This document shows positions 1 to 63,979 of a stretch of 63,979 nt of DNA, piece after piece. The position numbers were made by a program, and so were the translations under genes. Below the pieces are notes generated by a model. That model saw nothing but the letters and a program-made list of their open reading frames with translations, made no database searches and was not told the DNA's origin. The stretch is taken from positions 5,739 through 69,717 of the forward strand of contig CAYWNT010000010.1 in the NCBI GenBank assembly GCA_964459725.1, written 5' to 3'. Within the stretch, counting starts at the first letter, position 1; every line of letters starts with the position of its first letter. Source of the stretch: an uncultured Gammaproteobacteria bacterium. GTDB taxonomy: Bacteria; Patescibacteriota; Patescibacteriia; Patescibacteriales; UBA12075.

Positions 1-46
1 AAAATACCAGTTTATTTTGGGTGTATTCATTTTTTCACCTCCTTTG

Positions 47-1144
47 CTAGAATAAGCCAGTGCTGCCGAATCCGCCGTCACCTCTGTCTGTTTCATTGTC
101 CACCTCCCCTTCGATAATGTTAAAAGAGTGATATTTTTGAATAATAATTTGTGCTATTTTTTGTTTTTTGACAATGTTAAATATATCATTTCCTGTGTTT
201 TTTAGCAAGACCGTAATTTCTCCTCTGTAGTTTGAGTCTATAACACCTCCAAAAACTCTAATTCCTTGTTTCGCGTAACCACTTTTATCCCAAATTAGAC
301 CGACATGTCCGTCTGGTATTTGCATTTTAATGCCAGTTTGCACTCCAGTTACATCACCCGGGAAAAGGGTGTAGTTGTCAGTCGAGTAAAGCTCAAAAGC
401 TGCGTCTCCGTCTAAGGATTTGTGGGGGAGCTTAGCAATGGGTGAGATGCGCTCTACAATTAATTCATTTTGTTTTTCAAGGAGGGGAGGGGGAGTGTGA
501 TTTTCGTGCAGATTTTTGAAATCAGGGGCATAATGTATGGTGCTACCACTTGAAAATAGACGACTTACATACCTCCAAAGCTCGTTGTGAATGTGGTCAA
601 TGGTGTCATTCCCGTTTATCTTTATCCAGCCATACTCCTCTGCTAAATTGAGGTGGACTTGTCTTACCTTATTGATCAGATCATTATTGGACTCATGTTT
701 GTGATTGGCTTCTTCCGCCTCTCTAAATCTCTCTCCGTCCAGGAGTAGGGATATATCTTCTTTTAAAAGCTTGGAATTTATGAATTTTAGAAATTCTTCA
801 TTAACACCCGAGCTTATACCCCAGGCAATGCCAGTGCCGGTGTAGTCTTCGGCTACTATGTTTATTCCGCTATTGAGTTTTTCGATCAATTCTTTTTCGT
901 ATTGAATTCGGTTGTTGGTGTAGATAATCTGGGCTTCTCTAGCTGATAAGTTGTATGGATTACCTTCTCGCAGATAATCATTTAGCAATTTCCCAGTGGG
1001 GGATAGGTTGTAGATTGGATATTTCAAATACTCGGTCTTTTGTCCGATGGAATTGAGTCTATCAACCAGCATCTCTGCTTGAGTTGTTTTCCCAAGATTA
1101 TTTATTCCGTATAATACGATGAATTTTCCCTTGTTTCTATTCAT
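47..1144 (-). CDS. Thymidylate kinase (N-terminal half) fused to dUTPase (C-terminal half)
   Basis: 365-aa ORF; P-loop YGINNLGKTT and Tmk-like N-half; C-half has dUTPase motifs ending RGDGGFGSTG. Confidence 0.85.
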   Translation of the reverse strand: MNRNKGKFIVLYGINNLGKTTQAEMLVDRLNSIGQKTEYLKYPIYNLSPTGKLLNDYLREGNPYNLSAREAQIIYTNNRIQYEKELIEKLNSGINIVAEDYTGTGIAWGISSGVNEEFLKFINSKLLKEDISLLLDGERFREAEEANHKHESNNDLINKVRQVHLNLAEEYGWIKINGNDTIDHIHNELWRYVSRLFSSGSTIHYAPDFKNLHENHTPPPLLEKQNELIVERISPIAKLPHKSLDGDAAFELYSTDNYTLFPGDVTGVQTGIKMQIPDGHVGLIWDKSGYAKQGIRVFGGVIDSNYRGEITVLLKNTGNDIFNIVKKQKIAQIIIQKYHSFNIIEGEVDNETDRGDGGFGSTGLF

Positions 1145-1160
1145 AAACTAAATTTTTCAC

Positions 1161-1187
1161 TAAAAAGAGAGTGCCAATCGGCACTCT
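1161..1187 (-). promoter_or_regulatory. Terminator-like hairpin inside the tmk::dut leader
   Basis: AGAGUGCC-GAUU-GGCACUCU followed by CUUUUU, between the promoter and the ATG. Confidence 0.5.
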
Positions 1188-1206
1188 TCCTCCCTGTGTA
1201 ATATAA

Positions 1207-1235
1207 ATTTTAGCAGACTTTTTTATATCAATCAA
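1207..1235 (-). promoter_or_regulatory. Promoter of tmk::dut
   Basis: TTGATT-N17-TAAAAT. Confidence 0.6.
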
Positions 1236-1237
1236 TC

Positions 1238-1266
1238 TTGACAAAGTGTAAAATATGTTATATTAT
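1238..1266 (+). promoter_or_regulatory. Promoter of 1330..1740
   Basis: TTGACA-N17-TATTAT. Confidence 0.7.
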
Positions 1267-1270
1267 ATAA

Positions 1271-1288
1271 AATCAAATCAAATCAAAT
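1271..1288 (+). repeat. (AATCA)3 microsatellite in a 5' leader
   Basis: AATCAAATCAAATCAAAT immediately downstream of the -10 box of the 1330..1740 promoter. Confidence 0.8.
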
Positions 1289-1329
1289 AGTTTTGTGCTT
1301 AAATAATGTCCATATAAAAGGAGGCAAAG

Positions 1330-1740
1330 ATGAGCAAGAAAGAGGTCTTTATTTTGTCGATGCTTGTGGGGCTGGTGATCGTTTCCGTTTTGTATATGAA
1401 ATTTTCTCACAAACCTTTAAATGAGGCAGTGGCTGAGTACGAGAATATAGGCATTGAGTCTGTAAGAGTCATAGCTTCAGAGGATCCCAGTGATAATCTT
1501 GAGAATGGATATCCTGTTTACAGAATAGCTCTCAAGGAGAAATTAGTCTGTGGTGAGAATGGGGAAATAGTAGGAGAGTTTGATATGTTTATGATTGGCG
1601 GAGGTGCAGGAAGAATTGCTTCAGCACTTACTCATCCTGAAAGTGACTATTTTTTCTTTGACTTAAAATTGAGAAAAAGCAGCTCTAAAAAGTCTCGCTG
1701 TTTAGGAAATAGCCATTTTGGCTTAAGGTTGAAAAAATAA
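1330..1740 (+). CDS. Hypothetical protein with N-terminal membrane anchor
   Basis: 136-aa ORF; AAGGAGG 5 nt upstream of ATG; own promoter; hydrophobic N-terminus. Confidence 0.55.
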   Translation: MSKKEVFILSMLVGLVIVSVLYMKFSHKPLNEAVAEYENIGIESVRVIASEDPSDNLENGYPVYRIALKEKLVCGENGEIVGEFDMFMIGGGAGRIASALTHPESDYFFFDLKLRKSSSKKSRCLGNSHFGLRLKK

Positions 1741-1754
1741 ATTTTAACCAAACT

Positions 1755-1790
1755 AAAAGCCGATATCCTTAAATTAGGATTTCGGCTTTT
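1755..1790. terminator. Bidirectional terminator
   Basis: AGCCGA...TCGGCT stem flanked by an A-run and a T-run, between convergent genes. Confidence 0.7.
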
Positions 1791-1791
1791 T

Positions 1792-2349
1792 TTATATCTT
1801 TTCCATTATTTTGATTATTTTTTCTTCCAGTTCTTTTTCGTCTCCATCGTTGTTGATCATGTAATCAGCGTCTTTTCCAACTTTAGCAATGTATTTTTCT
1901 GTCTCTGATTCTTCTTTCTGGGCGAATTCTTCGAACGTAGCATTTGCTTCTCCAACCTTTTCTCCTCTTTGTAGACTCCTTTCGTATCTTATTTTTTGAT
2001 CAGTAGTTACGTAGATTAGCTTGAAATCATCACCATACTCTTTTTTGAACGGGTCGATATCTCCAGGCATTCTAATCCCGTCAACAATCACAAAGTCGCT
2101 GTCTTCTTTTTCTACTTCTTTTAGCATGGCGTTCATAAGCACTTCGGTGCCAAAACCTTTCTTGATAAGCAAAGCAAGAGTTATTAGATTTTCGCGGCTA
2201 ACATCAACGCTAACACTGTCCAACGTCCTTCTCAGGATGTCAGAAGTTGTAAGCCTGGTTCCGCCGTATTTTTTTATAATAATGTTTGATGCGGCACCTT
2301 TGCCCCCAGCTTGTTCGCCAATAAGTCCTATTACTTTTTTCTTTTTCAT
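1792..2349 (-). CDS. P-loop nucleotide (NMP/dNMP) kinase-like protein, paralog A
   Basis: 185 aa; Walker A GEQAGGKG; VDGIR motif; same layout as adjacent paralog. Confidence 0.65.
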   Translation of the reverse strand: MKKKKVIGLIGEQAGGKGAASNIIIKKYGGTRLTTSDILRRTLDSVSVDVSRENLITLALLIKKGFGTEVLMNAMLKEVEKEDSDFVIVDGIRMPGDIDPFKKEYGDDFKLIYVTTDQKIRYERSLQRGEKVGEANATFEEFAQKEESETEKYIAKVGKDADYMINNDGDEKELEEKIIKIMEKI

Positions 2350-2353
2350 TATT

Positions 2354-2893
2354 TTATTTAATTATTTTATCTATTTGTGAATATAGGTCTTTAAAGTCTG
2401 AGTCATTATTTATTTCCGCACTAGCGTTTTCCATTACTTGCGGAATTTCCGCATCTGCTTCTTTGTTTTGATCACCTAGGAAGTCCTCAAATGATTTTGC
2501 GCTGTCTCCGGAATTTTCAGATCGCTCTATAAGTCTATTGTAGCGCATTTTTGGATCAGCTACAATGCTAAGTAGCTTGAAGTTGTCTAATTCCTGTAAA
2601 TACTTAATGTCAGCCATTCTTCTGATGCCATCAACTACTACTATTTCGTTCTCGTCATTTTTTACATCACTGGCCATAACTTTTGCTAGCAGATCTTCAC
2701 CAAATTTTTGGCGAAGTAGAGTGGAAATATCTTGGAGATTTTCACGAGTCAAATCAATATCCAATCTATTCAATACATCTCTTAGTATTGTTGAAAATCT
2801 ATAAGTATTTGCTTTGTATTCTTTTTCTAGGTATTCTGCGACAGTGCCTTTTCCTGAAGCGATTTGACCAACTAGTCCTATTATTTTTTTCAT
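2354..2893 (-). CDS. P-loop nucleotide (NMP/dNMP) kinase-like protein, paralog B
   Basis: 179 aa; Walker A GQIASGKG; VDGIR motif; tandem with paralog A. Confidence 0.65.
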   Translation of the reverse strand: MKKIIGLVGQIASGKGTVAEYLEKEYKANTYRFSTILRDVLNRLDIDLTRENLQDISTLLRQKFGEDLLAKVMASDVKNDENEIVVVDGIRRMADIKYLQELDNFKLLSIVADPKMRYNRLIERSENSGDSAKSFEDFLGDQNKEADAEIPQVMENASAEINNDSDFKDLYSQIDKIIK

Positions 2894-2899
2894 AAAAAT

Positions 2900-3400
2900 T
2901 TATTTTAATATTTTGTATTTCAGAACCAAGGAGTTGTCATTAATTTTTTCAAAGTTTATTAGTTCCATGTCTACATCGAAGTCTCCGTTAAAAAGAGATA
3001 ATCCATCCCCAAATATTTTTGGTTCAATAGTTACAATGATTTCATCAATCAAGCCCTTTTCCAGAAACAATGAATTCAGATAAGTTCCACCTCCGAGTAG
3101 GGCTTTGTCGAAACCGTCCTTCTCTAGGTCGTTAATAACTTTTTCAATGTCACCTGATACCCATTTAACATCTTTTTTATCTTCTGGATTCTCATTTTGA
3201 GTAAAAACTACGTTTAAGCGATCTGGTAGGGGAGCAGGGAAGGTGTCGAATGTTTTCTCTCCCATCATGACTGCTCCAAAATCTTTTGAAGTTTGAAAAA
3301 AAAGCTTTTTGTCTTCCTTGCTTGTCCAATCAGGAAAGTGATCTGAGTTTTTTGCAATTTTCCCATCTAGGGTAACTGCCATCATCATTGTTATTTTCAT
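2900..3400 (-). CDS. Dihydrofolate reductase family protein (RibD C-terminal-domain type)
   Basis: 166 aa; MAVTLDGKIA...VMGEKTF...LGGG pattern; immediately downstream of thyA. Confidence 0.75.
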   Translation of the reverse strand: MKITMMMAVTLDGKIAKNSDHFPDWTSKEDKKLFFQTSKDFGAVMMGEKTFDTFPAPLPDRLNVVFTQNENPEDKKDVKWVSGDIEKVINDLEKDGFDKALLGGGTYLNSLFLEKGLIDEIIVTIEPKIFGDGLSLFNGDFDVDMELINFEKINDNSLVLKYKILK

Positions 3401-3403
3401 GTT

Positions 3404-4228
3404 TTAAACTGCTATTGGAGCCTTGATCCCCGGGTGTGGATCATAGCCTTTTAATTCAAAATCTTCGTATTTAAAGTCGTCTATATCTTTTATATCTGGA
3501 TTGATAATCATCTGAGGAAGTGGTCTTGGTTCTCGTGTTAGCTGAAGATCGACTTGCTCTACATGGTTATTATAAATATGTACGTCACCAAAAGTATGAA
3601 CGAAGTCACCTAGCTCTTTTCCTGTAACTTGAGCAATCATCATGGTTAGTAAGGCGTAAGACGCGATATTGAAGGGTACTCCCAAGAATACATCAGCACT
3701 TCTTTGATACATCTGGCATGATAGCTTATTTTCTGATACATAAAACTGAAACCAGGCATGACAAGGGGGGAGAGCAGCTTTTCCGTTGGCTACATTATCT
3801 CTAAATGATTTAGAGGTGTCAGGTATAACACTAGGATTCCAGGCTGAGACGATTATTCTTCTGTTGGTTGGGTTGTTTTTTATTTGGTCAATTGCGATTT
3901 TTATTTGATCGATTCCTTCGCCATTCCAATCCCTCCATTGCTTGCCATAGACAGGCCCTAGATTGCCATCTTCATCAGCCCATTCATCCCAGATAGTTAC
4001 GCCATTGTCCTTTAAATATTTAATATTTGTTTCGCCTCGCAAAAACCACAAAAGCTCATAAATAATTGATTTAAGATGAACTTTTTTAGTGGTGATGAGT
4101 GGAAATCCTTCGCTAAGGTCAAATCTCATTTGATGGCCGAAGAGACTTCTAGTCCCTGTACCGGTTCTGTCATCCTTCCCAGCGCCTTCATTTTTTATTT
4201 TCTCTAAGAGTTCTAGATATTGTTTCAT
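3404..4228 (-). CDS. thyA: Thymidylate synthase
   Basis: 274 aa; DRTGTGT, catalytic [18 protein letters not shown] signatures. Confidence 0.95.
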
Positions 4229-4230
4229 AT

Positions 4231-4764
4231 TTATTCTTTAATAGTTTTAACACCGTATTGTTCCATGTCGTCTATGAGGTCATTTTCCTGCCAGTCATTA
4301 ATCCAGTCTTTGATTTTATATTCTTTGAGTGTGCCGTCTTCCTGATGACAAATTATTTTTTCTAGTCCGGAATTAACAATCATTTTTTTACAAATAAAAC
4401 AAGGGTAAGAATTCACTTCTTTACCAGTTGAATCATCGTGAAAAACCTTGGAATAGAGGTACATTGTTCCTCCGAGAAGGCTAACACCGGCTCTGGCAGC
4501 ATTAATAATTGCATTTTGTTCACTGTGAACGCTTCTGCAGAGCTCATATCTTTCACCAGAAGGAATTCCCATTTCTCTTCTGAGACAATTATTTCGTTCG
4601 TAACAGTCTTTGGTTTTTCTAGGTGCGCTGTTATAACCAGATGAAATAATTTGGTCATTTTTTACAATTACCGCTCCATGGTGAGCTCTAAAACAAGCTG
4701 AACGTGAAGAAGTTTCACGTGCTATGTTCATATAATGCTCTTGTTTTGAAATTCTATTTTTCAT
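4231..4764 (-). CDS. dCMP deaminase
   Basis: Zinc motifs HSEQNAI and PCFICKK; start moved from ORF-track 4791 to Met10 (4764) to match the usual N-terminus. Confidence 0.9.
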
Positions 4765-4811
4765 ATAATATTCTATAAAATAAAAATACACCTAGCTTTA
4801 AGTGCACTATT

Positions 4812-4840
4812 ATTTTATCAGTATAGGGATAATTAAGCAA
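4812..4840 (-). promoter_or_regulatory. Promoter of the dCMP deaminase-thyA operon
   Basis: TTGCTT-N17-TAAAAT. Confidence 0.6.
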
Positions 4841-4932
4841 TAACTCTTGTGTGGATAATTAATGTGTTTGAGTATTTTTATAAGGATATAAAACTTAATC
4901 TGGATATGTGGGGTGCCTACTTGACTTTTGTT

Positions 4933-4961
4933 TTGACTAGTTTTAAATTTTTTTATATAAT
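4933..4961 (+). promoter_or_regulatory. Plus-strand promoter upstream of the sORF/terminator/Cys-rich ORF
   Basis: TTGACT-N17-TATAAT. Confidence 0.7.
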
Positions 4962-5066
4962 TAATTTAGAAATAAAATAAAATGATAAAAAATATTATTT
5001 CTCAAAAAAAGAATATTTATGAAAAGAGTGTAAAAATTTTCTTGGTTGAAGAAATAATATTTTAAA

Positions 5067-5096
5067 ATTCCCGTTCAAATGAGCGGGAATTTTTTT
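5067..5096 (+). terminator. Intrinsic terminator between the sORF and the Cys-rich ORF
   Basis: ATTCCCG-N10-CGGGAAT + T7. Confidence 0.7.
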
Positions 5097-5110
5097 GAAA
5101 ACTAAAATAA

Positions 5111-5119
5111 GGGGGGGGG
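5111..5119 (+). repeat. G9 homopolymer tract
   Basis: Nine consecutive G, ending 6 nt before the ATG at 5126. Confidence 0.95.
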
Positions 5120-5125
5120 TCAGCC

Positions 5126-5458
5126 ATGAAGTTGAATAGATATATGGTGTCATGTCCTCTAATGACAGAGTACACAGGAGAGATAAGTAAATGCGATGTA
5201 ATGGGATGGGAGGTTAGAAAGCTTTACCCAGAGCACTACTGTTGTTGCAGAGATGGCAAGTGCCTGGCCAGGGGAGAGAACGAAAGGAGAGAAGACAACG
5301 AATGTGTTTTTAGAGAGTCTTGTGATTATGGAACAGTCTGCAAGGGGCCAAGTGAGGTGGTTTGTCTGCTTGGGGGCGATGCAAAGCGTCAAGACAAGGA
5401 TCAGGTCCAGGAGAAAAAACTGACCAATCCTGAAAAAGTTGCCGCAAAAGAGCAATAA
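5126..5458 (+). CDS. Hypothetical Cys-rich charged protein
   Basis: 110-aa ORF with 10 Cys, visibly more G+C-rich than its surroundings; G9 tract just upstream; terminator just downstream; an overlapping antisense ORF makes coding uncertain. Confidence 0.35.
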   Translation: MKLNRYMVSCPLMTEYTGEISKCDVMGWEVRKLYPEHYCCCRDGKCLARGENERREDNECVFRESCDYGTVCKGPSEVVCLLGGDAKRQDKDQVQEKKLTNPEKVAAKEQ

Positions 5459-5490
5459 AAAAAACCGGTGCAGAAGCATCGGTTTTTTCT
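5457..5490. terminator. Bidirectional terminator (Cys-rich ORF / rplA)
   Basis: AACCGGTGC...GCATCGGTT stem flanked by an A-run and T6. Confidence 0.75.
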
Positions 5491-5507
5491 TTATCTTAAA
5501 TGAAAAT

Positions 5508-6197
5508 TTATGCTGTAATCTTGATTCCAGGGCCCATTGATGAGCTAATTGAGATATTTTTTATAAATGTCCCTTTAGAGCTGGCCGGTTTTACCTTTTT
5601 TATAGTGCTGTATAGTTCTTCAAAGTTTTCTACTAGTTTTTTATCATCAAATGAAACTTTTCCGATAATCACATGAAGGTTCGCAGTGTCATCATTTTTG
5701 AAACTAATTTTACCTTTCTTTAGTTCTTCAATTGCCTGAGCAGGATTTGGAGTTACTGTTTCATTCTTTGGAGAAGGCATAAGACCTCTTGTTCCTAGAA
5801 TTTTAGCAATTTGAGCTAGCTGTCTCATCATGGCTGGCTCAGCAACTGCTACTTGAAAATCAGTTTTCTCACTTTTTTTAATCTCAGCTACTAGATCTTC
5901 ACCACCTACAAGGTCTGCTCCTGCTTTTTTACATTCAGCTTCCTTTTCTGAAGACACAAAGGCTGCAACCTTTACAGATTTTCCTGTTCCGTGTGGCAGA
6001 CTAACCGCAGTTCTTATTTGCTGGTCTCCTTTTCTCGGGTCAATTCCGAGTCTGAAGTGAACCTCTACTGAGGCATCAAATTTCTCTTTTGATAATTTCT
6101 TAGTTAATTCAACAGCTTCAGCAATTTCATAAACTTTCATTCTGTCGAATTCGTTGTTTTCCTCCGGGGTTGCCGGGGACTTTTTTTCTTTTGTCAT
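5508..6197 (-). CDS. rplA: 50S ribosomal protein L1
   Basis: 229 aa, typical L1 sequence. Confidence 0.95.
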   Translation of the reverse strand: MTKEKKSPATPEENNEFDRMKVYEIAEAVELTKKLSKEKFDASVEVHFRLGIDPRKGDQQIRTAVSLPHGTGKSVKVAAFVSSEKEAECKKAGADLVGGEDLVAEIKKSEKTDFQVAVAEPAMMRQLAQIAKILGTRGLMPSPKNETVTPNPAQAIEELKKGKISFKNDDTANLHVIIGKVSFDDKKLVENFEELYSTIKKVKPASSKGTFIKNISISSSMGPGIKITA

Positions 6198-6290
6198 AAG
6201 TTTTGTTCGTGGTGCAACGATGTTGCTAGTCTAAAGTCCAAGGTTGTAAAGCTGAAAGTCATTAGTAAATACTTTCGACTTTTATAGACT

Positions 6291-6307
6291 TTATAGACTT
6301 TCGACTA
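6291..6307. repeat. 17-mer TTATAGACTTTCGACTA, copy 1
   Basis: Identical to 12736..12752; embedded in an AGTC/TATAGAC-rich tract upstream of rplA. Confidence 0.8.
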
Positions 6308-6391
6308 ATAACATCTTCCACAAATTATTTAATAATTATATTATTTAATTTTTTTTACAAAAGGGAGAGGTTTCTCCCTTGTTTTTCCTTT

Positions 6392-6667
6392 TCAGAAAAA
6401 ATTCTTTTTTGGTCCATTTTTTTTGATAAAGAACATCTTTCCATGAGAAATACCTATTAAAAGGCTAATTAGACCCATAAAAGCTGTTAGTAAGATAAGC
6501 GTCGCTCTAGCAGGTCTTTCCATATTTGTGTCTACAGAGAAAAATATTCCAAAAAACATAAATACAAGTGATATAATGAAGCCGATGATACTATTATATT
6601 TATAATATAATAAACTGCGATTATCCCTTACAAAAAAATGATTAATCTTTTTTAAGATATGTTGCAT
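6392..6667 (-). CDS. Small two-TM membrane protein, unknown function
   Basis: 91 aa; AAGGAGGA SD upstream of ATG; inserted between rplK and rplA. Confidence 0.6.
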   Translation of the reverse strand: MQHILKKINHFFVRDNRSLLYYKYNSIIGFIISLVFMFFGIFFSVDTNMERPARATLILLTAFMGLISLLIGISHGKMFFIKKNGPKKNFF

Positions 6668-6713
6668 TTTTCATCCTCCTTATTCGGCTTGATTGCGAGT
6701 TGTTTTTTTTGGG

Positions 6714-7136
6714 CTATTTAACCTCCACCCCCATTTGCCTAGCTGATCCGGCTATAATCTTCTTTGCTTGTTCAACATCGTTGGTATTAAGGTCAGGTAG
6801 CTTGATCTCTGCGATTTCTCTCAACTGATCCTCAGTAATTGTTGCCACCTTGTTTGTTAGTGGATTGTCTGACCCCTTCTTTAGCTTCAAAACTTTTTTA
6901 ATTAGAGCTGAAGCAGGGGGAGTCTTGGTGATAAAATCAAATGATCTGTCCTCGTAAACTGTAATCTCGGTCGGAACGATATCTCCCATTTTATCCTTTG
7001 TTTTATCATTGAAAGCAGTACAAAACTCCTGGATGTTCAATCCATGTTGTCCAAGAGCTGGGCCCACTGGAGGAGCCGGGTTTGCTTGTCCTGCTGGTAT
7101 TTGTAATTTTATAACTGTTTGTACTTTTTTTGCCAT
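6714..7136 (-). CDS. rplK: 50S ribosomal protein L11
   Basis: [29 protein letters not shown]; start moved to the internal Met (7136). Confidence 0.95.
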
Positions 7137-7266
7137 ATATTTCAATTTAGAATTTTCAATTTTCAAACAATTTTTAAATAAATAATTTAAAAAATAGAAG
7201 CATGTTTAAAATTGATTTATATAATTAAATATTTTTTTGATTGAGGCAAGCATGTTGCCTCTTTTT

Positions 7267-7443
7267 TTAGTCTTGTCCAAATCTTCTTTTTTCGGTTTTA
7301 GCGTAGAATTCTCCTGCTTCAATTACTCTCTCTGCTTGTTTGTTTAGTTCATCGACTTCTTCGCTCAACTCTTTGCTTATTCTAACAGGTCTGCCCTTGT
7401 CCTTTAGTCCATGTTTATCTGCAAAAGTTTTCTTGGAAGACAT
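7267..7443 (-). CDS. Small hypothetical protein (58 aa), not in ORF track
   Basis: MSSKKTFADKHGLKDKGRPVRISKELSEEVDELNKQAERVIEAGEFYAKTEKRRFGQD; AAGGAGAA SD 7 nt upstream; lies between nusG and rplK. Confidence 0.5.
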   Translation of the reverse strand: MSSKKTFADKHGLKDKGRPVRISKELSEEVDELNKQAERVIEAGEFYAKTEKRRFGQD

Positions 7444-7577
7444 TTGGATTCTCCTTTTTTTTGTGTTAAATCACAATTGATATTTATCTCAAATATACCA
7501 TTCTTCTGACTTCGCTTACTTTCCCACTTGTCGACAGGCAGGTGACTTTATGGGCTTTATAGACTAGTGACTATTAT

Positions 7578-8123
7578 TTATATTTTCTTAATTTGTAAAA
7601 AGTCTAGCTCAACCGGTGTTTCACGACCGAACATTGATACCATTACTTTTACTTTTCCTTTGGCTTCATCAATGTTGGTGATTTTTCCTTCTAGATTCTT
7701 AAATGGTCCGTCAACGATCTTGACAGGGGATCCAACTGAAATGTCGATTTTGAATTTAGGATCTTCCACGCCCATTCTTTTCTTGAGACTCTTTATTTCC
7801 TTTTCATCAATCGGAGTTGGAATTGTTCCTGTTCCGATAAATCCTGTTACGTTTGGTGTGTTTCTAACCACGTACCAAGACGCATCGTTTACAACCATTT
7901 CTACCATTACATAGCCTGGAAAAATTTTCTCTTCCACAACTTTTCTTTTTCCATTTTTAATTTTTATCTTTTTTTCAGTAGGTATCAAAATTTCAAAAAT
8001 CTTATCTTCCATGTCCATTGATTCAATCCTTTGACGCAAATTTTGCGCAACGTTTTCTTCGTATCCTGAGTAAGTGTGTAGAACGTACCATCGACGTCCT
8101 TGGTTTAAAGTTTGTTTTGCCAT
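7578..8123 (-). CDS. nusG: Transcription termination/antitermination factor NusG
   Basis: 181 aa; RWYVLHTYSGYE NGN start and KOW C-terminus. Confidence 0.95.
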   Translation of the reverse strand: MAKQTLNQGRRWYVLHTYSGYEENVAQNLRQRIESMDMEDKIFEILIPTEKKIKIKNGKRKVVEEKIFPGYVMVEMVVNDASWYVVRNTPNVTGFIGTGTIPTPIDEKEIKSLKKRMGVEDPKFKIDISVGSPVKIVDGPFKNLEGKITNIDEAKGKVKVMVSMFGRETPVELDFLQIKKI

Positions 8124-8215
8124 TTAACTAATTCTAGTTATTGGTTTGCAGACAGAAGCGTGATTTTCGCTTCTAGAAAAGTCTGAGCTGAAACCGACAA
8201 CTAACATCTGAATTT

Positions 8216-8398
8216 TTATTTAATGATTTGCTCAAAGCCCCAATTGAATATATAATCCAATGCGCCTAAAAATATTGCCACAAAAATACTGATTCCTATT
8301 ACTAGAAATGTGTAATTTTTTGCTTCATTTTGTGTAGGCCATGTAACTTTTTTCATCTCAACCACAGAGCCTTTTATGTAGTTTATTATTTTGCTCAT
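8216..8398 (-). CDS. secE: Preprotein translocase subunit SecE
   Basis: 60 aa, single TM, KVTWPT motif, upstream of nusG. Confidence 0.85.
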   Translation of the reverse strand: MSKIINYIKGSVVEMKKVTWPTQNEAKNYTFLVIGISIFVAIFLGALDYIFNWGFEQIIK

Positions 8399-8430
8399 AA
8401 ATTGCTAATTTTAGCTAAATTATTGTAATT

Positions 8431-8454
8431 AAAAACTGCCCTTTTTCGGCAGTT
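8431..8454 (-). promoter_or_regulatory. Terminator-like hairpin inside the secE leader
   Basis: AACUGCC-GAAAAAG-GGCAGUU followed by UUUAAUU, between the promoter and the ATG. Confidence 0.5.
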
Positions 8455-8471
8455 ATTAAATGTATATTTAT

Positions 8472-8500
8472 ATAATACACTACAAAAGATGGGATGTCAA
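8472..8500 (-). promoter_or_regulatory. secE-nusG promoter
   Basis: TTGACA-N17-TATTAT. Confidence 0.7.
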
Positions 8501-8714
8501 GTGTTGGGAGAAACAATCAATAATTGGTGAATTTTGACTTTTTTGATATAATAAATACTGAAAGGTTTACGCCTTTTGGCCAAAATTAAATAATTATCGT
8601 TAATATATTAAATTTTTAAAATTAATATTCGCAGTTTTATTTTTTCTTTGTTTTTGTTTGAGATTATTTTAATAAAAAACAAAATAGAGTTATTTCAGGC
8701 TGCTAGTATAAGCT

Positions 8715-9920
8715 ATGAGTGAAGAAAATTTTCAAAATGATTCTGACCAGAATCAAGGAGGGCATGTTTCCGAAGAGAAGCCATCAAGTCAGCCAGCAGA
8801 AGCCGGCCAAGGCATAACAGAAAAGAAGATGTTAAGCTCTATTTCTGTGCTTTGGAATAAGTCAATCACACTCTATAAGAAAAATTTTTGGAAAATGATC
8901 GGCATGGTATTGCTTCCGCTTGTTGGAGTGGCTGCCTTGTTTGTTGTTCTGCTACTGTTTGGTGCCCTGGGCCTTCTGGGGGGATTAGGCAGTGGAGCTG
9001 GTGTAGCATTAAAATTAATTTTAGGCCTCTTGGGACTTATTGCGGTATTGGGGATTATCTATTTAGGGGTTATAGCCAAGGCAGGTGTTTATATTTTGAC
9101 AATGGAATCTGACAATAACCCTACTTTTAAAGAAGCTTTTAAAAAGAGTAAAAAGGTTGCGATTGGAGTCTTTGTTGTAAATATTATGGCAGGTGTTTTT
9201 GTTATGCTTTGGGGGTTCTTATTTATCATTCCCGGAATTATAGCCGCGGTTTATTACTCTCTAGCAATTTGGACTTATCTATATGAAGGATTTACCAGCA
9301 CTAAAGCTCTAAAAAGAAGTAAAGAGTTAGTTAAGGGATACTGGTGGGCAGTGGTTGGCAGATTCTTGGCTATATTTGGTACTTATTATGCACTGGTGAT
9401 AATAATCCAAACTCTTTTGGGGGAGAACAGTGTCGCTGGAAATCTTTTTGCCTTTGTTGTTCAAATCGCCTCAATTGTAATCGGTCCGTTAATGGTTATT
9501 TATTCTTGCTTTATCTATTGGGACTTGAGAAACATTAAAGGCGAATCAAAAATTGAGAATAAAAAAGGTGCTGGGTCTTGGATTGTTGTTTTAATATTAC
9601 TTGTCTTTATATTGATATTACCAACAATGGCAATTGTTAGTTTGAATAACGCACGAGAGAGGGCAAGCGAAAAAATGTTTAGCTCTAAGGAGCAGAGCAT
9701 GCAAACATGCATCGAAATGTACAAAGCTGAAAAGGGCGAGTATCCTGTGAGCTTAAAAGATCTTGAAGAGTTTAGCTATTGTAAGTTGATGGGGATAACA
9801 GATTTTGAAAATTATAATTATAAACAAATTGAGAATGATGATTATGAATTGTGTGATATTCCTCCAGCTGACTCTAAGTTTTTGTCATCCTGTGTGTACG
9901 GGAAAAAGTTTAAGAAATAG
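8715..9920 (+). CDS. Polytopic membrane protein with C-terminal pilin-like segment
   Basis: 401 aa; disordered N-terminus, multiple TM helices; last TM followed by SLNNARERA, which resembles the start of type IV pilin/pseudopilin globular domains. Confidence 0.65.
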   Translation: MSEENFQNDSDQNQGGHVSEEKPSSQPAEAGQGITEKKMLSSISVLWNKSITLYKKNFWKMIGMVLLPLVGVAALFVVLLLFGALGLLGGLGSGAGVALKLILGLLGLIAVLGIIYLGVIAKAGVYILTMESDNNPTFKEAFKKSKKVAIGVFVVNIMAGVFVMLWGFLFIIPGIIAAVYYSLAIWTYLYEGFTSTKALKRSKELVKGYWWAVVGRFLAIFGTYYALVIIIQTLLGENSVAGNLFAFVVQIASIVIGPLMVIYSCFIYWDLRNIKGESKIENKKGAGSWIVVLILLVFILILPTMAIVSLNNARERASEKMFSSKEQSMQTCIEMYKAEKGEYPVSLKDLEEFSYCKLMGITDFENYNYKQIENDDYELCDIPPADSKFLSSCVYGKKFKK

Positions 9921-9961
9921 GAGTGATTTACTATTAATTTAATCACACAAGATCAAGTTTT

Positions 9962-12628
9962 ATGTCTTTGAATAAAATATTCAATCCAAAATCAATTGCT
10001 GTAATTGGCGCAAGTGGCAAGAAGGGGTCGGTTGGTTTTGCTTTGTTTGAGAATCTGACTAAGCAAAGCAATTTCAAGGGAGCGGTAACTCCCGTAAACA
10101 TCAAGAGAAATAAAGTTCAAGGCGTAAAAGCATATAAAAGGGTTTCTGATATTCCAGAAAAGCAGGATCTGGCTATTGTAGCCACTCCTGCCAAAACCGT
10201 TCCGGCCATTGTTAAGGAGTGTGGTGAAGCAGGAGTAAAAGGTGTTGTAATTATTTCGTCTGGCTTTTCTGAGACTGGAAAAAATGGTGAAGCATTGAGC
10301 AGGAAAATTAATGAACTAGCCAAGAAGTATGGCATGCGGATTCTGGGGCCGAATTGTCTGGGCTTTATCAGGCCTGCCATAGGACTAAACGCCAGCTTTG
10401 CCGGCAGTACAGCCAAGAAGGGGAGTATTGCTTTTATTTCCCAGAGTGGAGCCTTGTGTACATCTATTTTGGATTGGGCCAACAAAAACAACGTAGGTTT
10501 TAGCAATTTTGTTTCAATCGGTGAGATGTCTGATATTAGCTTTCATGACTTGATTGATTATTTTGGGAAAGATCCAAATACTTCCAGTATTCTGATCTAT
10601 ATGGAAACCTTGAAAGATGCTAGGAGATTTATAAGTGCTGCTCGTGCTTTTTCCAAGACTAAGCCGATTGTAGTTCTGAAATCTGGCCGAAGTGAAGAGG
10701 GGGCCAAAGCTACCAGGTCTCACACGGGTAGTCTGGCTGGAAATGATGATGTCTTTGACGCTGCCTTCAAGAGGTCTGGTGTGATCCGAGTGGACACCGC
10801 AGTAGGTCTTTTTCATGCTGCTAAAACATTGTCCATGCAGAAAAGGCCAAAGGGAAATAAACTAGCAGTGCTCACTAACGCTGGTGGCCCTGGAGTTATA
10901 GCAACTGATGCTCTCATATATTCTGGAGGACGATTGGCAGCATTGAACAAAAAAGTTGAAAATAAACTAAACAAGATATTGCCTGCCTCATGGAGTCACA
11001 ATAATCCAATTGATATTTTGGGAGATGCTGGACCAGATCGCTTTGCCCAGTCTCTTCAAGTTTTGATTAATGATGATAATAATGACGCGATACTGGTAAT
11101 TCTAACTCCTCAGCAGATGACCAACCCCACAGAGGTGGCCAGGGCAGTTGTGGATGTTAGCAAAAAAACTAGTAAAACGATAATCGCCAGCTGGATGGGA
11201 GGAAAATCTGTCCAGAAGGGCAGGGAAGTGCTTGAGGCTGGAAATGTGCCGGTCTATAGATCGCCGGAAGATGCAATTAAATCTTTTATTTATATTTATA
11301 AGTATACTAGAAATCTGAATCTTCTCCATGAAACGCCCGCCACTATTCCGCACGCTTTTTCTCCTGATACAGAATCAAACAAGAAGCTAATTCAGGATGC
11401 GATCAAGAGCGGTCGATTCGCGCTAAATGAAGTAGAATCCAAAAAGCTGCTATCAAACTATGAAATACCAGTGGTGAAGAATGCAGTTGCCAGAACAGCA
11501 AATGAGGCCAGAGATTTGGCTCATAAGGTTGGCTTCCCGGTTGCCATGAAGATTCTCTCACCAGACATACTCCACAAGACAGATATTGGAGGGGTGCGAC
11601 TCAATGTGGAGTCAAAGATCGAGGCCGAGAAAAACTTCGACGACATTATGAATAAAGCCAGAGCACACTACCCTCAGGCCAGGATTGATGGAGTGTTTAT
11701 CGAGGCCATGATAGAAAAAAGGTATGAGCTTTTGATAGGTGCTAAAAAAGATCCGATTTTTGGCCCGGTAATAGTGTTTGGTATGGGTGGTGTCGCTGTA
11801 GAAGTATTTAAGGATATTCGCATTGGCTTGCCGCCTCTTAATATGTCATTGGCTATGAGAATGATAGAGGGAACCAAGATAAATAAACTCCTCCAGGGCT
11901 ATAGAAATATTCCCGGGGTTGATATTCAGTCTATTCAGTTTTTACTTTATAAATTTGCTTATTTAATTTCAGACTTTCCTGAAATTGAAGAGATTGATAT
12001 AAATCCTTTTTCAGTAGACGAAAGCGGTGGGATTGTCCTAGACGCTAAGGTTATTCTAGATAGAAAGGTGGCCAAAAAGGACATTAAACCGTATTCCCAT
12101 CTCATGATATCTCCATATCCAAAGCAGTATATATCAGAATTCAAAATGAAAGATGGCAAGCGAAGTGTGGTCAGGCCAATTAGACCTGAAGACGAGGAAA
12201 TGGAGAATGAGATGTTTGAAACAATTTCAGCTGGAACCAAGGAACATATATTTTTTGATAAAATAAAAAACATCACCCAGGAAATGCTGGAGCGATATTC
12301 TCAGGTTGACTATGATAGGGAAATAGTCATGGTTGCAGAGGTGGGCTCAGGTAAGGGCACTAAGAAAATGTCAGGACTAGCTAGGCTTGTCGAAGATCCG
12401 GGGACCAACACTGCAGAGTTCTCCTTTGTGGTTCATAATAAATGGCAGAGGCAGGGGATTGGAAGTCACTTGATAGATAAAATTCTAGAAATTGCCAGAG
12501 ACAGAAATCTAGAAAAACTATCAGCAAAATTCCTGGCACATAAAAATCCGGTTGTTGGGATATTTAAGAGAAGAGGATTCAAGATAACGAAAAAGGGTGC
12601 GATAGGGTATGCTGAGCTTAGTCTGTGA
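9962..12628 (+). CDS. Pat/YfiQ-like protein: ADP-forming acetyl-CoA synthetase-like domains fused to a C-terminal GNAT acetyltransferase
   Basis: 888 aa; CoA-binding N-terminus (IAVIGAS), succinyl-CoA-ligase-like and ATP-grasp regions, GNAT motif QRQGIGSHL. Confidence 0.88.
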   Translation: MSLNKIFNPKSIAVIGASGKKGSVGFALFENLTKQSNFKGAVTPVNIKRNKVQGVKAYKRVSDIPEKQDLAIVATPAKTVPAIVKECGEAGVKGVVIISSGFSETGKNGEALSRKINELAKKYGMRILGPNCLGFIRPAIGLNASFAGSTAKKGSIAFISQSGALCTSILDWANKNNVGFSNFVSIGEMSDISFHDLIDYFGKDPNTSSILIYMETLKDARRFISAARAFSKTKPIVVLKSGRSEEGAKATRSHTGSLAGNDDVFDAAFKRSGVIRVDTAVGLFHAAKTLSMQKRPKGNKLAVLTNAGGPGVIATDALIYSGGRLAALNKKVENKLNKILPASWSHNNPIDILGDAGPDRFAQSLQVLINDDNNDAILVILTPQQMTNPTEVARAVVDVSKKTSKTIIASWMGGKSVQKGREVLEAGNVPVYRSPEDAIKSFIYIYKYTRNLNLLHETPATIPHAFSPDTESNKKLIQDAIKSGRFALNEVESKKLLSNYEIPVVKNAVARTANEARDLAHKVGFPVAMKILSPDILHKTDIGGVRLNVESKIEAEKNFDDIMNKARAHYPQARIDGVFIEAMIEKRYELLIGAKKDPIFGPVIVFGMGGVAVEVFKDIRIGLPPLNMSLAMRMIEGTKINKLLQGYRNIPGVDIQSIQFLLYKFAYLISDFPEIEEIDINPFSVDESGGIVLDAKVILDRKVAKKDIKPYSHLMISPYPKQYISEFKMKDGKRSVVRPIRPEDEEMENEMFETISAGTKEHIFFDKIKNITQEMLERYSQVDYDREIVMVAEVGSGKGTKKMSGLARLVEDPGTNTAEFSFVVHNKWQRQGIGSHLIDKILEIARDRNLEKLSAKFLAHKNPVVGIFKRRGFKITKKGAIGYAELSL

Positions 12629-12665
12629 AATGGATTTAGGAATTATGATTTAGGATTTATGAATT

Positions 12666-12695
12666 AAAAAAAAGAGGACTTGGTCCTCTTTTTTT
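12666..12695. terminator. Bidirectional terminator (pat-like / gyrB)
   Basis: A8-AGAGGAC-TTG-GTCCTCT-T7. Confidence 0.8.
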
Positions 12696-12735
12696 AATGT
12701 TTTTTTATCGACTCTTGTCCTGTCGGATGACGGGA

Positions 12736-12752
12736 TTATAGACTTTCGACTA
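12736..12752. repeat. 17-mer TTATAGACTTTCGACTA, copy 2
   Basis: Downstream of the gyrB stop codon. Confidence 0.8.
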
Positions 12753-12774
12753 TGTAGACTTTATAAACTATTGT

Positions 12775-14808
12775 TTACACATCAAGATTTGTAACTTTTC
12801 TGGCGTGGGTTTGGATGAACTTTTTACGTGGAGCAACGTCTCCTCCCATAAGCATGTCAAATATTTCATCAGCTCTGGCAGCGTCTTCTACTGTGACCTG
12901 ACTCATGACACGTTTTTCAGGGTCCATTGTGGTTTCCCAGAGTTGCTCTGGATTCATTTCACCCAGACCCTTGTATCTTTGGATGTTGATTTTGGTTGAT
13001 GCCTTTTTCTTGTTTTGTGCCTCTTCTTCAGCTGATTCTTCTTCTGTGTCTCCTTCGTCACTTTCTTCTACTTCCTCAACAGAGCCTCCGCCCATTTCTT
13101 CAATGATTTTTAATTTCTCTTCTTCAGTATAGGCGTATACTGATTTGGCGCCTTTTTTGATTTGGTATAGGGGTGGTTGAGCTACATAGAGATGGCCATG
13201 AGTAACCAGAGGCGTAAAGTGTCGGAAAAATAGCGTAAGGAGTAGAGTGCGGATATGAGCTCCATCTACATCAGCATCTGTCATGATGATGACTCTATGG
13301 TACCTTAGCTTTTCAAGATCAAGCTGATCATCAATATTCGTGCCGAGAGCAATAACCAGGTTCTTGATTTCATTGTTAGCAAGCATCTTGTCTAGTCTAG
13401 CCCTCTCAACGTTCAGGATCTTACCTCTGAGCGGCAAGATGGCTTGGAATTTTCTATCGCGACCTTGTTTGGCTGATCCGCCAGCAGAGTCTCCCTCCAC
13501 TATGTATAATTCACACTCTTCTGCCTTTCTGGATGAGCAGTCTGAGAGTTTTCCTGGGAGTGTCATGCCATCAAGGGCGCCTTTTCTGAGTATGGTCGCA
13601 CGCGCTGTTTTCGCTGCAAGCCTGGCTCTAGATGATAGAATACATTTGCCGATTATAGCTTCTGCTTCTTTTGGGTGTTCCTCTAAGAAATTCATGAACG
13701 ATTCTGCAAAAATCTGCTCTACATATCCCTTCATTTCAGCATTCCCTAACTTTCCCTTGGTCTGACCTTCGAACTGAGGATCGATTAGTTTCACACTGAT
13801 AATCGCGGTTAGACCTTCTCGAACATCATCACCGGTTAGATTTTCCTCTTTTTCTTTTAAGAGCTTCTTACTTCTAGCGTATGAATTCAAAGTTCTAGTA
13901 AGAGCACTTCGAAATCCTGCTAGATGAGTTCCGCCTTCTGGATTGTAGATATTGTTTGCAAAGGGGAGTACATTTTCATTGAACTCGTCGTTGTATTGAA
14001 GAGCAATCTCCACATTTGAGTCCTCAATCTTTTTATCAATATAAAATACGGTATTGTTTTTTACAGTTTTGTTCTTATTTAGAACTTTTACATAAGACTT
14101 GATGCCACCTTCAAAATAAAACATATATGCTTTTTCTCTGTGGTCAGATCTTTTGTCGAATATTTTTACTGTAATGTTCTTGGTTAGGTAGGTTTGTTGT
14201 CTTTGGTGGTCTAGAATTTTACCCCAGTCAAATTCTGTTTCAGAAAATATAGTTGGGTCAGGTTTGAAGGTGATGGTTGTTCCTACTTTTTTGGTGGTTC
14301 CAATTGATTTTACCTTAGCTTTTGGCTTACCAATCTTATATTCCTGAACCCATATTTTTCCATCTCTGTGTATCTCAGCCTTTGTATAAGTACTCAGAGC
14401 GTTTACAACAGAAACACCAACTCCATGGAGACCACCAGAGGCTTTGTATCCGCTTTCTTCGCCGCCAAATTTACCACCGGCGTGTAGAGTTGTCATTACA
14501 GTTTCCAGTGCAGAAACGCCAGTCACTTTATGTTTTCCAACTGGAATACCACGTCCGTTGTCTGTAACTTGGCACATGCCATCGTCAAGTAGGGTAATGG
14601 TGATTTCGTCAGCGTGACCTGCCATAGCTTCGTCAAATCCATTATCAACAACCTCCCAAATTAAATGATGCAGACCAGTAGAGGACGTAGACCCAATGTA
14701 CATTCCAGGTCTTTTTCTAACTGGATCAAGTCCCTCTAGAACTGTGATCGCATCTGCGCCATATTCCTGTCCTTTTTTCTTATTTTTTACTTCTTTAGCT
14801 TTAGCCAT
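12775..14808 (-). CDS. gyrB: DNA gyrase subunit B
   Basis: 677 aa; GHKL ATPase, Toprim EGDSAGG, PLRGKILNVE; acidic insertion near the C-terminus. Confidence 0.97.
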   Translation of the reverse strand: MAKAKEVKNKKKGQEYGADAITVLEGLDPVRKRPGMYIGSTSSTGLHHLIWEVVDNGFDEAMAGHADEITITLLDDGMCQVTDNGRGIPVGKHKVTGVSALETVMTTLHAGGKFGGEESGYKASGGLHGVGVSVVNALSTYTKAEIHRDGKIWVQEYKIGKPKAKVKSIGTTKKVGTTITFKPDPTIFSETEFDWGKILDHQRQQTYLTKNITVKIFDKRSDHREKAYMFYFEGGIKSYVKVLNKNKTVKNNTVFYIDKKIEDSNVEIALQYNDEFNENVLPFANNIYNPEGGTHLAGFRSALTRTLNSYARSKKLLKEKEENLTGDDVREGLTAIISVKLIDPQFEGQTKGKLGNAEMKGYVEQIFAESFMNFLEEHPKEAEAIIGKCILSSRARLAAKTARATILRKGALDGMTLPGKLSDCSSRKAEECELYIVEGDSAGGSAKQGRDRKFQAILPLRGKILNVERARLDKMLANNEIKNLVIALGTNIDDQLDLEKLRYHRVIIMTDADVDGAHIRTLLLTLFFRHFTPLVTHGHLYVAQPPLYQIKKGAKSVYAYTEEEKLKIIEEMGGGSVEEVEESDEGDTEEESAEEEAQNKKKASTKINIQRYKGLGEMNPEQLWETTMDPEKRVMSQVTVEDAARADEIFDMLMGGDVAPRKKFIQTHARKVTNLDV

Positions 14809-14869
14809 AATATGATATAATCTAATATTAAATAAAAATCAACCAACATTTTTTGTTGATTATGTATTT

Positions 14870-14898
14870 AGTATAGCAAAGATTTGTCTTGGTTGCAA
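14870..14898 (-). promoter_or_regulatory. gyrB promoter
   Basis: TTGCAA-N17-TATACT. Confidence 0.65.
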
Positions 14899-14954
14899 GT
14901 AATTTAAGAGCGAAACAATCGTAAAAAAAATAAAAATTTCTGCCCCAATCAAAC

Positions 14955-14987
14955 AAAAAACTCAGTCCTAATTGACTGAGTTTTTTG
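14955..14987. terminator. clpB terminator
   Basis: ACTCAGTC...GACTGAGT flanked by A6 and T6. Confidence 0.8.
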
Positions 14988-14999
14988 TTTATAATGGTG

Positions 15000-17633
15000 T
15001 TATTTTACATTTACCTTCACCGTGTCTTTTGCTCCAATGTCAATCGTTACCATATCTCCTTCTTTTATCTTTCCTTCTATTATTTCAAGTGCTAATTCAT
15101 CCAGAATTAAGCTCTGAATAATTCTCTTTAGCGGTCTGGCACCAAAGGTAATATCAAATCCTTTTTCTGAAAGCATCTTCTTGGTCTTGGCAGCAATTTT
15201 TAGTTTTATATTTTTGTCAGCCAAGCGTTTTTCAACTTTTGACAGTTCTAGATCTACGATCTTGAGTAGGGTTTGCTTGTTTAGACTCTTAAAGATTACT
15301 GTTTCATCAATTCTGTTTAGGAATTCTAATTTGAAATTATCTTTTAGTATGGTGTCAATCTTGTCTTTCATTTCATCATCACGCATATTGATTGACTTTG
15401 TTTCATCGCTTCCATCAGAGAATCCGATTGAATATTGCTTGATTACCTCATTGCCCAGATTTGATGTCATCACTATTATGGTATTCTTGAAATTTGCTTT
15501 GCGTCCCTTGGAGTCTGTTAGGATCCCATCATCTAGGATTTGAAGTAGTATGTTAAATACTTCCGGGTGGGCTTTTTCTATTTCATCAAATAGAATGACG
15601 CTATATGGTCTTCTCCTCACAAGGTCAGTTAGTCTGCCTCCTTCTTCATGGCCGACATAGCCTGGGGGAGAACCGATAATCTTGGATACTGAATGTTTTT
15701 CCATGTACTCACTCATGTCCAGCCTGATCATAGAATTTTCATCATTAAACATAAATTCAGATAGAGCCTTAGCAAGTTCAGTCTTACCAACACCAGTAGG
15801 TCCGACGAACAAGAATGATCCGATTGGCTTTTGCTCTTCGCTGATGCCTGCCCTAGAGCGCCTAATTGCGTTTGAGACGGCTTTTATAGCAATATCTTGC
15901 CCCTTAACTCTTTTGCTCAGTTCTTTCTCAGCATGAGCTAATTTTTGGATTTCAGACTCAAGCATTTTAGATACCGGAATACCAGTCCAGCGGGAGATAA
16001 CCTTGGCAATATCCTCTTCGTCAATTTCTTCTTTTAATATTCTCTGACCCTTCTTTTGGATGTCTTGTAATTCTTTTTCAAATGATTTTACATCTTTTTC
16101 CAGTTTTGGGATGATGGAGTATTTTATTTCAGCAACCTTTGTTAGATCATCGCCTTTGCGTTCAATAATTTCAGATTTTGCTTTTTGCTCATCGATTTCT
16201 TTCTGGCTTTTGCTTATTTTGGCAATAATATTTTTTTCATTATTCCAGTGGACTTCAATCTGGTTTGCCTCTTCCTTTAGTTGTTCTAATATTTTATTCA
16301 AATTTCTCAACTTGCCGGCGACTTTTTTATTTTTTTCTTTCCCTATTCCGGCTTTTTCAATTTCCAAGCGTTTTATTTCGCGTTTCAGCTTGTCTAGATT
16401 TTCCGGCATGGAGTCTATCTCCATTCTGAGAGCACTAGTTGCTTCATCTATAAGATCAACAGCTTTGTCTGGTAAAAATCTGTCTGTTATATATCTAGAA
16501 GATAGTTTTGCAGCCGATATTAATGCATCATCAGTGATTCTAACTCCGTGATGTACTTCGTATTTTTCTTTTATACCTCTGAGTATTGCTATAGTATCTT
16601 CAATAGTTGGCTCGGCAACAGTAATTGGCTGAAACCTTCTTTCAAGAGCAGCGTCTTTTTCTATGTGTCTTTGGTATTCTTTTGTAGTCGTAGCGCCAAC
16701 TGCACGAAGCTCGCCTCGTGCCAGAGCTGGTTTAAGCATGTTTGAGGCATCCATTGACCCCTCAGAAGCACCTGCTCCGACTAGGGTGTGAAGTTCGTCT
16801 ATAAATAGGATTATCTTTCCACGTTGAGCGTGTATTTCTCGGATGACTGCCTTCAGTCTGTCTTCGAACTCTCCTCGAAATTTAGCTCCGGCAACCATGG
16901 CTCCTAGATCCAGACTGATCAGTTCTTTGTTTTTTAGTGTTTCCGGAACATCACCGCTAACTATTCTCTGAGCTAGTCCCTCGATGATTGCAGTTTTTCC
17001 AGTACCAGCCTCACCGATGAGAACTGGGTTGTTTTTAGTCCTCCTGGAAAGAACTTGCATTATTCTTCTGATTTCGCTATCTCGGCCAATTACGGGGTCG
17101 AGCTTTTTCTTTCGGGCTCTTTCGGTTAAATTGACGGCGTATTTCTCCAGAACTTTATACTTTGTTTCTGGATCTGGATTGTCTACTGTTTGAGTGCCGC
17201 GTAGATCCTTCAGTATTTTTAAAACTATGTCATATTCAACCTTGTAGTTAAGTAGTATAGTTTGGGCATCTGACTTGGTTTTAATTAGCCCAAGAAACAA
17301 ATGTTCGGTAGAGATAAACTCATCTCCCATTTTGTCAGCTTCCTTTTTGGCCCTTTCCAGAATAGTGGCAACTTCTGCTGTGCCTTGAACTGTGGCCACA
17401 TCTCCAGCACTGGCTACATGAGGGTGTGATCCAATCTTGGTGTAAACATCTTTTTCTATTGTTTCTACTGAGACATTAAGTTTGTCCAAAATAGCCTTTA
17501 CCATGCTCTCACTCTGGGTGAGTAGGGCGGCAAGAATATGCAGACTGTCTATCTGCTTTTGGCCTGCTTCCTGAGCTATCATCTGCGCGTTAATAATCGC
17601 TTCTTGTGATTTATTTGTAAATTTATTAAACAT
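15000..17633 (-). CDS. clpB: ATP-dependent chaperone ClpB
   Basis: 877 aa; two AAA+ modules ([16 protein letters not shown]) with a coiled-coil middle domain. Confidence 0.97.
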
Positions 17634-17717
17634 TTATTTTAATTCAAAATGCAAAAATCAAAGTTCGAAAATTAGGTGAAATTTGTTTGTGTATTTTGTG
17701 AATAATTATTTATTTTA

Positions 17718-17744
17718 TTAGCACTCAATGAGTGAGAGTGCTAA
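17718..17744. promoter_or_regulatory. CIRCE operator (HrcA site) in the clpB promoter
   Basis: TTAGCACTC-N9-GAGTGCTAA, a perfect match to the CIRCE consensus, immediately downstream of the -10 box. Confidence 0.9.
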
Positions 17745-17748
17745 TTTA

Positions 17749-17777
17749 AATATACAACACCAAGTAACAACTGTCAA
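17749..17777 (-). promoter_or_regulatory. clpB promoter
   Basis: TTGACA-N17-TATATT. Confidence 0.75.
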
Positions 17778-17920
17778 GGGCGGGGAAGTGGAAAGTAATT
17801 GGGTTGTTTAAGTCCTTTTCAGCCTCTTCTTGATCAGTTTTTTAGCTATGTGTATATCTTTTATGTACTTATTATCTCTTATAAAAATTAAATATTTCTT
17901 AATTCAGTAGACTTTTTAAA

Positions 17921-17957
17921 ATAAAAAAAGTGGCGAACTCTCAAGAGAGTCGCCACT
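17921..17957 (-). terminator. Terminator of 17977..18252
   Basis: AGTGGCGA...TCGCCACT stem followed by a T-run on the minus strand. Confidence 0.75.
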
Positions 17958-17976
17958 ATTGCTTTTTTAATGTTGC

Positions 17977-18252
17977 TCATTCAGTTTTTTCAAGCTCTTC
18001 TGTGAGCTCAAGGCCCAAGTGCCGAGTATGGTCAGTGAGTCGTTGATTGCAAGTTCTTTTGCTCATTGTTTTCAGGGAGAAGTACAGTAGACTTGCCCTG
18101 GTTGCTGTTGGGGCCTTACGATACAGGTGTTTGATTTTTTTCAAAAATGGCTTAAAATCGATATCGTCTCCATGGCATTGAAAAAAAGATTTATTGATTG
18201 CTTCCCGATACGCTTTAACCGCGTCGCTAAATTTATTATCCACTGCTATCAT
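17977..18252 (-). CDS. Hypothetical protein
   Basis: 91 aa; AAGGAGG SD; own promoter and terminator. Confidence 0.55.
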   Translation of the reverse strand: MIAVDNKFSDAVKAYREAINKSFFQCHGDDIDFKPFLKKIKHLYRKAPTATRASLLYFSLKTMSKRTCNQRLTDHTRHLGLELTEELEKTE

Positions 18253-18294
18253 AACCGCCTCCTTTTTGGATTATTATGACTAATTATATGTGAT

Positions 18295-18323
18295 ATAATA
18301 GTAAATCATTAATTTGATTGCAA
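18295..18323 (-). promoter_or_regulatory. Promoter of 17977..18252
   Basis: TTGCAA-N17-TATTAT. Confidence 0.6.
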
Positions 18324-18445
18324 GTCAAGAGTTTATGACAATTATATTTTTATATTTTATTAATTTTGTTATAATTAAAAAAGGAATAATTTTCGTCTTC
18401 GAAGGTTTTAAATTTATAATTGATTAATAAGTTTAACATAAAAAT

Positions 18446-19084
18446 ATGTCTTATTTTAACTTGCCACCGGACCTTTATTCAGCTATTGGTTCCGAAAGAA
18501 GAGACTTTGCTGTAAAGGCAAAGCGCGCGCAACCGTTGAAACAATCATTGGGTATGATTATTTTTGGTCTTTTGTGGACTTCATTTACTAGTGTTTTTGT
18601 TTTCGTGCTTCTTGTTCCATTATTTCGTGGAGAAGAAGTTCGATTTGAGTCAAATGGCTTGCCTGCGACTGCAAGTCTTGAGAATCTAGAGCCAATCTTG
18701 GTGCCAGGTGGGATAATCGCTTTATTTTTACTTATTGGAATTGTTTTGATATTTGCAGGTTTTTATTCTGCATTTAGGAGTGGCGGCTATTTTGTGGGTA
18801 CTTCGAATAGGCTGATACATTTTCAAAACGGAAAAATAAAATCAATGGATTGGGAGCAATTTTCTGGGAATATAGAAGTGAGTGGCGACATGGAGTGGGG
18901 GAGTATCGCGCTTCAAATGAGGACAGGCAGAATGATTAGGACGAAAAATTCACCAAGCAGGTATGTGCCTGATGTTATTTATATCACAGGAATTCCAAAT
19001 GTGCAGGAGGTTGAGAGAGTCTGCAGGAAAAGAATAAAGGAAAATGATCCCACACCACCAGGGTTGCAAAATAATAATATCTAG
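18446..19084 (+). CDS. Hypothetical two-TM membrane protein
   Basis: 212 aa, two hydrophobic helices followed by a soluble C-terminal region. Confidence 0.6.
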   Translation: MSYFNLPPDLYSAIGSERRDFAVKAKRAQPLKQSLGMIIFGLLWTSFTSVFVFVLLVPLFRGEEVRFESNGLPATASLENLEPILVPGGIIALFLLIGIVLIFAGFYSAFRSGGYFVGTSNRLIHFQNGKIKSMDWEQFSGNIEVSGDMEWGSIALQMRTGRMIRTKNSPSRYVPDVIYITGIPNVQEVERVCRKRIKENDPTPPGLQNNNI

Positions 19085-19154
19085 CTGGACTCAAAATAGA
19101 TGTCTACGTAGATAAATTGGTTCTGCAAAATAAAAGAACAATCTAGTAAAAAAA

Positions 19155-19381
19155 TAAAAACCGAATCGTAATTTTACGTTTCGGTTTTTGGGTTGTGGTT
19201 AATTGCTGTTGAAGAGCTCAAAGTGGTTGGGTTGGTTATGAGCAAGTCCCAAGGAGTAAAGGAGTATCACTCATTTTGAGAGGAGTTAAAAAAGAAGCAA
19301 ATGGACAAAGTTTTTTCAAAGCTACCCCGCAGTAGTTTTATACAAATAACTCTTCAACAGCAAACTAAAATGTACAATAAT
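19155..19381 (-). ncRNA. Candidate small transcript C (about 225 nt)
   Basis: Promoter TTGACA-N17-TATTGT 19388-19416. 14-bp closing helix 19203-19216/19350-19363. Internal CUCCUU repeats. Terminator 19157-19189. Confidence 0.45.
19157..19189. terminator. Bidirectional terminator (18446..19084 and transcript C)
   Basis: AACCGAA...TTCGGTT stem with flanking A- and T-runs. Confidence 0.75.
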
Positions 19382-19387
19382 AAGTAA

Positions 19388-19416
19388 ACAATAACAATTC
19401 ATTTAAAAGTTGTCAA
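19388..19416 (-). promoter_or_regulatory. Promoter of candidate transcript C
   Basis: TTGACA-N17-TATTGT. Confidence 0.55.
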
Positions 19417-19428
19417 TGTGGCAGAAGT

Positions 19429-19740
19429 CTATTTCATTCCAAGTCCGATACCGATCAATGCATCCACAACCTTGAGTGAGTCCTTTCCGTTTTTTAATAA
19501 TGAATATTCCACCTTTGGTGGGATTTTTTTGTAGTCTTTTCTTTGAATAAACTTATTGTCTTCCAAAAGTCGAAGTGTTTGGATTAGCATTTTTTCACTA
19601 ATATCTGGAATTTCTTTTTTTAGTTCTCCGTATCTTTTCGCTTTTTGAAGAGAAAACAGGATTATTAAGGCCCATTTTCCACCAATGATTTTTAGGGACT
19701 TTCTAATGGGGCAACCTTTGACTCGAATTGTTTTAGTCAT
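19429..19740 (-). CDS. HxlR-family winged-helix transcriptional regulator
   Basis: 103 aa; CPIRKSLKIIGGKWALIIL...EYSLLKNG pattern. Confidence 0.85.
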   Translation of the reverse strand: MTKTIRVKGCPIRKSLKIIGGKWALIILFSLQKAKRYGELKKEIPDISEKMLIQTLRLLEDNKFIQRKDYKKIPPKVEYSLLKNGKDSLKVVDALIGIGLGMK

Positions 19741-19752
19741 GTGTTTAAAATT

Positions 19753-19772
19753 TACTTACCTTTAGGTAGGTA
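19753..19772. promoter_or_regulatory. Imperfect palindrome, candidate HxlR operator
   Basis: TACTTACCT-TT-AGGTAGGTA (one mismatch) between the divergent hxlR-like and MBL genes, abutting the -35 of the MBL promoter. Confidence 0.5.
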
Positions 19773-19773
19773 C

Positions 19774-19802
19774 TTGACTATAGTATAGCATGAGATTATA
19801 AT
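19774..19802 (+). promoter_or_regulatory. MBL-hydrolase promoter
   Basis: TTGACT-N17-TATAAT. Confidence 0.75.
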
Positions 19803-19810
19803 TATTGCAA
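19782..19810 (-). promoter_or_regulatory. hxlR-like gene promoter (overlaps the divergent promoter)
   Basis: TTGCAA-N17-TATACT. Confidence 0.65.
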
Positions 19811-19856
19811 GAGTTGTTACTTGAATACAATTTATTAATTATTAAAAGAAAAAATT

Positions 19857-20801
19857 ATGAGAAAGTTTAGTAGTAAAAAATTACTTTTTTTGAGTCTTTT
19901 GTTGGTGGTTATATTCGCAACAGGATGCTCAATTAGTTCAATCACAAAAAAACAAACAGAAAATGAAACACAAAAAGAAACACAAATTATTAAAGAAATC
20001 ACGCCTCAAAAGGTAAGTGAAAAAATTTCATTTATAACGATAGGAGATCATAAAGTTCATTCATTTTTTGATATATCGAATTCACACATTATAGAAACAC
20101 CGAAAAGACTAATACTGGTAGACGCTCAGTTCAACTTTAACGCTGCACAGGAGCTAAAAGATTATATTGAGAATCTTAATAAGCCACTTGAGAAAATAAT
20201 TCTTAGTCACGCTCATCCTGATCACTGGTTTGGCGCTGAAGTTTTTGAGGAGATACCTGTTGTAACCTCAAAAAAGATTGCGTCTGACTTATCTAAAATG
20301 GGGCAAACATATATTGATGGATTGAAGCCGGTGTTGGGTGAAATAATTCCTGATAGTGTTATTGCTGTTCGTGATGATGTAGTGCTTGGAAGTCAAGATT
20401 TGGATGGTTTAAATATCGTTATAGAGGAATATGCTGACCAGGAAGCTCCTCACTCATTGGCTATAAAAATCCCAGAATATGGAGTATTCATCGGCCAGGA
20501 TTTGTTTTACCATGATACGCATTTGGTTGCCCCAAATAGAGATGGAAATAAAAACTGGGCAAAGTTGCTTGAAGGCTTTAACAAAAAAGAAGCAGGGGAG
20601 TACAAAACCATCCTGACAGGACATGGCCCAAATACTAACCCCGGAGTTTTTAAAGAAGATATCGAATACTTGGAAGTCCTTGAGTCTATCCTGGAGTCTG
20701 GTGCCAGCAAAGAGGAGGTGAAGGAGCAGCTTCTTGAAAAATTCCCTGATAAAAAAGGAGAGAATTTTATTGATATAACGCTTAGATATCTCTTTGGTTA
20801 G
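19857..20801 (+). CDS. MBL-fold metallo-hydrolase lipoprotein
   Basis: 314 aa; lipobox ATGC; HAHPDHWFG zinc motif; divergent from hxlR-like gene. Confidence 0.85.
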   Translation: MRKFSSKKLLFLSLLLVVIFATGCSISSITKKQTENETQKETQIIKEITPQKVSEKISFITIGDHKVHSFFDISNSHIIETPKRLILVDAQFNFNAAQELKDYIENLNKPLEKIILSHAHPDHWFGAEVFEEIPVVTSKKIASDLSKMGQTYIDGLKPVLGEIIPDSVIAVRDDVVLGSQDLDGLNIVIEEYADQEAPHSLAIKIPEYGVFIGQDLFYHDTHLVAPNRDGNKNWAKLLEGFNKKEAGEYKTILTGHGPNTNPGVFKEDIEYLEVLESILESGASKEEVKEQLLEKFPDKKGENFIDITLRYLFG

Positions 20802-20834
20802 AATAAAAATATAAAGTTGTTTAGATAAATAAAT

Positions 20835-20869
20835 AAGCCGCGCGAATAAAAATTCACGCGGCTTTTTGT
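20835..20869. terminator. Bidirectional terminator
   Basis: AAGCCGCG...CGCGGCTT + TTTTG. Confidence 0.75.
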
Positions 20870-20886
20870 TTGAGAGTTTTTGTCTC

Positions 20887-21462
20887 TTAACTTTTTTTTC
20901 TAAAAGGGACAATCCCACATATGCCAGCAGAAATTAGAATTACAGAGACTGGCTCTGGAACAGCTGATGTGCTTCGGACAGCGAGTATTAGGTACTCTTC
21001 TTCTACATCAACAACGCTCTGCCTCCCATCTGTCATGCCGAAGGCCCAAGCTGTGTTATTTGGTGCTACATCGCTGTACCAATAGAGATCTTCATCTAGA
21101 TTTTGAAACGGATCTATGTTTATTAGTCCGCCATCCTCTTGAAATGCTCCATCTTGGTACACCCCGATGTTCCCGAGGCTTGAGTAGTATAGGTCACTCA
21201 ACTCTCCGTTGTCGGGGAAAAATCCTGATTGGACAGACTCACTAATACTAGGGAGTCGCCAATCTGAATAACCACCATGTCCGAGAGTTTCCACATATGT
21301 CATAGCATCAGACCATGTCATAGCATCATGCTCCATATCAAGCCACATGAGCCCGAGGCCAGTGTCATGAATCATGCCATCACCTAGATCAATCAGGTCA
21401 GCACTAGCTGTATTTACAGCTAGAAATGCAGTCATAAAAAATACCAACAAAACTCTTTTCAT
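20887..21462 (-). CDS. Secreted DUF1566 (Lcl C-terminal)-like protein with PEP-CTERM-like tail
   Basis: 191 aa; signal peptide; GLMWL...GGYSDWRLPS motif; C-terminal VPEP + hydrophobic helix + RKKS. Confidence 0.65.
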   Translation of the reverse strand: MKRVLLVFFMTAFLAVNTASADLIDLGDGMIHDTGLGLMWLDMEHDAMTWSDAMTYVETLGHGGYSDWRLPSISESVQSGFFPDNGELSDLYYSSLGNIGVYQDGAFQEDGGLINIDPFQNLDEDLYWYSDVAPNNTAWAFGMTDGRQSVVDVEEEYLILAVRSTSAVPEPVSVILISAGICGIVPFRKKS

Positions 21463-21527
21463 CTTTTCCTCCTCTGAATTATTTCTTATTTGAATTATTT
21501 CTTAGAAAAACAAAAGAACGTGATAGT

Positions 21528-21556
21528 ATTATATGTTAGTTTTTATTTTTTTGCAA
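21528..21556 (-). promoter_or_regulatory. Promoter of the DUF1566/PEP-CTERM-like gene
   Basis: TTGCAA-N17-TATAAT. Confidence 0.7.
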
Positions 21557-21574
21557 TTTTCTCAAGGTGATTTT

Positions 21575-21605
21575 AAAAAAAGCTGCCAATCAAAGATTGG
21601 CAGCT
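21575..21605 (-). terminator. Terminator of 21626..21898
   Basis: AGCTGCCAAT...ATTGGCAGCT + T-run on the minus strand. Confidence 0.8.
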
Positions 21606-21625
21606 AGCTTCTTCTTGAGAAGGAG

Positions 21626-21898
21626 TTATGCTTTTTTGTACAATGGGGAAGTGTGGGAACACGCATCACATTTTCTTATTCTATTGGGCGCACCGTCTTT
21701 ATATTTTGCAATGCTTTTTGTGTATGTTTGCCATGATTGACAGCTGACACATCTTTTAGAATGTCGACTAATGCCTAAAATGACTATACAAAAAGAAATC
21801 ATATATCCCCAAAAATCATGTCCATTATAAACCATCAAAACTCCAAATAAAAAAGCAATCGAGACAACTATAAGTAGTTTTATATATGAAGCCTTCAT
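21626..21898 (-). CDS. Small membrane protein with CxxC...CxxC tail
   Basis: 90 aa; two TM helices; terminator downstream. Confidence 0.5.
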   Translation of the reverse strand: MKASYIKLLIVVSIAFLFGVLMVYNGHDFWGYMISFCIVILGISRHSKRCVSCQSWQTYTKSIAKYKDGAPNRIRKCDACSHTSPLYKKA

Positions 21899-22002
21899 TA
21901 TTGCCTCCTATGATGTTTAATGATTTTATACACATTAGTGGTAAATGTTTTATAACGTAATTGCCTGCAAAAGTCAAGACAGAGACAAAAATTGAAATTA
22001 AT

Positions 22003-23019
22003 TTATTCAATAATATCCAAACAATTTCCACATTGCGGGCAGTAGCCTTTGTTGTCCAGTCTTTTTATGTTATATCCCATACGTTGGATGGCTAGTTCAT
22101 TACAAGAGGGGCAGTATGTATTTTCTTTTTGATCTCCAGGGATATTGCCCACATAGACATACTTTAAACCCGCTTCTTTGCCGAGATTGTAAGCTGAGTG
22201 AATAATACTTTCACTTGTTTCATGTAGGTTTTCAAGTTTCCACGAAATTTGAGGGGAGAATTTTGAGATGTGCCAGGGGGTTTCTGAGTCAAGTTCTGAT
22301 GATATGAATTCAGCGATTTTGGCTAGCATGTTTAGACCGTCGGACAATGTCGGTATTATCAGAGTGGTAACTTCCAGATGAATCTGCTCTCTTTTTATTG
22401 TCTTGAGATTATTTAAAACAGGCTCTAGTCTGGCTCCACAATTATCTTTGTAAAAATCATCATCCATAGATTTCAGGTCTATATTTATAGCGTCCAGATA
22501 GGGAAGGACTGCCTCTAGGCACTTGTCGCTCATAAATCCATTGGATACCCACACGTTTTTTATTTCATTTTCATGCGCCAGCTTCATGATGTCCAAAGCA
22601 TACTCAGTAAAAATAGTTGGCTCGTTGTAAGTGTAAGAGATAGATTCACAATCATTTGCCAGTGCTTCACTAATTATCCTCTCGGGGGACATAAATGGAA
22701 TGTTTTTTGTAGTAAGTTCGATATTTTCTTTTTGGCTTATATCCCAGTTTTGGCAATTCTTGCATCGAAAATTACAACCAAGAGTGCCCAAAGAATAGGT
22801 GTTAGTCCCTGGTAAAAAGTGAAATAATGGCTTTTTTTCGATCGGGTCAATGTTTAGGGCGATTGGATATCCATAGACAGAAGAATAAAGCTTTCCTGAT
22901 TTATTTATCCTGGCACGACAAAAGCCAACCTCATTTTTTCTTATTGTGCAAAAATGACTACAAAGAAGACATTGCACGTCGTTATCGTTTAGTTTGTTAT
23001 AATATTTTGCCTCTTGCAT
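22003..23019 (-). CDS. AmmeMemoRadiSam-type radical SAM enzyme
   Basis: 338 aa; GCNFRCKNCQNW cluster motif; N-terminal Cys-rich region typical of this family; extra C-terminal zinc ribbon. Confidence 0.8.
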   Translation of the reverse strand: MQEAKYYNKLNDNDVQCLLCSHFCTIRKNEVGFCRARINKSGKLYSSVYGYPIALNIDPIEKKPLFHFLPGTNTYSLGTLGCNFRCKNCQNWDISQKENIELTTKNIPFMSPERIISEALANDCESISYTYNEPTIFTEYALDIMKLAHENEIKNVWVSNGFMSDKCLEAVLPYLDAINIDLKSMDDDFYKDNCGARLEPVLNNLKTIKREQIHLEVTTLIIPTLSDGLNMLAKIAEFISSELDSETPWHISKFSPQISWKLENLHETSESIIHSAYNLGKEAGLKYVYVGNIPGDQKENTYCPSCNELAIQRMGYNIKRLDNKGYCPQCGNCLDIIE

Positions 23020-23064
23020 AATATTTATTTTATAGTAAATTTATGGTAATATAATAACATAAAT

Positions 23065-24303
23065 ATGAGAGAAGTAAATATACTCGGTGTTAAAATAGAT
23101 AATCTAAAGGAGGGTGTTATTCTGAAAAAAATAAGGCTTTTTTTGGATGGAAATGAACCTAAATTTTGCACAACCCCTAATCCTGAGATTATTCTAACTG
23201 CAGAATCAGATGAGGAGATGTATTATATTTTAAATAGTTCTGATTTAAGCATTGCCGATGGAGTCGGTCTGAAATTGGCCGGTTTTTTTCTTGGAAAAAA
23301 TATAAAGATATACCCTGGGGCAGACCTGACAGAGAAACTATTAACCTTGGCAGAAAAGAGAAAGTTGCAAGTGTGTATTATAAATAGAGCTGATGGTTTA
23401 TCGTCTAAGTCAGATATCAGAAAGGCACTTAATAAGAAATATGAAAATTTGAAATTCGATGTTGTGGATACAGACATTGCCAGCTTGGCAAGCTCATCAA
23501 GGTGGACGATGCAGCACCTCAGCGAGGGCGAAAACAGGAAACTCGAAAGAGCTGATATTTTATTTTGCACACTTGGCGCGCCCTTACAGGAAAAAGTTAT
23601 TTTCTATACGTGCAAAAGATTGCCTAAGTTGAAATTGGCAATTGGGGTTGGTGGCTCTTTTGATTTTCTTACCGGCAGAACTACTCGAGCTCCAAAGGTT
23701 TTTCGCCTTATTGGTATGGAGTGGCTATGGAGACTCTTGATCCAGCCAACCAAAAGAGCTCGTAGAATATTCAACGCTGTATTTGTTTTTCCTATAAAAT
23801 TTTTTAAATATACTTTTTTGAACAAGTATTTTTATAGACCAAATGCGGCATGCATGTTGTACAAGAGAGTTTCTGGGAAGGTCCACGTGATGCTTGTAAA
23901 TAGAAATGAAAACAATGATCACTGGCAACTTCCCCAGGGCGGCAGAGATGGAAGGTCTGTAGAGAGGACGGGTCGAGCAGAACTAGCAGAAGAGCTTGGG
24001 GTCGGCAAATTTGAGACTCGCGGAATTGTAAAAAATGTTTATAGATACAAATATGGCACCAGAAATGGACGAACGATAAACAGGGGACACAGGGTTGTAA
24101 AGAGAAGGGGATACAAGGGGCAGAAGCAAGATTTATATATTGCTGAGTTTATGGGGGAGGATAAGGATGTTAGGATTAATCCTTGGGAGCATAATCAATG
24201 GAAGTGGGCTGATCTCGACAATCTAGTCTCCGAAGTTCACCCAATTAGAAAAGATGGTATAAAACATTTTATAGAAAAATTTAGAACAATTATTGACAAA
24301 TAG
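23065..24303 (+). CDS. WecG/TagA/CpsF-family glycosyltransferase fused to a C-terminal NUDIX hydrolase
   Basis: 412 aa; ILGVKID start typical of TagA; Nudix box GGRDGRSVERTGRAELAEELGV. Confidence 0.8.
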   Translation: MREVNILGVKIDNLKEGVILKKIRLFLDGNEPKFCTTPNPEIILTAESDEEMYYILNSSDLSIADGVGLKLAGFFLGKNIKIYPGADLTEKLLTLAEKRKLQVCIINRADGLSSKSDIRKALNKKYENLKFDVVDTDIASLASSSRWTMQHLSEGENRKLERADILFCTLGAPLQEKVIFYTCKRLPKLKLAIGVGGSFDFLTGRTTRAPKVFRLIGMEWLWRLLIQPTKRARRIFNAVFVFPIKFFKYTFLNKYFYRPNAACMLYKRVSGKVHVMLVNRNENNDHWQLPQGGRDGRSVERTGRAELAEELGVGKFETRGIVKNVYRYKYGTRNGRTINRGHRVVKRRGYKGQKQDLYIAEFMGEDKDVRINPWEHNQWKWADLDNLVSEVHPIRKDGIKHFIEKFRTIIDK

Positions 24304-24352
24304 CTATTTTGGCTTTAAAATTAACTTATTAAAAGAAAAATTAAATATTTTT

Positions 24353-25876
24353 ATGAAAAAATTTAGAACTCGTTTCGCTCCTTCTCCTACAGGGTTTTTA
24401 CATATTGGCAGTTTAAGAACTGTCCTTTTTGCTTTTTTGGCAGCCAAGTCAAATGACGGTGATCTCATTCTCAGGATTGAGGACACAGACCAGAAAAGAC
24501 AAGTGGAGGGCGCAGTTGAATCTCTTACTGAGATACTAGACTGGATTGGCATCCACTTTGATGAAGGTCCGGGAGCTATCGAGGGGGCAGACTCTGATAT
24601 CGGTAGTCACGGTCCGTACACTCAGAGCCAGAGAAGAGATATTTATGATAAACACAAGGAAGAGCTTTTGAAAAACGACAAGGCGTATCGTTGCTTTTGC
24701 ACACCTGAGCGTCTTACAGAAATGCGCGAAGATCAACAAGCGAAGAAACTACCACCGCGTTATGATCGAAAATGTCGAGACTTAACCGAGGAGGAGATTG
24801 ATAAAAGAATCGAGGCAGGGGAGAGCTATGTGATAAGGCAAAAAATGCCAGAAAGCGGCGAAGTAAAGGTGTTGGATGAGCTTCGTGGAGAAATATTATT
24901 TAAGGCTGAGGAAATCGATGATCAGGTTCTTATCAAGTCAGATGGAATGCCAACATATCAGTTCGCAGTGGTTGTAGATGACCACCTCATGGAGATATCG
25001 CACGTAATCAGAGGAGAAGAGTGGATACCAAGTTTCCCAAAGAATATTTTGTTGTACCAAGCTTTTGACTGGGAGCCGCCAAAATTCGTACACATGCCAC
25101 TGACTCTAAACAAGGAAGGCGGAAAGCTTAGTAAGAGACAAGGTGATGTTGCAGTTGAGGATTATAAGGCAAAAGGATATCTAAAAGAAGCTTTGATTAA
25201 TTTTTCGGCCCTCTTAGGTTGGTCTCCATACGGCAAAGAAACTGAAGCTGAAAAACTAAATGAAAAAAATCTAGAAATTCTTTCAATGGAAGATTTGATA
25301 AAGAAGTTTAGTTACAAAGAAATGGGAATAAGTCCAGCTGTATTTGATGTAGAAAAACTTGATTTTATTAATGGCTATTGGATCAGACAAAAGCCACTCG
25401 AAGAACTGGTAGGGTTATGTAGGCCGTATTTGGCAGAAAATCTAGAAACATCATCTAATAATAGCAAAAAATCAGATGAATTCATTACGTCTGTGGTGAG
25501 AGTTGAGCAAGAAAGACTAAAAAAGCTATCAGAAATAGGGGAGTTGACAAAATTTCTTTTTTCTGACAATATTGATATTGATCTTGAATTAATTCCTTGG
25601 AAAAAAATAACTCTAGAGGAGTCAATTGAAAATCTAAAAAAAATATCCGTACTATTGGACAAAATTCCAGAGGAAAATTGGACTGATGACTCAATAGAGG
25701 AGGGGATTATTTCCTATCTGAAATCAAATGAATTAAAAATAGGAGAGTATTTATGGCCTATGCGAGTGGCCTTGTCTGGTAAAAAGGCAAGTCCTGGACC
25801 GTTTGAAATCGCTCAAGTTTTAGGCAAAAAAGAAACACTAGAGAGAATATCGCACGCTGTTAACGAGGCAAAGTAA
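24353..25876 (+). CDS. gltX: Glutamyl-tRNA synthetase
   Basis: RFAPSPTGFLHIGSLRT (HIGH) and KLSKR motifs; start moved to the ATG at 24353. Confidence 0.95.
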   Translation: MKKFRTRFAPSPTGFLHIGSLRTVLFAFLAAKSNDGDLILRIEDTDQKRQVEGAVESLTEILDWIGIHFDEGPGAIEGADSDIGSHGPYTQSQRRDIYDKHKEELLKNDKAYRCFCTPERLTEMREDQQAKKLPPRYDRKCRDLTEEEIDKRIEAGESYVIRQKMPESGEVKVLDELRGEILFKAEEIDDQVLIKSDGMPTYQFAVVVDDHLMEISHVIRGEEWIPSFPKNILLYQAFDWEPPKFVHMPLTLNKEGGKLSKRQGDVAVEDYKAKGYLKEALINFSALLGWSPYGKETEAEKLNEKNLEILSMEDLIKKFSYKEMGISPAVFDVEKLDFINGYWIRQKPLEELVGLCRPYLAENLETSSNNSKKSDEFITSVVRVEQERLKKLSEIGELTKFLFSDNIDIDLELIPWKKITLEESIENLKKISVLLDKIPEENWTDDSIEEGIISYLKSNELKIGEYLWPMRVALSGKKASPGPFEIAQVLGKKETLERISHAVNEAK

Positions 25877-25891
25877 AAGGGAGGCGGTATA

Positions 25892-26083
25892 ATGTATGCT
25901 CTGTTCAGGTTTGATGAAGATGAAATTTCAATAGAGGAGTTAGCAGAACGGTTGAACATAAAATGCGAAGGAACACTTCTGTATGAAGGTGATTATCCTG
26001 TTGATGCTTCCGGCGGGTTAGTAGCGTTCAATGATCCTGAAATTATAAAAAAAGCAAAAGAAATCGGCCTTGAAGAGGCATAA
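25892..26083 (+). CDS. Small hypothetical protein
   Basis: 63 aa; GGGAGG SD upstream; terminator downstream. Confidence 0.55.
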   Translation: MYALFRFDEDEISIEELAERLNIKCEGTLLYEGDYPVDASGGLVAFNDPEIIKKAKEIGLEEA

Positions 26084-26109
26084 ATATTTCATTTAGAATG
26101 TCCTTATAA

Positions 26110-26149
26110 AAAGGCGCTTAGAAACAATTCTGGCGCCTTTATTTTTTTT
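26110..26149 (+). terminator. gltX-operon terminator
   Basis: AAAGGCGC...GCGCCTTT + T8. Confidence 0.8.
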
Positions 26150-26193
26150 GAAAATAGGATTAGGTGAATAATTGACATTGTGATATATGTTAA

Positions 26194-26222
26194 TTGAGCA
26201 TTAAGGAGAAATATGCTATAAT
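26194..26222 (+). promoter_or_regulatory. M23 peptidase promoter, leaderless configuration
   Basis: TTGAGC-N17-(TGC)TATAAT, with the ATG 6 nt after the -10 box. Confidence 0.6.
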
Positions 26223-26228
26223 AGAGTT

Positions 26229-27461
26229 ATGAAAAAAATTATTATATTAATTGTATTTGCTTTAACAATAACTGGTGTAGGCATAAACACCTCTGATTTT
26301 GCTATTGGCCAAAGTTCGACCGAGATCATTAACCAAGAGATAAAAACTATAAACGATGATATTCAGAATAACAGGGATAGAATAAAAAAGATCCAGAATC
26401 AACAAGAAAAGTATTCCGATTCAATCAAGGAGGCTCAGAGTGAAAAATCAACATTGAATTCTCAGCTAGCTATACTTGATAATAGAATGGCTAAGTCGCA
26501 ATTGGATATTGAAATAATCGAAACTAGAGTAGTTAAGACTGGGCTAGAAATACAAAAAATAAACCTAGAGATAAAAAACAAGAATAAGGAAATTGCCCGA
26601 GAAAAAGAAAATGTAGCAAATGTTCTTAAGTTAATGCACAAAAAAGACAATGTTACTGCATTAGAAATACTTCTTCTGAATAACTCTTTGGCAGATTTTC
26701 TAAGTGAGGCTAAGTACCTTGAGGATATAAATGAGGGCATAAAGGAAAGCCTTGCTCAGTTGGAAAACCTAAAAAATCAACTAGAGAAAAAGCAGGATAA
26801 TTTGAGTGAGCAAAAGCAGGAGCTTAGTAATTATCGCGATGAGCTAGTTGAGAAAAAATCAAAACTAGAGGCTGAAAAGGATAATAAGCTCACATTACTT
26901 ACTCAAGTTAGCGAATCAGAAAGTGAATACCAAAGACTCTTGGCATTATCAAAGAAGGAGCAAGAAGAAGCAGCAGCTGAAATTGCTAGCATGGAAAAGC
27001 TGGTTAGAGCGAAGCTGGCCAAGCTAAATGGTGAAGAGTTGGAGTTCAATGACAACGGACTTGTTTGGCCAGTGCCAAAAAATGTTATAACTTCTTATTT
27101 CCATGATCCAGACTATCCATTTAAGCATATTTTTGAACATCCAGCAGTTGATATTAGAGCAGGGCAGGGGACTCCTTTGAGAGCCGCAGCCTCAGGTTAT
27201 GTTGCCAGAACCAAGTATGGTGCAGGCGGAGGATATGGCTATATCATGCTTATTCACGGAGACGGACTCTCTACTGTGTATGGTCATTCGTCAAAAATAT
27301 TTGTGAAAGAAGATGAGTATGTTGTTCAGGGTCAGGTTATTGGGCACAGTGGGGGACTTCCAGGTACTCCAGGGGCAGGAAGACTTACTACCGGCCCGCA
27401 TCTCCACTTCGAAGTACGTTTGAACGGTATCCCGGTTGATCCACTGAGTTACTTACCGTAA
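26229..27461 (+). CDS. Coiled-coil M23 peptidase (EnvC-like)
   Basis: 410 aa; signal/anchor, long coiled coil, C-terminal M23 motifs HPAVDI...GPHLHFEV. Confidence 0.9.
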   Translation: MKKIIILIVFALTITGVGINTSDFAIGQSSTEIINQEIKTINDDIQNNRDRIKKIQNQQEKYSDSIKEAQSEKSTLNSQLAILDNRMAKSQLDIEIIETRVVKTGLEIQKINLEIKNKNKEIAREKENVANVLKLMHKKDNVTALEILLLNNSLADFLSEAKYLEDINEGIKESLAQLENLKNQLEKKQDNLSEQKQELSNYRDELVEKKSKLEAEKDNKLTLLTQVSESESEYQRLLALSKKEQEEAAAEIASMEKLVRAKLAKLNGEELEFNDNGLVWPVPKNVITSYFHDPDYPFKHIFEHPAVDIRAGQGTPLRAAASGYVARTKYGAGGGYGYIMLIHGDGLSTVYGHSSKIFVKEDEYVVQGQVIGHSGGLPGTPGAGRLTTGPHLHFEVRLNGIPVDPLSYLP

Positions 27462-27486
27462 ATATAAAAATTACTCTTATAAAAAA

Positions 27487-27514
27487 ACAGCCCGGCTAAT
27501 TAGGGCTGTTTTTA
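27487..27514 (+). terminator. M23 gene terminator
   Basis: ACAGCCC...GGGCTGT + T-run. Confidence 0.75.
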
Positions 27515-27525
27515 GTTTTTGTTCC

Positions 27526-27683
27526 AAAAAAAAGAGCGCTTTTCTTTTTTTTGAAAAGCGCTTTGAAATTTAAGCGGATGTGGTGATGCCTCCAAACTGA
27601 ATAATTTGCCCCAAGCAAACTTAACAAGAAGAGTTCAAGGAGGCACCACCACGTTTCTAGGAGAAAAACGGAAAATCCATCCG
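27526..27683 (-). ncRNA. Candidate small transcript B (structural paralog of A)
   Basis: Promoter TTGCAG-N17-TATAAA 27690-27718. 14-bp stem GUGGUGGUGCCUCC/GGAGGCAUCACCAC. Terminator AAAGCGCUUUUC...GAAAAGCGCU + U8. Confidence 0.5.
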
Positions 27684-27689
27684 TTATTA

Positions 27690-27718
27690 TTTATAGCATA
27701 TGTGAAAAAAAACTGCAA
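27690..27718 (-). promoter_or_regulatory. Promoter of candidate transcript B
   Basis: TTGCAG-N17-TATAAA. Confidence 0.55.
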
Positions 27719-27727
27719 TACTTAAAT

Positions 27728-27867
27728 AAAAAAAAGCGCCCCTTTTGTTGCGGGACGCTAGAAGTATTAAATTTGTGGTGATGCCCCTTAATCCGGAACT
27801 GAAAGAGGGTTAGGTATCATGGGACATCACCACTAAAGAAAGGACAAGGAGTTAGAAGTCCTTTCAT
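27728..27867 (-). ncRNA. Candidate small transcript A
   Basis: Promoter 27874-27901. GAAAGGAC/GUCCUUUC hairpin with CUCCUU loop. 13-bp stem GUGGUGAUGUCCC/GGGGCAUCACCAC. Terminator + U8. Alternatively a leaderless 16-codon ORF from the ATG at 27867. Confidence 0.5.
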
Positions 27868-27873
27868 GATTTA

Positions 27874-27901
27874 TTTATAACATATCTAAGAAAAAATGCA
27901 A
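27874..27901 (-). promoter_or_regulatory. Promoter of candidate transcript A
   Basis: TTGCAT-N16-(TGT)TATAAA. Confidence 0.55.
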
Positions 27902-27917
27902 GTCCAAAGGGTAATTA

Positions 27918-28880
27918 TTATTCTTTCATGTTTTTCCCGCTGTGAAATTTCTTATGCACGTCTCTTAGTTGCTTGTTGGTTACGTGAGTGTATATTTGAG
28001 TTGTTGCGATATTGCTGTGACCCAGGAATTCTTGCACTAGGCGAAGATCGGCTCCTTGGCCAAGTAGATCAGTAGCGAAGGAGTGCCTGAGGGTGTGAGG
28101 AGTAGCTGCTATCGGTAGACCTGCGATTTTAACGTACTTTTTTACAATATTCTCAATACTACGAGTGGTTAACCTTCTAGATTCATTTGTCTTGCTTACT
28201 CCAGGCTTGTAGTTCACAAAAAGAGCCTCATCCATGTCGTTTCGTTTGTCCAGATATCTTCGTAAAGCATCAACTGCTCTCTTAGAGAAATAAACAGTTC
28301 TCACCTTGTTTCCTTTGCCAACCACGGGTAATTCTAGGTCTGTAGTCGTCTTTTTTATTTTAAATTGCTCTCGATTCAGGTTAATTAACTCTTCGACACG
28401 TAAGCCTGTAGAAAAAAGCGTTTCAAGTATGGCTCTATCTCTTCTTCCGATTTTAGTTTTTGTGTTAGGGGATAGTAGCAACTTTTCAAGCTCTTCCAGC
28501 TTTAGAAACTTAACTTCCTTGCCTGACTTGTCCTTGGCTAGCTTTATCGAACTTGGGGAGAGTGAGGAAATCTTTTTCTCGACAAAAAACTCAAGAAGAC
28601 TTCGGAGGGCTATTAGGTAATAGTTTTGTGTGGATTTTTTCAAAGATTTTTTTGTTCTCGGATCTACATGTCTAGATAGGAAGACTCTGTATTTCCAGAT
28701 ATGATCGTCTGAGAGCTTGGTAGGAGGGAGAGAGGTGAGACTGCTGTCATTTAGCCATGTAAAAAACTTTGTAAGAAATCTCGAATAGTTTTCTTGGGTT
28801 TTTTGAGATAGCCCCTTTTCGATCTCTAGATAGTCAAGAAAGTCTACGAGGTATTTAGTTATAGGTTTATTTTTCTTCAT
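27918..28880 (-). CDS. XerC/XerD-family tyrosine recombinase
   Basis: 320 aa; SAM-like N-domain; HTLRHSFAT...LGHSNIATTQIYTHV catalytic signature. Confidence 0.9.
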   Translation of the reverse strand: MKKNKPITKYLVDFLDYLEIEKGLSQKTQENYSRFLTKFFTWLNDSSLTSLPPTKLSDDHIWKYRVFLSRHVDPRTKKSLKKSTQNYYLIALRSLLEFFVEKKISSLSPSSIKLAKDKSGKEVKFLKLEELEKLLLSPNTKTKIGRRDRAILETLFSTGLRVEELINLNREQFKIKKTTTDLELPVVGKGNKVRTVYFSKRAVDALRRYLDKRNDMDEALFVNYKPGVSKTNESRRLTTRSIENIVKKYVKIAGLPIAATPHTLRHSFATDLLGQGADLRLVQEFLGHSNIATTQIYTHVTNKQLRDVHKKFHSGKNMKE

Positions 28881-28907
28881 GATTTAATTTTATCATAAAT
28901 TGAGAAT

Positions 28908-28993
28908 AAAAAAAGGCAGCGTCTTCCTAGCCTGTGAAGGAAGATGAAGACGCTGCCGGGGGAGGAGTGGGCATGGAGGTCCCACTCTGACTT
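28908..28993 (-). ncRNA. Candidate small transcript D, or terminated leader, upstream of the recombinase gene
   Basis: Promoter TTGAAC-N17-TAATAT 29000-29028. Hairpin GAGUGGG/CCCACUC with CCUCC loop. 12-bp GC-rich stem GGCAGCGUCUUC/GAAGACGCUGCC + U7. Confidence 0.5.
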
Positions 28994-28999
28994 AAAATC

Positions 29000-29028
29000 A
29001 TATTAGCATAAAGGTATTAATTGTTCAA
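29000..29028 (-). promoter_or_regulatory. Promoter of candidate transcript D / recombinase leader
   Basis: TTGAAC-N17-TAATAT. Confidence 0.55.
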
Positions 29029-29719
29029 GGTTGTATTTGTTATAGGCTTTGAGTCATATAGTGGTCTAGTATTGAGTTTCTGTTAAAGTATTCGCCTAAT
29101 TATAAAAGGAATAATACATAATACTTCGCATAATGTAGATTAAGCGAAGTATTGTATTGTTTTTTATAAATTTATTTATATATCTGAATGATTTAGATTT
29201 TTGCCCCTTGTTGTGTTGTGACACACTTAAAAGGTTCTTATGCCATATATTTTAATAAATTTTTGTCACAATAAATAAAATCTATTTTTATCAAAAAAAT
29301 TAATTTTCTTACAGGTACTATGGGTCATCTTTTTGCTTAAATTTTATTCTGTCATTCCTGTTTGGGATGAAAACTTTTAAAAAGAAGAAAAAATCACGAC
29401 TCATAGTGCCTAAACTATTAAAAATTTATAAAATTGATTTTGAGCTTGTTTGTTGGCGTTTAAGTCAAATTTCAAAATTTAAAAAATAGATTTTCAAATT
29501 ATTTATTTTTAGCCTTGATGAGTATGTAAATACTGTATAAAACACCTAAAAATTGCTAAGATTTTGAGTTTTAAGACGTTTTTGACCTGAATACGGCATG
29601 AAATATAGGGCCAGGAGAAAAAATCACCATACTCCCCTATTTTGGCTAGAAAAAATTGAATAATCCCTAATATTAGGTAAAAAAACAGAAATAAAACCTA
29701 ATTTTATGCTAATTTTAGA

Positions 29720-29750
29720 CAAAAAAATAAGCCGTTATAAAACAGCTTAT
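29720..29750 (-). terminator. murA terminator
   Basis: ATAAGC...GCTTAT + T7 on the minus strand; shares the TTTTAGAYAAAAAAATA context with the 42-nt repeat terminators. Confidence 0.65.
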
Positions 29751-29771
29751 TTTAATATTGAACTTGAATTG

Positions 29772-31076
29772 TTATTTATTTATCCTTTTAATGTCTGCTC
29801 CGATAGCTTTTAACCTTCTAACTATATTCTGATATCCCCTGTCTATAGCATAGGCATTACGAAGTTTTGATTCTCCTTTCGCAGCCAGCATGCAGATTAG
29901 CAGGTTAAGTGATGGTCTAAGAGCTGGTGGGCAGATGATTTCTGCGGGTTTTAATTCAGTAATTCCTGTAACAGTTACCCGGTGCGGATCATGAAGCATG
30001 ACGTCTGCTCCGAGGTTGTTAAGCTCGGTGTAGTAAATAGCTCTGTTTTCATAAACCCAGTCATGAACTAAGGTACGACCTTTCACTTGAGTTAGGATCG
30101 GGACAAACAATGGCAAGTTGTCCATGTTTAATCCCGGAAAAGGGCGTCCGTAGATTTTATCAGGAAGAGCCTTGAGGTTTGAAGGTATTATTTCTATGTC
30201 GATTAGGTCGAAATGTCCATTTTTTGACTTGTAGGTCTTACTGATGCTAAATTTCTGACCCATTACCCTGAGCTTTTCCATTTCAAGGCGGAGGAAGTCT
30301 ATAGGACAATTGGTGACCGTTAGTTTAGATTTTGTAGTGATAGCAATAGATATAAATGACATCGCTTCAATCGGATCAGGCATTATTGGATAATTTTTTA
30401 CACTATTTAGTTTTTTGACCCCGGTGATGGTTAGAGTGTTTGTGCCTATTCCTTCGATTTGAGCTCCTGCCTTGGTGAGGAAGAGACAGAGGTCCTGAGT
30501 CATGTAGTTTGATGAGGCTAGGTATATCTTGGTCACTCCAGTTCCCAGAACAGAGGCCATGATGGTGCTCTCAGTAGCAGTGTCCCCTGTTTCGTACATT
30601 GTGAACTCAGAGTTTTTCGTTTTTCCTCTCGTTATCTTATAATTATTCGCAGTTTCATTTATTTTTACACCCAGGTGTTCAAAGGCTAGCTTGTACGGGT
30701 TCACAGTTCTTTTCCCGAGTTTGCAGCCACTTGATTTTGGCAAGGAAAAACTTTTCATTACGGCTGACAGTGATCCAACAAGGAGAAGGCCTGACCGGAT
30801 TCTGATAAAGGCTTCCTTATCCAGCTTGCTTAGTTTTAACTTTCCATTATTGATAATTACTAGTGTGTGTTTACCCCTCCAGGTAACTTTGACACCGATT
30901 GAGGTTAGAATTTCAATTATTCTTTTTACATCTTCTATGACTGGGACATCAGTAAGTACTGTCTCGCCCTTAATCATGGCTGAAGCACATAGAATAGCTA
31001 CTGCAGAGTTTTTGGCTGAGTTTGTTTTGATTTTGCCGGATAATTTTTTACCGCCTTTAACTACGAATTGAGACAT
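29772..31076 (-). CDS. murA: UDP-N-acetylglucosamine 1-carboxyvinyltransferase
   Basis: 434 aa, EPSP-synthase fold family, typical MurA N-terminus FVVKGGKKLSG. Confidence 0.93.
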   Translation of the reverse strand: MSQFVVKGGKKLSGKIKTNSAKNSAVAILCASAMIKGETVLTDVPVIEDVKRIIEILTSIGVKVTWRGKHTLVIINNGKLKLSKLDKEAFIRIRSGLLLVGSLSAVMKSFSLPKSSGCKLGKRTVNPYKLAFEHLGVKINETANNYKITRGKTKNSEFTMYETGDTATESTIMASVLGTGVTKIYLASSNYMTQDLCLFLTKAGAQIEGIGTNTLTITGVKKLNSVKNYPIMPDPIEAMSFISIAITTKSKLTVTNCPIDFLRLEMEKLRVMGQKFSISKTYKSKNGHFDLIDIEIIPSNLKALPDKIYGRPFPGLNMDNLPLFVPILTQVKGRTLVHDWVYENRAIYYTELNNLGADVMLHDPHRVTVTGITELKPAEIICPPALRPSLNLLICMLAAKGESKLRNAYAIDRGYQNIVRRLKAIGADIKRINK

Positions 31077-31113
31077 AAGATATTATATTTAACATTTAAT
31101 AAGTAGATAGACT

Positions 31114-33561
31114 TTATACAACAATATTTACAATTTTTGATTTTACAATTATGACTTTTCTAATTTCTTTCCCTTTTGTATATTTCTTTATCTTTTCTCT
31201 TTCTAGAGCTATTTTTTCAAGTTCGTCATCGGCTATTTCAGATGAAACCTCCACCTTGTCACGAACTTTACCGTTTACTTGCACAACCATTTCAACTACA
31301 TCTTCCACTATTAATTCAGGATCATACTCAGGCCAAGATTCCTTGAAGATGCTTTCTTTGTTGCCAATCTTTTCCCAAAGTTCTTCTGATAAGTGTGGAG
31401 CAAAAGGTGCTAGCAGCCTAAGCAGAGCTTCAATTCCTTCTTTCGGAAGTGTGTCGAACTTTGTGAGAAAGTTTATTAGGATCATCATTTGAGAAATTCC
31501 AGTATTAAAGTGGAACTTCTCAATATCCTCCCCTACTTTTTTAATGGTCTTGTGGAGCTGATAGAGCATTCCTTCCGGCAGATCATTATTTTTTGCACTG
31601 CCGTCACACTTTACGTCAGTTAAGTTCTTTTCTGATAAGTTGATAATTTTTTCTAGAAATTTCTTAGCGCCATTAAGACCACTAGTGCTCCAAGCACAAC
31701 TCTGAGCAAAGGGGCCCATAAACATTTCATAGACACGCATAGAATCAGCACCGTGTGATGCTACAACCTCATCTGGATTGATCACATTCCCCCACCGTTT
31801 GCTCATTTTCCTACCATCTTCAGCCATAACTAATCCCACATGCTGCAAGCGAGTAAAAGGCTCATCATAACTTACTACTCCGATGTCGTATAAGAATTTA
31901 TGCCAAAAACGAGCATAGATCAGATGTCTGGTGGCATGTTCCGCCCCACCAACATAAAAATCGATCGGAGACCAGTACTTCTCCTTGTCTTTATCAACTA
32001 GTGCGTTATCGTTGTGCGGGTCAATGTATCTAAGATAATACCAGCAAGAACCAGCCCATTGCGGCATGGTGTTGGTCTCACGCTTAGCTGGACCTCCGCA
32101 TTTCGGACATTTAGTATTTACCCATTCATCAATTGTGGCTAGTGGTGACTCTCCTGTTCCAGTAGGTTCATAACTCTCAACATCAGGTAATTCCACTGGT
32201 AATTCCTCCTCTGGTACTCCTACCACACCACAGCTATCACAGTGAACAACAGGAATAGGTTCACCCCAGTAACGCTGACGACTAAATACCCAGTCTCGAA
32301 GTTTGTAGTTGACAGCCTTACTTCCCTTGCCGTTGCTTTCCAGCCACTCTGTTATTTTCACTCTAGCTTCAGTTGACGACAAGCCATCAAAATCTCCTGA
32401 ATTAACAAGCACACCATCATCGGGATAACAAACTTCAAGATTTTTAACTTTTTCCCACTCTTTATCGTCCTCAGGGCGAATTGAGACAGCAAGAGGGATA
32501 TCAAATTTCTTAGCCATTTCGAAGTCTCTCTCGTCGTGAGCATCAGCAAAGACTGCTCCAGTTCCGTAATTCGCTAAAACAAAATCAGAAATCCATATTT
32601 GTATTTCTTCGCCATTGGCAGGGTTGATTGCGTAAGCACCTGTAAAGACACCTGTTTTTTCTTTTAAAAGTTCTGTTCTTTCTAGATCTGATTTTTTAAT
32701 TGTTTCTTGTAAATATTCTTCAACAGCATCTTTTTGCTCTTTTGTGGTGATTTCTTTGATAAAAGGATGTTCAGGTGCAAATATTAAAAATGTTCCTGAA
32801 AAAAGTGTATCCACTCTTGTGGTGAAAACCTCAATCTTGTGTTCCGAATCTTTGATATCAAATGAAACGTTTGTGCCAACTGATTTACCTATCCAATTTC
32901 TTTGCATTTCTTTGATCGCATCAGGCCAGTCATTCAGCTTGTCCAAATCCTCAAGCATCCTATCAGCATAATCAGTAATCCTAAGCACCCATTGTCTGAG
33001 TGGCTTTTGCTCGATCTCGCTATCACATCTCTCACATCTTCCATTCTCCAGATCTTCATTAGCAAGCACTGTCTTGCATGACGGACACCAGTTCACAGGT
33101 TCATTTGATTCATAAGCTAATCCCTTATTGAACATTTGTAAGAATGTCCACTGTGTCCATTTATAATATTTCGGATCAGTTGTATTCACTTCTCTATCCC
33201 AGTCATATGTAAATCCAAGCTGCTCGAGCTGCTTCTTAAACGTCGCTACATTTTTATCTGTCCCCTCTTTTGGATGAACCTTGTTCTTGATAGCATAATT
33301 TTCTGCAGGCAAACCAAAAGCATCCCACCCCATCGGGTGAAGCACGTTATACCCCTGCATCATCTTCATGCGCGCAGTTATGTCAGTTGCAATATACCCC
33401 TTTGGGTGTCCAACATGAAGCCCAGCTCCACTTGGATAAGGAAACATATCTAAAACATAGTACTTAGGTCTATCCTTGTCCTCTTTGGTTTTATAAATCC
33501 CCTCCTCTTTCCACTTCTCCTGCCATTTTTTCTCGATTTTTTGAAAATTATAACTTTCCAT
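31114..33561 (-). CDS. leuS: Leucyl-tRNA synthetase
   Basis: 815 aa; HVGHP (HIGH), KMSKRWGN (KMSKS), CP1 editing domain. Confidence 0.97.
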   Translation of the reverse strand: MESYNFQKIEKKWQEKWKEEGIYKTKEDKDRPKYYVLDMFPYPSGAGLHVGHPKGYIATDITARMKMMQGYNVLHPMGWDAFGLPAENYAIKNKVHPKEGTDKNVATFKKQLEQLGFTYDWDREVNTTDPKYYKWTQWTFLQMFNKGLAYESNEPVNWCPSCKTVLANEDLENGRCERCDSEIEQKPLRQWVLRITDYADRMLEDLDKLNDWPDAIKEMQRNWIGKSVGTNVSFDIKDSEHKIEVFTTRVDTLFSGTFLIFAPEHPFIKEITTKEQKDAVEEYLQETIKKSDLERTELLKEKTGVFTGAYAINPANGEEIQIWISDFVLANYGTGAVFADAHDERDFEMAKKFDIPLAVSIRPEDDKEWEKVKNLEVCYPDDGVLVNSGDFDGLSSTEARVKITEWLESNGKGSKAVNYKLRDWVFSRQRYWGEPIPVVHCDSCGVVGVPEEELPVELPDVESYEPTGTGESPLATIDEWVNTKCPKCGGPAKRETNTMPQWAGSCWYYLRYIDPHNDNALVDKDKEKYWSPIDFYVGGAEHATRHLIYARFWHKFLYDIGVVSYDEPFTRLQHVGLVMAEDGRKMSKRWGNVINPDEVVASHGADSMRVYEMFMGPFAQSCAWSTSGLNGAKKFLEKIINLSEKNLTDVKCDGSAKNNDLPEGMLYQLHKTIKKVGEDIEKFHFNTGISQMMILINFLTKFDTLPKEGIEALLRLLAPFAPHLSEELWEKIGNKESIFKESWPEYDPELIVEDVVEMVVQVNGKVRDKVEVSSEIADDELEKIALEREKIKKYTKGKEIRKVIIVKSKIVNIVV

Positions 33562-33706
33562 TTTTATGTAATATTTCTAAATTAAAAAATTAGTTCAATA
33601 GAACTACAATAGTAATATTGTATACTATTTCTCAAAAAAAATAAAGGAAAAATAAAAATTCTTCCTCTTTAGTAGTTAAATATCAATAAAATCAATTTTC
33701 TATAAA

Positions 33707-33740
33707 TGTGTACCTTTTAATGTACATTAAAAGGTACACA
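33707..33740. repeat. Perfect 34-nt palindrome
   Basis: TGTGTACCTTTTAATGT|ACATTAAAAGGTACACA. Confidence 0.9.
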
Positions 33741-33788
33741 TAAAAGACAAAAAACATATAATCTACCCTCAAAACTAATTATTTCCAA

Positions 33789-33826
33789 CTGTTGTAGATT
33801 TTGACGACCGTCAATATCTACAACAG
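33789..33826. repeat. Hairpin repeat copy 1
   Basis: CTGTTGTAGAT-TTTGACGACCGTCAAT-ATCTACAACAG followed by a T-run. Confidence 0.85.
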
Positions 33827-33859
33827 TCTTTTTTTGTTGTTTTATAGTGTGAAATCTAA

Positions 33860-34399
33860 TTAATTTAGTTTAAATTTACCTTTAAACAATAAATCATTGC
33901 TAATTTTCTCAACTATAAGTAGTACAACATACTTTTCAATGTTTAAACTTTTCACAAATCTCTGAATTTCATCAAAATCTGCCGTAGGATTTATCCAGAT
34001 ACTGTTTTGTAATAATTTATAACCAGAATCAACTAAGAAGACTCTAAGATGATTTCTTAATCTTCTTTTTTTCTCAGGAATATCAAAAATTACCACTCTC
34101 CATTTATTATCCCAATTATCTCTGTCGTCTTGATCTTTATGTTTGGCTTTCAACTTGAGTGCTCTGAGTATGCCCTTTTTAGTAAATCCTTCTTTTGACA
34201 CATAGCCAAATCTTTCGAGGTGATATATTTGCTGGTATATTCTTCTTCTCTCTTCGGCGTCTTTTATATCCTTCTCAATTGATTTATAATATTCCCAATA
34301 CCAAAACTTTTTTGAAGTGAGAGAAGCACTTGAAAGTCTCTCTAATCCATCAAGAAGGTCTAGCCAAATACTATCTACAGTTTTCATTTTTCTACTCAT
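33860..34399 (-). CDS. PaaX-like regulator (winged-helix N-domain + Cas2-fold domain)
   Basis: 179 aa; WRVVIFDIPEKKRRLRNHLRVFLVDSGYKLLQNSIWINP matches the PaaX/Cas2 beta-alpha-beta pattern. Confidence 0.6.
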   Translation of the reverse strand: MSRKMKTVDSIWLDLLDGLERLSSASLTSKKFWYWEYYKSIEKDIKDAEERRRIYQQIYHLERFGYVSKEGFTKKGILRALKLKAKHKDQDDRDNWDNKWRVVIFDIPEKKRRLRNHLRVFLVDSGYKLLQNSIWINPTADFDEIQRFVKSLNIEKYVVLLIVEKISNDLLFKGKFKLN

Positions 34400-34446
34400 A
34401 CATCACTAAATTAATCCATTTCCCATCCAAAACCACAAGTTTTTAA

Positions 34447-34486
34447 ATTGTTGAAGATTTGTGCGGTCGCACCATTCTACAACAAT
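34447..34486. repeat. Hairpin repeat copy 2
   Basis: ATTGTTGAAGAT-TTGTGCGGTCGCACC-ATTCTACAACAAT followed by a T-run. Confidence 0.85.
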
Positions 34487-34625
34487 TTGTTTTTTGTTGT
34501 TTGAATAATTTTTTATCTTTTTATCTCTTAATAAACTTTCAAAATTGTTTAATTTGGTCTCAGAAGAGTCTTTCTGATATTTTAGCACTACCTACATGAA
34601 GAAAAGTTAAAATTGAGCATCATAA

Positions 34626-34654
34626 AAATATACCGTTTTATTTCCACTATCGCA
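34626..34654 (-). promoter_or_regulatory. Promoter of the PaaX-like gene
   Basis: TTGCGA-N17-TATATT; the -35 box abuts hairpin repeat copy 3; hairpin copy 2 lies in the roughly 215-nt leader. Confidence 0.55.
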
Positions 34655-34692
34655 ATGTTGGGGATTTGTGCGGTCGTCAATATTCACAACAA
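34653..34692. repeat. Hairpin repeat copy 3
   Basis: AATGTTGGGGAT-TTGTGCGGTCGTCAAT-ATTCACAACAAT followed by a T-run. Confidence 0.85.
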
Positions 34693-34800
34693 TAGTTTTT
34701 GGTGATATTGAGGTGTTTGGGCAGGATTGAGGTTTTCGATTTGTTAGGGATTTTTTATTGTGAGAGAGTTTGCTTTAATGGGCTTTTCGTGAACTTTTGA

Positions 34801-34839
34801 ATTGTTGAGGATTTGTGCGGTCGTCTAAATCTACAACAG
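34801..34839. repeat. Hairpin repeat copy 4
   Basis: ATTGTTGAGGAT-TTGTGCGGTCGTCTAA-ATCTACAACAG followed by a T-rich tract. Confidence 0.85.
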
Positions 34840-34992
34840 CTGTTATTTTGTTTAGCCTTGTTTAGGTCGATGTCTATCATCATCTGATTTCTCCATTGCT
34901 AAAATTGATTTTTTTGTAGTTGACGTTATAAAGTTGCTTTTTAATCCCTGGTTTTTGAGCTCTTTTTTTTATTTCATTATTTAAAAAAGTTA

Positions 34993-35610
34993 TCACAAGT
35001 CTATTGTTTTTTTTAAAATTTTTTGAAATAATTTTTTATTATAAATACCTATTTTTTGTAATTTATATTTTGGAAAAATTGTTCTTAGATTTGTTTCAGT
35101 AAAAAATAAATCAACCACACCCTCTGTTTGTCCATAATTTAATTTTAGTTTTTTAACATTGTTATAAATAAGCAAATGAATCAATTCATGAGCTATTGTT
35201 TCGTTAGCACTCTTAATGTCTTTATTGTTTTTAACTCTCAAGCTAACAACATTTGGGAAGTTAAATTGCCCTTCCGGGCCATACAAGGAAATATTGCAGA
35301 CATATTTATATTTTGTTTTTAAGGTGTGATTTTCTAAGACATTAAAAAACTTTTTTTCAATTTTTCGCCAACTGTATTTTATTTGTTCTTTTTTTGATTC
35401 GTAACTATTTTTATTGTAAATTTTGTCTAGTTCCTTGTTTAGTTCTTTGGCGAAATTTTTTTTATTATTTTTATTTTTTTTATAAATTTTATCGTAAAAT
35501 TTAGGTAAGAATATAGGAAAATTATTATCAATAAACCACTGATATTCGTCATAAATATTCAATAATTTTTCTTTTTCTTTATTTTTCGAATATAGAAATT
35601 GTAACTTCAT
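34993..35610 (-). CDS. HExxH zinc-metallopeptidase-like protein, very A+T/Lys/Asn-rich
   Basis: AHELIHL motif; start moved to Met10, which sits 6 nt after a TATAAT box. Confidence 0.5.
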   Translation of the reverse strand: MKLQFLYSKNKEKEKLLNIYDEYQWFIDNNFPIFLPKFYDKIYKKNKNNKKNFAKELNKELDKIYNKNSYESKKEQIKYSWRKIEKKFFNVLENHTLKTKYKYVCNISLYGPEGQFNFPNVVSLRVKNNKDIKSANETIAHELIHLLIYNNVKKLKLNYGQTEGVVDLFFTETNLRTIFPKYKLQKIGIYNKKLFQKILKKTIDL

Positions 35611-35640
35611 ATTTGTATTATAACCTAAAATAAACAAAAT

Positions 35641-35680
35641 GAAAAACGACTAAGGCAGAGTGTGTGTCCGCTTTAGTCGT
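35641..35680 (-). terminator. Terminator of RiPP operon 1
   Basis: ACGACTAA...TTAGTCGT stem + T-run on the minus strand, right after the PqqD-like gene. Confidence 0.7.
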
Positions 35681-35685
35681 TGTCG

Positions 35686-35943
35686 TTAAATAAAGTCCGA
35701 TTCTTTTAATTGTGTTGTAATAGACAAAACTTCTTCCAGTGGATTTTTTACTGAAGGGAAAGTATTTCTGACTAACTCTTCAATTTCTTTTAGATTTTTT
35801 TTTCCTGTCATTTGTTTTACGATAAATACTCCAACTTCATTAAAGGTTAAAACGCCTTTGCCTTGAAAAAATCCAAGGAAACCATCAAGATCTTGTCTGA
35901 TTTTAAATCGACAGTTTATTTTGGGAATAAATTGATTATTCAT
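35686..35943 (-). CDS. PqqD-family peptide-binding (RRE-like) protein
   Basis: 85 aa; PqqD-like pattern (LTFNEVGVFIVKQMTGKKNLKEIEELV); ATGA overlap with rSAM stop. Confidence 0.65.
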   Translation of the reverse strand: MNNQFIPKINCRFKIRQDLDGFLGFFQGKGVLTFNEVGVFIVKQMTGKKNLKEIEELVRNTFPSVKNPLEEVLSITTQLKESDFI

Positions 35944-36950
35944 AATCGCCCCTCATTCTTTTGTTGAATAAATTCATCAGGAGCGTACATTCCACCATCA
36001 TAACATGAGGCTGAACATCCCCCGCCACAGAAATTATCGCATTCTCGACATTTCAAGGGTAGCCAGCCTAGAGATCGAAAGTGAGATAATTGCTTAGTCC
36101 ATATTTTGGTTAGCGGCGTTTCTAAAATATTACCGTAGCTTCCTTTGGCAATAGAACACGAACGAACATTACCCATGTGATCTATGTGTCCAAAACCAGT
36201 GCCCTGCCAACAACCAATTACGTAATCATGGTATTTAGCGGGGAGTAAGCACAAGGGAAAGGCGTCTCCAAAACTGGCTAAAATACCAAGTTCGTTTCGA
36301 ATTTTTTTTAGCTGAGGAAAAACTGACAAGTAGTCATGTAATGATAATTTAACTTGTTCCCAGTCAGATTTAGCTCGACCATAGGGAGTTAGGCGTCCCA
36401 CATTTATCTCATCTATTTCTATCCCTTTTTCTTTTAACCACCGACAAACATCAAAAACTGATTTATAATTATTCCTGGTTAATGTGTAAAGGATAGAGAT
36501 GCCGATACCGTTTTCTATGCAAGCTTGTATGCCACTTACTGCGTCCTCAAATGATCCAGTAATCTTCGTTATGTCTTCGTGGATCTCTTTTGTGCCGTGC
36601 AATGAAATAGCGCCACCAACAATGCGGTGATCTAATAATTTTTTCGCTGTGTTAGTATTAATGTGTGTGCCATTTGATACAAATGATAAGAAAAAATCCT
36701 GTTTATCAGCATATTCTAATACTTTTTGCCAATGTGGGTAAACAAAAAATTCTCCTCCAAACATCCTAACTTCAAAAACTTCTGCCTCGGCAAGCTTGTC
36801 TAAGATTGATGTAACCTGTTCAAATGAAGGATGACTTAATTTTTCGCATTCCATCTCTGCATTGAAGCAAAACTCGCAAGTCAAATCGCAAACAGGGCTT
36901 ACCTCAAAATTTACCGAAATAGGCGATTTCAGACTCACCAACTCGTTCAT
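35940..36950 (-). CDS. Radical SAM/SPASM-domain peptide maturase
   Basis: CDLTCEFC (CX3CX2C); C-terminal CRECDNFCGGGCSASC Cys cluster; start set at Met36 (36950), preceded by AAGGAGAG SD, so it no longer overlaps the precursor ORF. Confidence 0.85.
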   Translation of the reverse strand: MNELVSLKSPISVNFEVSPVCDLTCEFCFNAEMECEKLSHPSFEQVTSILDKLAEAEVFEVRMFGGEFFVYPHWQKVLEYADKQDFFLSFVSNGTHINTNTAKKLLDHRIVGGAISLHGTKEIHEDITKITGSFEDAVSGIQACIENGIGISILYTLTRNNYKSVFDVCRWLKEKGIEIDEINVGRLTPYGRAKSDWEQVKLSLHDYLSVFPQLKKIRNELGILASFGDAFPLCLLPAKYHDYVIGCWQGTGFGHIDHMGNVRSCSIAKGSYGNILETPLTKIWTKQLSHFRSLGWLPLKCRECDNFCGGGCSASCYDGGMYAPDEFIQQKNEGRL

Positions 36951-36972
36951 CTTCTCTCTCCTTGTGTGGTGA

Positions 36973-37008
36973 AGCTGGAGGAGTGAAACTTTTACCGCTC
37001 CTCCAGCT
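36973..37008 (-). promoter_or_regulatory. Precursor-maturase intergenic hairpin (operon 1)
   Basis: Perfect 11-bp stem AGCTGGAGGAG/CTCCTCCAGCT, 14-nt loop, no U-run; between the precursor stop (37024) and rSAM start (36950). Confidence 0.7.
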
Positions 37009-37023
37009 TGGTTTAAATGCTTA

Positions 37024-37149
37024 TTAGCAACACTTACAGGTGCATTGACCAGCACACTTCATTGCAGCCATCCGTATTGGAGTAAGCTGCGGTTGAACGC
37101 CTTTTAAAGTGCTAAACTTTGCCATTACGGCCTTGCTCTGAGATTCCAT
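37024..37149 (-). CDS. Candidate RiPP precursor peptide (41 aa, Cys-rich C-terminus), not in ORF track
   Basis: MESQSKAVMAKFSTLKGVQPQLTPIRMAAMKCAGQCTCKCC; AAGGAGGTGA SD upstream; own promoter; directly upstream of rSAM/SPASM gene. Confidence 0.7.
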   Translation of the reverse strand: MESQSKAVMAKFSTLKGVQPQLTPIRMAAMKCAGQCTCKCC

Positions 37150-37216
37150 AATTAGAATTCACCTCCTTTTAATCTTTTAATGTACAATTTCAACTACCGC
37201 TGTGATAGTCATAAGT

Positions 37217-37246
37217 ATCTTATCATTGCTTTATCTGTTTTGTCAA
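37217..37246 (-). promoter_or_regulatory. Promoter of the RiPP operon 1 precursor
   Basis: TTGACA-N18-TAAGAT. Confidence 0.55.
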
Positions 37247-37250
37247 AAAC

Positions 37251-37284
37251 TAAAAAAAGGAGAATGTGCTGTAGACATTCTCCT
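37251..37284 (-). terminator. Terminator of the pilin-like gene
   Basis: AGGAGAATGT...ACATTCTCCT + T7 on the minus strand. Confidence 0.8.
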
Positions 37285-37321
37285 ATGTGTAGTAATTTTG
37301 TTAATAACTTGGGTTGATTGT

Positions 37322-37795
37322 TTATCCTGCGCCGGTTATGGAGTCTAGGATGAATTTTGTTATGGCGTAGGCGGAAAATACTATTACGAGGCCGATGGCG
37401 GCCCATACTAGTGTGTTTTTACCCTTTGTAACCATTTCACTGTTTCCTGCTGATAACATCCACATAAAACCACCGTAAATAAACATTGCCAAGGCTAATG
37501 AGCCAACAATTCCCAGAGCGCCGTTAATGACTTTACCGATAAAAGTATTTATATCGGGTGTTCCAGAAAGGGGATTTTTTAGAGTGACTGTTTCCGTACT
37601 GTCACCACTTTTAGGCTGCTTCCAATCGCAAAGATTATTTTCCTTACAATTTGTTTCACCTAAGACGCGACATGTGTTATAATCATCCGTACTATCAAAA
37701 TTAATAGCAATACACTTTGCATGTGTGTTATTTGCTAAAAAAAATAAGAAAAAAATAAAAATTAGTGCAAAAGTTGTGATAAATTTTAATTTCAT
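37322..37795 (-). CDS. TrbC/VirB2-type (T4SS pilin-like) membrane protein
   Basis: 157 aa; signal peptide, Cys-containing ectodomain, two C-terminal TM helices (GGFMWMLSAGN...VWAAIGLVIV). Confidence 0.6.
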   Translation of the reverse strand: MKLKFITTFALIFIFFLFFLANNTHAKCIAINFDSTDDYNTCRVLGETNCKENNLCDWKQPKSGDSTETVTLKNPLSGTPDINTFIGKVINGALGIVGSLALAMFIYGGFMWMLSAGNSEMVTKGKNTLVWAAIGLVIVFSAYAITKFILDSITGAG

Positions 37796-37823
37796 AGTTT
37801 TATTATAACATGCTTTATAAAAA

Positions 37824-37860
37824 TAATAAAGGGGAGAAACAATTATGTCTCTCCCCTTTT
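37824..37860 (-). terminator. Terminator of the TPR gene
   Basis: GGGGAGA...TCTCCCC + T-rich tract on the minus strand. Confidence 0.7.
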
Positions 37861-37889
37861 GTGGGTTCTTTTTTGAACACCTACCTTTT

Positions 37890-38174
37890 TTATCTAGCCA
37901 TTGCCAAAGTGGCGCTATATGGCTTAATACCTATTTCAACAATTACATTCTTTTTAGCACGGATTTTAAACTCCCTTAGATTGTTAGGAATTTTATCCCC
38001 AGCCCATACTCTAATAGGCTTTTCATTTCTTGGCAATAATTCATATTGGTCTTCGTTAACGCCGCTATAAAAATCATAATGAACTTCTTCGGTGAATCTG
38101 ATATAGTGATCAGTGTCAGTTCCTTCTCGCAAGCGGAAACCTGGATCGTCGCCTGGGCCGTAGACTTTGTAGTC
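37890..38174 (-). repeat. Near-identical 285-nt coding module, copy 1
   Basis: Aligned by eye to 39207..39491: 5 mismatches, all synonymous; the flanking terminator region is also similar. Confidence 0.9.
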
Positions 38175-38858
38175 AGGCGGAAGATTGCCATACTCAAGAG
38201 CTAAACTTCTCCACTCATTGTATTCTTTCTCGGTTTCAGCCGCTTCCATCTTGGCCTTGTAATTTGCGAAGATTTTCGCGTTGTTCCGACTAGAATACTT
38301 AGCGGCGACTTTGTATTCACCTCGAGCGTAGTACAGGTCGCTGATTTTGTCTCCATAAGAGCTGTTGAGTTCAACTAGTAAATCAAAATTCTCTTGTGCT
38401 TGCTTAGCTTTTCCGTTGCCGAGCAGAGCTTGGGTTCTTGCAAAAACATCTCTCTCTACTTGAGATACAAGGCTTTTGTTCCAGCCTACGATGATACCAT
38501 GCAAGATTTTGATTTTGCTAGTGTTGCTCTGAGCAACTACAGTGTTGCACTCTTGTTTGAAGCTTTCAGCAATTTTGGTCTTGTACTTGCCCTTGTAGTG
38601 ATTATTCGCACTTTTGAACTGCTTGCTTGCTTTTTCATACTGACCAAGTTTGATATACGCTTCGCCAAACATGAAATACGCTTTATGATTGCTAGGGTTG
38701 TTAGCAATTACTTTTTTCAGTGAGCTGATTGCGTCATTATAATTTTCGGCAATCATGTGATCTTCAGCCTTGCTCATTTCCCCCCAGCCGTAGCAGGTTA
38801 AAGGGAGAGCAAAAGCCATGGCCATTACCAATACTACACATACACTTAGCTTTTTCAT
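37890..38858 (-). CDS. Secreted TPR-repeat protein carrying the shared 94-aa C-terminal module
   Basis: Start set at MKKLSVCVVL (GAGGAGAG SD); signal peptide; TPR-like repeats; C-terminus identical to that of 39207..40325. Confidence 0.7.
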   Translation of the reverse strand: MKKLSVCVVLVMAMAFALPLTCYGWGEMSKAEDHMIAENYNDAISSLKKVIANNPSNHKAYFMFGEAYIKLGQYEKASKQFKSANNHYKGKYKTKIAESFKQECNTVVAQSNTSKIKILHGIIVGWNKSLVSQVERDVFARTQALLGNGKAKQAQENFDLLVELNSSYGDKISDLYYARGEYKVAAKYSSRNNAKIFANYKAKMEAAETEKEYNEWRSLALEYGNLPPDYKVYGPGDDPGFRLREGTDTDHYIRFTEEVHYDFYSGVNEDQYELLPRNEKPIRVWAGDKIPNNLREFKIRAKKNVIVEIGIKPYSATLAMAR

Positions 38859-39011
38859 GGTTCTCTCCTCGTTTTTTGCTTCGCAAACCCACACTAAAAA
38901 TGTGGGGCATACGAATAATTAAACAAACAAATTGGTTAAATAGGTAGTTATTCTTAATGGATATTGCTATCCATTATATTTTTAATGTGCTGATTAATTC
39001 TAATTACTTTT

Positions 39012-39039
39012 ATTATATAAGAAATATATTAAAAGTCAA
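39012..39039 (-). promoter_or_regulatory. Proximal promoter of the TPR gene
   Basis: TTGACT-N16-TATAAT. Confidence 0.6.
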
Positions 39040-39065
39040 TGAAAATTACAAGTGTTATTATCTAT

Positions 39066-39094
39066 ATAGTAGCATATTTTGTAAATAAAGTCAA
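39066..39094 (-). promoter_or_regulatory. Distal promoter of the TPR gene
   Basis: TTGACT-N17-TACTAT. Confidence 0.55.
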
Positions 39095-39206
39095 GAGCTT
39101 AAAGTAAATTTTTATGAAAGATCTATCTTTTGTTTAAAATTAGCAAAATAAAAAAGGGAAGAAACTAAGTCTCTCCCCTTTTGTAGGTTTTTTGAACACC
39201 TCCTCT

Positions 39207-39491
39207 TTATCTCGCCATTGCCAGTGTTGCGCTATATGGCTTAATACCTATTTCAACAATTACATTCTTTTTAGCACGGATTTTAAACTCCCTTAGATTG
39301 TTAGGAATTTTATCCCCAGCCCATACTCTAATAGGCTTTTCATTTCTTGGCAATAATTCATATTGGTCTTCGTTAACGCCGCTATAAAAATCATAATGAA
39401 CTTCTTCGGTGAATCTGATATAGTGATCAGTGTCAGTTCCTTCTCGCAAGCGGAATCCTGGATCGTCGCCTGGGCCGTAGACTTTGTAGTC
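39207..39491 (-). repeat. Near-identical 285-nt coding module, copy 2
   Basis: See copy 1; constant offset of 1317 nt. Confidence 0.9.
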
Positions 39492-40325
39492 TTTGGCTTG
39501 GGCTGTTTTTGTTTTGTTTGGCAAAACTGCTTCATCCAGTCCCTTGTCAAGGAATGAAAAAAGTTTACTGTTTTTTTTCATGTATTCCATGACTGCCTCT
39601 ACCCTTTCAGGGTCTACCGGCTTCATCGCTTTGCCAAATTTTCCAGAGAAGCCAGGATGCGAGCTTACATCAATAATAACTCCTTCCTTATTTTCAAGGT
39701 ACCAATATTTTGGCTTACCGTAAGTTTCCTCTGCTTCAGCGGTAGATATTTCATCAATTTTATTACCTGCATGATCCGTGTCTTTGCTAAAAGCTTGGAA
39801 CGGCTGAGTCGCGAGAGATCCGCAGATTACCAATGAACCAACAAGAGTAATAATCAGATACGATTTCCAGATCTTTACTGCCGGACCAAACACAAAGCCT
39901 GCACCAAAATACAATACAGCTACTACAAAAACCAGTAATGATGTTTGCAATAAGTATAATAGTCTTTCATCGAGAAAATCCAATTTAGCATGCAATAAAT
40001 TGTGGAACTTTAAATAGTACCACATTAAGAACCAAATTTGAATTGCAGCTAAACCAATAAACTGAAACGCTTCTCCGATTAAGGATCTCTTAAATATTGC
40101 GATTAAGGTGATTGCAAGAATAATTGAGGGGATACAAACCCACAAAACATAATCATTTTCAATAGTTGCCAGACTCAATAAGTAACCAATTGCATTGTAA
40201 AAGGTTTTCAATAAGGCTGCTGTTATTCGAAGTCCAAGAACTGAAACAATTAAGGCTACACTGAATGCAAACTTCTTTTTTCGAGGTGACCAGGATGCAA
40301 CTTCTCTCATAAAATTATTAATCAT
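39207..40325 (-). CDS. Polytopic membrane protein carrying the shared 94-aa C-terminal module
   Basis: About 6 TM helices, then a soluble region; start set at the ATG at 40325 (GGAGG 8 nt upstream; overlaps upstream stop). Confidence 0.7.
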   Translation of the reverse strand: MINNFMREVASWSPRKKKFAFSVALIVSVLGLRITAALLKTFYNAIGYLLSLATIENDYVLWVCIPSIILAITLIAIFKRSLIGEAFQFIGLAAIQIWFLMWYYLKFHNLLHAKLDFLDERLLYLLQTSLLVFVVAVLYFGAGFVFGPAVKIWKSYLIITLVGSLVICGSLATQPFQAFSKDTDHAGNKIDEISTAEAEETYGKPKYWYLENKEGVIIDVSSHPGFSGKFGKAMKPVDPERVEAVMEYMKKNSKLFSFLDKGLDEAVLPNKTKTAQAKDYKVYGPGDDPGFRLREGTDTDHYIRFTEEVHYDFYSGVNEDQYELLPRNEKPIRVWAGDKIPNNLREFKIRAKKNVIVEIGIKPYSATLAMAR

Positions 40326-41268
40326 TCTTTTTTCCTCCAAGACCTCTTAATGCGTCTGATACGGTCTGAGCCACCATTACCCATGTTGGATTAGCCCCTG
40401 TTGCAGTTATCATCTTCGCCATTGCGGCCGCTTCATCATCAGCCGCGTCTTTTTCAAGCTCAGCTGCCTTCTTTCTGTCAGTAGCAGCCTTTACTGCTGG
40501 GGTAGGTTCAATGTTTTCAACGTTAATAACTGCTTTTAGTCCATAATCCTTTCCGCTGTCATCCCTTAGAAGCTCATTTGCTTTAGCGGTTACCAGGTCG
40601 CTGTAAGTTACTTTATCCTCAGCAGACCAGCTAATTACCACATTAGAATCTTTATCAACTGCCCTGTTAAGAGCAACTTTTACTCTCTGGGTTACCAGAT
40701 CCTTTACTTTTTCTGAGTCATTTTTTGTATTAATGTGATATTTTATGGCTGAGCCTTCTTCTTCCTCAATAAAATATGTTACCCTAGCATCTATATCAAC
40801 ATCATTTCCGTCAGTACAATTAACTTTAAAGGGCTCAACATCAAGTTGAACTGGGGTCATGTCGACCACGCCCTCGTCGGAATGCCAAATCTTTGGAATG
40901 TAAAATCTCCAACCCTCTTTCTTTTCTTCGTATCCATCACCATTAACGGGATCAGAAAACCAAACATTTCTAAGTATCCATCGATGATTTTTTGGCACTT
41001 GATAAATTATTGATTTTTCTGCGTCCTCTTCTGATGTTACTTCTTTGGCCTTTTTGAATGCTGCCGCACCTAACGCAACCGCAACTATCACAATGACTAC
41101 AACTGGTAAAAATACGGTTAACCATTTTAAGTCATCTACAACGTCTCCATTGAAAATACCTATCATTAGATAGAATGAAATTAAAACACTAAATACAATG
41201 AAGATATTGTTTAACAAAAATTGAATAATATTATTCGACCATCTCTTTATAGCTCCATCTGCGCTCAT
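40318..41268 (-). CDS. SPFH/band-7-like membrane protein
   Basis: N-terminal TM helices, central beta-rich region, Ala/Glu-rich C-terminal helix typical of SPFH proteins; start set at the ATG at 41268 (GGAGGAAG SD); ORF-track start is TTG. Confidence 0.55.
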   Translation of the reverse strand: MSADGAIKRWSNNIIQFLLNNIFIVFSVLISFYLMIGIFNGDVVDDLKWLTVFLPVVVIVIVAVALGAAAFKKAKEVTSEEDAEKSIIYQVPKNHRWILRNVWFSDPVNGDGYEEKKEGWRFYIPKIWHSDEGVVDMTPVQLDVEPFKVNCTDGNDVDIDARVTYFIEEEEGSAIKYHINTKNDSEKVKDLVTQRVKVALNRAVDKDSNVVISWSAEDKVTYSDLVTAKANELLRDDSGKDYGLKAVINVENIEPTPAVKAATDRKKAAELEKDAADDEAAAMAKMITATGANPTWVMVAQTVSDALRGLGGKKND

Positions 41269-41480
41269 AACACTTCCTCCGATATAGATTAAAAGTTTGT
41301 ATTCTGTTTTCAAAGATCTGTAATTAGACCCGTATATGTGAAATTTCTTAGAGTTAAGAAATTTAACTAAAATTATATATATTCTAAGCCGATTATTTAT
41401 CCCGTCGGATGACTGGGATCGGCAATTTTATAGTTAAGCCTAGTCGGCAATTTATAATATACTCAAAGTCTAATTATCTT

Positions 41481-41509
41481 AATATAGCATATTTTAAGAT
41501 AAATGTCAA
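41481..41509 (-). promoter_or_regulatory. Promoter of the SPFH-like operon
   Basis: TTGACA-N17-TATATT. Confidence 0.7.
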
Positions 41510-41531
41510 GGATATTGTGTTGTTTTGACTA

Positions 41532-41578
41532 ATTTTAGATAAAAAAATACTGACCCATGGTTCAGGTCAGTATTTTTT
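41532..41578 (-). terminator. tyrS terminator (copy 1 of the 42-nt repeat)
   Basis: TACTGACC-N9-GGTCAGTA flanked by A7/T7; 41532..41573 is identical to 44361..44402. Confidence 0.8.
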
Positions 41579-41683
41579 TATTTAAACTTTCAATAAAGTA
41601 ATTATTACACCTTAGCACAATTGGAAAGCGGAAGTCTTGTGGAGTATTAACATTTTTCTTAAAATAGGCTCACCTTACCAGCT

Positions 41684-42895
41684 TTATTCGAAGACTACTT
41701 TTACAAATCCAAATTTTCCAATTTTTAAGATTGATTGATTGTCTTCTTTTGTTAAAATTCTTCTCCAATCTATTTCTTTTTCTTTGTTTATGCTTACTCC
41801 ACCCTGCTCAATCTTTCTTTTGGCCTCGCTGTTGCTCTGCGCCAACCCAGCTAAAACGATAAATTCTATCAATTTGATTTGTTTTTGACTAACAACAACA
41901 TCCTTAACTTCTTCGGGTGTTTCTTTGTTTGAAATCGTATTCACAAAATAATCTTGTGCTTTTTTGGCCTCCTCTTGTCCGTGATAAATTTTTACAATCT
42001 CATAAGCTAATCTTATTTTTATATCACGAGGCTCATTGTTTTTAGCAATTTCATCTATCTCACTCAAAGAAAGCAGCGTTGTGTCAATAAAAAGCTGATT
42101 CATGTTTTCATCGGGTTGAGACATAATTGAGCCAAACATTTTATTTGCATTCCAATCAAGAAAAACTCCGGTTCCGAGAGATTTTGACATCATCTTTTCT
42201 CCGGTTTTGGGATTTTCAAGCAAGGTTGTTATAACAACAAATTTTTCCTTGTTTTTATATCTTTTTAGCAAGGTTCTTCCTGCTAAAGCATTGAATTTTT
42301 GATCACTTCCACACATTTCAATATCCACATCTAATGCCACACTGTCATATCCTTGCATAAGTGGATAAAAAAATTCATGAAGATGAATCGGTTTTTCGTC
42401 CTTTAATCTCTTTTCAAACATATCCCTTTCCAACATTCTTTGTACTGTAAAGTTTGATGCAATATTAACTATTTCTTCAAAGGTAAGCTTAGACAGCCAA
42501 TCGTGATTATAGACAATACGAACTGGATTTTTTTTGTCTTCAAAATCTATAATTGGCTTAACTTGTTTTAGCCATGTCTTAGTGTTGGCAATGACTTGTT
42601 TTCTTGTAAGCTGCACTCTTGCTGCGTCTTTATCTGTAGGGTCACCTATTCTTGATGTAAAATCACCAATCAAAAAAATAATTTCGTGTCCAAGTTTTCT
42701 AAATTTTTCAAGAATAATATAATTTGTTGCATGTCCAAGATGAAGGGATGTCCCTGTGGCATCGGTGCCAATATAGATTTTTAATTTTTCACCAGAAAGT
42801 AACTTTTCTTTTAATTTCTCCTTGGACGGCAATACCTCCTTAACTGATCTAGATAATAATTCATCTATTTCATTTTCCAAAGTAACTTCGTTCAT
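41684..42895 (-). CDS. tyrS: Tyrosyl-tRNA synthetase
   Basis: 403 aa; SLHLGH (HIGH), KMSKS-like KMMSKSLG, C-terminal S4 domain. Confidence 0.95.
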   Translation of the reverse strand: MNEVTLENEIDELLSRSVKEVLPSKEKLKEKLLSGEKLKIYIGTDATGTSLHLGHATNYIILEKFRKLGHEIIFLIGDFTSRIGDPTDKDAARVQLTRKQVIANTKTWLKQVKPIIDFEDKKNPVRIVYNHDWLSKLTFEEIVNIASNFTVQRMLERDMFEKRLKDEKPIHLHEFFYPLMQGYDSVALDVDIEMCGSDQKFNALAGRTLLKRYKNKEKFVVITTLLENPKTGEKMMSKSLGTGVFLDWNANKMFGSIMSQPDENMNQLFIDTTLLSLSEIDEIAKNNEPRDIKIRLAYEIVKIYHGQEEAKKAQDYFVNTISNKETPEEVKDVVVSQKQIKLIEFIVLAGLAQSNSEAKRKIEQGGVSINKEKEIDWRRILTKEDNQSILKIGKFGFVKVVFE

Positions 42896-42963
42896 ATAAT
42901 TAATTTAATATTAATTTTTAAATAATAAAGAAGATTTTTACAAGTTAGCGCTTTTTATTTCTA

Positions 42964-42996
42964 AATAAAAAGCCCAATATACTACATATACTGGGC
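42964..42996 (-). terminator. Terminator of RiPP operon 2
   Basis: GCCCAGUAUA...UAUAUUGGGC + U5 on the minus strand. Confidence 0.7.
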
Positions 42997-43011
42997 GTAA
43001 AACCTGTTAAT

Positions 43012-44076
43012 TTATCCGATTGAACAGGTGGTGTTTGGATGATTAGAGTCTACTAGAATACGATAATAAGCGTCACTAACAATTCTCTTGAATCTACAAT
43101 AATCTAGTAATTTCTCGGACCTGCTAAGCCTTTCATCATTTTGCCAATACCACTTTGTATTTTTACAAAAATTTATCCAAGGACAACTATCTTGTTTACA
43201 CAAAAGCATAGGATAGCTCTTGGTTTTAACATAGGTTTTTATCTCAGCAATTTTTTCTGATATATTATGATTATTTATTTTATGAGAATTTTCCAAATCA
43301 AGTTCGAATAAGTATGGGTCAATACCTCCATAAGCATACTCTGGAATAATACTCGAAAATAAATTTAAATGAACTTTCGAAAAAAAATCTTCAACTACTC
43401 GATTTAGATTTTCTTCAAGCTGCTTCCATTCTTCTTCGGATGGAGTTTTATAAGCCCCATAATTAACTTCGCATATTAGTGGGATTTTTCCCATTTCTTC
43501 ATAAAACCAGCGGCAAATTTCATGAAGCTTGGCAAAGCAGTTATTTGGAACCACACACACTCCGGGAATGACCGGTAAACTTTTGGAATTATACTTATTT
43601 ATTCTCTTAGCTAGCTTAATAGGATCAACCGATCCCCTATCTGGGTTGACTGGATTTTCTATTGACAAGAAAATATGGCTTATTGCACTATCTCTTGCCT
43701 TTAAGATCCAATCTTGATCCAAAATTTTCCCTGCTGACAATATATATGGAGAAGTCCCCACAACATCAAAAGCTTTATTGGCAAGGTCAAACAATCTATC
43801 ACCAAGAATCATAGGCTCTCCACCAGAAAATCGATACGATGTGGGTGATTGGGTGGATAAATTCCAGGCTCTAATAAAATTCAAATAAGCAATAAATTGT
43901 TCATCTGAAATATCATATGCGAACTTATTCCGAGAACGAGATTTAAAGTAATGACAATATGTACAGTTAAGATTGCATCGACCAGTTACTCCAATACTAA
44001 TTGAAAAAATCTTTTCACGGGCTTTCATGCTATCCACGTTACCTATGTTGCGCACCAGGATATTGCCAGACAACAT
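43012..44076 (-). CDS. Radical SAM enzyme (candidate peptide maturase)
   Basis: GRCNLNCTYCHY (CX3CX2C); C-terminal CKQDSCPWINFC Cys cluster; start ambiguous (44076 lies inside a hairpin; alternative ATG at 44028). Confidence 0.8.
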   Translation of the reverse strand: MLSGNILVRNIGNVDSMKAREKIFSISIGVTGRCNLNCTYCHYFKSRSRNKFAYDISDEQFIAYLNFIRAWNLSTQSPTSYRFSGGEPMILGDRLFDLANKAFDVVGTSPYILSAGKILDQDWILKARDSAISHIFLSIENPVNPDRGSVDPIKLAKRINKYNSKSLPVIPGVCVVPNNCFAKLHEICRWFYEEMGKIPLICEVNYGAYKTPSEEEWKQLEENLNRVVEDFFSKVHLNLFSSIIPEYAYGGIDPYLFELDLENSHKINNHNISEKIAEIKTYVKTKSYPMLLCKQDSCPWINFCKNTKWYWQNDERLSRSEKLLDYCRFKRIVSDAYYRILVDSNHPNTTCSIG

Positions 44077-44084
44077 CCTGGTGC
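44052..44084 (-). promoter_or_regulatory. Precursor-maturase intergenic hairpin (operon 2)
   Basis: Perfect 10-bp stem GCACCAGGAT/ATCCTGGTGC, 13-nt loop, no U-run; includes the first in-frame ATG (44076) of the rSAM ORF. Confidence 0.7.
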
Positions 44085-44105
44085 AATTTTAATGAACTCC
44101 CCAAG

Positions 44106-44240
44106 TTATGGTGTTGGGGGGTCAGTCGAGTATGCAAGCGTACTTGATCCAATCGACGCTTTTACTCTCTTAAAAGAATCCTCGAAAACAGATTGAAGTT
44201 TTTCTGCTTTTCCATTATTAAAATCTTTATTCTCTTTCAT
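44106..44240 (-). CDS. Candidate RiPP precursor peptide (44 aa), not in ORF track
   Basis: MKENKDFNNGKAEKLQSVFEDSFKRVKASIGSSTLAYSTDPPTP; AAGGAGGTG SD 2 nt upstream (GGAGG core 4 nt); TTGACA-N17-TAAAAT promoter; directly upstream of rSAM gene. Confidence 0.6.
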   Translation of the reverse strand: MKENKDFNNGKAEKLQSVFEDSFKRVKASIGSSTLAYSTDPPTP

Positions 44241-44295
44241 AACACCTCCTTATTGAAAGATTTTTAATGAAATGCAAACTATTTTGCATATTTAA

Positions 44296-44324
44296 ATTTT
44301 ACAATATGATTTAAAATTTGTCAA
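44296..44324 (-). promoter_or_regulatory. Promoter of the RiPP operon 2 precursor
   Basis: TTGACA-N17-TAAAAT. Confidence 0.7.
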
Positions 44325-44360
44325 AAGATGAATGTCAGGGATAGTAGGCTGTTTTTAATT

Positions 44361-44402
44361 ATTTTAGATAAAAAAATACTGACCCATGGTTCAGGTCAGT
44401 AT
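44361..44402 (-). terminator. Terminator of 44450..45307 (copy 2 of the 42-nt repeat)
   Basis: Identical 42-mer ATTTTAGATAAAAAAATACTGACCCATGGTTCAGGTCAGTAT. Confidence 0.75.
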
Positions 44403-44449
44403 GTATTTTGTGATCTTTTTAAATTTTTCAATGATCACAAGTTTTGTTT

Positions 44450-45307
44450 TTATTTTGTTAGCTTTCTGGCGGCAAAGATTCCAAGGCTGGCCAGCATAGC
44501 ATCATCCCAGTCGTGGTCGATTACCAGCTTGCCTTCCTTTCCAAATCTTCCCATGCAGATGTGATCGCCATCCTTGTCGATATCAGCTACTCTACCCTGC
44601 ACATTTTGCGGTGTAATAATCTCACCTGATTTTACACAGGAGAGAAAATGGAGAGCGATAACTTCGCAAGCCAATGGTGTATAGTACTCACTTCCCAGCA
44701 AAGACTTTTGCCTCTTCCATGACTTCATAAAAGAATTTGGGATCGCACCTTTGTACATGAGATGCCAGGAATGAGATGGCTTCTTTTTCACAAAACTTTC
44801 ACCTTCGTACCAGGCCTTTTCATATTTAATAAAACCAGGGTTGCTACCCGTCTTATGCAGAGCTAGCCATGTCTTAATAGACATTTGATCTTTGTGAGCA
44901 TACGTAGGAAGCAGAAAAAGATAATGTGTATCTCTCACCTTTTTCCATGGCTCAAAAAAACATTTTTCATCCAGTAAGCTACTTAGCTCTTCAAGGCTGA
45001 TTGGTAAGGCTGGAAAATCTTCAATTTTTATGTTGTAAAATCTGAGCCAGTCGTTCTGATCGAAAAAAGAATCAGGATCCATCACCTTGCTTAAATCTAA
45101 CACCTTCAGCTCTTCCTCTTGGTCCTTGGAGAGTGGTACCGGCCTTTCTTGCAGTAAAAGCTCTGCAACTTTTTTTGCCAGCTTATTATCCTCTCGAATT
45201 TTCAAGAATTGTCCTGCTCTTACATTGTGTTTACTCAAGACCTCCAACACCTCATCTACCTCCCTGATAGTCAGAATTTCAGAGCTCTTGCTTTCTTTTC
45301 CCTTCAT
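44450..45307 (-). CDS. Hypothetical protein
   Basis: 285 aa; AAGGAGAGGA SD; no family recognised. Confidence 0.65.
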   Translation of the reverse strand: MKGKESKSSEILTIREVDEVLEVLSKHNVRAGQFLKIREDNKLAKKVAELLLQERPVPLSKDQEEELKVLDLSKVMDPDSFFDQNDWLRFYNIKIEDFPALPISLEELSSLLDEKCFFEPWKKVRDTHYLFLLPTYAHKDQMSIKTWLALHKTGSNPGFIKYEKAWYEGESFVKKKPSHSWHLMYKGAIPNSFMKSWKRQKSLLGSEYYTPLACEVIALHFLSCVKSGEIITPQNVQGRVADIDKDGDHICMGRFGKEGKLVIDHDWDDAMLASLGIFAARKLTK

Positions 45308-45355
45308 TATTTCCTCTCCTTTCGGTCTATTTTTATCAGGAATTAATAAAATTCT

Positions 45356-45652
45356 TTACCTGCGATAAGCAAAATTATAATTAATTCCTTTCAACACCCA
45401 CCTCAGCACTGGTTCAATTTTTTCCTCTTGAAATTTATAACCATTGGCTGCCGTATTAAAATGATCTGAGCCTTGAATCGTGTAATGCAAAGATATTATT
45501 AAAAATCCAGCTTGTCCAGGTATAGAGTGAAACTCTATTTTTTCTGGTCGTAAACCAGCCTTGTCAAAGGCGATTATTAATTCGCCTCTTTTAGTTTCAG
45601 ATAAAATCTCGTTTACATAATAATCAAATTTAAATAATGAATTCACGCTCAT
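45356..45652 (-). CDS. Hypothetical protein
   Basis: 98 aa from the ATG at 45652 (GGAG 9 nt upstream); no family recognised. Confidence 0.5.
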   Translation of the reverse strand: MSVNSLFKFDYYVNEILSETKRGELIIAFDKAGLRPEKIEFHSIPGQAGFLIISLHYTIQGSDHFNTAANGYKFQEEKIEPVLRWVLKGINYNFAYRR

Positions 45653-46057
45653 TATCCTCATCTCCTTTTTTCTGTTGATATCTGTATATTCTAAAATGTT
45701 AAGGTGCGAATGGTTTATGTATTAATTAAGCATATTTACGCCTAAAAGTCAATTATATTGAAAATCTTAATTAAAAAAACCGCATATAAAATGCGATTTT
45801 TATGTAAGGCTGTAATTTATGGAGAAGCAAGCTCCTGCTCTCTGCCTTGACTTAAGCTCAAGAGGCACCAAAATTGGCTCAATTTTATTGCCATATAAAC
45901 TAAGTAGACAAAGAATAATAGTTAGTCCATGTGGCAAAACCCCTCCTAGATCCCCTCCTGTCAACTTAAGTAGCCAGATTGCAGTCTTCACAACTTGCAT
46001 TCAACTAGAAATATAACATTAGATTATTAAGGGAACATTAAATTCAGTAAAAGTGGC

Positions 46058-47626
46058 TTATTTTGCTTTGCTAAAATTGGTATATAGCACTTTTTCATCT
46101 AATCCTTCCCTTTTTAACCATTCAATCACCTCTAATACCGCACTCACATCTGTCTTTGTAGGTTTTTTGAAGATGTTTTTAGCTTTTTTCTGTCTTTCTT
46201 CGCAAATCTTATTATTTGTTGGCACCACTTGTCCCCCACCACCCAGACAACCACTTGGGCATGATTTTATCTGGACTGAGTCGAGGTTGTTCATTTCTGA
46301 AATAGCTTCTTTGATATTTCCTATTCCGTCTACTTTCTTGAATTTATTTTTTTTATCATAAAACAATGAAATAGCATCAGGAACAGAAACACTTGTTGCC
46401 TTGTCATTGCTTATTGAGTCAAATTTAGTTTTCTTGCTCTTTTTAAATATAGTGTTATGTTTTTTTAACAAAAAGACCATCTCCCTGGAAGTCAGCGAGA
46501 AATCAACAGGAAACATGCCCTTGATGTGCATTTCGGTGCGAACACTTTCGTATTTCTTGGCCACGCATGGGCTGATGGAAAAAACTACTAGATTATCAGG
46601 ATCAATTCCCTGTGCTTCTGCCCAGTATGTTTTGATAATCCCGCCCGCGGTTATATGGGGCGACCTTGATCTGGACAGGTCCTTGACCATGTCTTGCTTG
46701 TAAAGCTCAAGGTAGTGCACAAATGACGGACAATCAGAAGTGAGGAGTGTAGAGCCGTCCTCATTCTTGGCGCGAAGTTCGTCAGTCATTATTTTTCCAT
46801 TAAAAATATTAAAAAAGGAAGAGTTGAACACGTAGTCAACACCTATGCTCTTCAACGCGTGAATTAGGTGCTCACTAGTAATTCCCTTAGCCTCAGCAAA
46901 GGCTTCATCAAGTGAGGCCACAACCAGTGGATCAAGAATAATTACCACCTTTTGTTCATTATCAGCAATCTCTCTTTCCAAGTCTTTGTAGTTGGTCTGT
47001 TCTTGTGCAGCACTAACTGGGCAATGAAGCGCACATTGTCCGCAAAGAATACAGTGCTTATCCTTGTCTTTTTTTGGTACTATTTCCTGAGAAGCGCCCT
47101 TGCCTGCAATATCAAGATAGTCAATTTTCTGAAGAGTGGTGCAAGCGTCTATGCAATTTCTACAATCAATGCACTGAGTTCCATCAAGCTCAACTGCATT
47201 TTTGAATTTATACATTCGGCGATGCTTCTTTCTATCCTTGAAACGAGTAATTTGTGTTTTATGTTCTTGGGCATACCCAAGGAGCTTACACTCAAATCTC
47301 CAAATGCAACCAGCACATTTCTCGATATGTTCGGCGTAGATAAGCTCAATGTTGATATTTCTAGCTCTTACAACGCGTTCTGTGGCCGTGCTTATTTCCA
47401 TACCTTCACTCACTAATGCAGTACATGATGGAGTAAGGGATTTCCTGTCCTTAACCTCCACAACACAAACTCTACAATTACCCTTGGCACAAAAATCAGG
47501 ATGGTAACAGAGTGATGGAATGTGTATCTTTTTTTCTTGAGCAACTTGAAGTATGGTCTGCCCCTCGTAGCAAGTTACAACCTTCCCATCTATCTTTATT
47601 TTAATTCTTTTCTTTTTTATTGACAT
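46058..47626 (-). CDS. [FeFe]-hydrogenase-like catalytic subunit with NuoG-like N-terminus
   Basis: 522 aa; 2Fe-2S ferredoxin start, HxxxCxxC, two CxxCxxCxxxCP motifs; H-cluster motifs TSDCP, SPCVAKKYE, SCPSGCLGGGGQ. Confidence 0.85.
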   Translation of the reverse strand: MSIKKKRIKIKIDGKVVTCYEGQTILQVAQEKKIHIPSLCYHPDFCAKGNCRVCVVEVKDRKSLTPSCTALVSEGMEISTATERVVRARNINIELIYAEHIEKCAGCIWRFECKLLGYAQEHKTQITRFKDRKKHRRMYKFKNAVELDGTQCIDCRNCIDACTTLQKIDYLDIAGKGASQEIVPKKDKDKHCILCGQCALHCPVSAAQEQTNYKDLEREIADNEQKVVIILDPLVVASLDEAFAEAKGITSEHLIHALKSIGVDYVFNSSFFNIFNGKIMTDELRAKNEDGSTLLTSDCPSFVHYLELYKQDMVKDLSRSRSPHITAGGIIKTYWAEAQGIDPDNLVVFSISPCVAKKYESVRTEMHIKGMFPVDFSLTSREMVFLLKKHNTIFKKSKKTKFDSISNDKATSVSVPDAISLFYDKKNKFKKVDGIGNIKEAISEMNNLDSVQIKSCPSGCLGGGGQVVPTNNKICEERQKKAKNIFKKPTKTDVSAVLEVIEWLKREGLDEKVLYTNFSKAK

Positions 47627-48300
47627 TTATTTTCATAATATTCTTTTTTAAAATATGGATACAAGATGCTGATAAAAGCACCTACTAGAAAATACCAGAT
47701 ATAATCTTCCACAGGAATCCCTAGAGCCAAAATCCCAGACAAATTTTCCAGAGTCCAGGCTGTTTCCACCCAGCCAGGAGAAAGGAAAATCATGATTAAG
47801 TATATCGGAAGTGAGAGGAAGACCATGGCTATCCCGCTAAGAATGGAAATAGAAAGTAAATCTCTTCTCTGGATAAGTATATAAATTATAGCTGCAAGTA
47901 TTCCTAAGGAGTTGGCGTAAAATGAATTTAACCCTAAAACGATAAACAAAAAAAATGTTACCACCGCAGTTAGTAGGAGTGGCGCTAAAATACGAGCTAC
48001 TTTTCCCTCTCCTTCACCTTTAACCTTGAAAAATAGTAAATATCCAGTAGCTGCGATTCCTCCATTTGTAAATCCTAGGATAAAATCCTCAATGCCAACT
48101 CTTGAGCCAAATACAGTTTCCGGCCTCCACCAGTCAACAGTGTACAAAAAACCAAAAGTAACACCAATTATTGCATAAAGTAAACTAAAAAAAATAAGTC
48201 TGGATCTGAACTCTTTCAAGTTGAAATAAATAAATAACCAATAAACGAAAAACAGTGAGCTTCCAAGTAGGTATGTAAATTTAAATGGAATAACAGGCAT
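47617..48300 (-). CDS. Polytopic membrane protein, unknown function
   Basis: 227 aa, about 7 TM helices; sits between the flavoprotein and hydrogenase genes. Confidence 0.6.
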   Translation of the reverse strand: MPVIPFKFTYLLGSSLFFVYWLFIYFNLKEFRSRLIFFSLLYAIIGVTFGFLYTVDWWRPETVFGSRVGIEDFILGFTNGGIAATGYLLFFKVKGEGEGKVARILAPLLLTAVVTFFLFIVLGLNSFYANSLGILAAIIYILIQRRDLLSISILSGIAMVFLSLPIYLIMIFLSPGWVETAWTLENLSGILALGIPVEDYIWYFLVGAFISILYPYFKKEYYENKCQ

Positions 48301-48320
48301 ATCAAAAATTAAGAAACAAT

Positions 48321-49430
48321 TTAAAAGTTATTACAAATCTTAGAACTATCTATAAGAACTTGCTTAAGATCGTGGGTCATATTGATTTTTCTTGGCGGGT
48401 ATTTCTTTACAATGTTATTTATGTAGCTCATAACAGGAACATGGACTGATCCTCCTAGGGCACAAAAGGATGACTCTTTGGTTGAGCTCAAGATCTCAAA
48501 AAATAATTTCCAATTAACATTTTTCATCTTTAGAAATTCATTTAGCCTGTAAGTCCCCTCCCTGCACGGAACGCATTGGCCACATGACTCTACCATAAAA
48601 AATCCAGTCCAATATTTTATTAAATCTAAGAATGAATGGTTGTGAAGACTAAACACTTTTATCGAACCACTTCCCCCTACTGGAGTGTCTAACTGGTCGC
48701 TATTCAAAACAATACCAGAGCCGTCTCCACCGACTTGTACAAAAAAATCATACTCAGACCTGCTATGGCCATGCTCAAGAGGATGATTGTGCGTATTGTG
48801 AAGAATTTCGTTGATTGTAGCGTCTTCAGGAAAAGAATAAACACCGCGATGCAATACATCACCTGTTATGGTGTAGAATCGTTCGTTCTTATAGCTATCA
48901 TGTAATAACAAGCTCGCATCATAAAAAGTCTCAACATTGTTTACTAGCGTAGGAGCACTGTGTAACCCCTCAACTCCTGGGAAGGGCGGTCTAATTCTAG
49001 GCTCTGTCCTTTTGCCCTCTATGGTGTTTATGAGTGCTGTTTCCTCACCGCCAACATAGCCAGCGCGTAATGGTTTCTTGAAAACTTCAATATCGTCACT
49101 GCCTATAATGTTTTTTAATTTTTTATGAAACTTTTTGTAGAATTTATGATTTAGGTAGATTATCCCCTTCACCTCTCTCTCTTTGCCGCTATTGTTAAAA
49201 TTAAAAAACTGAATGGCATGTCTCATGCCATCTATTACAACTTCAGGATAATTTTCCAAGATATACTCATCCTTCTTCACTCCAGGTTCTCCCTCGCTAC
49301 CGTTACAGATAACAAATTTTTTCTCCCCCTTTGCTTTTTTTACTATCTCCCATTTTTTCCATGTCGGGAAACAACCACCTCCTCGTCCTAGTAATCCTTT
49401 CGATTTTAGTTGTTGTAAAACATCTATCAT
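48321..49430 (-). CDS. NuoF/HydB-like NADH-binding flavoprotein subunit
   Basis: 369 aa; GRGGGCFPTWKKW, CNGSEGEPG, ESCGQCVPCREG motifs. Confidence 0.85.
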   Translation of the reverse strand: MIDVLQQLKSKGLLGRGGGCFPTWKKWEIVKKAKGEKKFVICNGSEGEPGVKKDEYILENYPEVVIDGMRHAIQFFNFNNSGKEREVKGIIYLNHKFYKKFHKKLKNIIGSDDIEVFKKPLRAGYVGGEETALINTIEGKRTEPRIRPPFPGVEGLHSAPTLVNNVETFYDASLLLHDSYKNERFYTITGDVLHRGVYSFPEDATINEILHNTHNHPLEHGHSRSEYDFFVQVGGDGSGIVLNSDQLDTPVGGSGSIKVFSLHNHSFLDLIKYWTGFFMVESCGQCVPCREGTYRLNEFLKMKNVNWKLFFEILSSTKESSFCALGGSVHVPVMSYINNIVKKYPPRKINMTHDLKQVLIDSSKICNNF

Positions 49431-49443
49431 TAATTATTTAAAA

Positions 49444-50481
49444 TTATACAAATTTCTTTTTAGCTAAGTACAAGACCACATCAATTAAACGGTTTGAGTA
49501 GCCCCATTCATTGTCATACCAAGCTATCACCTTTAGCAAATTACTATCTACCACCTTGGTGCTTCCGAGATCAACGATCGCGCTAGCTGGATTTCCAATA
49601 ATATCAGAGGATACGATTGGCTCATCTGTTGCGTCTAGTACATATTTCATCTGGGCAGTTTTGGATGCTTTTTTAAAAATTGCATTCACCTTTTTCTTTG
49701 CCTCCTCCTCTGACTTTCCGATGTTTTTCTTGGTCACACACACAATATCAGACATAGATCCAACCGGAACTGGGACTCTGACCGACATACCATCAAACTT
49801 ATTTTTTAGCTGCGGTATCACTTTTTGTGTGGCAATTGCGGCTCCTGTGGTAGTTGGTAGAATATTCATAGCTGCTGCCCGAGCTCTACGCAGGTCCTTG
49901 TGAGGACCATCGATTAAGTTTTGAGTTGCAGTGTAAGCATGAATTGTAGTCATTATTGCCTTTTCAATCCCGAAGTTTTTTCTAATCACATCCATAACTG
50001 GAGCTAGAGAGTTTGTAGTGCATGATGCATTGGAGAGAATATTGTCACTCTTCCTGATCTTGTCTTCATTTACACCCATGACAATTGTCTTTACATTGTC
50101 ACCCTTGGCTGGAGCTGAAATTACAACCTTTTTTGCACCAGCTTTTAAATGTAGGCTGGCTGACTCCTTGGTTCTAAAAAAACCAGTTGACTCAATCACT
50201 ACATCAACCCCTAACTCTCTCCATGGTAAATCCTCTGGATTTTTTTCAGAAAATATTTTGTATTTCTTTCCGCCTACCTGTAAATAATCCTTTCCGGCTT
50301 TAATTTCCCTTTCAAAAACACCATAAGAAGTATCATATTTTAATAAATGCGCTAAAGTCTTCTTGTCTGTTAGGTCATTAATGGCGACGATGTTAATATT
50401 TGCCTTGTTCAATAGAATCGCTTTTAGGGTTGCTCGACCTATTCTGCCAAACCCGTTTATTGCTACGTTTATTTTTTTCAT
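49444..50481 (-). CDS. gap: Glyceraldehyde-3-phosphate dehydrogenase, type I
   Basis: 345 aa; INGFGRIGR, SNASCTTN catalytic motif, WYDNEWGYS. Confidence 0.95.
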   Translation of the reverse strand: MKKINVAINGFGRIGRATLKAILLNKANINIVAINDLTDKKTLAHLLKYDTSYGVFEREIKAGKDYLQVGGKKYKIFSEKNPEDLPWRELGVDVVIESTGFFRTKESASLHLKAGAKKVVISAPAKGDNVKTIVMGVNEDKIRKSDNILSNASCTTNSLAPVMDVIRKNFGIEKAIMTTIHAYTATQNLIDGPHKDLRRARAAAMNILPTTTGAAIATQKVIPQLKNKFDGMSVRVPVPVGSMSDIVCVTKKNIGKSEEEAKKKVNAIFKKASKTAQMKYVLDATDEPIVSSDIIGNPASAIVDLGSTKVVDSNLLKVIAWYDNEWGYSNRLIDVVLYLAKKKFV

Positions 50482-50644
50482 GATTTTTAAAAATTATTAA
50501 TTAGAGTTTAGTGTGTTGTTTTATTATAACACAAAAATTAGTCTAACAACAAGGAATCAAAAAATAAAAAAAGCGAAACATTGTTTTTAACATTTCGCTT
50601 TTTAATTTTTTAGAAGGATGGGTGTTCGATTTAAAACTAACTTT

Positions 50645-50767
50645 TTAATCCTCTTCTTCATCACCACGAGATATCACATAAGACAACAAGCTCGCTCCTG
50701 AAAACAGTATGAAAACAATAACCGCGGCCACTTTTTGTGCAAAGTCTAAATCCAAATTTGTACCCAT
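50645..50767 (-). CDS. Small single-TM protein (40 aa), not in ORF track
   Basis: MGTNLDLDFAQKVAAVIVFILFSGASLLSYVISRGDEEED; GGAGG SD 6 nt upstream. Confidence 0.5.
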   Translation of the reverse strand: MGTNLDLDFAQKVAAVIVFILFSGASLLSYVISRGDEEED

Positions 50768-50891
50768 TTAAAGCCTCCTCTTTGTAGACATTGTAATTAA
50801 TATTACAAGTCAGAAACATTATTTAGCATTTTCTTTTTTGGTACTAATTTTATTCCTTTATACTATTGTAACATAAATATACCAAAAATAA

Positions 50892-50920
50892 AATAACTGA
50901 ATTTTCAAAATTCAGTTATT
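50892..50920. terminator. Terminator of the 755-aa M23 gene
   Basis: Perfect palindrome AATAACTGAATTTT/AAAATTCAGTTATT. Confidence 0.7.
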
Positions 50921-50936
50921 TTTATATAATCTTTAA

Positions 50937-53204
50937 TTATCTCAAGTATTCCATTGGATCTACCGGAAATCCATTTACCCAAACTTCGAAGTGAAGATGA
51001 GGTCCGGATGAGTAGTTACCTGCTCCTGGAGTTCCTGGTCTACCACCGCTCAGAGCGATCATATGACCTTGTCTAACCACATCACCCACATTTACACCGA
51101 TCTCAGACAAGTGGCCGTAATGTGAGTATAGTCCTCCCCCATGGCTTATCAGCACATAACTATAACCATTGCTTCCACCGTTTACGGCTGATACTACAGT
51201 TCCGTCAGCGACGCTGACTACAGCTGATCCTTGTGGCACTACTATGTCCAGACCTTCGTGATCAAAGTCTAGTGGATAGTCTGGGTCATGAAACCCGTAT
51301 GACACATATCCATTAACCGGCATTATAAACTGTGCGTCATTATCATCGCTGTCATCGTTATCATTATTATCGGTATCATCGTCATCGTCATTTGACGTGT
51401 TATTATTTCGACGTGGCTCCTGATATTTCAATTTTCTTCCTACTACGTTTACGATATCTGTTGTGCTTTCACGTTGATAGATCTCATAACTAATCTCTCT
51501 CAGCTCTGTCTGATACCAGTCACCATCAGTTGAGCCCTCTATAACATCTGCTACCAAAGCGATAGTTAGATTCTTCTTTCTCTTGTCTAGTTCTTTATTA
51601 ATATCAAACAAAACAGTCTGCCCAATGAAGTCTTCCCCAGGATGAGAGCCTATAATCTCTCCAGTTTTATAGTTTACTAAGTATATTTCATTTTCTATAA
51701 TATTTTCAGTATTGCTTGCAACTAGCGCCAGATTAACAGAGTTTATTTCAGTAATTTCATTAAAATTATTTCTAATATGGAACACGCCGATTACATCACC
51801 GTCCACATTTTTATTTACTATACTATTCTTTCTATTACTTTTTGCTTCCACAAATATTTTCTCTTTTTGAACTGTAATTATTTGATCAATATTATTTATT
51901 GAAACATTTACATTGAAACCGCTATCGATGCCAACCATCCTAACTTGGTCTATTTGGAAATTAATATTTTCTGCTAGGTTTTTAGAAATATTTCCAAATA
52001 AAACAAACTTCTTATTCTCACCTTTTTTTATAGTATTTTTCCTCAGGTTTATAACGACAGTTTTGTCATCCATCTTACTCTTTCTGCCTACCACCCTATT
52101 AGTGCTATCCTTTATTTTAAAACTTAAGAGATCCTCACCTCTGGCAGTCCCCGCGTTTTTAAATGTGATGCTTTCGATTCTCACATCTTCCATTCCGGAA
52201 TTTTCAGAGATAGTAAAGCTTGCTAGCTTCTTGCCTCCTCTTCCGGATTCTATTACAGCGTTTTTCAACTCATTCTCCTCTACTAAACCACTTCCGAGTG
52301 TGGTCACACCACAAACCAATCTTTTGTCATCAACACTTAGAGGAAAATCTCCTGAGACAGGCAATGATCCGTGAATTTTTGTAGAATTGATTATATCGAA
52401 CTCAATATTCTGATTCAAGCAGCTGTCGTATTTATTTAAATCGATAATTAATTTGATTTCTTGAGCTCTTCGAGGACTAAGTTTTATCGCCTTGTCTCCA
52501 AGGTGAAAAGTAGCAGTCCTGTCGGTCTTCATTACAGCGCTGTCCAATTCCTCTCCTTTGTCATTTTCAATACGCAACTCACCAATAATTTCTTTTTCAA
52601 ATATTCCATTAAGCTTTATAGAGATTGTATCAACGGTCGCCACGCTATCAGAACTTAGAATCAAAATACCAACTGAGTTATTCTTTGAACCATCTGGCAA
52701 AAATAAGTTATCAGCAGAGTGTTTAGCTCGTACATGTATTGACTCTGGCTTACCAAAAGCCGCTTTCACTGTTGTCTGGTTTGCAATTTTGTTTGAACTA
52801 TCCTCATATTGATCTAAATCGGTTCTGTTTACAGTTAGTATCTCTCCCCACTTAAGACCAAGATCTAAAAAATCTTGTTCTGAGTTTATGGCAGTTTTCT
52901 TGTTTCCATCGATATAATAAACTGTGCTTTCTTCTTTGAGTTTTAGGGCTTTAGCCTCTTTTAGTCCATCAAGCGCTCCACCATCAACCCTTGTTACATG
53001 ATTCCATTTGTTTCCATATGACAAAAAAGACACCTCGTTAACATAGGCTTTTTTCAATCCCCTTTCATAATCTACGTAGAAAACTGCAGGATTTCCACTA
53101 ATTTGAAGCTGATTATTTGATTTTGCGTTAATGGATTTTGCCCCAAAAACTGCAAAAAGGGTAACTAAGAATAATAAAATTATGATTTTTTTATAGTTAT
53201 TCAT
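50937..53204 (-). CDS. Large secreted protein with C-terminal M23 peptidase domain
   Basis: 755 aa; signal peptide; Asp/Asn-rich linker; M23 motifs HEGLDI...GPHLHFEV. Confidence 0.85.
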   Translation of the reverse strand: MNNYKKIIILLFLVTLFAVFGAKSINAKSNNQLQISGNPAVFYVDYERGLKKAYVNEVSFLSYGNKWNHVTRVDGGALDGLKEAKALKLKEESTVYYIDGNKKTAINSEQDFLDLGLKWGEILTVNRTDLDQYEDSSNKIANQTTVKAAFGKPESIHVRAKHSADNLFLPDGSKNNSVGILILSSDSVATVDTISIKLNGIFEKEIIGELRIENDKGEELDSAVMKTDRTATFHLGDKAIKLSPRRAQEIKLIIDLNKYDSCLNQNIEFDIINSTKIHGSLPVSGDFPLSVDDKRLVCGVTTLGSGLVEENELKNAVIESGRGGKKLASFTISENSGMEDVRIESITFKNAGTARGEDLLSFKIKDSTNRVVGRKSKMDDKTVVINLRKNTIKKGENKKFVLFGNISKNLAENINFQIDQVRMVGIDSGFNVNVSINNIDQIITVQKEKIFVEAKSNRKNSIVNKNVDGDVIGVFHIRNNFNEITEINSVNLALVASNTENIIENEIYLVNYKTGEIIGSHPGEDFIGQTVLFDINKELDKRKKNLTIALVADVIEGSTDGDWYQTELREISYEIYQRESTTDIVNVVGRKLKYQEPRRNNNTSNDDDDDTDNNDNDDSDDNDAQFIMPVNGYVSYGFHDPDYPLDFDHEGLDIVVPQGSAVVSVADGTVVSAVNGGSNGYSYVLISHGGGLYSHYGHLSEIGVNVGDVVRQGHMIALSGGRPGTPGAGNYSSGPHLHFEVWVNGFPVDPMEYLR

Positions 53205-53227
53205 TTGTTTTTTTTATTTAATATATA

Positions 53228-53256
53228 AATATAGCATATTATGTTAAATTTGTCAA
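53228..53256 (-). promoter_or_regulatory. Promoter of the 755-aa M23 protein gene
   Basis: TTGACA-N17-TATATT. Confidence 0.7.
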
Positions 53257-53272
53257 CATAATTCAAAAATCA

Positions 53273-53301
53273 TTGATTATATCCTATTTTTACTGTAAAA
53301 T
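53273..53301 (+). promoter_or_regulatory. Promoter of 53384..53734
   Basis: TTGATT-N17-TAAAAT. Confidence 0.6.
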
Positions 53302-53383
53302 ATTACTATAATTAATAATTTAAGTTTATTTCAATAAAATAACTTAAACATAAAAAATATGGAAAAATTTACTATGCCAACCA

Positions 53384-53734
53384 GTGAAAAAGAAGGTAAA
53401 ACAGAAGAGGAAATCAAGAGAGGAAGAAAAACTAGCCACAGCAAACGCTAGGTTAAAATTCGAGAGAGAAAGTCAGGGGCAACCTAATGTTCTCACAAGT
53501 GAGCCAACAGAGGAGCAAACAATATCTGAAAGAAAGAGAATTAACGAAATTAAAGATATCGTAAGCAATATCAAGGGATATTCAAAGGAAGACATGTCTA
53601 AAGCCTCTTTTGACTTGGGTGTTTTTATAGATGCAATTGATGAAGAAGAAATCCCAGAGGATAAAAAAACTGAAAAACGGAAATTAACAAGCATGAAAGA
53701 ATACATTGATGATCAACTAGAAAGAGCTGCTTAA
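53384..53734 (+). CDS. Hypothetical Lys/Glu-rich protein
   Basis: 116-aa ORF with GTG start; a 30-codon ATG ORF in another frame (from 53359) lies just upstream, so the start or frame is uncertain. Confidence 0.4.
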   Translation: MKKKVKQKRKSREEEKLATANARLKFERESQGQPNVLTSEPTEEQTISERKRINEIKDIVSNIKGYSKEDMSKASFDLGVFIDAIDEEEIPEDKKTEKRKLTSMKEYIDDQLERAA

Positions 53735-53754
53735 CTACATTCTAAAATACAAAA

Positions 53755-53786
53755 GAAAAAACAGGATGTATAGTCCTGTTTTTTTA
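53755..53786. terminator. Bidirectional terminator
   Basis: A6-ACAGGA...TCCTGT-T7. Confidence 0.75.
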
Positions 53787-54095
53787 AAATAAGAAATCTC
53801 TACAAAGAGCTTTTTTGCCTACGTGAAAGATTCTTACTTTTTTTACTAGTGCCCTTTTTATGTAAGGACGTAGTCTAAATGTAGCTGATTGTCCATTCTT
53901 CTCCAGAAATATTGACAGCAAGGGTTCATGAGCTAAAAATTCATCATCATAACAAACTGAAAAATGTAAATGAGCAATCGACTTCTCAATATTCGCACCA
54001 TCCTTAAAAACAATTTCAAACTCATTCCTACCACCAACGAAAACAATTTTTTTCATTGCTAAGATTGTGCACTTAGCATCACTCGGTCTCCACAT
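53784..54095 (-). CDS. Hypothetical protein
   Basis: 103 aa from Met21 (AAGGAGGTG SD 5 nt upstream). Confidence 0.5.
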   Translation of the reverse strand: MWRPSDAKCTILAMKKIVFVGGRNEFEIVFKDGANIEKSIAHLHFSVCYDDEFLAHEPLLSIFLEKNGQSATFRLRPYIKRALVKKVRIFHVGKKALCRDFLF

Positions 54096-54171
54096 CCAAC
54101 ACCTCCTTTTTTTTGAGTTATCAATTAAATTATCACACTTAATCTCTGGTGTCAAGAAAGCTAATCAAAAA

Positions 54172-54205
54172 CAAATAAAGACTGCATTAAGCAGTCTTTA
54201 TTTTA
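54172..54205 (-). terminator. Terminator after the PSP1 gene
   Basis: AAAGACTGC...GCAGTCTTT + T-rich tract. Confidence 0.7.
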
Positions 54206-54224
54206 ATATTTAAAAAATTTATGT

Positions 54225-55058
54225 TTATTCCTTGTTTCTATTCAAGTCAACCTCTGCTATAGTGCTTCCGCCTTCCTTCTCTCGATTAAACTTCACTCTT
54301 ACGCTTTGCTTTAAAATATGCTGTCCTATGATCTCTCCTTTTTCTCCATCCACGTCAACCTTGGTGCCAATTGGGGGCATTTTTTTTGCTAACTCCTCGT
54401 AACCGGATTGCTCATACGCTAAACAGCACATAAGTCTACCGCATACTCCTGATACCCTGTCAGATCCACGGTGAGAACATTGTTGCAACTCTGACATTTC
54501 TGATGTTATAGAAGCTAGTTCTCTCAAGTGGCCCTTACAACAAAGTGTACGTCCACAATGTCCGCAATCTCCGCATACTTTTGCCTCATCTCTAATTCCG
54601 ATTTGTTGTAAACGAATAGTCTTACCAAAATGCCTGGTCATATCCTTGACCATGTTTCTGAAATCAATTCTGCCGTCAGCAATAAACGCGAAAGTAATTC
54701 GAGAGCCATCATATGAAAAATGTACATCTACGAACTTCATATCTAGATTATGCCTGTCTTTTAATATTCTGGCATAGTCTAGTGCGTCTAGCTTCTCTCT
54801 TTTTGGCTGAATTTGCTCCCTGTCTTTATCATTGGCAATTCTGATTATAGGCTTAATACCCGATGACCTCTCGCCATCTCTGTCTATATTTCTTAAAAAT
54901 TCTTTCTCATCTATATCCTCTATTCCATGAACAGTCCCTAATTCGGTACCCATGTCAGTATCAACAATAACCAAATCACCCTGAGATACATCAACTTCGT
55001 TCAGGGAAAAAAAGTAAGACTTATCCCATGGTACAAATTTTATTTTAGCGACTTTCAT
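54225..55058 (-). CDS. PSP1-domain protein (RicT/YaaT-like)
   Basis: 277 aa; PSP1 pattern with Cys cluster CGDCGHCGRTLCC. Confidence 0.85.
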   Translation of the reverse strand: MKVAKIKFVPWDKSYFFSLNEVDVSQGDLVIVDTDMGTELGTVHGIEDIDEKEFLRNIDRDGERSSGIKPIIRIANDKDREQIQPKREKLDALDYARILKDRHNLDMKFVDVHFSYDGSRITFAFIADGRIDFRNMVKDMTRHFGKTIRLQQIGIRDEAKVCGDCGHCGRTLCCKGHLRELASITSEMSELQQCSHRGSDRVSGVCGRLMCCLAYEQSGYEELAKKMPPIGTKVDVDGEKGEIIGQHILKQSVRVKFNREKEGGSTIAEVDLNRNKE

Positions 55059-55072
55059 GAATAATTTTTGTA

Positions 55073-55843
55073 TTATAGACTTATTCTCAGAAATTTAACA
55101 AGCTTAATGTCTGATCCTGCTTCTGCTATCACACCTTCAATGCTTTTCTTGTCATCTTTAATGAAAACTTGTTTTAATAAGCAAACCTCTTCGTAGTATT
55201 TATTGATCTTTCCCATTAGAATCTTTTCAATGATTTCATCCGGCTTTCCTTCCTTCTTGAGCTGTTCTCTATAAATATCTTTTTCTTTTTCTACTTCTTC
55301 AGCTGGCACATCGTCTGGTGACAAATAAGTTGGAGACATGGCAGCAATTTGCATACCAATATCACTAGCTAGTCCTTCGTCGATTGCGTTATCAAAAACT
55401 GCAATTCCAACAATTTTGCTGTTTGAGTGTTTGTAAGCGCCAACAAATCCACCCTCTACAGTGTCTCCTGATTCAAAAATAATATTCTCGCCTACTTTCA
55501 AGACAACCTCATCTTTTTTCTCGTCAAAATATGCCTTAGAGTCACTCTCAAGTCCTTGTTTTGCAACCTCTTGAACAAACTCTTTAAAATCTTCATTTCT
55601 AGCAACAAAATCTGTCTCACATTTTATATTAACAACCGATACTTTTTTATTATCATCTGTTTTAACAAAATCTACTAAGCCTTCATTGGTCGCTCTGTCA
55701 GATTTTTTAGCAGCCTTCACACTTCCCTTTTTTCTTAGGATTTCAACAGCCTTATCAATGTCTCCAGATGTTTCATCAAGAGCCTTCTTGCATTCAACCA
55801 TGCCAGCTCCTGTTTTTTCTCTTAATAATTTAATTTTTTCCAT
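55073..55843 (-). CDS. tsf: Elongation factor Ts
   Basis: 256 aa; LREKTGAGMVECKKAL UBA-like start; downstream of rpsB. Confidence 0.95.
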   Translation of the reverse strand: MEKIKLLREKTGAGMVECKKALDETSGDIDKAVEILRKKGSVKAAKKSDRATNEGLVDFVKTDDNKKVSVVNIKCETDFVARNEDFKEFVQEVAKQGLESDSKAYFDEKKDEVVLKVGENIIFESGDTVEGGFVGAYKHSNSKIVGIAVFDNAIDEGLASDIGMQIAAMSPTYLSPDDVPAEEVEKEKDIYREQLKKEGKPDEIIEKILMGKINKYYEEVCLLKQVFIKDDKKSIEGVIAEAGSDIKLVKFLRISL

Positions 55844-55907
55844 CTTTTTATAGTGAACAGCACAAGTCCTCTGAGGAACTTATTCTGTTTTTATTATTTA
55901 TCTTGGA

Positions 55908-56600
55908 TTAATTGGTAGAAGTTTTTTTACCTTCAAGAACTGTTTCTTTCACTGTCTCAATAAGCAACTTTATAGTTTTTGTCGCATCATCGTTTGAAGG
56001 AATTACATAATTAATATTTGAAGGATTTACGTTTGTATCACACACGCCAATGATTGGGATGTTTTTCTTCTTCGCTTCCATGATTGCTGTTCTTTCCTTC
56101 TTGATATCCCAAACAAATATAACATCAGGCATTTTTACAAGACCAGTTAGACCACCAACCTTTGTCTCAAGTTTAGCGATTGTTCTATCCATGTTTAAGC
56201 GTTCTTTTTTTGTAAATTTATCAAGCTTTCCTGAAGATTTGTCAGCTAACAAATCTTTGTATTTTTTTATAAGTTTTTTCACTACTGAAAAGTTGGTAAG
56301 ACTTCCACCCATCCATTTTTCTGTAACATATGGCATATTAAGTTCCTCGGCTAGCTCTTTCATTGGTTTCTTTACCTGCATTTTTGTCCCGACAAAAAGA
56401 ATCATCTTGCCCTCACTAGACATTTTTTTGATTAACTCAAGGGCTGACTCAAGCATTTTTCTTGATTTAACTAAATCAATAATGTGCACACCATTGCGCA
56501 CGCCAAAAATATAAGAAGCACACTTAGGATGCCACTTACTTGTTTTATGACCGAAATGCATTCCTGCATTCATCATTTGTTCGATTGTTGGTATTTTCAT
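55908..56600 (-). CDS. rpsB: 30S ribosomal protein S2
   Basis: 230 aa; AGMHFGHKTSKWHPK signature. Confidence 0.95.
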   Translation of the reverse strand: MKIPTIEQMMNAGMHFGHKTSKWHPKCASYIFGVRNGVHIIDLVKSRKMLESALELIKKMSSEGKMILFVGTKMQVKKPMKELAEELNMPYVTEKWMGGSLTNFSVVKKLIKKYKDLLADKSSGKLDKFTKKERLNMDRTIAKLETKVGGLTGLVKMPDVIFVWDIKKERTAIMEAKKKNIPIIGVCDTNVNPSNINYVIPSNDDATKTIKLLIETVKETVLEGKKTSTN

Positions 56601-56640
56601 AAATTTTTCCTTTTTTCCTCCATCTTGCTAAAAAATTTTA

Positions 56641-56669
56641 ATTATATTTTTCAAGGAAAAAATATGCAA
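56641..56669 (-). promoter_or_regulatory. rpsB promoter P2
   Basis: TTGCAT-N17-TATAAT. Confidence 0.7.
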
Positions 56670-56689
56670 GATGTGAGAGATTTAATTTA

Positions 56690-56775
56690 ATTTTTTAATA
56701 AAAATATGGCTTTTCTAAGAAATAAGACAATTTCCTATTTCCTGAAAAAGCCATTTGCAAATATTGCAATTACTA
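56690..56775 (-). ncRNA. Short structured transcript or leader upstream of the rpsB promoter
   Basis: Promoter P1 56781-56808. 9-bp helix 56706-56714/56746-56754 enclosing an inner hairpin, followed by a U-rich tract. A second promoter (P2) follows. Confidence 0.4.
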
Positions 56776-56780
56776 TATAA

Positions 56781-56808
56781 AGTATAATATTTTAAATAAT
56801 TTTGTCAA
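56781..56808 (-). promoter_or_regulatory. Upstream promoter P1
   Basis: TTGACA-N16-TATACT. Confidence 0.6.
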
Positions 56809-56829
56809 GTAATTTAGTCCAAAATCCAT

Positions 56830-58380
56830 TTATCGCTTCTTTGGAGTTACCCAAAAACCAAGATATTTCCCAAACATCAGTCGTGTCTGAGCCTCTAGTC
56901 CAGGAATTGCGCCAAAAATAATTATAGTAAATGGAAGAATTAACCACTGAAAAGGCATTAGCATTTTCTTTAAAAATGGATAATTTTTTGGTTTTTCAGG
57001 TAAAAGTAGATTTGAAATTATAGCAGACAAGACCATTCCAGACATAGCAAAGACCATCAAAGTTCTGGTAATTGTGGGAAGGTTGGTAGAAAGAGTTGAG
57101 GAATTGAAACTGTCTCCTCCAATCAACATCGGCAACCATCCAATAACACCAATAATAAGAGCGTTTGTGGCCCAAGAGTGAAATCCGTGCAGCTGAACCA
57201 TGAGCCTCCCTATCATTTTACCCTTAGGATATGTTTTCCAGTTCTTAATAACGTTAAAAAGTAAGTACGGCAAGTTCTCTACCCCCCAGCCCCATCTTCT
57301 CTGTTGCTTGTATAGATTGCGTGCAGCATCCATCGTCTTTTCATCCATACACACATCCATTGAAACCGGATAATGCATGGGCTCTACTCGATAGTCGCCA
57401 TTGTAATGGCAGAAGCAATGCCAGAATATTCTAGAATCCTCACTAACCATTCTAGTTGACCAGAAGTCGATATCAACCAAAGCGCGCCAAGTCATAGAGT
57501 GAGAAGAGTATGTGGCAAGCTTCTCCACTCTTATTTGTTGCATCATTTGCCAGAAAGTATTTGATGAAGCGGCAATTCGGGCAAAAAACTGTGCCTGCCA
57601 AAGATTATTGTGATAGACTGGGATCGGTTGATAGCTTGCTCGGTACGGATTTTCAACAGTTAGAAATTTATACATCAGACAATAAAAATAATCCTCATAA
57701 ATCACAGTATCTATATCAAAAACACTGACCAAAATCTTGTCATAATCATATCCATCTCTGTCTATTATATTTTTCTTTACCTCTCTGGCTGCCCAGGTCT
57801 GATTCGCGCCCTTGGCCTTGATCTCGCCCTCGATATTGTCCGGATGCACAGTTAGAACAAGCTCTTTAAATACGCCCTGGTACTCATCAATAATCTTTTT
57901 TGCCCCGTTATACGCTTCTTCTCCACCTCTCTCCTCTACGGTTATAACCATAATCATCCTGTCGGTCGGATAGGAAGACTTGGCAATGGCATCAATTGTG
58001 GGTCGAACAACTTCAGGGCCCTCCTGGTACATAGGCAGGATAATTAAGTGATAATAATCTTGCCATTTTTCATTCTCTTTTAAGTTGCTATTACCAGGAT
58101 TCAAGTTATGACATTTATCTTTCCAGTCCGTCCTGAGGCTGGCCTTAAGTTTTCTATAAGCCATAACCAGATGAATCCCTAGAAAAACAACCAACAATAA
58201 CCAATAAACATCAAAAGCGATTATAAAAAAGGATACCCAAATAGGTTTAAAGTATGACAAAACAGCCAACACAATCAATGTAAGCCATGATATAGCGCCG
58301 GGCATTATCTCTAATGCTCTATATAATTTTCTATCACGCCCCGAAAGGTCGCTTGCTTTACCTATTTTTAGATAATCCAT
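56830..58380 (-). CDS. Membrane-embedded family-2 glycosyltransferase (processive, cellulose/chitin-synthase-like)
   Basis: 516 aa; flanking TM helices, FDIDT, QQRRWGWG (QxxRW) motifs. Confidence 0.8.
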   Translation of the reverse strand: MDYLKIGKASDLSGRDRKLYRALEIMPGAISWLTLIVLAVLSYFKPIWVSFFIIAFDVYWLLLVVFLGIHLVMAYRKLKASLRTDWKDKCHNLNPGNSNLKENEKWQDYYHLIILPMYQEGPEVVRPTIDAIAKSSYPTDRMIMVITVEERGGEEAYNGAKKIIDEYQGVFKELVLTVHPDNIEGEIKAKGANQTWAAREVKKNIIDRDGYDYDKILVSVFDIDTVIYEDYFYCLMYKFLTVENPYRASYQPIPVYHNNLWQAQFFARIAASSNTFWQMMQQIRVEKLATYSSHSMTWRALVDIDFWSTRMVSEDSRIFWHCFCHYNGDYRVEPMHYPVSMDVCMDEKTMDAARNLYKQQRRWGWGVENLPYLLFNVIKNWKTYPKGKMIGRLMVQLHGFHSWATNALIIGVIGWLPMLIGGDSFNSSTLSTNLPTITRTLMVFAMSGMVLSAIISNLLLPEKPKNYPFLKKMLMPFQWLILPFTIIIFGAIPGLEAQTRLMFGKYLGFWVTPKKR

Positions 58381-58431
58381 ATATTATGAATAATATAAAC
58401 ACACTTTCCAATAAATGACAACATAAAATAT

Positions 58432-58460
58432 AAATATCCCGATTATTTCGGGATATTTAT
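58432..58460 (-). terminator. Terminator after the VirD4-like gene
   Basis: AAATATCCCG...CGGGATATTT. Confidence 0.65.
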
Positions 58461-58471
58461 TGATAAAATTT

Positions 58472-60319
58472 TTACAATCTTATTTCCTGGTCTTCTGTTA
58501 GCTCATTTTCTGATTTGGAGTTTTGTATATCTCTTTTTTTAGTCTCAGCCTGCTGATTGGGTTGTTTCCTGTTCAAATCTACTTTAGGCTTTGGAGGCTC
58601 TCTTCTTTCTTGAGTAGCTTTTTTTTCTGGAATAGTTACTTCTTTTTCCTTTGGGGTAACCACCTCTTTTTTTGCGCCTTTAAAATTAACCACGTTTTTT
58701 TGTGGAATATCACTTAGGCTGATTTTTTTTGGAGCAATAACTGGTGCTGGCTCAACCTCTTTTACAGTCCTGGGTGATATCGGGGCCTCTTTGGTCTTGT
58801 TAACTTTTCCAATATTTTCAATTTTGTTCTTTTTTTTCTCTCTAGCCTCGGAAAGGCAATCTTTGCAATACACTGGACGCACCCCATCTGGCTCGAATGA
58901 AAGTTTTGTTTCTTTGCCACAAGTTGAACAGTTGGCAGAATATTTATAAACATCGGGGTCTACTTTTTTCTTGGCACTCGCCTGGTTGCCGCTATAATCA
59001 TTTTGTATCACTTGATTCTTCGCTCCCCCTTCTTTGTTGTCATCCATGTGCCAACTAGCTATTTCCTCCTCAACTTGCACCCTATTCTTTGCATATTGTT
59101 CTCTACTGTTTTTTATAACTTTATCAATATTATGTGTTCTTTCGCCATCAGTCAAAGGCACCAAACCTCTGGCCGAAAAAGGCTCTGAAGCGACACCGTC
59201 TATCATTAATTTCAAATAAATTTCGTATTTAGGAAGATTCACAATGTCCTCCTCCATAAAAGTCGGCGAAAACTCAGGAGCTAGAGCCTCAGCGTCCCCT
59301 GCGCCAACTCGGAAAAGTATCAATGTGCCCACATTTCCAAATACGGCACTAGCAACTGTTTCAGGTAGCTGTTCTATGTACTGATGAGCTAAAATCAAAT
59401 TGAGTCTATACTTTCTAGCCTCAGAAAGAATGTTTGCAAAACTGTCTGTTGCAAAATTCTGAAACTCATCAACATAGAGATAAAAGTCTTTTCTGTCAGA
59501 CTCCTGTATATCCACCCTACTCATAGCGGCTAATTGAATCTTGGTAATTATCATAGCACCTAAAAGTGCGGAATTATCCTCACCTATTCTCCCCTTACTC
59601 AGATTTAAAATAAGAATTTTCCCCTCATCCATTATCTGCCGCATGTCTATAGTTGACTTAACTTGCCCAACAATATTTCTAATCAGGGCCACAGACAGAA
59701 ACTGCCCAACCTTGTTTTGAATCGGCGACACCGCCTCTGAGGCGAACTTATCATTGTATGAAGCAAACTCTTTCACCCAGAAGGCCTTCACAACAGGATC
59801 AGTAATATTCTCCACCACTTTTTTTCTAAATGCCTTATCAGAAAGCATCCTGGTAACAGCCAAGAGTGTTGCCTCTGGATAATCCAAAACAGCTAGAATT
59901 GCATTTCTTAAGATATATTCCAATCTCGGACCCCAGGAATCAGCCCATAATTTCTGAAACACACCAATAAGCCCTGAGGCCACCAAGTGTCTAAGGTGAG
60001 GTTCCACCTTCTCTACAACATTAAAGGCAATCGGGTTTTCATAGTCAGAAGGATTAAAGTAAACCACATCATCGATCCTGTCGTCAGGGATATATTCAAC
60101 AATCTTTTCAGCCAAGTCTCCATGCGGGTCAACCACGGCAACACCATGACCCGCTCTAATATCCTCGACTATCATGTTTTCCTGAATGGTCGACTTCCCC
60201 ATTCCAGTTTTTCCAATCAAATACATATGACGGCGCCTGTCGTCTCTTTTTATGCCGAACTTTTTATTCTCGTTTCGATAAGTTGTTTCAGCAAATATTA
60301 CTATTTCTTTTCTATTCAT
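58472..60319 (-). CDS. VirD4/TraD-like (T4SS coupling-protein-type) P-loop ATPase with C-terminal zinc ribbon
   Basis: 615 aa; Walker A GKTGMGKST, Walker B LYVDEFQNF; C-terminal CSTCG...CKDC and basic tail. Confidence 0.75.
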   Translation of the reverse strand: MNRKEIVIFAETTYRNENKKFGIKRDDRRRHMYLIGKTGMGKSTIQENMIVEDIRAGHGVAVVDPHGDLAEKIVEYIPDDRIDDVVYFNPSDYENPIAFNVVEKVEPHLRHLVASGLIGVFQKLWADSWGPRLEYILRNAILAVLDYPEATLLAVTRMLSDKAFRKKVVENITDPVVKAFWVKEFASYNDKFASEAVSPIQNKVGQFLSVALIRNIVGQVKSTIDMRQIMDEGKILILNLSKGRIGEDNSALLGAMIITKIQLAAMSRVDIQESDRKDFYLYVDEFQNFATDSFANILSEARKYRLNLILAHQYIEQLPETVASAVFGNVGTLILFRVGAGDAEALAPEFSPTFMEEDIVNLPKYEIYLKLMIDGVASEPFSARGLVPLTDGERTHNIDKVIKNSREQYAKNRVQVEEEIASWHMDDNKEGGAKNQVIQNDYSGNQASAKKKVDPDVYKYSANCSTCGKETKLSFEPDGVRPVYCKDCLSEAREKKKNKIENIGKVNKTKEAPISPRTVKEVEPAPVIAPKKISLSDIPQKNVVNFKGAKKEVVTPKEKEVTIPEKKATQERREPPKPKVDLNRKQPNQQAETKKRDIQNSKSENELTEDQEIRL

Positions 60320-60332
60320 AATTTTAATTTAT

Positions 60333-61886
60333 TTATTCAAAGGGTAGGTTTGAAGGAGGAGAACCTTTTTTCTCAACCTTGTCTTTTTTTATTGTCTCAA
60401 TGCTCTCTTTTGCTGCATCCTCCGTATTCACCATCTCGTCCTCTCCGCTCTCCACCTCCTCTTGGCCAGGTACTATCTTGTCGTATTTTTCTAGGCTACT
60501 GTTTATGTTGGTGTCGCTAAAAATACTGTCAGTTGCTTTTGTCTCACTAAATAACTTATCACTCTCAGCATCCTCAATAAGTGGGAGTGCCATAGGTGGT
60601 TCTGATTTTCTACCTGGAGCCTTCTGTATCATTGGAGCTTTTACAGCACCTTCAACAGGAAAATGCCAGAGAGTGGCTAACTCCTCAACACTCATATAGC
60701 CCGCCTTTCGTCCGCCAGAATAACTTCTGCCTTTATAGTTTTTCATTATCTTGTTTTTCTTCATGTTTATTCTCTGATCTTTAAAAAGATAAGCTCCGGT
60801 GGTGGCAGTGTAGGTCATGTCTGGCTTAAAGCTGTTTAAGTCATAATCAGTAAACTGCTTCATGTAGCCCACAAATCCGTTCACAGCCTTCGGCTTCACC
60901 ATTACGTCCTTTTTTGCTACATAGATCATTCTTATCTTGGCGCCAAAACCTATCTGGGAAATCTTGCGTTGAATTGCCTCTACCTGCTTTTTTTGCTTAG
61001 GTCTAAGATTCATCATTTGCAGAGGTTCGGATTTCTCTGGCTCTTTTGTCTCAATGTCGCCCCAAAGGCTATACACTGCCTCGCTGAAATTTTCTAAAAT
61101 TGACAAAAAAAACTTTATCATTTTATCAAAGATTGTTTCTGTCGGAGAATAATCGTTCATAATCTTCTTGATCTCGTCTTCACCAGGCTTGATATGATCA
61201 TCCAAGATTGGCAGTATTATAATTTGCTGCCAGAGTTGCTCTCCGGGTTTCAGACTACTACATAAATCCATAAGAGAGGCCATTGGGTCCTTGAACTGTT
61301 CCTCAGGCTTTCCAACGTCAGATAGAAAATCATTGTAAGTTTTTATCGGGTACCCTACAGGATCAGCCAACATAAACTCGGCGCCAAATAAATCATACTC
61401 GCTATCAGGGTATTTGTCTGGCATGTTTTCTGTGTAGTCATTTACCTCAGTAATTTCAGCATCCGGATACTGAGAGTAAACTGCTGACTCTATCAGGTTT
61501 CTATTTGCCTCTGGGGCATGAATCAAAAATTGAGTATATCCATCTATGCTGACAATTTCTAGACTAATTGTCAGTTGAAATTGTCCTTCCCAGTAAGTTT
61601 CTAGTAAATTTTTAGTTCCATGAGCGCCGGCTAAATATGAAAAAATATTCTCAACTGCTTTAGGTAATTGATTATTGCTTTTTGGTATATCAACAGCTAA
61701 TATTTTGAACTTTTGCTCTGATGCCCACTTATCCTGGATATAATCCATCCAAAGCTGAAAAACACCCCACAAAAACACCACCGCAATTGGCATCCAGCCA
61801 AAATTAAGCAGCAATGTCAAGAGCATCTGATCTGCTGGCATATTTAGTATACTGTAGAGCGACGACAAGTCTATTTCTAATTCCAC
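60333..61886 (-). CDS. Membrane-anchored hypothetical protein, partner of the VirD4-like ATPase
   Basis: 517 aa; GTG start in the track (internal ATG at Met16 possible); N-terminal TM helix pair. Confidence 0.6.
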   Translation of the reverse strand: MELEIDLSSLYSILNMPADQMLLTLLLNFGWMPIAVVFLWGVFQLWMDYIQDKWASEQKFKILAVDIPKSNNQLPKAVENIFSYLAGAHGTKNLLETYWEGQFQLTISLEIVSIDGYTQFLIHAPEANRNLIESAVYSQYPDAEITEVNDYTENMPDKYPDSEYDLFGAEFMLADPVGYPIKTYNDFLSDVGKPEEQFKDPMASLMDLCSSLKPGEQLWQQIIILPILDDHIKPGEDEIKKIMNDYSPTETIFDKMIKFFLSILENFSEAVYSLWGDIETKEPEKSEPLQMMNLRPKQKKQVEAIQRKISQIGFGAKIRMIYVAKKDVMVKPKAVNGFVGYMKQFTDYDLNSFKPDMTYTATTGAYLFKDQRINMKKNKIMKNYKGRSYSGGRKAGYMSVEELATLWHFPVEGAVKAPMIQKAPGRKSEPPMALPLIEDAESDKLFSETKATDSIFSDTNINSSLEKYDKIVPGQEEVESGEDEMVNTEDAAKESIETIKKDKVEKKGSPPSNLPFE

Positions 61887-62052
61887 GTTTTAACTACCCA
61901 TACCAGTCATCTGCTCAATAATAATTAAATTATTTTGAGTTTCACAACCAATATAGGCAAATTTATTATTTTTAAAAATTATACCATATTTTGAAGCATT
62001 ATCCAAATGAAGCACCCTTTATTTATGTAATATAATTAATCTGTTAACAAAC

Positions 62053-62080
62053 TTGACAAATTCTGAAAATATGCTATAAT
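62053..62080 (+). promoter_or_regulatory. Orphan plus-strand promoter
   Basis: TTGACA-N16-TATAAT. Confidence 0.7.
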
Positions 62081-62086
62081 GCTCAG

Positions 62087-62241
62087 TTAACTTAAAAACA
62101 TGAGACTCTATTATTAAAGGACAAAAACATGGAAGATTTACTTGATATGCTTTTCGGTGGCACAAAGAAATAAACGAAAAGTATAATTTCTCGCTAAGTG
62201 CAGAAACTAAAAAACCACTAACTTGAGTTAGTGGTTTTTTA
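62087..62241 (+). ncRNA. Orphan plus-strand micro-transcript (may encode a 14-aa peptide, 62129..62173)
   Basis: TTGACA-N16-TATAAT promoter and strong terminator bracket about 150 nt; sORF MEDLLDMLFGGTKK with AAAGGA upstream. Confidence 0.4.
62208..62241. terminator. Bidirectional terminator (mtaB / micro-transcript)
   Basis: A5-ACCACTAAC...GTTAGTGGT-T6. Confidence 0.8.
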
Positions 62242-63496
62242 GTTGAGCTACAGTCACTATGTTTCCAGGTTTAAGTTCTTCTGGCGGCTCAGTCACTTGA
62301 GATTTGCCAAATTCGATATCAAAATAATATTCTGTTTTGCCAATATACTTATCGCCCACTTTTTTCAATACAACTACTTCCAAATCCTTGAATTTAAATT
62401 TCTTTTTCCATTTCTCCTCCTGTATCTCACCATAATCTCTCAACTCTTTTGATCTTTCTTTTATAACTTCCGGTGAAACTTGGTTTGACATGCTAAAGGC
62501 TGGGGTTTTTTCATGTGATGAAAATGAAAAAACATGCAACCTGCTAAAGTCTACTTCCTTTATGAAGTCATAAGTTTTCTTGGCGTCGCTTTCTGTTTCT
62601 CCAGGAAATCCAACTATGACATCTGTACTTATGGCAATATCTGGGATCTTTTTTCTTATTTTTTTAATTTTCTCTTTAAATCTTTTTGTGTCATAAGGAC
62701 GATTCATGAGTTTTAATATTTTGTCATTTCCTGATTGAAGTGGGATGTGGAGGTGTCTGCAAAATTTTCTATCTTCACTCATCAGATTCAAGATGTCATC
62801 GGTAACCTCATTAATCTCAATCGAACTCAGACGAACTCTGCCTAGATTTTTTATTTTCAACACCTTTTTTAATAAATGGTATAAATCATTTTCTTTTTTC
62901 GCTTTGCCATTCAAATTTGTAATTCCAAAAAGCCCCAGATGGATTCCACTTAGCACCACCTCTCTATACCCCGCCCTCACTGCTTCCTCAATCTCCTCTA
63001 CAATCTCTTTTTCTTTTCTGCTTTTCAGTGGTCCCCTATTATGCGGTATTATGCAATATGAGCAAAATTGTTCGCATCCATCTTGGACCTTAATGAAATA
63101 TCTGGATCTGTCTGTGTTAAAATCACATGCAGAAATAAGAGCTGGTTTTTCCTCTCTTGGAAAAAATTTTAAAATCTCCTTCTTTAGGCCGTCTAGTTTT
63201 CCAACTCCCCAGATAAGATCAACTTGAGCTTCCTCCTTTGACAAACTATCAGAGGCTGGATAGCACCCCATTAGAATTATTTTTGCTCCAGGATTTTCTT
63301 CTCTGGCTTTGTTTAGCATTCTTTTCCCCTTTTGGATGGCTATCTTGGTAACAGAGCAAGTATTTACAACTGCTAGGTCTGCTTCCTTTTTCTTTTCAAT
63401 AAACCCAAGTTTACTGAGCTCTTTTCCTAGATTTCCAGAATCATACTGATTCACTTTACAACCAAGCGTATATAATTTATATGATATTTTCCTCAT
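62228..63496 (-). CDS. mtaB: MtaB-like tRNA methylthiotransferase (radical SAM)
   Basis: 422 aa; TLGCKVNQYDS UPF0004 start, CEQFCSYC rSAM motif. Confidence 0.8.
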   Translation of the reverse strand: MRKISYKLYTLGCKVNQYDSGNLGKELSKLGFIEKKKEADLAVVNTCSVTKIAIQKGKRMLNKAREENPGAKIILMGCYPASDSLSKEEAQVDLIWGVGKLDGLKKEILKFFPREEKPALISACDFNTDRSRYFIKVQDGCEQFCSYCIIPHNRGPLKSRKEKEIVEEIEEAVRAGYREVVLSGIHLGLFGITNLNGKAKKENDLYHLLKKVLKIKNLGRVRLSSIEINEVTDDILNLMSEDRKFCRHLHIPLQSGNDKILKLMNRPYDTKRFKEKIKKIRKKIPDIAISTDVIVGFPGETESDAKKTYDFIKEVDFSRLHVFSFSSHEKTPAFSMSNQVSPEVIKERSKELRDYGEIQEEKWKKKFKFKDLEVVVLKKVGDKYIGKTEYYFDIEFGKSQVTEPPEELKPGNIVTVAQLKNH

Positions 63497-63563
63497 TTAT
63501 TCGCGTATTTAAGCCTATTTTTAGTGTTTAAAGTTGATATCAATATATATTATTGGAAGGGCC

Positions 63564-63592
63564 TTGTCAAATAATAATTATTCTGCTATTAT
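63564..63592 (+). promoter_or_regulatory. Promoter of the tRNA cluster
   Basis: TTGTCA-N17-TATTAT. Confidence 0.55.
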
Positions 63593-63643
63593 ATTAACAA
63601 ATAAAGTGCTAATCAAAAAAGGCAGTTTTATTTTTTTATTTTA

Positions 63644-63656
63644 GCGCCTATAGCTC
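63644..63656 (+). pseudogene. 13-nt copy of the 5' end of tRNA-Lys
   Basis: GCGCCTATAGCTC identical to 63760..63772, followed by unrelated sequence. Confidence 0.5.
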
Positions 63657-63759
63657 CCCGACGTTCGTCGGGACTAGAAGCAGTCTCCTCCTTCACAAGT
63701 CGGTTATCTCTTGGGAGTAAGTGTTAATTAAAAAATTACGTTATATACACTAATATAAT

Positions 63760-63832
63760 GCGCCTATAGCTCAGTCGGTAGAGCAGCTGCCTTTTAAGCA
63801 GAAGGTCGCAGGTTCGAATCCTGCTGGGCGCA
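63760..63832 (+). tRNA. tRNA-Lys (anticodon UUU)
   Basis: 73 nt cloverleaf by eye: acceptor GCGCCTA/TGGGCGC, D arm GCTC-AGTCGGTA-GAGC, anticodon loop CTTTTAA, T arm GCAGG-TTCGAAT-CCTGC. Confidence 0.9.
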
Positions 63833-63843
63833 CCTTAAATTAT

Positions 63844-63877
63844 GCCATCTTAGCTCAGCTGGTTAGAGCAACTGTTT
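63844..63877 (+). pseudogene. Truncated copy of the tRNA 5' part found at 63946
   Basis: Identical to 63946..63979 over all comparable bases; downstream sequence cannot form an anticodon stem or T arm. Confidence 0.6.
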
Positions 63878-63945
63878 TGCTTCAGCCCCGCCGTTACTTG
63901 GTGATAGAGTTAAGGTGATTTAAAATTTACCCCACATTTTTTTGT

Positions 63946-63979
63946 GCCATCTTAGCTCAGCTGGTTAGAGCAACTGTTT
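63946..63979 (+). tRNA. 5' part of a tRNA gene, truncated by the window end (identity undetermined)
   Basis: GCCATCT-TA-GCTC-AGCTGGTTA-GAGC-A-ACTGT-TT: acceptor, D arm and 5' anticodon stem; the window ends here. Confidence 0.55.

Follow-up and report, generated by a model that had tools for sequence, protein, structure and literature searches.

Genes bracketed by palindromes, the predicted operators of a mini-PaaX autorepressor, in an apparently undescribed family of winged-helix/Cas2-like proteins from Patescibacteria

Why is a small gene, coding for a protein that looks partly like the repressor PaaX and partly like Cas2, enclosed by copies of a single palindrome, and is it this protein that reads them? 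The question was raised by a preliminary description of the window, i.e. the whole 63,979-base stretch of DNA analyzed here, in which four copies of an imperfect palindrome of 36–40 nt surround a gene encoding 179 amino acids (Table 1). The spacing of the copies is irregular (659, 207, and 147 nt), and the sequences TGTTG, GAT, CGGTCG, and ACAACA are common to all four. Copy 1, a palindrome, spans 40 nt and has 18 of its 19 arm pairs intact. It best matches copies 2–4 on the opposite strand, and its plus-strand centre reads CGACCG where theirs reads CGGTCG, an inversion that had already been pointed out. Copy 3 keeps the outer TGTTG/CAACA blocks, GAT, and the centre. When a degenerate consensus of the repeat was scanned over the 63,979 bases, no further copies were found in the window; shuffled sequences gave 0 expected matches, and the earlier count of four, with none elsewhere, was borne out. 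The genome was extended by ~25 kb beyond the window via the end genes, and no copies were found in the ~25 kb of the same genome past both window ends. The repeat is confined to the gene, with four copies in ~90 kb. The neighbours of the gene in the window are leuS, murA, and a radical-SAM/PqqD/HExxH cluster. The latter forms a co-directional upstream operon, separated from the gene by the ORF-poor spacer, and the end of its 214-aa HExxH gene lies 155 nt from copy 4. Five other contigs carrying the gene, compared as a check on strain variation, were 100% identical to the window. A metagenome search with the window repeat yielded three matches, namely a solitary related palindrome on two contigs (L087 and L088) and one chance match.

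Table 1. Positions of the gene, the palindrome copies, and the spacer in the window.
Feature	Position	Strand	Remark
Copy 1, downstream site	33788..33827 / 33790-33825	.	33 nt past stop codon
179-aa gene	33860..34399	-	palindrome copies on both flanks
ORF-poor spacer	34400..34992	-	593 nt, contains copies 2-4
Copy 2, proximal upstream site	34445..34488 / 34449-34484	.	ends 46 nt before ATG
Copy 3, extra upstream site	34656..34691	.	arm pairing degraded
Copy 4, extra upstream site	34803..34838	.	start 147 nt from copy 3 start

The Pfam family PF20803 (PaaX_M, "PaaX central Cas2-like domain") matched residues 94–165 of the protein with E = 2.3e-21 and 76 bits against a cut-off of 24, and within this domain WDxKWRxVIFDIPE, R115, R119, and LQxS are invariant. 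The N-terminal half is helical and winged-helix-like. The PaaX winged-helix family PF07848 gave no Pfam match at E ≤ 1, and Foldseek aligned 143 columns to the PaaX structure 8a39. In the AF2 model (pLDDT 78.6 overall) the N-half, with values of 41–81, comprises three helices and a beta-hairpin followed by a long linker helix, and the C-domain is ferredoxin-like with values above 90. E. coli PaaX 8a39 ranked top in the Foldseek comparison, followed by many Cas2 structures and by VapD. Cas2 models match the beta1-alpha1-beta2 stretch weakly: TIGR01573 (Cas2) reached 26.8 against a cut-off of 24.5, Pfam PF09827 (Cas2) stayed below its cut-off with 17.1 vs. 23.8, and PADLOC returned weak Cas2 matches only (E 1e-6 to 3e-2). 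Together with the PF20803 match, these results support the PaaX/Cas2 fold that had been proposed from the sequence.

Neither of the two names fits the protein fully. The TIGR02277 PaaX equivalog model scored 32 bits against a cut-off of 264.55, the PaaX_C effector domain is absent, with the protein ending at residue 179, and no paa (phenylacetate) genes were found beside the gene; the neighbours in 80 other loci are unrelated. With neither effector domain nor paa context, it is not a PaaX in the strict sense. Nor is it a CRISPR Cas2, as both cas1 and an array are missing: no CRISPR array of regularly spaced repeats was found within the window, and no cas genes were detected by Pfam among the ORFs within ~4 kb on either side. 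Unlike Cas2, moreover, it is fused to a DNA-binding domain, and unlike CRISPR repeats the palindromes are irregularly spaced and enclose a gene rather than spacers. With Cas2 and VapD it shares a ferredoxin-like beta-alpha-beta-beta-alpha-beta domain carrying the signature hhhFDI...R...R...G...Q-S-hW. The residues invariant in the family alignment (D97, IFDIPE at 104–109, R115, R119, Q131, S133, and F176) are, judged from that alignment, the Cas2 signature. Its residues D106, E109, R115, R119, Q131, and S133 are strictly retained in the family and lost in E. coli PaaX, which reads LLLSEGL in place of the invariant IFDIPE. Such strict retention hints that the domain may be more than a scaffold. 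A separate likeness concerned one arm of copy 1, which resembles ACTGTTGTAGAT, the 3' end of the Cas12a repeat; since the other copies are without it and no cas gene was found among the scanned neighbouring ORFs, we took it as chance.

The protein is one of a large family of winged-helix/Cas2-like proteins in Patescibacteria, apparently undescribed so far, in which the genes are flanked on both sides by 38-bp palindromes of their own. Homologues at 41–61% identity and a more distant set are all ~180 aa long. In the GTDB species genomes we found 564 relatives, a number that counts the species representatives matching one strict motif, R[IV][VI]IFDIPE, and the named records among them belong mostly to Patescibacteria/CPR lineages. 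An exhaustive profile search yielded 4,303 clusters (50% identity, E ≤ 1e-10). Often there are several paralogues per genome. A literature search returned no paper that links PaaX to Cas2, to Patescibacteria, or to the Candidate Phyla Radiation.

The association between gene and palindrome recurs across this family. In 72 of 84 loci from Patescibacteria MAGs, one site with at least 26/34 identity was present on both flanks of the gene, compared to 2 of 249 in a mismatched control that combined upstream and downstream flanks of different loci. Strict palindromes, defined by the centre C[GT]NN[AC]G and at least 10 of 14 arm pairs, were found in 53/87 upstream flanks and 48/87 downstream flanks, compared with 13/644 (2%) of the background windows. 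The median distance was 20 nt from the upstream palindrome to the start codon and 12 nt from the stop codon to the downstream palindrome, and conservation is equally strong at the two sites. The 159 immediate neighbours fell into 127 clusters with contexts unrelated between loci, and no conserved partner gene was found among them; apart from the gene itself, nothing accompanies the sites constantly. Four neighbours that had clustered together, a candidate partner family, proved to be different class-I aminoacyl-tRNA synthetases. In the window, copies 1 and 2 are the standard bracket of the family, their centre-to-centre distance being 659 bp and the family median 646 bp, and copies 3 and 4 come in addition, further upstream. 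Multi-copy flanks are also present at L003, L006, L010, and L070, the last with an upstream stretch comparable to the spacer of the window. Far copies occur at ~7–15 per 950 kb of flanking DNA, a rate compatible with several further targets of each protein elsewhere in a 1-Mb genome, so that regulation may extend beyond the gene itself.

The sites are bipartite, with a conserved centre and lineage-specific outer blocks. Their median length is 38 bp, and the outer blocks stand ~30 bp apart. Sites were assigned to the centre classes CGATCG (41 sites), CGACCG/CGGTCG (26), CTATAG (19), and CGGCCG (12). Arm pairing is 0.97–0.86 beside the centre, 0.64–0.72 at positions 3–6, and 0.83–0.96 at positions 7–14. 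Symmetry drops after position 16, and the identity between upstream and downstream copies stops ~16 nt from the centre, i.e. at the edge of the palindrome.

Paralogues within one genome each have a palindrome of their own (e.g. L035, L053, L058, and L084). The factor that reads the sites must therefore be paralogue-specific, and a shared host factor is an unlikely reader because the palindrome differs from one paralogue to the next. The alignment column most informative on centre class was residue 132, the variable position of LQxS between Q131 and S133. This residue is D in 14/14 CTATAG loci and K in 21/28 CGATCG loci, and Q, E, or S is found with CGGCCG; in the protein of the window it is N. 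It switches several times on an NJ tree; the correlation with the centre is partly confounded by phylogeny, and D is also found with CGAYCG centres. As N-domain identity rose, outer-arm similarity climbed from 0.32 to 0.67 and inner-arm similarity from 0.33 to 0.43. With C-domain identity controlled for, the link between outer arms and N-domain was weak (partial r 0.12 vs. 0.07), with the direction as expected.

The relation of the upstream site to the promoter was clearest in seven Daviesbacteria-type orthologues (proteins 81–91% identical), where the upstream palindrome is the sole conserved island of the upstream flanks. This island reads TTGACA-16-TACAAT-8-ATG with CGATCG within the 16-nt spacer, and the palindrome spans both predicted promoter hexamers; an mRNA started there would have little or no leader. 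In six orthologues out of the seven, conservation is just as high in the downstream palindrome, at the stop codon. Across the family no single -35/-10 register relative to the centre was found, and -10-like hexamers were present in 19 of 53 upstream sites, 11 of 48 downstream sites, and 18.5% of random 40-mers. We found no convincing promoter overlapping the palindrome in the subfamily to which the window belongs. Beside copy 3 there is a 9/12 match to the promoter consensus (TTGCGA-17-TATATT, 34655-34627). The region holds 14 such matches against 8.6 ± 2.6 expected, slightly above chance, and at this near-chance density the promoter is a candidate only, as putative as the 215-nt leader that depends on it.

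We consider it probable that the four palindromes are cognate operators of the protein encoded between them, a mini-PaaX autorepressor. A protein dimer would lie along one 38-bp site, with its two winged-helix domains reading the lineage-specific outer blocks (in the window TGTTG...CAACA, ~30 bp apart) and the Cas2-like dimer core placed over the conserved centre (in the window CG-AC/GT-CG). Upstream sites that overlap or abut the promoter would provide negative autoregulation. The downstream site may cooperate with the upstream one across the ~650-bp gene by looping or, alternatively, may serve, when bound, as a roadblock and so shield the gene from the transcription of its neighbours. Two extra sites, copies 3 and 4, would then lie between the gene and the co-directional upstream operon. 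One option of the preliminary description was an operator array serving both autoregulation and the control of neighbouring peptidase/RiPP genes. Support for autoregulation has become stronger, because the arrangement of a gene with flanking palindromes is conserved across a very large family. Control of the RiPP-like operon found no support, since copies 3 and 4 lie at its 3' end and no copy lies near its 5' end.

A close model for such an autorepressor is E. coli PaaX, which has the 39-bp operator TGATTC(N27)GAATCA and represses its own promoter (Px) through steric hindrance (PMC9493321). Like E. coli PaaX, the protein has a Cas2-like domain, here behind a winged-helix-like N-half, and is paired with a long-spaced palindrome, 38 vs. 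39 bp, to which its binding is predicted here. It differs from E. coli PaaX in its length (179 vs. 316 aa), in being without PaaX_C and nearby paa genes, in having a conserved centre in addition to the outer half-sites, and in having sites on both flanks of the gene. Repressors that control their own genes with the help of auxiliary operators and DNA looping (lac O1/O2, gal, and deo) also pair a promoter-proximal operator with another site, which lies several hundred bp off, within the transcribed region or around it. Unlike in those systems, the second site is located just past the regulator's own stop codon as a family-wide rule, and its looping to the upstream site is hypothetical. Several observations count against reading the palindromes as operators. 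The downstream site is without precedent in PaaX biology, copy 2 ends 46 nt before the ATG, upstream and downstream sites show no helical phasing (Rayleigh p 0.3–0.6), and there is no common promoter register.

Were the repeats to act as RNA hairpins, they would be terminators against antisense transcription or read-through, or processing or stability elements of the 5' and 3' UTRs, possibly cut or bound by the Cas2-like domain in an RNase-like manner; some Cas2 and VapD proteins are reported to be ribonucleases. The element had indeed been called a hairpin repeat, with antisense-blocking terminators as one suggested function, and plus-strand T-rich runs do follow all four window copies as described. 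The name fits copy 1 (-22.9 kcal/mol, z -7.8) and copy 2 (-17.0 kcal/mol, z -3.1), which fold strongly, but not copies 3 and 4, which fold no better than shuffled sequences (z -0.95 and -1.35), indicating that sequence and not pairing is kept. Along the gene strand, the hairpin has an A-run before it in place of a T-run behind it. A terminator scan gave 0 intrinsic terminator sites, an Rfam search with the repeat gave no match, and in the family T-runs follow 3/48 downstream and 2/53 upstream palindromes. Arm mismatches show no wobble excess on the sense strand (G-T 48 vs. A-C 40), which together with the rarity of T-runs makes the symmetry a property of the duplex and not of the transcript; the pairing, moreover, is weakest at positions 3–6 from the centre hexamer, in what would be the inner stem. 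The terminator proposal finds no support in these results, and we regard any function at the RNA level as very improbable. A different possibility is that the palindromes are sites of recombination or transposition, the gene and its flanks together forming a small cassette that is mobile or can be excised. Its acidic and arginine residues being intact, the Cas2-like domain would then cut or join DNA at the palindrome centre, and solitary palindromes would be empty sites or footprints. Such a cassette would account for gene contexts that are unrelated between lineages, for the invariance of the Cas2 signature residues, for arms around a 6-bp centre that resemble recombinase core sites, and for solitary palindromes with no family gene nearby (L087/L088, and the far copies). 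At L003, seven copies across successive intergenic gaps resemble a cassette array, and in the subfamily of the window the flanking copies are inverted and near-identical (L008 34/34, L010 34/34, L004 31/34, and L011 33/34). However, orientation is variable family-wide: among 84 loci the inverted alignment was better in 29, the direct one in 38, and both were equal in 17, so that a fixed rule of terminal inverted repeats, true in this subfamily, fails for the family. Same-genome paralogues are 38–71% identical, i.e. old, with no near-identical copies, synteny is held within lineages such as the Daviesbacteria-type group, no relatives were found in IMG/VR (2.9 million viral contigs), and covariation between the centre and a residue of the protein speaks more for recognition than for a crossover region. 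In an empty-site comparison via leuS the nearest LeuRS relatives were just 70% and 67% identical and differed in synteny. We find a cassette of this kind quite improbable. The related suggestion that a MITE-like family had trapped the gene is not supported, given that the repeat is tied to the gene family, the palindromes are paralogue-specific, no viral copies were found, and orientation is variable. The marks of a MITE or small transposon would be target-site duplication, fixed terminal inverted repeats, and a number of dispersed copies nearly identical to one another; here the ~90 kb contain no dispersed copies, and identity stops at the edge of the palindrome. The resemblance to RAYT/REP systems is in the small single gene, bracketed by short imperfect palindromes that are often inverted, and in the extra intergenic copies (L003). 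RAYT proteins, the REP-associated tyrosine transposases, have the HUH-Y1 transposase fold and its motifs, and REPs are dispersed genome-wide. In this family, unlike RAYT, no HUH or catalytic-tyrosine motif is found among the invariant residues (D, E, R, R, Q, S), and, unlike REPs, the palindromes of the window are undispersed, all of them lying at the gene, and each paralogue has its own.

Roles outside regulation were also considered, with the palindromes as a boundary or insulator, or as a ParB/parS-like nucleation site for a spreading or bridging protein, or with the protein as a toxin-like nuclease restrained by its DNA-binding half. Bracketing of the gene does not depend on how its neighbours are oriented (39/82 downstream neighbours are convergent), there is no effector-binding domain, small genomes have many orthogonal paralogues each, and a relation to VapD toxins is seen with Foldseek, all of which would suit such roles. 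They are nevertheless decidedly unlikely in our judgement, in view of the missing partner gene, such as an ATPase or antitoxin, the PADLOC result with its weak Cas2 matches only, and the upstream site of one subgroup, which lies exactly in the core promoter as a plain autorepressor needs. In a further reading the Cas2-like domain, more than a dimerisation scaffold, would recognise the 6-bp centre of a repeat-sized palindrome and might even nick or cleave it, so that the bracketed gene would be a self-contained excisable or invertible cassette or a protein–DNA boundary unit. We think this unlikely. If true, a protein with the Cas2 fold would be acting on palindromic repeats in a sequence-specific manner and outside CRISPR, which would bear on the origin of the partnership between Cas2 and repeats and on the organisation of transcription in gene-poor CPR genomes.

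Patescibacteria have very small genomes with, to our knowledge, few characterised regulators. With a presumptive binding site on both flanks of each gene, the mini-PaaX family amounts to many natural protein–site pairs with diverged specificities. These pairs provide a data set for a recognition code, in which the outer blocks can be set against the winged-helix domain and the centre against residue 132, and thereby a compact, testable model of protein–DNA recognition and a possible source of orthogonal repressor–operator pairs. The findings also lead one to ask for what purpose a regulator requires a conserved site directly behind its own stop codon. Some members of the family are named "CRISPR-associated endonuclease Cas2" at NCBI, an annotation error that the present finding corrects. 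Some TPA MAGs among the relatives are labelled "Gammaproteobacteria", and this label is given here as deposited.

At the homologous locus L003 (1536-5830), a palindrome of its own was found in seven copies, one of them merely a half-site, with one copy per successive intergenic gap. The co-directional run in which they lie consists of the ABC2, MFS, and GH130 genes, the family gene (the counterpart of the 179-aa winged-helix/PaaX_M gene of the window), a 215-aa gene, and DUF6879. This arrangement has two alternative readings, a local regulon and a cassette-like array. A solitary palindrome, TTGTTGTAGATTTGCGCGGTCGCGCATATTTACAACAA, bears a close likeness to the window repeat and was located at 3935-3970 of locus L088 and also in L087; no family gene was detectable on the 5.6-kb contig carrying it in L088.

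The perfect palindrome between copy 1 (the repeat 3' of the stop codon of the family gene) and leuS is unrelated in sequence to copies 1-4, and no second occurrence was found within the window. It could be a further operator or a bidirectional hairpin. The family gene adjoins a class-I aminoacyl-tRNA synthetase gene in 4 of approximately 80 loci, namely the window's own locus, L013, L017, and L081. The synthetase is LeuRS in the window, while from their N-terminal sequences the other three look like putative ValRS and IleRS types. Adjacency at this frequency, small as the numbers are, is more than we would expect by chance.

NCBI records for some family members (e.g. P0008 and P0036) read "CRISPR-associated endonuclease Cas2", probably because the TIGR01573 score barely exceeds the cut-off. 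Neither cas1 nor a CRISPR array adjoins the family gene at the window locus. Upstream of this gene, the RiPP-like cluster looks like a maturation set of the ranthipeptide or sactipeptide type; its 214-aa protein had no Pfam match.

Coordinates of additional features in the window
Feature	Position	Strand	Remarks
XerC/D-type integrase	27918-28880		
Perfect palindrome, 36 bp	33706-33741		ATGTGTACCTTTTAATGT/ACATTAAAAGGTACACAT, without loop; between copy 1 and leuS start (33561)
RiPP-like cluster	34993-37149	minus	
214-aa protein	34993-35637	minus	HELIH motif
PqqD-like protein	35686-35943	minus	85 aa
Radical-SAM/SPASM enzyme	35940-37055	minus	
41-aa ORF	37024-37149	minus	C-terminal end KCAGQCTCKCC
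Type IV secretion-like genes	37322-37795, 56830-61886		VirB2/TrbC-type pilin, coupling ATPase, DUF8128
TrwB/TraG-like coupling ATPase	58472-60319		
Direct repeat, 286 nt	37889-38174, 39206-39491		98% identity
Repeat, 84 nt	41496-41579, 44325-44408		87% identity
tRNA-Lys	63760-63834		

The 286-nt direct repeat spans the 3' parts of two neighbouring minus-strand genes; one product has 334 aa and contains TPR repeats, and the other has 377 aa. A related repeat of 47 nt is found immediately downstream of each. The 84-nt repeat ends in a terminator-like hairpin (ACTGACC...GGTCAGT) and then Ts. After tRNA-Lys, the tRNA-like 5' half GCCATCTTAGCTCAGCTGGTTAGAGCA occurs in two copies, at about 63843 and 63945; the stretch 63760-63979 is a tRNA cluster that continues past the window end.

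Follow-up and report, generated by a model that had tools for sequence, protein, structure and literature searches.

Two genes for otherwise unrelated envelope proteins end in almost the same DNA in an uncultured marine bacterium, and the question is how this identity arose, how it has been kept, and what the shared segment may do. The genes lie in a stretch of 63,979 nucleotides, here called the window. One encodes a secreted TPR protein and the other a polytopic membrane protein. The explanation that we favor, with a probability of about 0.7, is that the shared segment is a two-copy cassette for a predicted beta-sandwich domain at a pilin locus, that gene conversion has kept the two copies alike, and that the copies would have a binding role in common.

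The repeat at the ends of the two genes

The last 285 nt of the two genes (37890-38174 and 39207-39491, both genes on the minus strand) were realigned, and the ungapped match with five synonymous mismatches reported in the initial annotation was reproduced with all its counts correct. The differences lie at 37896, 37907, 37908, 37911, and 38139, and the two proteins share an identical C-terminal 94 residues (DYKVYGPG...TLAMAR), referred to here as the module; in the TPR protein these are residues 229-322. Since four of the five differences sit within the final 8 codons, a perfect core of 227 nt is left. The two direct repeats are spaced 1317 nt apart, and a gapped BLASTN alignment of the copies (94.9% identity over 355 aligned columns, E = 1.5e-156) excluded a chance likeness. 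The features of the locus are listed in Table 1.

The alignment also fixed the borders of the repeat, as the initial annotation had proposed. The 5′ border is abrupt and falls at the D of DYK, and upstream of it the proteins are indeed unrelated (BLASTP of the N-terminal parts, E = 46). The likeness seen earlier downstream of the stop codons runs for about 70 nt at about 80% identity, with indels and a terminator hairpin in each copy.

Table 1. Features of the two-copy locus in the window, in the order of transcription
Feature	Position	Strand	Remarks
Promoter-like site 5′ of the SPFH and membrane+module genes	41481..41509	-	TTGACA-17-TATATT, TG before it; consensus scan only, 11/12
SPFH/Band 7 gene	40318..41268	-	PF01145, E = 2.6e-12
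Polytopic membrane+module gene	39207..40310	-	367 aa; alternative starts 40325, 40340
Module copy B (last 94 codons of the membrane protein gene)	39210..39491	-	In the 285-nt repeat; matches module HMM
Stop codon of membrane+module gene	39207-39209	-	
3′ UTR copy B, duplicated	39145..39206	-	Intrinsic terminator, hairpin 39152-39182
Promoter-like site 5′ of the TPR+module gene	39012..39039	-	TTGACT-16-TATAAT; consensus scan, 11/12 matches
Secreted TPR+module gene	37890..38858	-	322 aa from ATG (MKKLSV...); other gene calls start 38825 or 38894
Module copy A (last 94 codons of the TPR protein gene)	37893..38174	-	In the 285-nt repeat; module HMM E = 1e-40
Stop codon of TPR+module gene	37890-37892	-	
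3′ UTR copy A, duplicated	37820..37889	-	Intrinsic terminator, hairpin 37828-37859
VirB2-like T4SS pilin gene, directly 3′ of the TPR+module gene	37322..37795	-	PF18895, E = 2.8e-13

The module, its carriers, and their locus

We analyzed the two carriers of the module. The TPR protein matched TPR_19 (E = 2.3e-9), with TPR_2 and TPR_17 exceeding their cut-offs, and the AlphaFold model contained 11 helices with pLDDT of 72-87. A Sec signal peptide was found at its N terminus and also across the TPR family, and the signal peptide and TPR (all-alpha) repeats originally read in this protein both stand. Full-length homologues of the TPR+module protein (P0003-P0007 and P0009) are 29-42% identical to it. 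The module forms the native C terminus of this rare Sec-secreted TPR family (about 312-328 aa), and predicted polytopic membrane proteins from adjacent genes carry it as well.

For the membrane protein, a crude hydropathy scan combined with the positive-inside rule gave 5 TM helices, rather than the about six first suggested, with the N terminus in and the C terminus out. The C terminus of P0008 was also placed out by the positive-inside rule, with 3 TM helices by eye and 2 scored by the scan. As far as the crude scan goes, both copies of the module are predicted to lie outside the membrane, which agrees with the initial proposal that a secreted scaffold and a membrane-anchored one both display this domain. 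The membrane protein had no Pfam or NCBIfam match, and its N-terminal 273 aa had no homologue in the databases searched. The preceding SPFH gene is separated from the membrane+module gene by a 7-nt gap or overlaps it by 8-23 nt, depending on the start chosen. A membrane+module gene likewise follows an SPFH gene (PF01145, E = 4.2e-6) in contig L006, with a 1-nt overlap. The membrane scaffolds of the window, L006, and another contig, L002, had no detectable likeness to one another.

SPFH (stomatin/flotillin) and NfeD genes form operon pairs (PMC2636767), and the C-terminal domain of PH1510 has an OB fold (PMC4208085). The locus resembles such pairs in that, in the window and in L006, an SPFH gene is coupled to the gene of a membrane protein whose TM helices are N-terminal and whose C-terminal domain is small, soluble, and all-beta. 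However, the membrane+module protein had no PF01957 match, the module is predicted to be a seven-strand sandwich rather than a five-strand OB barrel, and NfeD structures were absent among the 50 best-ranked Foldseek PDB matches of the module. Also unlike the case of NfeD, prediction puts the C-terminal domain on the outer side of the membrane and the SPFH domain on the inner, and a secreted TPR protein bears this C-terminal domain too. Membership of the membrane+module protein in the NfeD family was rejected on the HMM results and the fold of the predicted model, and NfeD is kept here as an analogy.

The module is confidently predicted to fold as a beta-sandwich of about 88-94 residues and represents an undescribed, rare domain, predicted to be extracytoplasmic. 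AlphaFold, supplied with a 12-sequence alignment, returned seven strands with pLDDT of 86.9 and pTM of 0.78; this confident model needed the 12-row alignment, as pLDDT from the single sequence was about 30. Foldseek searches of PDB and BFVD gave no module match at E <= 1e-3. The nearest matches were small jelly-roll, cupin, or CUB-like binding domains with TM of 0.43-0.59 (below significance), and the top cupin match, 2q30, reached TMq of 0.58 and rmsd of 2.9 over 77 columns, yet with E = 0.33. The conserved metal-binding His/Glu motifs of cupins are not present in the module family, whose sole recurring His (TDH.I[RH]) becomes K or Y in several members and whose invariant residues are I28, R52, P66, F72, and A76. 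With no significant Foldseek match, assignments of the module as cupin, CUB, or PliG-like were rejected.

The initial annotation did not recognize the domain, and none of the HMM or structure libraries tried knows it. The module had no Pfam, NCBIfam, PHROG, PADLOC, or PDB match; Pfam matched none of the 19 family members and, at E <= 1, offered no family for the membrane protein or the module. PHROGs and PADLOC contained nothing for the module, the membrane protein, the SPFH protein, the pilin, or the neighboring proteins of about 165 aa. Sequence searches gave 13 module matches among 1.84 billion (1.84e9) representative proteins, which, together with the library results, speaks against the alternative raised earlier that this is a known common domain. 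In a word-indexed search of 5.8e9 proteins, the module alone had no match, profile A3 matched P0012 and P0014 only, and the full membrane protein matched the window's own two proteins only. The GTDB species-representative genomes and the IMG/VR viral contigs, scanned with peptide patterns, contained no module relatives, and the housekeeping proteins were singletons throughout.

The survey of other N-terminal scaffolds that had been recommended turned up five kinds of carrier: TPR proteins, polytopic membrane proteins, a TM+TPR fusion, proteins with a disordered N terminus, and the module by itself. In every protein with other domains, the module is the extreme C terminus. Between lineages it is much better conserved than the scaffolds or the SPFH proteins, none of which BLASTP could detect, and this suggested that the module is under strong constraint.

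The order in the window is SPFH/Band 7, membrane+module, terminator, promoter, TPR+module, terminator, and VirB2-like T4SS pilin. The module beside a pilin recurs in three other, deeply diverged contigs, L002, L004, and L006, in which PF18895 pilins follow the module genes; the C-terminal halves of the orthologous pilins (window, L002, L004, and L006) are 52-67% identical. The distant contig L002 repeats the order of membrane+module, TPR+module, and VirB2-like pilin, and the membrane/TPR module pair is known in two genomes only, those of the window and L002. In L006 the pilin gene follows a membrane+module gene, an order that a deletion through recombination of the two direct repeats would produce. 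In Patescibacteria, PF18895 pilins belong to the T4SS (PMC12102498). The window resembles the loci described there in its PF18895 pilin, which has a Sec signal, is variable toward the N terminus, and has two TM helices toward the C terminus, and in belonging to a small, low-G+C genome with a T4SS coupling protein, here a TrwB/TraG-like protein about 20 kb off. The pilin family and the style of the genome suggest that the organism would belong to Patescibacteria. The window differs in having one pilin and no array, virB4 is not adjacent, and no virB4 was identified. PMC12102498 makes no mention of TPR, SPFH, or module proteins. A conserved partner of about 165 aa in the tandem-array loci was considered and dropped, since a relationship was apparent only between the proteins of L008 and L011.

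The TPR+module gene was the most transcribed gene within 33000-46000. Its RNA depth was about 17; the membrane and SPFH genes reached 3-5, and the neighboring housekeeping genes about 0. RNA contigs span 37888-38919, and none was found over 38920-39737. The promoter-like site upstream of the TPR+module gene suggested that this gene forms a transcription unit apart from the SPFH and membrane genes. The transcript level in situ suggests that the TPR+module protein ranks among the major products of the cell.

Mosaic identity and its alternatives

Although 79% of the sites are nonsynonymous, none of the five differences between the copies is (P = 3.8e-4), which indicates purifying selection on the module. 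The synonymous divergence in the window is uneven, with 1 change per 52.3 sites over codons 1-86 and 4 per 6.0 over codons 87-94 (P = 5e-4). Per site this amounts to 0.02 for the core and 0.67 for the final 8 codons; the 3′ UTR has diverged by about 20%, with indels in addition. The longest identical run, 227 nt, is itself improbable (P = 0.0016). In the module pair of L002, the core is 91% identical over 224 nt, with 10 synonymous codon changes, versus 40% over the first 43 nt (Fisher P = 6e-13), and there is no likeness beyond the stop. The modules are 100% identical in amino acids within the window and 84% within L002, versus 36-40% between the two genomes.

Paralogous modules within a genome are therefore closer than their orthologues, the loci being orthologous by synteny and pilins, and in both the window and L002 a homogenized tract with borders lies beside older, diverged homologous sequence, as concerted evolution would have it. 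The uneven divergence in both genomes favors gene conversion over one simple recent duplication. Concerted evolution by gene conversion together with purifying selection is well supported, with conversion inferred from the mosaic identity in two genomes. Of the two origins offered initially, a recent duplication or gene conversion under purifying selection, the synonymous differences and the mosaic divergence support the general proposal and make conversion the preferred arm. An old duplication would have placed the module and terminator on both genes, later conversion between the direct repeats within the locus would have repeatedly homogenized the module core, and purifying selection would meanwhile have purged amino acid changes. 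In tandem TPR+module arrays (L005, L008, and L011), the modules are only 21-56% identical and not homogenized, which indicates that identity is not a general requirement of the family. Beyond the initial annotation, the module was found to be native to a conserved TPR family, the locus to be conserved beside a pilin, and concerted evolution to occur in a second lineage.

A comparable case is that of Helicobacter pylori, in which the 3′ segments (segment 3) of babA/babB and homA/homB are in concerted evolution by intragenomic conversion (PMC2795765, citing Pride & Blaser 2002 and Santoyo & Romero 2005). In both systems the C-terminal segment of two surface protein genes is closer within a genome than between genomes, and a mosaic identity with defined borders marks a segment under structural or functional constraint. 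The H. pylori genes, however, are full-length paralogues with a variable middle, whereas the genes studied here are unrelated 5′ of the module (E = 46), form adjacent direct repeats 1.3 kb apart, and have a duplicated unit with its own terminator; conversion in our case is deduced from sequence.

It could be proposed that one recent partial duplication, or domain capture, gave the membrane gene the 3′ part of the TPR gene together with the terminator, with no conversion afterward. The repeat does take in the 3′ UTR and terminator, as a copied gene end would, and the TPR+module proteins, a conserved full-length family, would be a natural donor. The lack of likeness among the three membrane scaffolds (window, L002, and L006), that of the window being an orphan, fits independent captures, and such captures of the module by the three scaffolds may have occurred; the dissimilarity carries no weight, however, since even the SPFH proteins of these lineages are unalignable. 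What makes a single capture unlikely is that the repeat has diverged unevenly (0.02 in the core, about 0.2 in the UTR, and 0.67 over the final 8 codons; P = 5e-4) and that L002 has a mosaic of the same kind, in which the diverged start of the membrane protein module fits the family consensus, as expected if the module is old and its core younger.

The T9SS CTD, SLH, CWB2, WxL, and choline-binding domains are C-terminal sorting or anchoring modules common to surface proteins. The module resembles them as a beta-rich C-terminal unit of about 90 aa on extracytoplasmic proteins with unrelated N-terminal parts, and it might be a sorting, secretion, or anchoring signal read by a dedicated machinery or an envelope polymer. 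Its position at the extreme C terminus wherever other domains exist, its sandwich of T9SS CTD size, and its presence on several different scaffolds would fit such a signal. On the other hand, no member matched the sorting or wall-binding models of Pfam or NCBIfam (TIGR04183/PF18962, Por_Secre_tail, had no module match at E <= 1 in either library), and the tail does not have the hydrophobic-plus-basic ending of the sortase/exosortase type. No cognate machinery was identified, and none of the T9SS kind appeared among the Pfam-annotated genes of the window. One carrier, moreover, is a polytopic membrane protein that needs no secretion signal, and a family with 13 representatives in 1.84e9 proteins and none in GTDB representative genomes is unlike a general sorting system. 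A sorting signal is thus quite unlikely, while a role in binding the envelope agrees with the explanation that we favor and does not compete with it.

In principle, the nucleotide identity could be maintained at the level of DNA or RNA, for instance by a recombination site, an antisense gene, or an embedded regulatory RNA, given the perfect 227-nt core and the mechanical ORFs that both copies contain in other frames and on the complementary strand. This is very improbable, because none of the five differences changes a residue in the module frame, the L002 core tolerates its 10 synonymous codon changes, protein rather than DNA is conserved across genomes, and the only Rfam match in the window is one tRNA.

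Finally, a misassembly (a collapsed or chimeric repeat, or a strain mixture) had been named by the initial annotation as the result that would undo its claim, and it deserved attention in a short-read metagenome assembly in which an identical 227-nt core exceeds the assembler k-mers. Reads and a second assembly spoke otherwise. The second assembly, L015, was made from a different sample; over 12,951 bp it agrees with the window at every position and reproduces the five differences between the copies. All four unique/repeat junctions were rebuilt from unitigs of two DNA runs, with depth of 13.6-16.1 in the shared core versus 6.8-9.4 in the flanks (about 2x), and a DNA unitig over 39229-39491 (copy B) likewise had about 2x the flanking depth. 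A 470-nt metatranscriptome contig (37888-38357) traverses the entire TPR copy with zero mismatches, copy-specific SNPs included. A slightly diverged strain, in which both copies might have changed together, was sought; run X5 and the second assembly proved to be the same strain and all runs were identical, leaving one strain only. As L002, from an unrelated metagenome, has the same architecture, an assembly artefact is effectively refuted.

A proposed shared binding role and the significance of the locus

The most likely function is that the module would be the conserved working part of these proteins, a binding domain presenting one specificity from two scaffolds. The anchored scaffold would be the membrane+module protein, coupled to an SPFH microdomain protein, and the second an abundant secreted TPR protein carrying the same module. 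The shared ligand could be the neighboring pilin or pilus, or a component of the envelope or host surface. Alternatively, the two module copies may bind each other and so tether the TPR protein to the anchor; the TPR RNA, which far exceeds that of the membrane gene, is a poor fit to a simple 1:1 tether.

A more specific and rather unlikely form of this reading makes the module the recognition element of a pilin-associated surface apparatus in an episymbiotic, Patescibacteria-like cell, in which the anchor and the TPR scaffold would need identical specificity, matched by gene conversion. Identity might then be required because both proteins zip together through the module, or because both track the pilin ectodomain or a host-surface ligand; the ectodomain of the adjacent VirB2-like pilin, at about residues 27-85 of its 157 aa, would be fast-evolving and Cys-rich. 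If this were true, conversion would be a built-in device by which a two-component surface system co-evolves as one while the module diverges fast between lineages.

The wider interest lies in a domain family that is new and very rare, has a confidently predicted fold, and is without known relatives. The family is tied to VirB2-like pilin loci, regarded as central to the way in which Patescibacteria live in dependence on a host, and the non-pilin surface components of these loci are essentially uncharacterized. The locus also offers a clean bacterial case of concerted evolution of a single domain in two otherwise unrelated genes, independently in two lineages, and this marks the module as the functionally critical part.

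The repeat and its two copies

Alignment of the two module-coding segments exactly reproduced the gapless 285-nt repeat with five synonymous mismatches described in the initial annotation. The segments (37890-38174 and 39207-39491), both the 3' ends of minus-strand genes, differ at 37896, 37907, 37908, 37911 and 38139, and the affected codons are 11, 87, 88, 89 and 92 of the 94 in the module. The shared C-terminal sequence of both proteins is DYKVYGPGDDPGFRLREGTDTDHYIRF...IGIKPYSATLAMAR. The BLASTN E value of 1.5e-156 rules out chance resemblance of the copies. The upstream border of the repeat is abrupt and coincides with the module's first codon; the N-terminal 228 aa of the TPR protein and 273 aa of the membrane protein are unrelated (BLASTP E = 46), as had been claimed. 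The similarity noted beyond the stop codons was also confirmed: it continues for about 70 nt, reaching 37820 and 39145 in a gapped alignment, at about 80% identity with three small indels, and includes an intrinsic-terminator hairpin in each copy.

The repeat represents two real copies and not an assembly artefact. The window lies within a 318-kb marine metagenome scaffold. An independently assembled 155-kb scaffold from a different sample is identical across the locus over 12,951 bp and carries both copies with the same five copy-specific differences. The four unique/repeat junctions were each rebuilt by de Bruijn contigs in two DNA runs, and these contigs extend 30 nt beyond the last distinguishing base, matching the expectation for k = 31. 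The depth of the shared-core contig (13.6-16.1, against 6.8-9.4 for the flanks; two DNA runs) indicates about two copies. A single 470-nt metatranscriptome contig (37888-38357) spans the whole TPR copy with its copy-specific bases and reaches unique TPR sequence. The same strain was found at low depth in a fifth run, from another study.

The module and its carrier proteins

The 322-aa protein has a typical Sec signal peptide with a cleavage region (...CYG|WGE) matching the AxA|WGE-type sites of its homologues, TPR matches (TPR_19, E = 2.3e-9) and repeats that are entirely helical up to about residue 224 (AlphaFold pLDDT 72-87). The signal peptide and TPR repeats of the initial annotation therefore stand, whereas its "about six" transmembrane helices in the 367-aa protein become about five hydrophobic segments by a crude scan, not a dedicated predictor. 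Since the latter is basic at its N-terminus (RKKK) and in every second short loop (KRS, PAVKIWK), the positive-inside rule predicts that its last 200 residues, with the module among them, lie outside the membrane. The same reasoning, applied by eye, puts the C-termini of the membrane+module proteins P0008 and P0010 outside, less securely because it counts segments that the scan did not score. The module is thus predicted, with good support from these sequence features, to be extracytoplasmic on both scaffolds. At position 39843 of the membrane-protein gene, one X4 metatranscriptome contig (depth 3) has G where the DNA has A, which could be a strain variant, an error or an edit.

The domain had not been recognised initially, and HMM and structure-prediction searches likewise gave no known family. 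Searches with the window module against Pfam, NCBIfam, PHROG and PADLOC gave no match (E <= 1 or 0.01), none of the 19 module-family members matched Pfam, and PDB chain sequences gave no match to the module sequence or to its family profile. When 1.84 billion representative proteins were scanned exhaustively with HMMER, 13 hits emerged, including the window's own two proteins and a doubtful repeat protein (P0011). No relatives turned up when 185,579 GTDB species genomes and IMG/VR were each scanned twice by pattern; a JGI metagenome scan found three loci. The AlphaFold2 model from a 12-sequence alignment is confident (pLDDT 86.9, pTM 0.78) and has seven beta strands plus a short, low-confidence, window-specific C-terminal helix. 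Foldseek gave no PDB or BFVD match at E <= 1e-3; the closest shapes, none significant, were small jelly-roll binding domains (cupins, TM 0.55-0.59; CUB and PliG, about 0.4). No metal-binding motif is conserved across the family. I28, R52, P66, F72 and A76 are invariant, and the most conserved motif, R.G..[IV][KR].W.G.K.P.N..[DE]FK[IV].A, spans the long strand 5-6 connection into strand 6 and is a possible binding site. The module is a new domain, very rare, and its predicted beta-sandwich fold is confident.

The initial annotation had suggested a survey of other N-terminal scaffolds, and the module was found on TPR, membrane, fused TM+TPR and disordered forms, and alone. Most members are full-length homologues of the window TPR protein (signal peptide, TPR and module; 311-345 aa, 29-42% identity over the whole length), which indicates that the module is native to the TPR family. 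Three membrane proteins carry it C-terminally: the window protein, P0008 and P0010. P0013 joins both kinds of scaffold in one protein, a Rosetta-stone-type link that hints that membrane-anchor and TPR scaffolds belong to one function. P0014 has a disordered N-terminus followed by the module, and P0012 is a stand-alone module encoded just 5' of another TPR-family gene.

Transcription of the TPR+module gene in situ is clear, and its level seems to exceed that of its neighbours. A single metatranscriptome was informative: here the gene was covered by contigs from 38919 to 37888 at a depth of about 17, the SPFH and membrane genes gave short RNA contigs at a depth of 3-5, and neighbouring tRNA synthetases and other housekeeping genes gave none, contig depth being a poor gauge of expression. 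Part of the TPR+module gene also appeared in a second RNA run.

The pilin locus and its surroundings

In the window, the module genes lie between an SPFH/Band 7 gene and a VirB2-like pilin gene; the membrane+module gene starts a few nucleotides from the SPFH stop. In three other, unrelated metagenome contigs, a module gene likewise immediately precedes an orthologous pilin gene. The order in L002 is membrane+module, TPR+module, pilin, as in the window; in L006 it is SPFH, membrane+module, pilin, with a 1-nt SPFH/membrane overlap; and in L004 a 5'-truncated module gene, TPR-family-like in its remaining upstream part, precedes the pilin gene. Adjacency of a module gene to a VirB2-like pilin gene was thus shown in four lineages, and coupling of SPFH to the membrane+module gene in two. 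Judged from their sequences, these lineages are deeply diverged. The pilins share 52-67% identity in the conserved C-terminal half and 22-32% in the variable Cys-rich N-terminal part, BLASTP cannot align the window SPFH protein with that of L006 although each matches PF01145, and no similarity is detectable between the window and L002 in either the TM or the TPR scaffold. Amid such scaffolds, the module (36-42% identical between lineages) and the pilin C-terminal half are the best-conserved parts of the locus.

Features of the module locus, its surroundings and other module-bearing contigs
Feature	Contig	Coordinates	Strand	Order or remark
Promoter-like site	window	41509-41481	minus	1
SPFH/Band 7 gene	window	41268-40318	minus	2
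Membrane+module gene	window	39207-40310	minus	3
Intrinsic-terminator hairpin, membrane-protein copy	window	39152-39182	minus	4; post-stop
Second promoter-like site	window	39039-39012	minus	5
TPR+module gene	window	37890-38858	minus	6
Intrinsic-terminator hairpin, TPR copy	window	37828-37859	minus	7; post-stop
VirB2-like pilin gene	window	37795-37322	minus	8; PF18895, E = 2.8e-13
Terminator	window			9
Radical SAM/SPASM protein	window	35940-37055	minus	
PqqD-like protein	window	35686-35943	minus	
214-aa protein	window	34993-35637	minus	HELIH zinc-peptidase-like motif
Uncharacterised 516-aa protein	window	56830-58380	minus	flanks coupling-protein homologue
T4SS coupling-protein homologue	window	58472-60319	minus	TrwB_AAD_bind/TraG-D_C; ~20 kb from pilin locus
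DUF8128 protein	window	60333-61886	minus	flanks coupling-protein homologue
Tandem array	L005	1-8309		
Tandem array	L007	3659-5974		
Tandem array	L008	9343-12460		
Tandem array	L011	8088-11457		
P0013, 620 aa	L009	936-2798		two N-terminal TM helices, long TPR/SNAP-like region, module
P0012, stand-alone module, 91-94 aa	L018	205-489		no signal peptide; terminator next
TPR-family gene start	L018	771-1076		3' of P0012; lipoprotein-like signal (...VFSCGSEG)

Tandem arrays of two to five diverged TPR+module paralogues occur in L005, L007, L008 and L011/L012, whose G+C is higher or whose features suggest a larger genome; L005, L007, L008 and L011 are probably non-Patescibacteria. No pilin gene was found near these arrays. 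Three of the four (L007, L008 and L011) lie close to integrases or transposases and to genes of defence type (DruA, SduA_C, caspase-like C14 peptidase), and the secreted proteins of about 166 aa beside the L008 and L011 arrays appear to be homologues.

Immediately 3' of the pilin gene, on the minus strand (34993-37055), three genes look like a RiPP-maturase trio (radical SAM/SPASM, PqqD-like and HELIH proteins); no precursor peptide was identified. An 85-nt intergenic repeat (41496-41579 and 44325-44409, 87% identical) looks like a reused terminator/promoter block; its first copy contains the SPFH-gene promoter-like site and a hairpin with 25-nt arms (41531-41589) downstream of the TyrRS gene. 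At the window edge, tRNA-Lys(UUU) (63760-63834) precedes a 38-nt direct repeat (63840-63877 and 63942-63979, 97% identical), which could be attachment-site-like or part of a tRNA array. Perfect or near-perfect intergenic palindromes of 33-40 nt (33706-33741, 50890-50922 and 62205-62244) are probably bidirectional terminators.

The window is tentatively assigned to Patescibacteria, judging by its pilin family, a G+C content of 36.7%, the T4SS coupling-protein homologue and the lack of close relatives. Its GyrB, ClpB, LeuRS and TyrRS are all singletons at 90% clustering among 15 billion proteins, indicating an organism without close sequenced relatives; the same strain recurs in several samples, marine or seawater, of two studies.

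Probable concerted evolution and a proposed role

Within a genome, the two modules are 100% (window) or 84% (L002) identical in amino acids, against 36-40% between the two genomes. The initial annotation had offered recent duplication or gene conversion, and the mosaic divergence favours conversion over simple duplication. Of 58.3 synonymous sites in the window module, codons 1-86 have one change in 52.3 and codons 87-94 four in 6.0 (P = 5e-4); the longest identical run is 227 nt (P = 0.0016, synonymous-site-weighted placement), and the UTR beside the module differs at about 20% of positions and contains indels. Such uneven divergence does not fit one duplication event of uniform age; it is explained by an older duplication of module and terminator plus a younger conversion tract across the core. 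In the L002 pair, the first 43 nt of the module are 40% identical and the next 224 nt 91% (Fisher P = 6e-13), both diverged starts match the family consensus D[FY].[VL]Y..G, and no similarity continues past the stop. The tract borders therefore differ between the window and L002, as expected for independent conversion events. These patterns give good support to recurrent gene conversion between the adjacent direct repeats.

Purifying selection, also proposed initially, was shown to act on the module on top of conversion: none of the five window differences is nonsynonymous (P = 3.8e-4). The L002 core has 10 synonymous and 5 nonsynonymous codon differences. Since modules of the tandem arrays are not homogenised (21-56% identity), homogenisation is specific either to membrane/TPR pairs or to pairs still similar enough for recombination.

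H. pylori babA/babB and homA/homB have been described to evolve in the same way in their "segment 3" (PMC2795765); unlike those pairs, the window partners have only the module in common. The initial interpretation holds and the finding is real; the most apt summary is a new domain family, carried by two unrelated scaffolds at a conserved pilin locus, whose copies evolve in concert.

SPFH-NfeD operons likewise place a membrane protein with a small beta domain after SPFH (PMC2636767, PMC4208085). NfeD membership of the membrane+module protein was rejected, as it matched neither the NfeD HMM nor the OB-fold and its predicted membrane side differs, and the resemblance is one of analogy only. The T9SS CTD and other C-terminal sorting or anchoring modules resemble the module in position and size; none of these models matches it. 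Patescibacteria have recently been described to possess a T4SS with VirB2-like pilins (PMC12102498), and the pilin context of the window agrees with it; that report makes no mention of the window pilin's neighbours. On present evidence, the locus is not a new kind of system.

The module may be a binding domain. The membrane anchor, possibly SPFH-organised, and the abundant secreted TPR scaffold would then offer one same specificity, directed at a common ligand (the pilin or its pilus, a component of the envelope or one of the host surface) or at the other copy in homotypic pairing; the excess of TPR transcript counts against a strict 1:1 tether. The finding bears on the surface biology of uncultured episymbionts, and the function of the module is now testable.

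What the first reader, a model, noticed from the sequence alone, without database searches (positions are those of the whole stretch)
42964..44324. Second, unrelated two-gene radical-SAM peptide operon with a 44-aa precursor-like ORF
Seen: a promoter (TTGACA-N17-TAAAAT) and a 5' stem-loop precede AAGGAGGTG, which ends 2 nt before the ATG of a 44-codon ORF. The ORF reads MKENKDFNNGKAEKLQSVFEDSFKRVKASIGSSTLAYSTDPPTP. A perfect 10-bp hairpin follows, then a roughly 340-354-aa radical SAM protein (CNLNCTYC; C-terminal CKQDSCPWINFC...C), then a terminator. No RRE/PqqD gene, protease or transporter is in the unit. Inference: this is a minimal precursor + maturase RiPP pair with a Cys-free Ser/Thr/Tyr/Pro-rich core, so the chemistry must differ from operon 1 (C-C/C-O crosslink, epimerisation or similar). 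The peptide matches no family I recognise.
Basis: partly seen in the sequence, partly recalled or inferred. Interest (0 to 1): 0.8.

Follow-up and report, generated by a model that had tools for sequence, protein, structure and literature searches.

The report
Tyr-Ser peptide maturase pair beside TyrRS
A 44-residue peptide gene and a radical-SAM enzyme gene form a real, conserved but uncharacterised peptide-modification pair that, across many bacterial phyla, sits next to the tRNA synthetase matching the peptide's key aromatic residue, which suggests its product acts on that synthetase.

Summary
Promoter, 5' stem-loop, Shine-Dalgarno site, 44-codon ORF, intercistronic hairpin, radical SAM (rSAM) gene and terminator are all present. 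The precursor-plus-maturase reading is supported. About 90 rSAM homologs form a small, sharply bounded family with no curated model. In 53 non-redundant loci a 25-97 aa ORF directly upstream ends in a conserved (L/I)-A-[Y/W]-S-[T/S/x]-D motif, usually followed by a hairpin.

Of 63 non-redundant loci, 28 have a TyrRS gene within about 3 kb, in every orientation and across many phyla. This includes the window (TyrRS at 41684-42895). The only two loci with a TrpRS alone have W-S-W peptides. Some cluster TyrRS copies are duplicated, lack the tRNA-binding domain, or are fused to a PheRS-type editing domain. Clostridial loci carry an MFS transporter instead.

My best reading (about 0.5) is a RiPP aimed at the cognate aaRS, with the adjacent aaRS or a pump as self-protection, by analogy with tiarins and microcin C. 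The chemistry is unknown; the closest folds are anSME and the cyclophane synthase ChlB. The window's own TyrRS looks like an ordinary lineage copy.

The parts
44376..44402 (-). Terminator-like hairpin plus T-run that ends the upstream 285-aa gene. It marks the upstream boundary of the unit.
   Evidence: 11 pairs, TTTTTTATCT tail; I3
44296..44324 (-). Sigma-70-type promoter, TTGACA-N17-TAAAAT.
   Evidence: 11 of 12 matches, the best site in 41500-45500
44272..44289 (-). 7-bp stem-loop (ATGCAAA-ATAG-TTTGCAT) at the predicted 5' end of the mRNA. Inferred to be a 5' stabiliser.
   Evidence: I23; sequence
44243..44251 (-). Shine-Dalgarno site AAGGAGGTG, ending 2 nt before the ATG.
   Evidence: sequence
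44106..44240 (-). Precursor-peptide gene, 44 aa. The leader helix is KAEKLQSVFEDSF and the core is L35-A-Y37-S38-T39-D40-PPTP.
   Evidence: ORF; conservation in 53 unique loci
44121..44132 (-). Core motif Y-S-T-D, the probable modification site. Across the family the positions are Y48/W5, S52/C1, T36/S6/other, D42.
   Evidence: translation; position counts
44052..44084 (-). Intercistronic hairpin directly after the precursor stop codon. Inferred to be an attenuator or processing and stability element that sets the precursor:enzyme ratio.
   Evidence: I2: 14-nt arms, 93% complementary; z = -4.6 here; z < -2 in 27 of 41 homologous loci, many with a T-run
43012..44076 (-). Radical SAM maturase. 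The longest ORF is 354 aa; the probable start is M17 at 44028, giving 338 aa.
43954..43977 (-). CNLNCTYC, the CX3CX2C motif that binds the radical-SAM [4Fe-4S] cluster.
   Evidence: invariant
43096..43200 (-). C-terminal Cys motif C293-X4-C298-X5-C304...C327, with all four Cys invariant. Inferred to bind one auxiliary Fe-S cluster.
   Evidence: (invariant columns)
42972..42996 (-). Intrinsic terminator after the rSAM gene.
   Evidence: 11 pairs, TTTTTATTTA tail
41684..42895 (-). Tyrosyl-tRNA synthetase, 403 aa, full length with the S4-like C-terminal domain. It is the family-wide genomic partner of the cassette and the inferred target or self-protection gene.
   Evidence: TIGR00234, 341 bits against a cut-off of 113.8; association across loci

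Best explanation
This is a two-gene RiPP cassette.

**Expression (sequence features seen here; their roles inferred).** A strong promoter drives a short mRNA. Its first cistron, with a consensus Shine-Dalgarno site, encodes a 44-aa precursor. A stable hairpin after the stop codon probably keeps precursor mRNA in excess over enzyme mRNA.

**Modification (inferred).** The rSAM enzyme has a CX3CX2C cluster and a four-Cys C-terminal auxiliary-cluster domain, and no RRE. It probably binds the conserved amphipathic leader helix (KAxxLxxxΦxxxF) directly. It would then abstract a hydrogen within the core (L/I)-A-Y-S-T-D. The product is either a three-residue Tyr-to-Cβ(+2) cyclophane or ether ring, as in triceptides and daropeptides, or an oxidised Ser at +1, as with anSME.

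**Biological role (inferred).** Across the family the cassette is genetically linked to the aminoacyl-tRNA synthetase cognate to the aromatic core residue: Y-S-x with TyrRS and W-S-W with TrpRS. I therefore propose that the modified peptide, or a proteolytic fragment that starts at the aromatic residue, acts on that synthetase as an inhibitor or antimetabolite. The adjacent aaRS would provide self-protection as a resistant, decoy or editing-fused copy. In Clostridia an MFS exporter would take that role.

**Status.** Shown here: the anatomy, the conservation and the aaRS covariation. Inferred: the chemistry, the target and the immunity role.
For: **The pair is a real precursor-maturase unit.**
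- The rSAM family has 90 homologs at 37-100% identity. It is sharply bounded: 44 clusters at E<=1e-30 among 1.84 billion representatives, after which only generic rSAM hits appear.
- The upstream small ORF keeps its C-terminal motif in 53 unique loci. It also keeps a leader helix.
- A hairpin after the precursor stop codon is conserved in 27 of 41 loci.
- The AF2 model has pLDDT 91. The best PDB folds are anSME (TM 0.59-0.64) and the cyclophane synthase ChlB (TM 0.63).

**The aaRS link.**
- 28 of 63 unique loci have a TyrRS within about 3 kb, upstream or downstream and on either strand. They come from Patescibacteria/CPR (candidate phyla radiation), Bdellovibrio-like bacteria, Bacteroidota, Alpha- and Gammaproteobacteria, Bacilli and Clostridia. 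The binomial p is about 1e-40.
- The only two loci with a TrpRS alone (TIGR00233, 258 and 296 bits against a cut-off of 177) carry the W-S-W peptides SWSWAE and CWSWD. Their rSAMs nest among Tyr/TyrRS loci. Fisher's exact test gives p = 0.0023.

**Cluster TyrRS copies are often atypical.**
- L003 has two in tandem.
- Three lineages lack the C-terminal tRNA-binding domain. The one lineage aligned against close TyrRS homologs (L007/L009/L052) also has changes at otherwise invariant sites, including MQGYDS to MQGWDS.
- Three loci have a B3_4 editing domain fused in frame.

**The aaRS is not needed to make the core.** The same AYSTD core occurs with an MFS transporter instead of an aaRS in 10-12 clostridial groups.

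**Precedent.** In tiarins, the BGC (biosynthetic gene cluster) aaRS specificity equals the residue before a conserved Gln, and the resistant aaRS acts as immunity.
Against: - The window's TyrRS is an ordinary Moranbacteria-type enzyme. It carries the consensus residue at every highly conserved column examined. Its closest homologs (72-83% identity) are not next to a cassette.
- A terminator separates it from the rSAM gene.
- I could not check whether cassette genomes hold a second TyrRS.
- The closest rSAM relative (L050, 74% identity) has no aaRS or pump within about 4 kb. L013 and the IncP-1-like and Caballeronia plasmid copies also lack both.
- Pairwise identities of TyrRS and rSAM are poorly correlated (Spearman 0.05).
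- The Trp/TrpRS correlation rests on two loci.
- No export or processing genes are present in the window.
- No biochemical data exist.
Confidence: 0.5

Rival explanations
1. It is a genuine RiPP pair whose product has some other role, such as a signal or an antimicrobial with a non-aaRS target. Under this reading the TyrRS adjacency reflects insertion-site preference, co-regulation or hitch-hiking and has no mechanistic meaning.
For: - The window's TyrRS looks ordinary and has its own transcription unit.
- The closest relative, L050, and the plasmid copies lack an aaRS.
- L062 and L066 have a CHASE-PAS histidine kinase and a LuxR-type regulator directly downstream, which hints at signalling.
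- TyrRS mostly tracks host lineage.
Against: - The adjacency occurs in all orientations and positions across phyla (p about 1e-40).
- The aaRS type switches to TrpRS exactly where the peptide switches to W-S-W.
- Truncated, duplicated and B3_4-fused TyrRS copies are not what chance neighbours would look like.
Confidence: 0.2
2. The aaRS is a biosynthetic or regulatory partner, not a target. For example, it could activate Tyr/Trp or the peptide as an adenylate, supply aminoacyl-tRNA for a tRNA-dependent step, or be regulated by the peptide inside the producer to throttle translation.
For: - Truncated TyrRS copies keep the catalytic (adenylate-forming) domain and lose the tRNA-binding domain.
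- aaRS genes occur in BGCs that have tRNA-dependent steps, for example valanimycin, as cited.
- The window has no exporter, so an intracellular role is conceivable.
Against: - Cassettes with the same AYSTD core work without any linked aaRS, in MFS-linked and plasmid loci.
- The aromatic residue is already encoded in the peptide.
- A truncated TyrRS cannot supply Tyr-tRNA.
Confidence: 0.15
3. The peptide is a scaffold for a small redox cofactor or metabolite derived from the Tyr/Trp residue, in the manner of PQQ or mycofactocin. It would not be a bioactive peptide.
For: - The core is C-terminal, with 0-7 residues after the motif, as in PqqA and MftA.
- The unit is minimal and has no exporter in the window.
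Against: - No PqqD/RRE, peptidase or oxidase partners are present. PqqE and related models score far below their cut-offs.
- This reading does not explain the aaRS linkage, the MFS pumps or the plasmid carriage.
Confidence: 0.05
4. The small ORF is not the substrate. Instead the rSAM modifies tRNA-Tyr or TyrRS itself, and the ORF is a leader or regulatory peptide.
For: - The rSAM lies next to TyrRS.
- rSAM tRNA-modifying enzymes exist (general knowledge).
Against: - The ORF's C-terminal residues are conserved at the amino-acid level across phyla and covary with the aaRS type.
- The nearest folds are peptide- or protein-modifying enzymes.
- Many loci have no aaRS nearby.
Confidence: 0.05

Closest known systems
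Triceptides and daropeptides (three-residue cyclophane-forming rSAM/SPASM enzymes such as ChlB, XyeB, YhhB, MicB and DarE)
   Same: - Both have a small precursor and a single rSAM maturase.
- The core reads aromatic-X-X (Y-S-T, W-S-S) or aromatic-X-aromatic (W-S-W). These are the Ω1-X2-X3 and Ω1-X2-Ω3 motifs, and MicA even contains Y-S-K.
- ChlB is the second-best structural match (TM 0.63).
   Different: - The XyeB and YhhB models score 23.6 and 28.1 bits against cut-offs of 450 and 445.
- There is no Pfam SPASM hit, and only four conserved C-terminal Cys.
- Ser at X2 is nearly invariant here (52 of 53 loci), whereas X2 is not a specified position in the motif as described for triceptides.
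- There is a single motif per peptide.
- The papers I read on triceptides make no mention of an aaRS linkage.
Anaerobic sulfatase-maturing enzyme (anSME, PDB 4K36-4K39)
   Same: - It is the best structural match (E = 4e-12, TM 0.59-0.64) and the best PDB sequence match for the core.
- It acts on Ser or Cys Cβ-H in a peptide. Here the near-invariant residue is Ser, with one natural Cys variant (AYCMAG in L066).
   Different: - TIGR03942 scores 28.8 bits against a cut-off of 349.
- The substrate motif (C/S)-x-(P/A)-x-R is absent.
- anSME has a full SPASM domain with two auxiliary clusters.
- The substrate here is a dedicated small peptide, not a sulfatase.
Tiarins (trifolitoxin-like RiPP aaRS inhibitors; bioRxiv 10.64898/2025.12.02.691738)
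   Same: - The genetic logic is the same. The aaRS gene next to the RiPP operon matches the precursor residue that immediately precedes an invariant residue.
- In tiarins the BGC aaRS confers immunity, and other BGCs use other immunity genes.
   Different: - The enzymes are entirely different, with no rSAM in tiarins, and the invariant residue is Gln there and Ser here.
- In tiarin genomes a second housekeeping aaRS copy was shown in every case. Here that could not be checked.
- Inhibition is demonstrated for trifolitoxin and only inferred here.
Microcin C
   Same: - Both have a very small precursor gene followed by a hairpin or terminator that limits read-through into the enzyme genes (general knowledge).
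- The microcin C product is a Trojan-horse aaRS inhibitor whose specificity comes from a precursor residue.
   Different: - Microcin C is made by MccB adenylation, not by an rSAM.
- Its immunity is by acetylation or a peptidase. None of those genes is present here.
PQQ and mycofactocin pathways (PqqA/PqqE, MftA/MftC)
   Same: Both have a small peptide with a C-terminal Tyr-containing core that is modified by an rSAM enzyme.
   Different: - There is no PqqD/RRE, peptidase or follow-up oxidase.
- PqqE TIGR02109 scores 21.5 bits against a cut-off of 381.

Membership tests
Radical SAM superfamily | CX3CX2C motif that binds the SAM-cleaving [4Fe-4S] cluster, within a partial TIM-barrel core | tested here: met
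   CNLNCTYC is invariant in 36 homologs. The AF2 model (pLDDT 91) superposes on rSAM structures. Pfam PF04055 scores 28.7 bits, just under the gathering score of 29.5.
SPASM/twitch rSAM subfamily | Seven-Cys SPASM motif (CX9-15GX4C...CX2CX5CX3C...C) or a Pfam PF13186 match | tested here: not met
   There is no PF13186 hit. Only four invariant C-terminal Cys are present, as C-X4-C-X5-C...C. A single twitch-like auxiliary cluster is plausible but could not be verified.
Triceptide / 3-CyFE RiPPs | Precursor carries aromatic-X-X (Ω1-X2-X3) motifs | tested here: met
   Y/W at position 0 in 53 of 53 loci, followed by S and then T/S/V/I/W and others.
Triceptide / 3-CyFE RiPPs | Maturase belongs to the 3-CyFE sequence families (XyeB TIGR04496, YhhB NF041707) | tested here: not met
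   23.6 bits against a cut-off of 450, and 28.1 bits against 445. Structural similarity to ChlB is moderate only (TM 0.63).
Triceptide / 3-CyFE RiPPs | C-C crosslink from the aromatic ring to Cβ of residue +2 (-2 Da) | not testable with these tools
   This needs co-expression with MS/MS and NMR.
Anaerobic sulfatase-maturing enzymes | Equivalog model TIGR03942 and the substrate motif (C/S)-x-(P/A)-x-R | tested here: not met
   28.8 bits against a cut-off of 349.45. The peptide core is A-Y-S-T-D.
Tiarins (TFX-like aaRS-inhibiting RiPPs) | tfx-type biosynthetic enzymes and a conserved Gln after the specificity residue | tested here: not met
   The only enzyme is an rSAM, and the invariant residue is Ser. 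This is an analogy in logic only.
Tiarins (TFX-like aaRS-inhibiting RiPPs) | Specificity of the cluster aaRS equals the precursor residue before the invariant residue | tested here: met
   All 28 TyrRS-linked groups have Y, and both loci with a TrpRS alone have W.
Tiarins (TFX-like aaRS-inhibiting RiPPs) | A second, housekeeping copy of the same aaRS elsewhere in the genome | tested here: inconclusive
   Whole genomes could not be scanned. L003 has two TyrRS in tandem, and three lineages have truncated copies that cannot be the working enzyme. The window's TyrRS looks like the lineage's normal copy.
PQQ / mycofactocin-type peptide-derived cofactors | PqqE/MftC-type rSAM with a PqqD/RRE partner and processing enzymes | tested here: not met
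   PqqE TIGR02109 scores 21.5 bits against a cut-off of 381. No such neighbours occur in the window or in related loci.
Prokaryotic viperins (pVip) | Full-length match to NF038283 or the PADLOC pVip models | tested here: not met
   37.5 bits against a cut-off of 180, covering residues 28-139 only. PADLOC pVip scores 37 bits over residues 26-140 only.

The most novel reading that the evidence does not exclude
This is a previously unrecognised class of radical-SAM-made RiPPs that work as programmable aminoacyl-tRNA-synthetase-directed antimetabolites. The aromatic residue before an invariant Ser sets the target: Tyr for TyrRS and Trp for TrpRS. Self-protection comes from a linked resistant, decoy (tRNA-domain-less) or editing-domain-fused synthetase, or from an MFS pump. 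The class is spread by horizontal transfer among CPR/Patescibacteria, gut Clostridia, predatory bacteria and IncP-1-type plasmids.
Probability: 0.42. Interest if true: 0.88.

Novelty: new variant of a known kind. Interest (0 to 1): 0.74.

Why it matters
If the aaRS link is functional, this would be a new, very compact (about 1.3 kb) route to synthetase-directed peptides, with a simple sequence rule for target choice. It would be the first such rSAM-dependent case that I could find.

It would also give a concrete competitive or host-interaction function to a biosynthetic locus in ultra-small CPR bacteria, whose secondary metabolism is barely known.

The truncated and B3_4-fused TyrRS copies would be new examples of target-based self-protection.

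Even if the aaRS idea fails, the family is a clean, conserved, uncharacterised precursor-maturase pair. It has an unusual four-Cys auxiliary domain and a near-invariant Tyr-Ser dyad, so new rSAM chemistry is likely.

Tried and rejected
- **Curated models.** Pfam, NCBIfam and PADLOC give no family for the peptide. For the rSAM they give only N-terminal core similarity.
- **Viral contigs.** The scan found only partial rSAM-core matches and no family members.
- **PLSDB plasmids.** Only the Caballeronia plasmid was found.
- **PDB sequence search.** It matched the core only.
- **Literature.** Searches for YSTD with radical SAM, TyrRS with RiPP with radical SAM, TyrRS with precursor peptide, and Patescibacteria RiPPs found nothing on this family.
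- **Co-evolution test.** Comparing TyrRS and rSAM pairwise identities gave no correlation.
- **Resistance-type substitutions in the window's TyrRS.** None were found at conserved columns.
- **Reverse test with the closest TyrRS homologs.** Five of five lack the cassette. I therefore rejected the idea that the window's TyrRS belongs to a cassette-specific clade.
- **B3_4 domain relatives.** Only four were found, and two short contigs were uninformative.
- **Precursors in the most distant loci.** Motif searches failed in loci at 25-40% identity such as L070, L083, L105, L112-L115.
- **Rfam.** It found no known RNA such as a T-box or riboswitch in 41.5-45.5 kb.
- **Attenuation idea.** I rejected a Tyr-codon leader-peptide attenuation of tyrS. 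The peptide has only one Tyr codon, an enzyme gene and a terminator intervene, and the orientation varies between loci.
Full report
**1. Observation**

- The promoter TTGACA-N17-TAAAAT at 44324..44296 is the only 11-of-12 match in 41.5-45.5 kb. The overall number of promoter-like sites is not above shuffles.
- It is preceded by a terminator-like hairpin at 44402..44376 that closes the upstream 285-aa gene.
- A 7-bp stem-loop (44272-44289) sits at the predicted 5' end of the mRNA.
- AAGGAGGTG (44251-44243) ends 2 nt before the ATG of a 44-codon ORF, 44240..44106, with exactly the quoted sequence.
- A hairpin at 44052-44084 has 10 perfect pairs, extendable to 14-15. The region folds at -32.6 kcal/mol, z = -4.6.
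- The rSAM ORF follows at 44076..43012, 354 aa at most. A strong terminator lies at 42996..42972.
- The hairpin covers the first ATG, residues 1-17 are disordered in the model, and the closest homolog is 338 aa. The real start is therefore probably M17 at 44028.
- CNLNCTYC and CKQDSCPWINFC...C were confirmed by translation.
- Rfam finds no known RNA in the region.

**2. The enzyme**

- Pfam sees only PF04055, at 28.7 bits against a gathering score of 29.5.
- No NCBIfam model comes near its cut-off. The best is pVip at 37.5 against 180. Peptide maturases, anSME, PqqE and MoaA all score 20-35 bits, over the N-terminal core only.
- A search of 5.8 billion proteins found 90 homologs at 37-100% identity, almost all unnamed metagenomic proteins.
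- A profile search of 1.84 billion representatives found only 44 clusters at E<=1e-30, followed by a gap to generic rSAM hits. This is a rare, discrete family.
- In 36 aligned members the invariant Cys are C34/C38/C41 and C293/C298/C304/C327. C174 and C188 are near-invariant. That indicates one auxiliary cluster and not a canonical seven-Cys SPASM domain.
- The AF2 model is confident, with pLDDT 91 and pTM 0.88.
- Its best PDB neighbours are anSME (TM 0.59-0.64) and ChlB (TM 0.63). ChlB is a three-residue cyclophane synthase solved with its precursor leader.

**3. The peptide**

- In 53 non-redundant loci a 25-97 aa ORF (median 40) ends just upstream of the rSAM gene.
- Anchored on the aromatic residue, the counts are: -2 L/I 36; -1 A 29, S 8, G 4; 0 Y 48, W 5; +1 S 52, C 1; +2 T 36, S 6, W 3, V 2, I 2 and others; +3 D 42. 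Then 0-7 residues run to the stop codon.
- A leader helix (K-A-x-x-L-x-x-x-Φ-x-x-x-F) is conserved about 22-28 residues upstream.
- A stable hairpin directly after the precursor stop codon recurs in 27 of 41 loci (median z = -3.4). Its sequence is not conserved and it often carries a T-run. This is the classic precursor/enzyme stoichiometry device of RiPP operons.
- The small ORF is therefore a real, selected gene, and the pair is a precursor-maturase unit.

**4.

- I clustered neighbouring ORFs in 26 loci, then ran tblastn over 93 loci. At 90% identity these reduce to 66 non-redundant groups, 63 of them at 30% identity or more to the window's rSAM.
- 28 of those 63 groups have a TyrRS gene within about 0.03-3 kb. 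It lies upstream or downstream and on either strand.
- The loci come from Patescibacteria/CPR (Moranbacteria, Paceibacterota, Parcubacteria), Pseudobdellovibrionaceae, Micavibrio, Larkinella (Bacteroidota), Alpha- and Gammaproteobacteria, Bacilli and Clostridia.
- With a generous chance rate of 1.2% per locus, the binomial p is about 1e-40. Relatedness inflates this figure, but the arrangements differ between lineages.
- The window follows the pattern: its TyrRS at 41684-42895 scores 341 bits on TIGR00234.
- Two loci have a TrpRS and no TyrRS (TIGR00233, 258 and 296 bits against a cut-off of 177). Their peptides end SVSWSWAE and PCWSWD, with Trp in place of Tyr.
- The rSAMs of those two loci are only 49% identical to each other. 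Their nearest relatives are TyrRS-linked Tyr loci at 51-60% identity. Peptide residue and aaRS type therefore changed together inside a Tyr clade (Fisher p = 0.0023).

**5. The cluster aaRS copies are often unusual**

- L003 (Paceibacterota) has two TyrRS genes in tandem.
- Three lineages carry TyrRS of 304-337 aa that lack the S4-like tRNA-binding domain, with no separate domain ORF in the locus I read through (L009). The Moranbacteria ones also differ at about ten otherwise invariant positions, including MQGYDS to MQGWDS next to the tyrosine-binding Asp.
- Three loci (L022 Butyribacter intestini, L080, L089) have a PheRS-β-type B3_4 editing domain in frame with TyrRS. Gene callers split the Butyribacter one into two proteins.
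- Clostridial loci that lack an aaRS have an MFS transporter right after the rSAM gene. Two groups have an unknown protein of about 700 aa followed by an MFS transporter.
- Since the same AYSTD core occurs with or without an aaRS, the aaRS is not needed to make the product.

**6. Interpretation**

- The pattern is a resistant-target-or-pump alternative together with aaRS specificity tracking one precursor residue. This is what was recently reported for tiarins, where trifolitoxin inhibits ArgRS and BGC aaRS copies confer immunity. It also recalls microcin C.
- I therefore propose that the rSAM-modified peptide, or a fragment starting at Tyr37, acts on TyrRS.
- The chemistry is open. One option is a Tyr-to-Cβ(+2) cyclophane or ether ring, because the motif fits Ω1-X2-X3 and Ω1-X2-Ω3 and the fold resembles ChlB.
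- The other option is oxidation at the near-invariant Ser, because anSME is the best fold match and one natural Ser-to-Cys variant exists (L066, AYCMAG). Both give -2 Da.

**7. Caveats**

- The window's own TyrRS is an ordinary Moranbacteria-type enzyme, with thousands of homologs and top hits at 72-83% identity. It has consensus residues at all highly conserved columns.
- All five of the closest homologs I checked lack the cassette. Three of them sit before PheRS genes.
- A terminator separates the TyrRS from the rSAM gene.
- TyrRS and rSAM identities do not correlate, so TyrRS mostly tracks the host.
- The closest rSAM relative (L050, 74% identity, core LAYSTDPPNP) has no aaRS within 4 kb.
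- Copies on an IncP-1-type backbone between korB and kfrA (L005) and on a Caballeronia plasmid also lack one.
- I could not scan whole genomes for second aaRS copies.
- The Trp rule rests on two loci.

**8. Verdict**

- The finding is real and the RiPP reading is supported.
- The family is uncharacterised: it has no curated model, and seven literature searches found no paper on it.
- The aaRS-directed function is a well-motivated inference (about 0.5), not a demonstration.

Noticed in passing
window 35940-37055 (-): A second radical SAM gene with a Pfam SPASM domain (PF04055 69 bits, PF13186 25 bits). It shares only 22% identity with the rSAM studied here, over the core.
   Followed up: partly
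L086:1369-2997, L099:3941-5568, L092:3941-5571: A distant subgroup of the rSAM family (33-38% identity). Its upstream peptides end ...VEISTM, ...VEISVK or ...GMSTN, with an aliphatic residue in place of Tyr. A phosphoribosyltransferase-domain protein (PF00156) always follows. L086 also has a 1008-aa RelA/SpoT-domain protein.
   Followed up: partly
L005/L006 3681-5098 (also L057, L058): The cassette (80-aa precursor ending ...LSYSTDLSE) is inserted between korB and kfrA of an IncP-1-type conjugative plasmid backbone (kleE-korA-incC-korB ... kfrA-kfrB-traM). No aaRS or pump is adjacent.
   Followed up: partly
L062:5290-8119 and L066:5171-8039: Proteobacterial cassettes with variant cores (AYSYSA, AYCMAG). 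A CHASE-PAS histidine kinase and a LuxR-type response regulator follow directly, which may hint at signalling.
   Followed up: no
L077:4999-8296 and L035:6063-9698: The W-S-S-D and Y-S-S-D cassettes are followed by a protein of about 700 aa with no Pfam match, then an MFS transporter. The rSAMs of these two loci are 55% identical.
   Followed up: no
L017:5968-6744, L024:6004-6777 (-), L025, L106: A second, small rSAM protein (about 257 aa; PF04055 and Fer4_12) lies next to the maturase in some Bacilli and Clostridia loci.
   Followed up: no
L133:4001-5209 and L134:4001-5156: The TyrRS closest to the window's (82-83% identity) is split into a 300-306 aa catalytic ORF and a 77-aa S4-domain ORF. 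No cassette is nearby.
   Followed up: no
window 44450-45307 (-) and 45356-45661 (-): Two genes upstream of the cassette (285 aa and 101 aa) have no Pfam, NCBIfam or PADLOC match. They are not conserved next to the cassette in other loci.
   Followed up: partly
window 46058-49430 (-): An [FeFe]-hydrogenase-like large-subunit protein (Fer2_4, 4Fe-4S and Fe_hyd_lg_C domains) lies near a Nuo51-like FMN/4Fe-4S protein, with a lycopene-cyclase-domain protein between them.
   Followed up: no
window 37322-37795 (-) and 33860-34399 (-): A T4SS pilin-like protein (PF18895) and a protein with a PaaX central Cas2-like domain. A LeuRS gene lies at 31114-33561.
   Followed up: no
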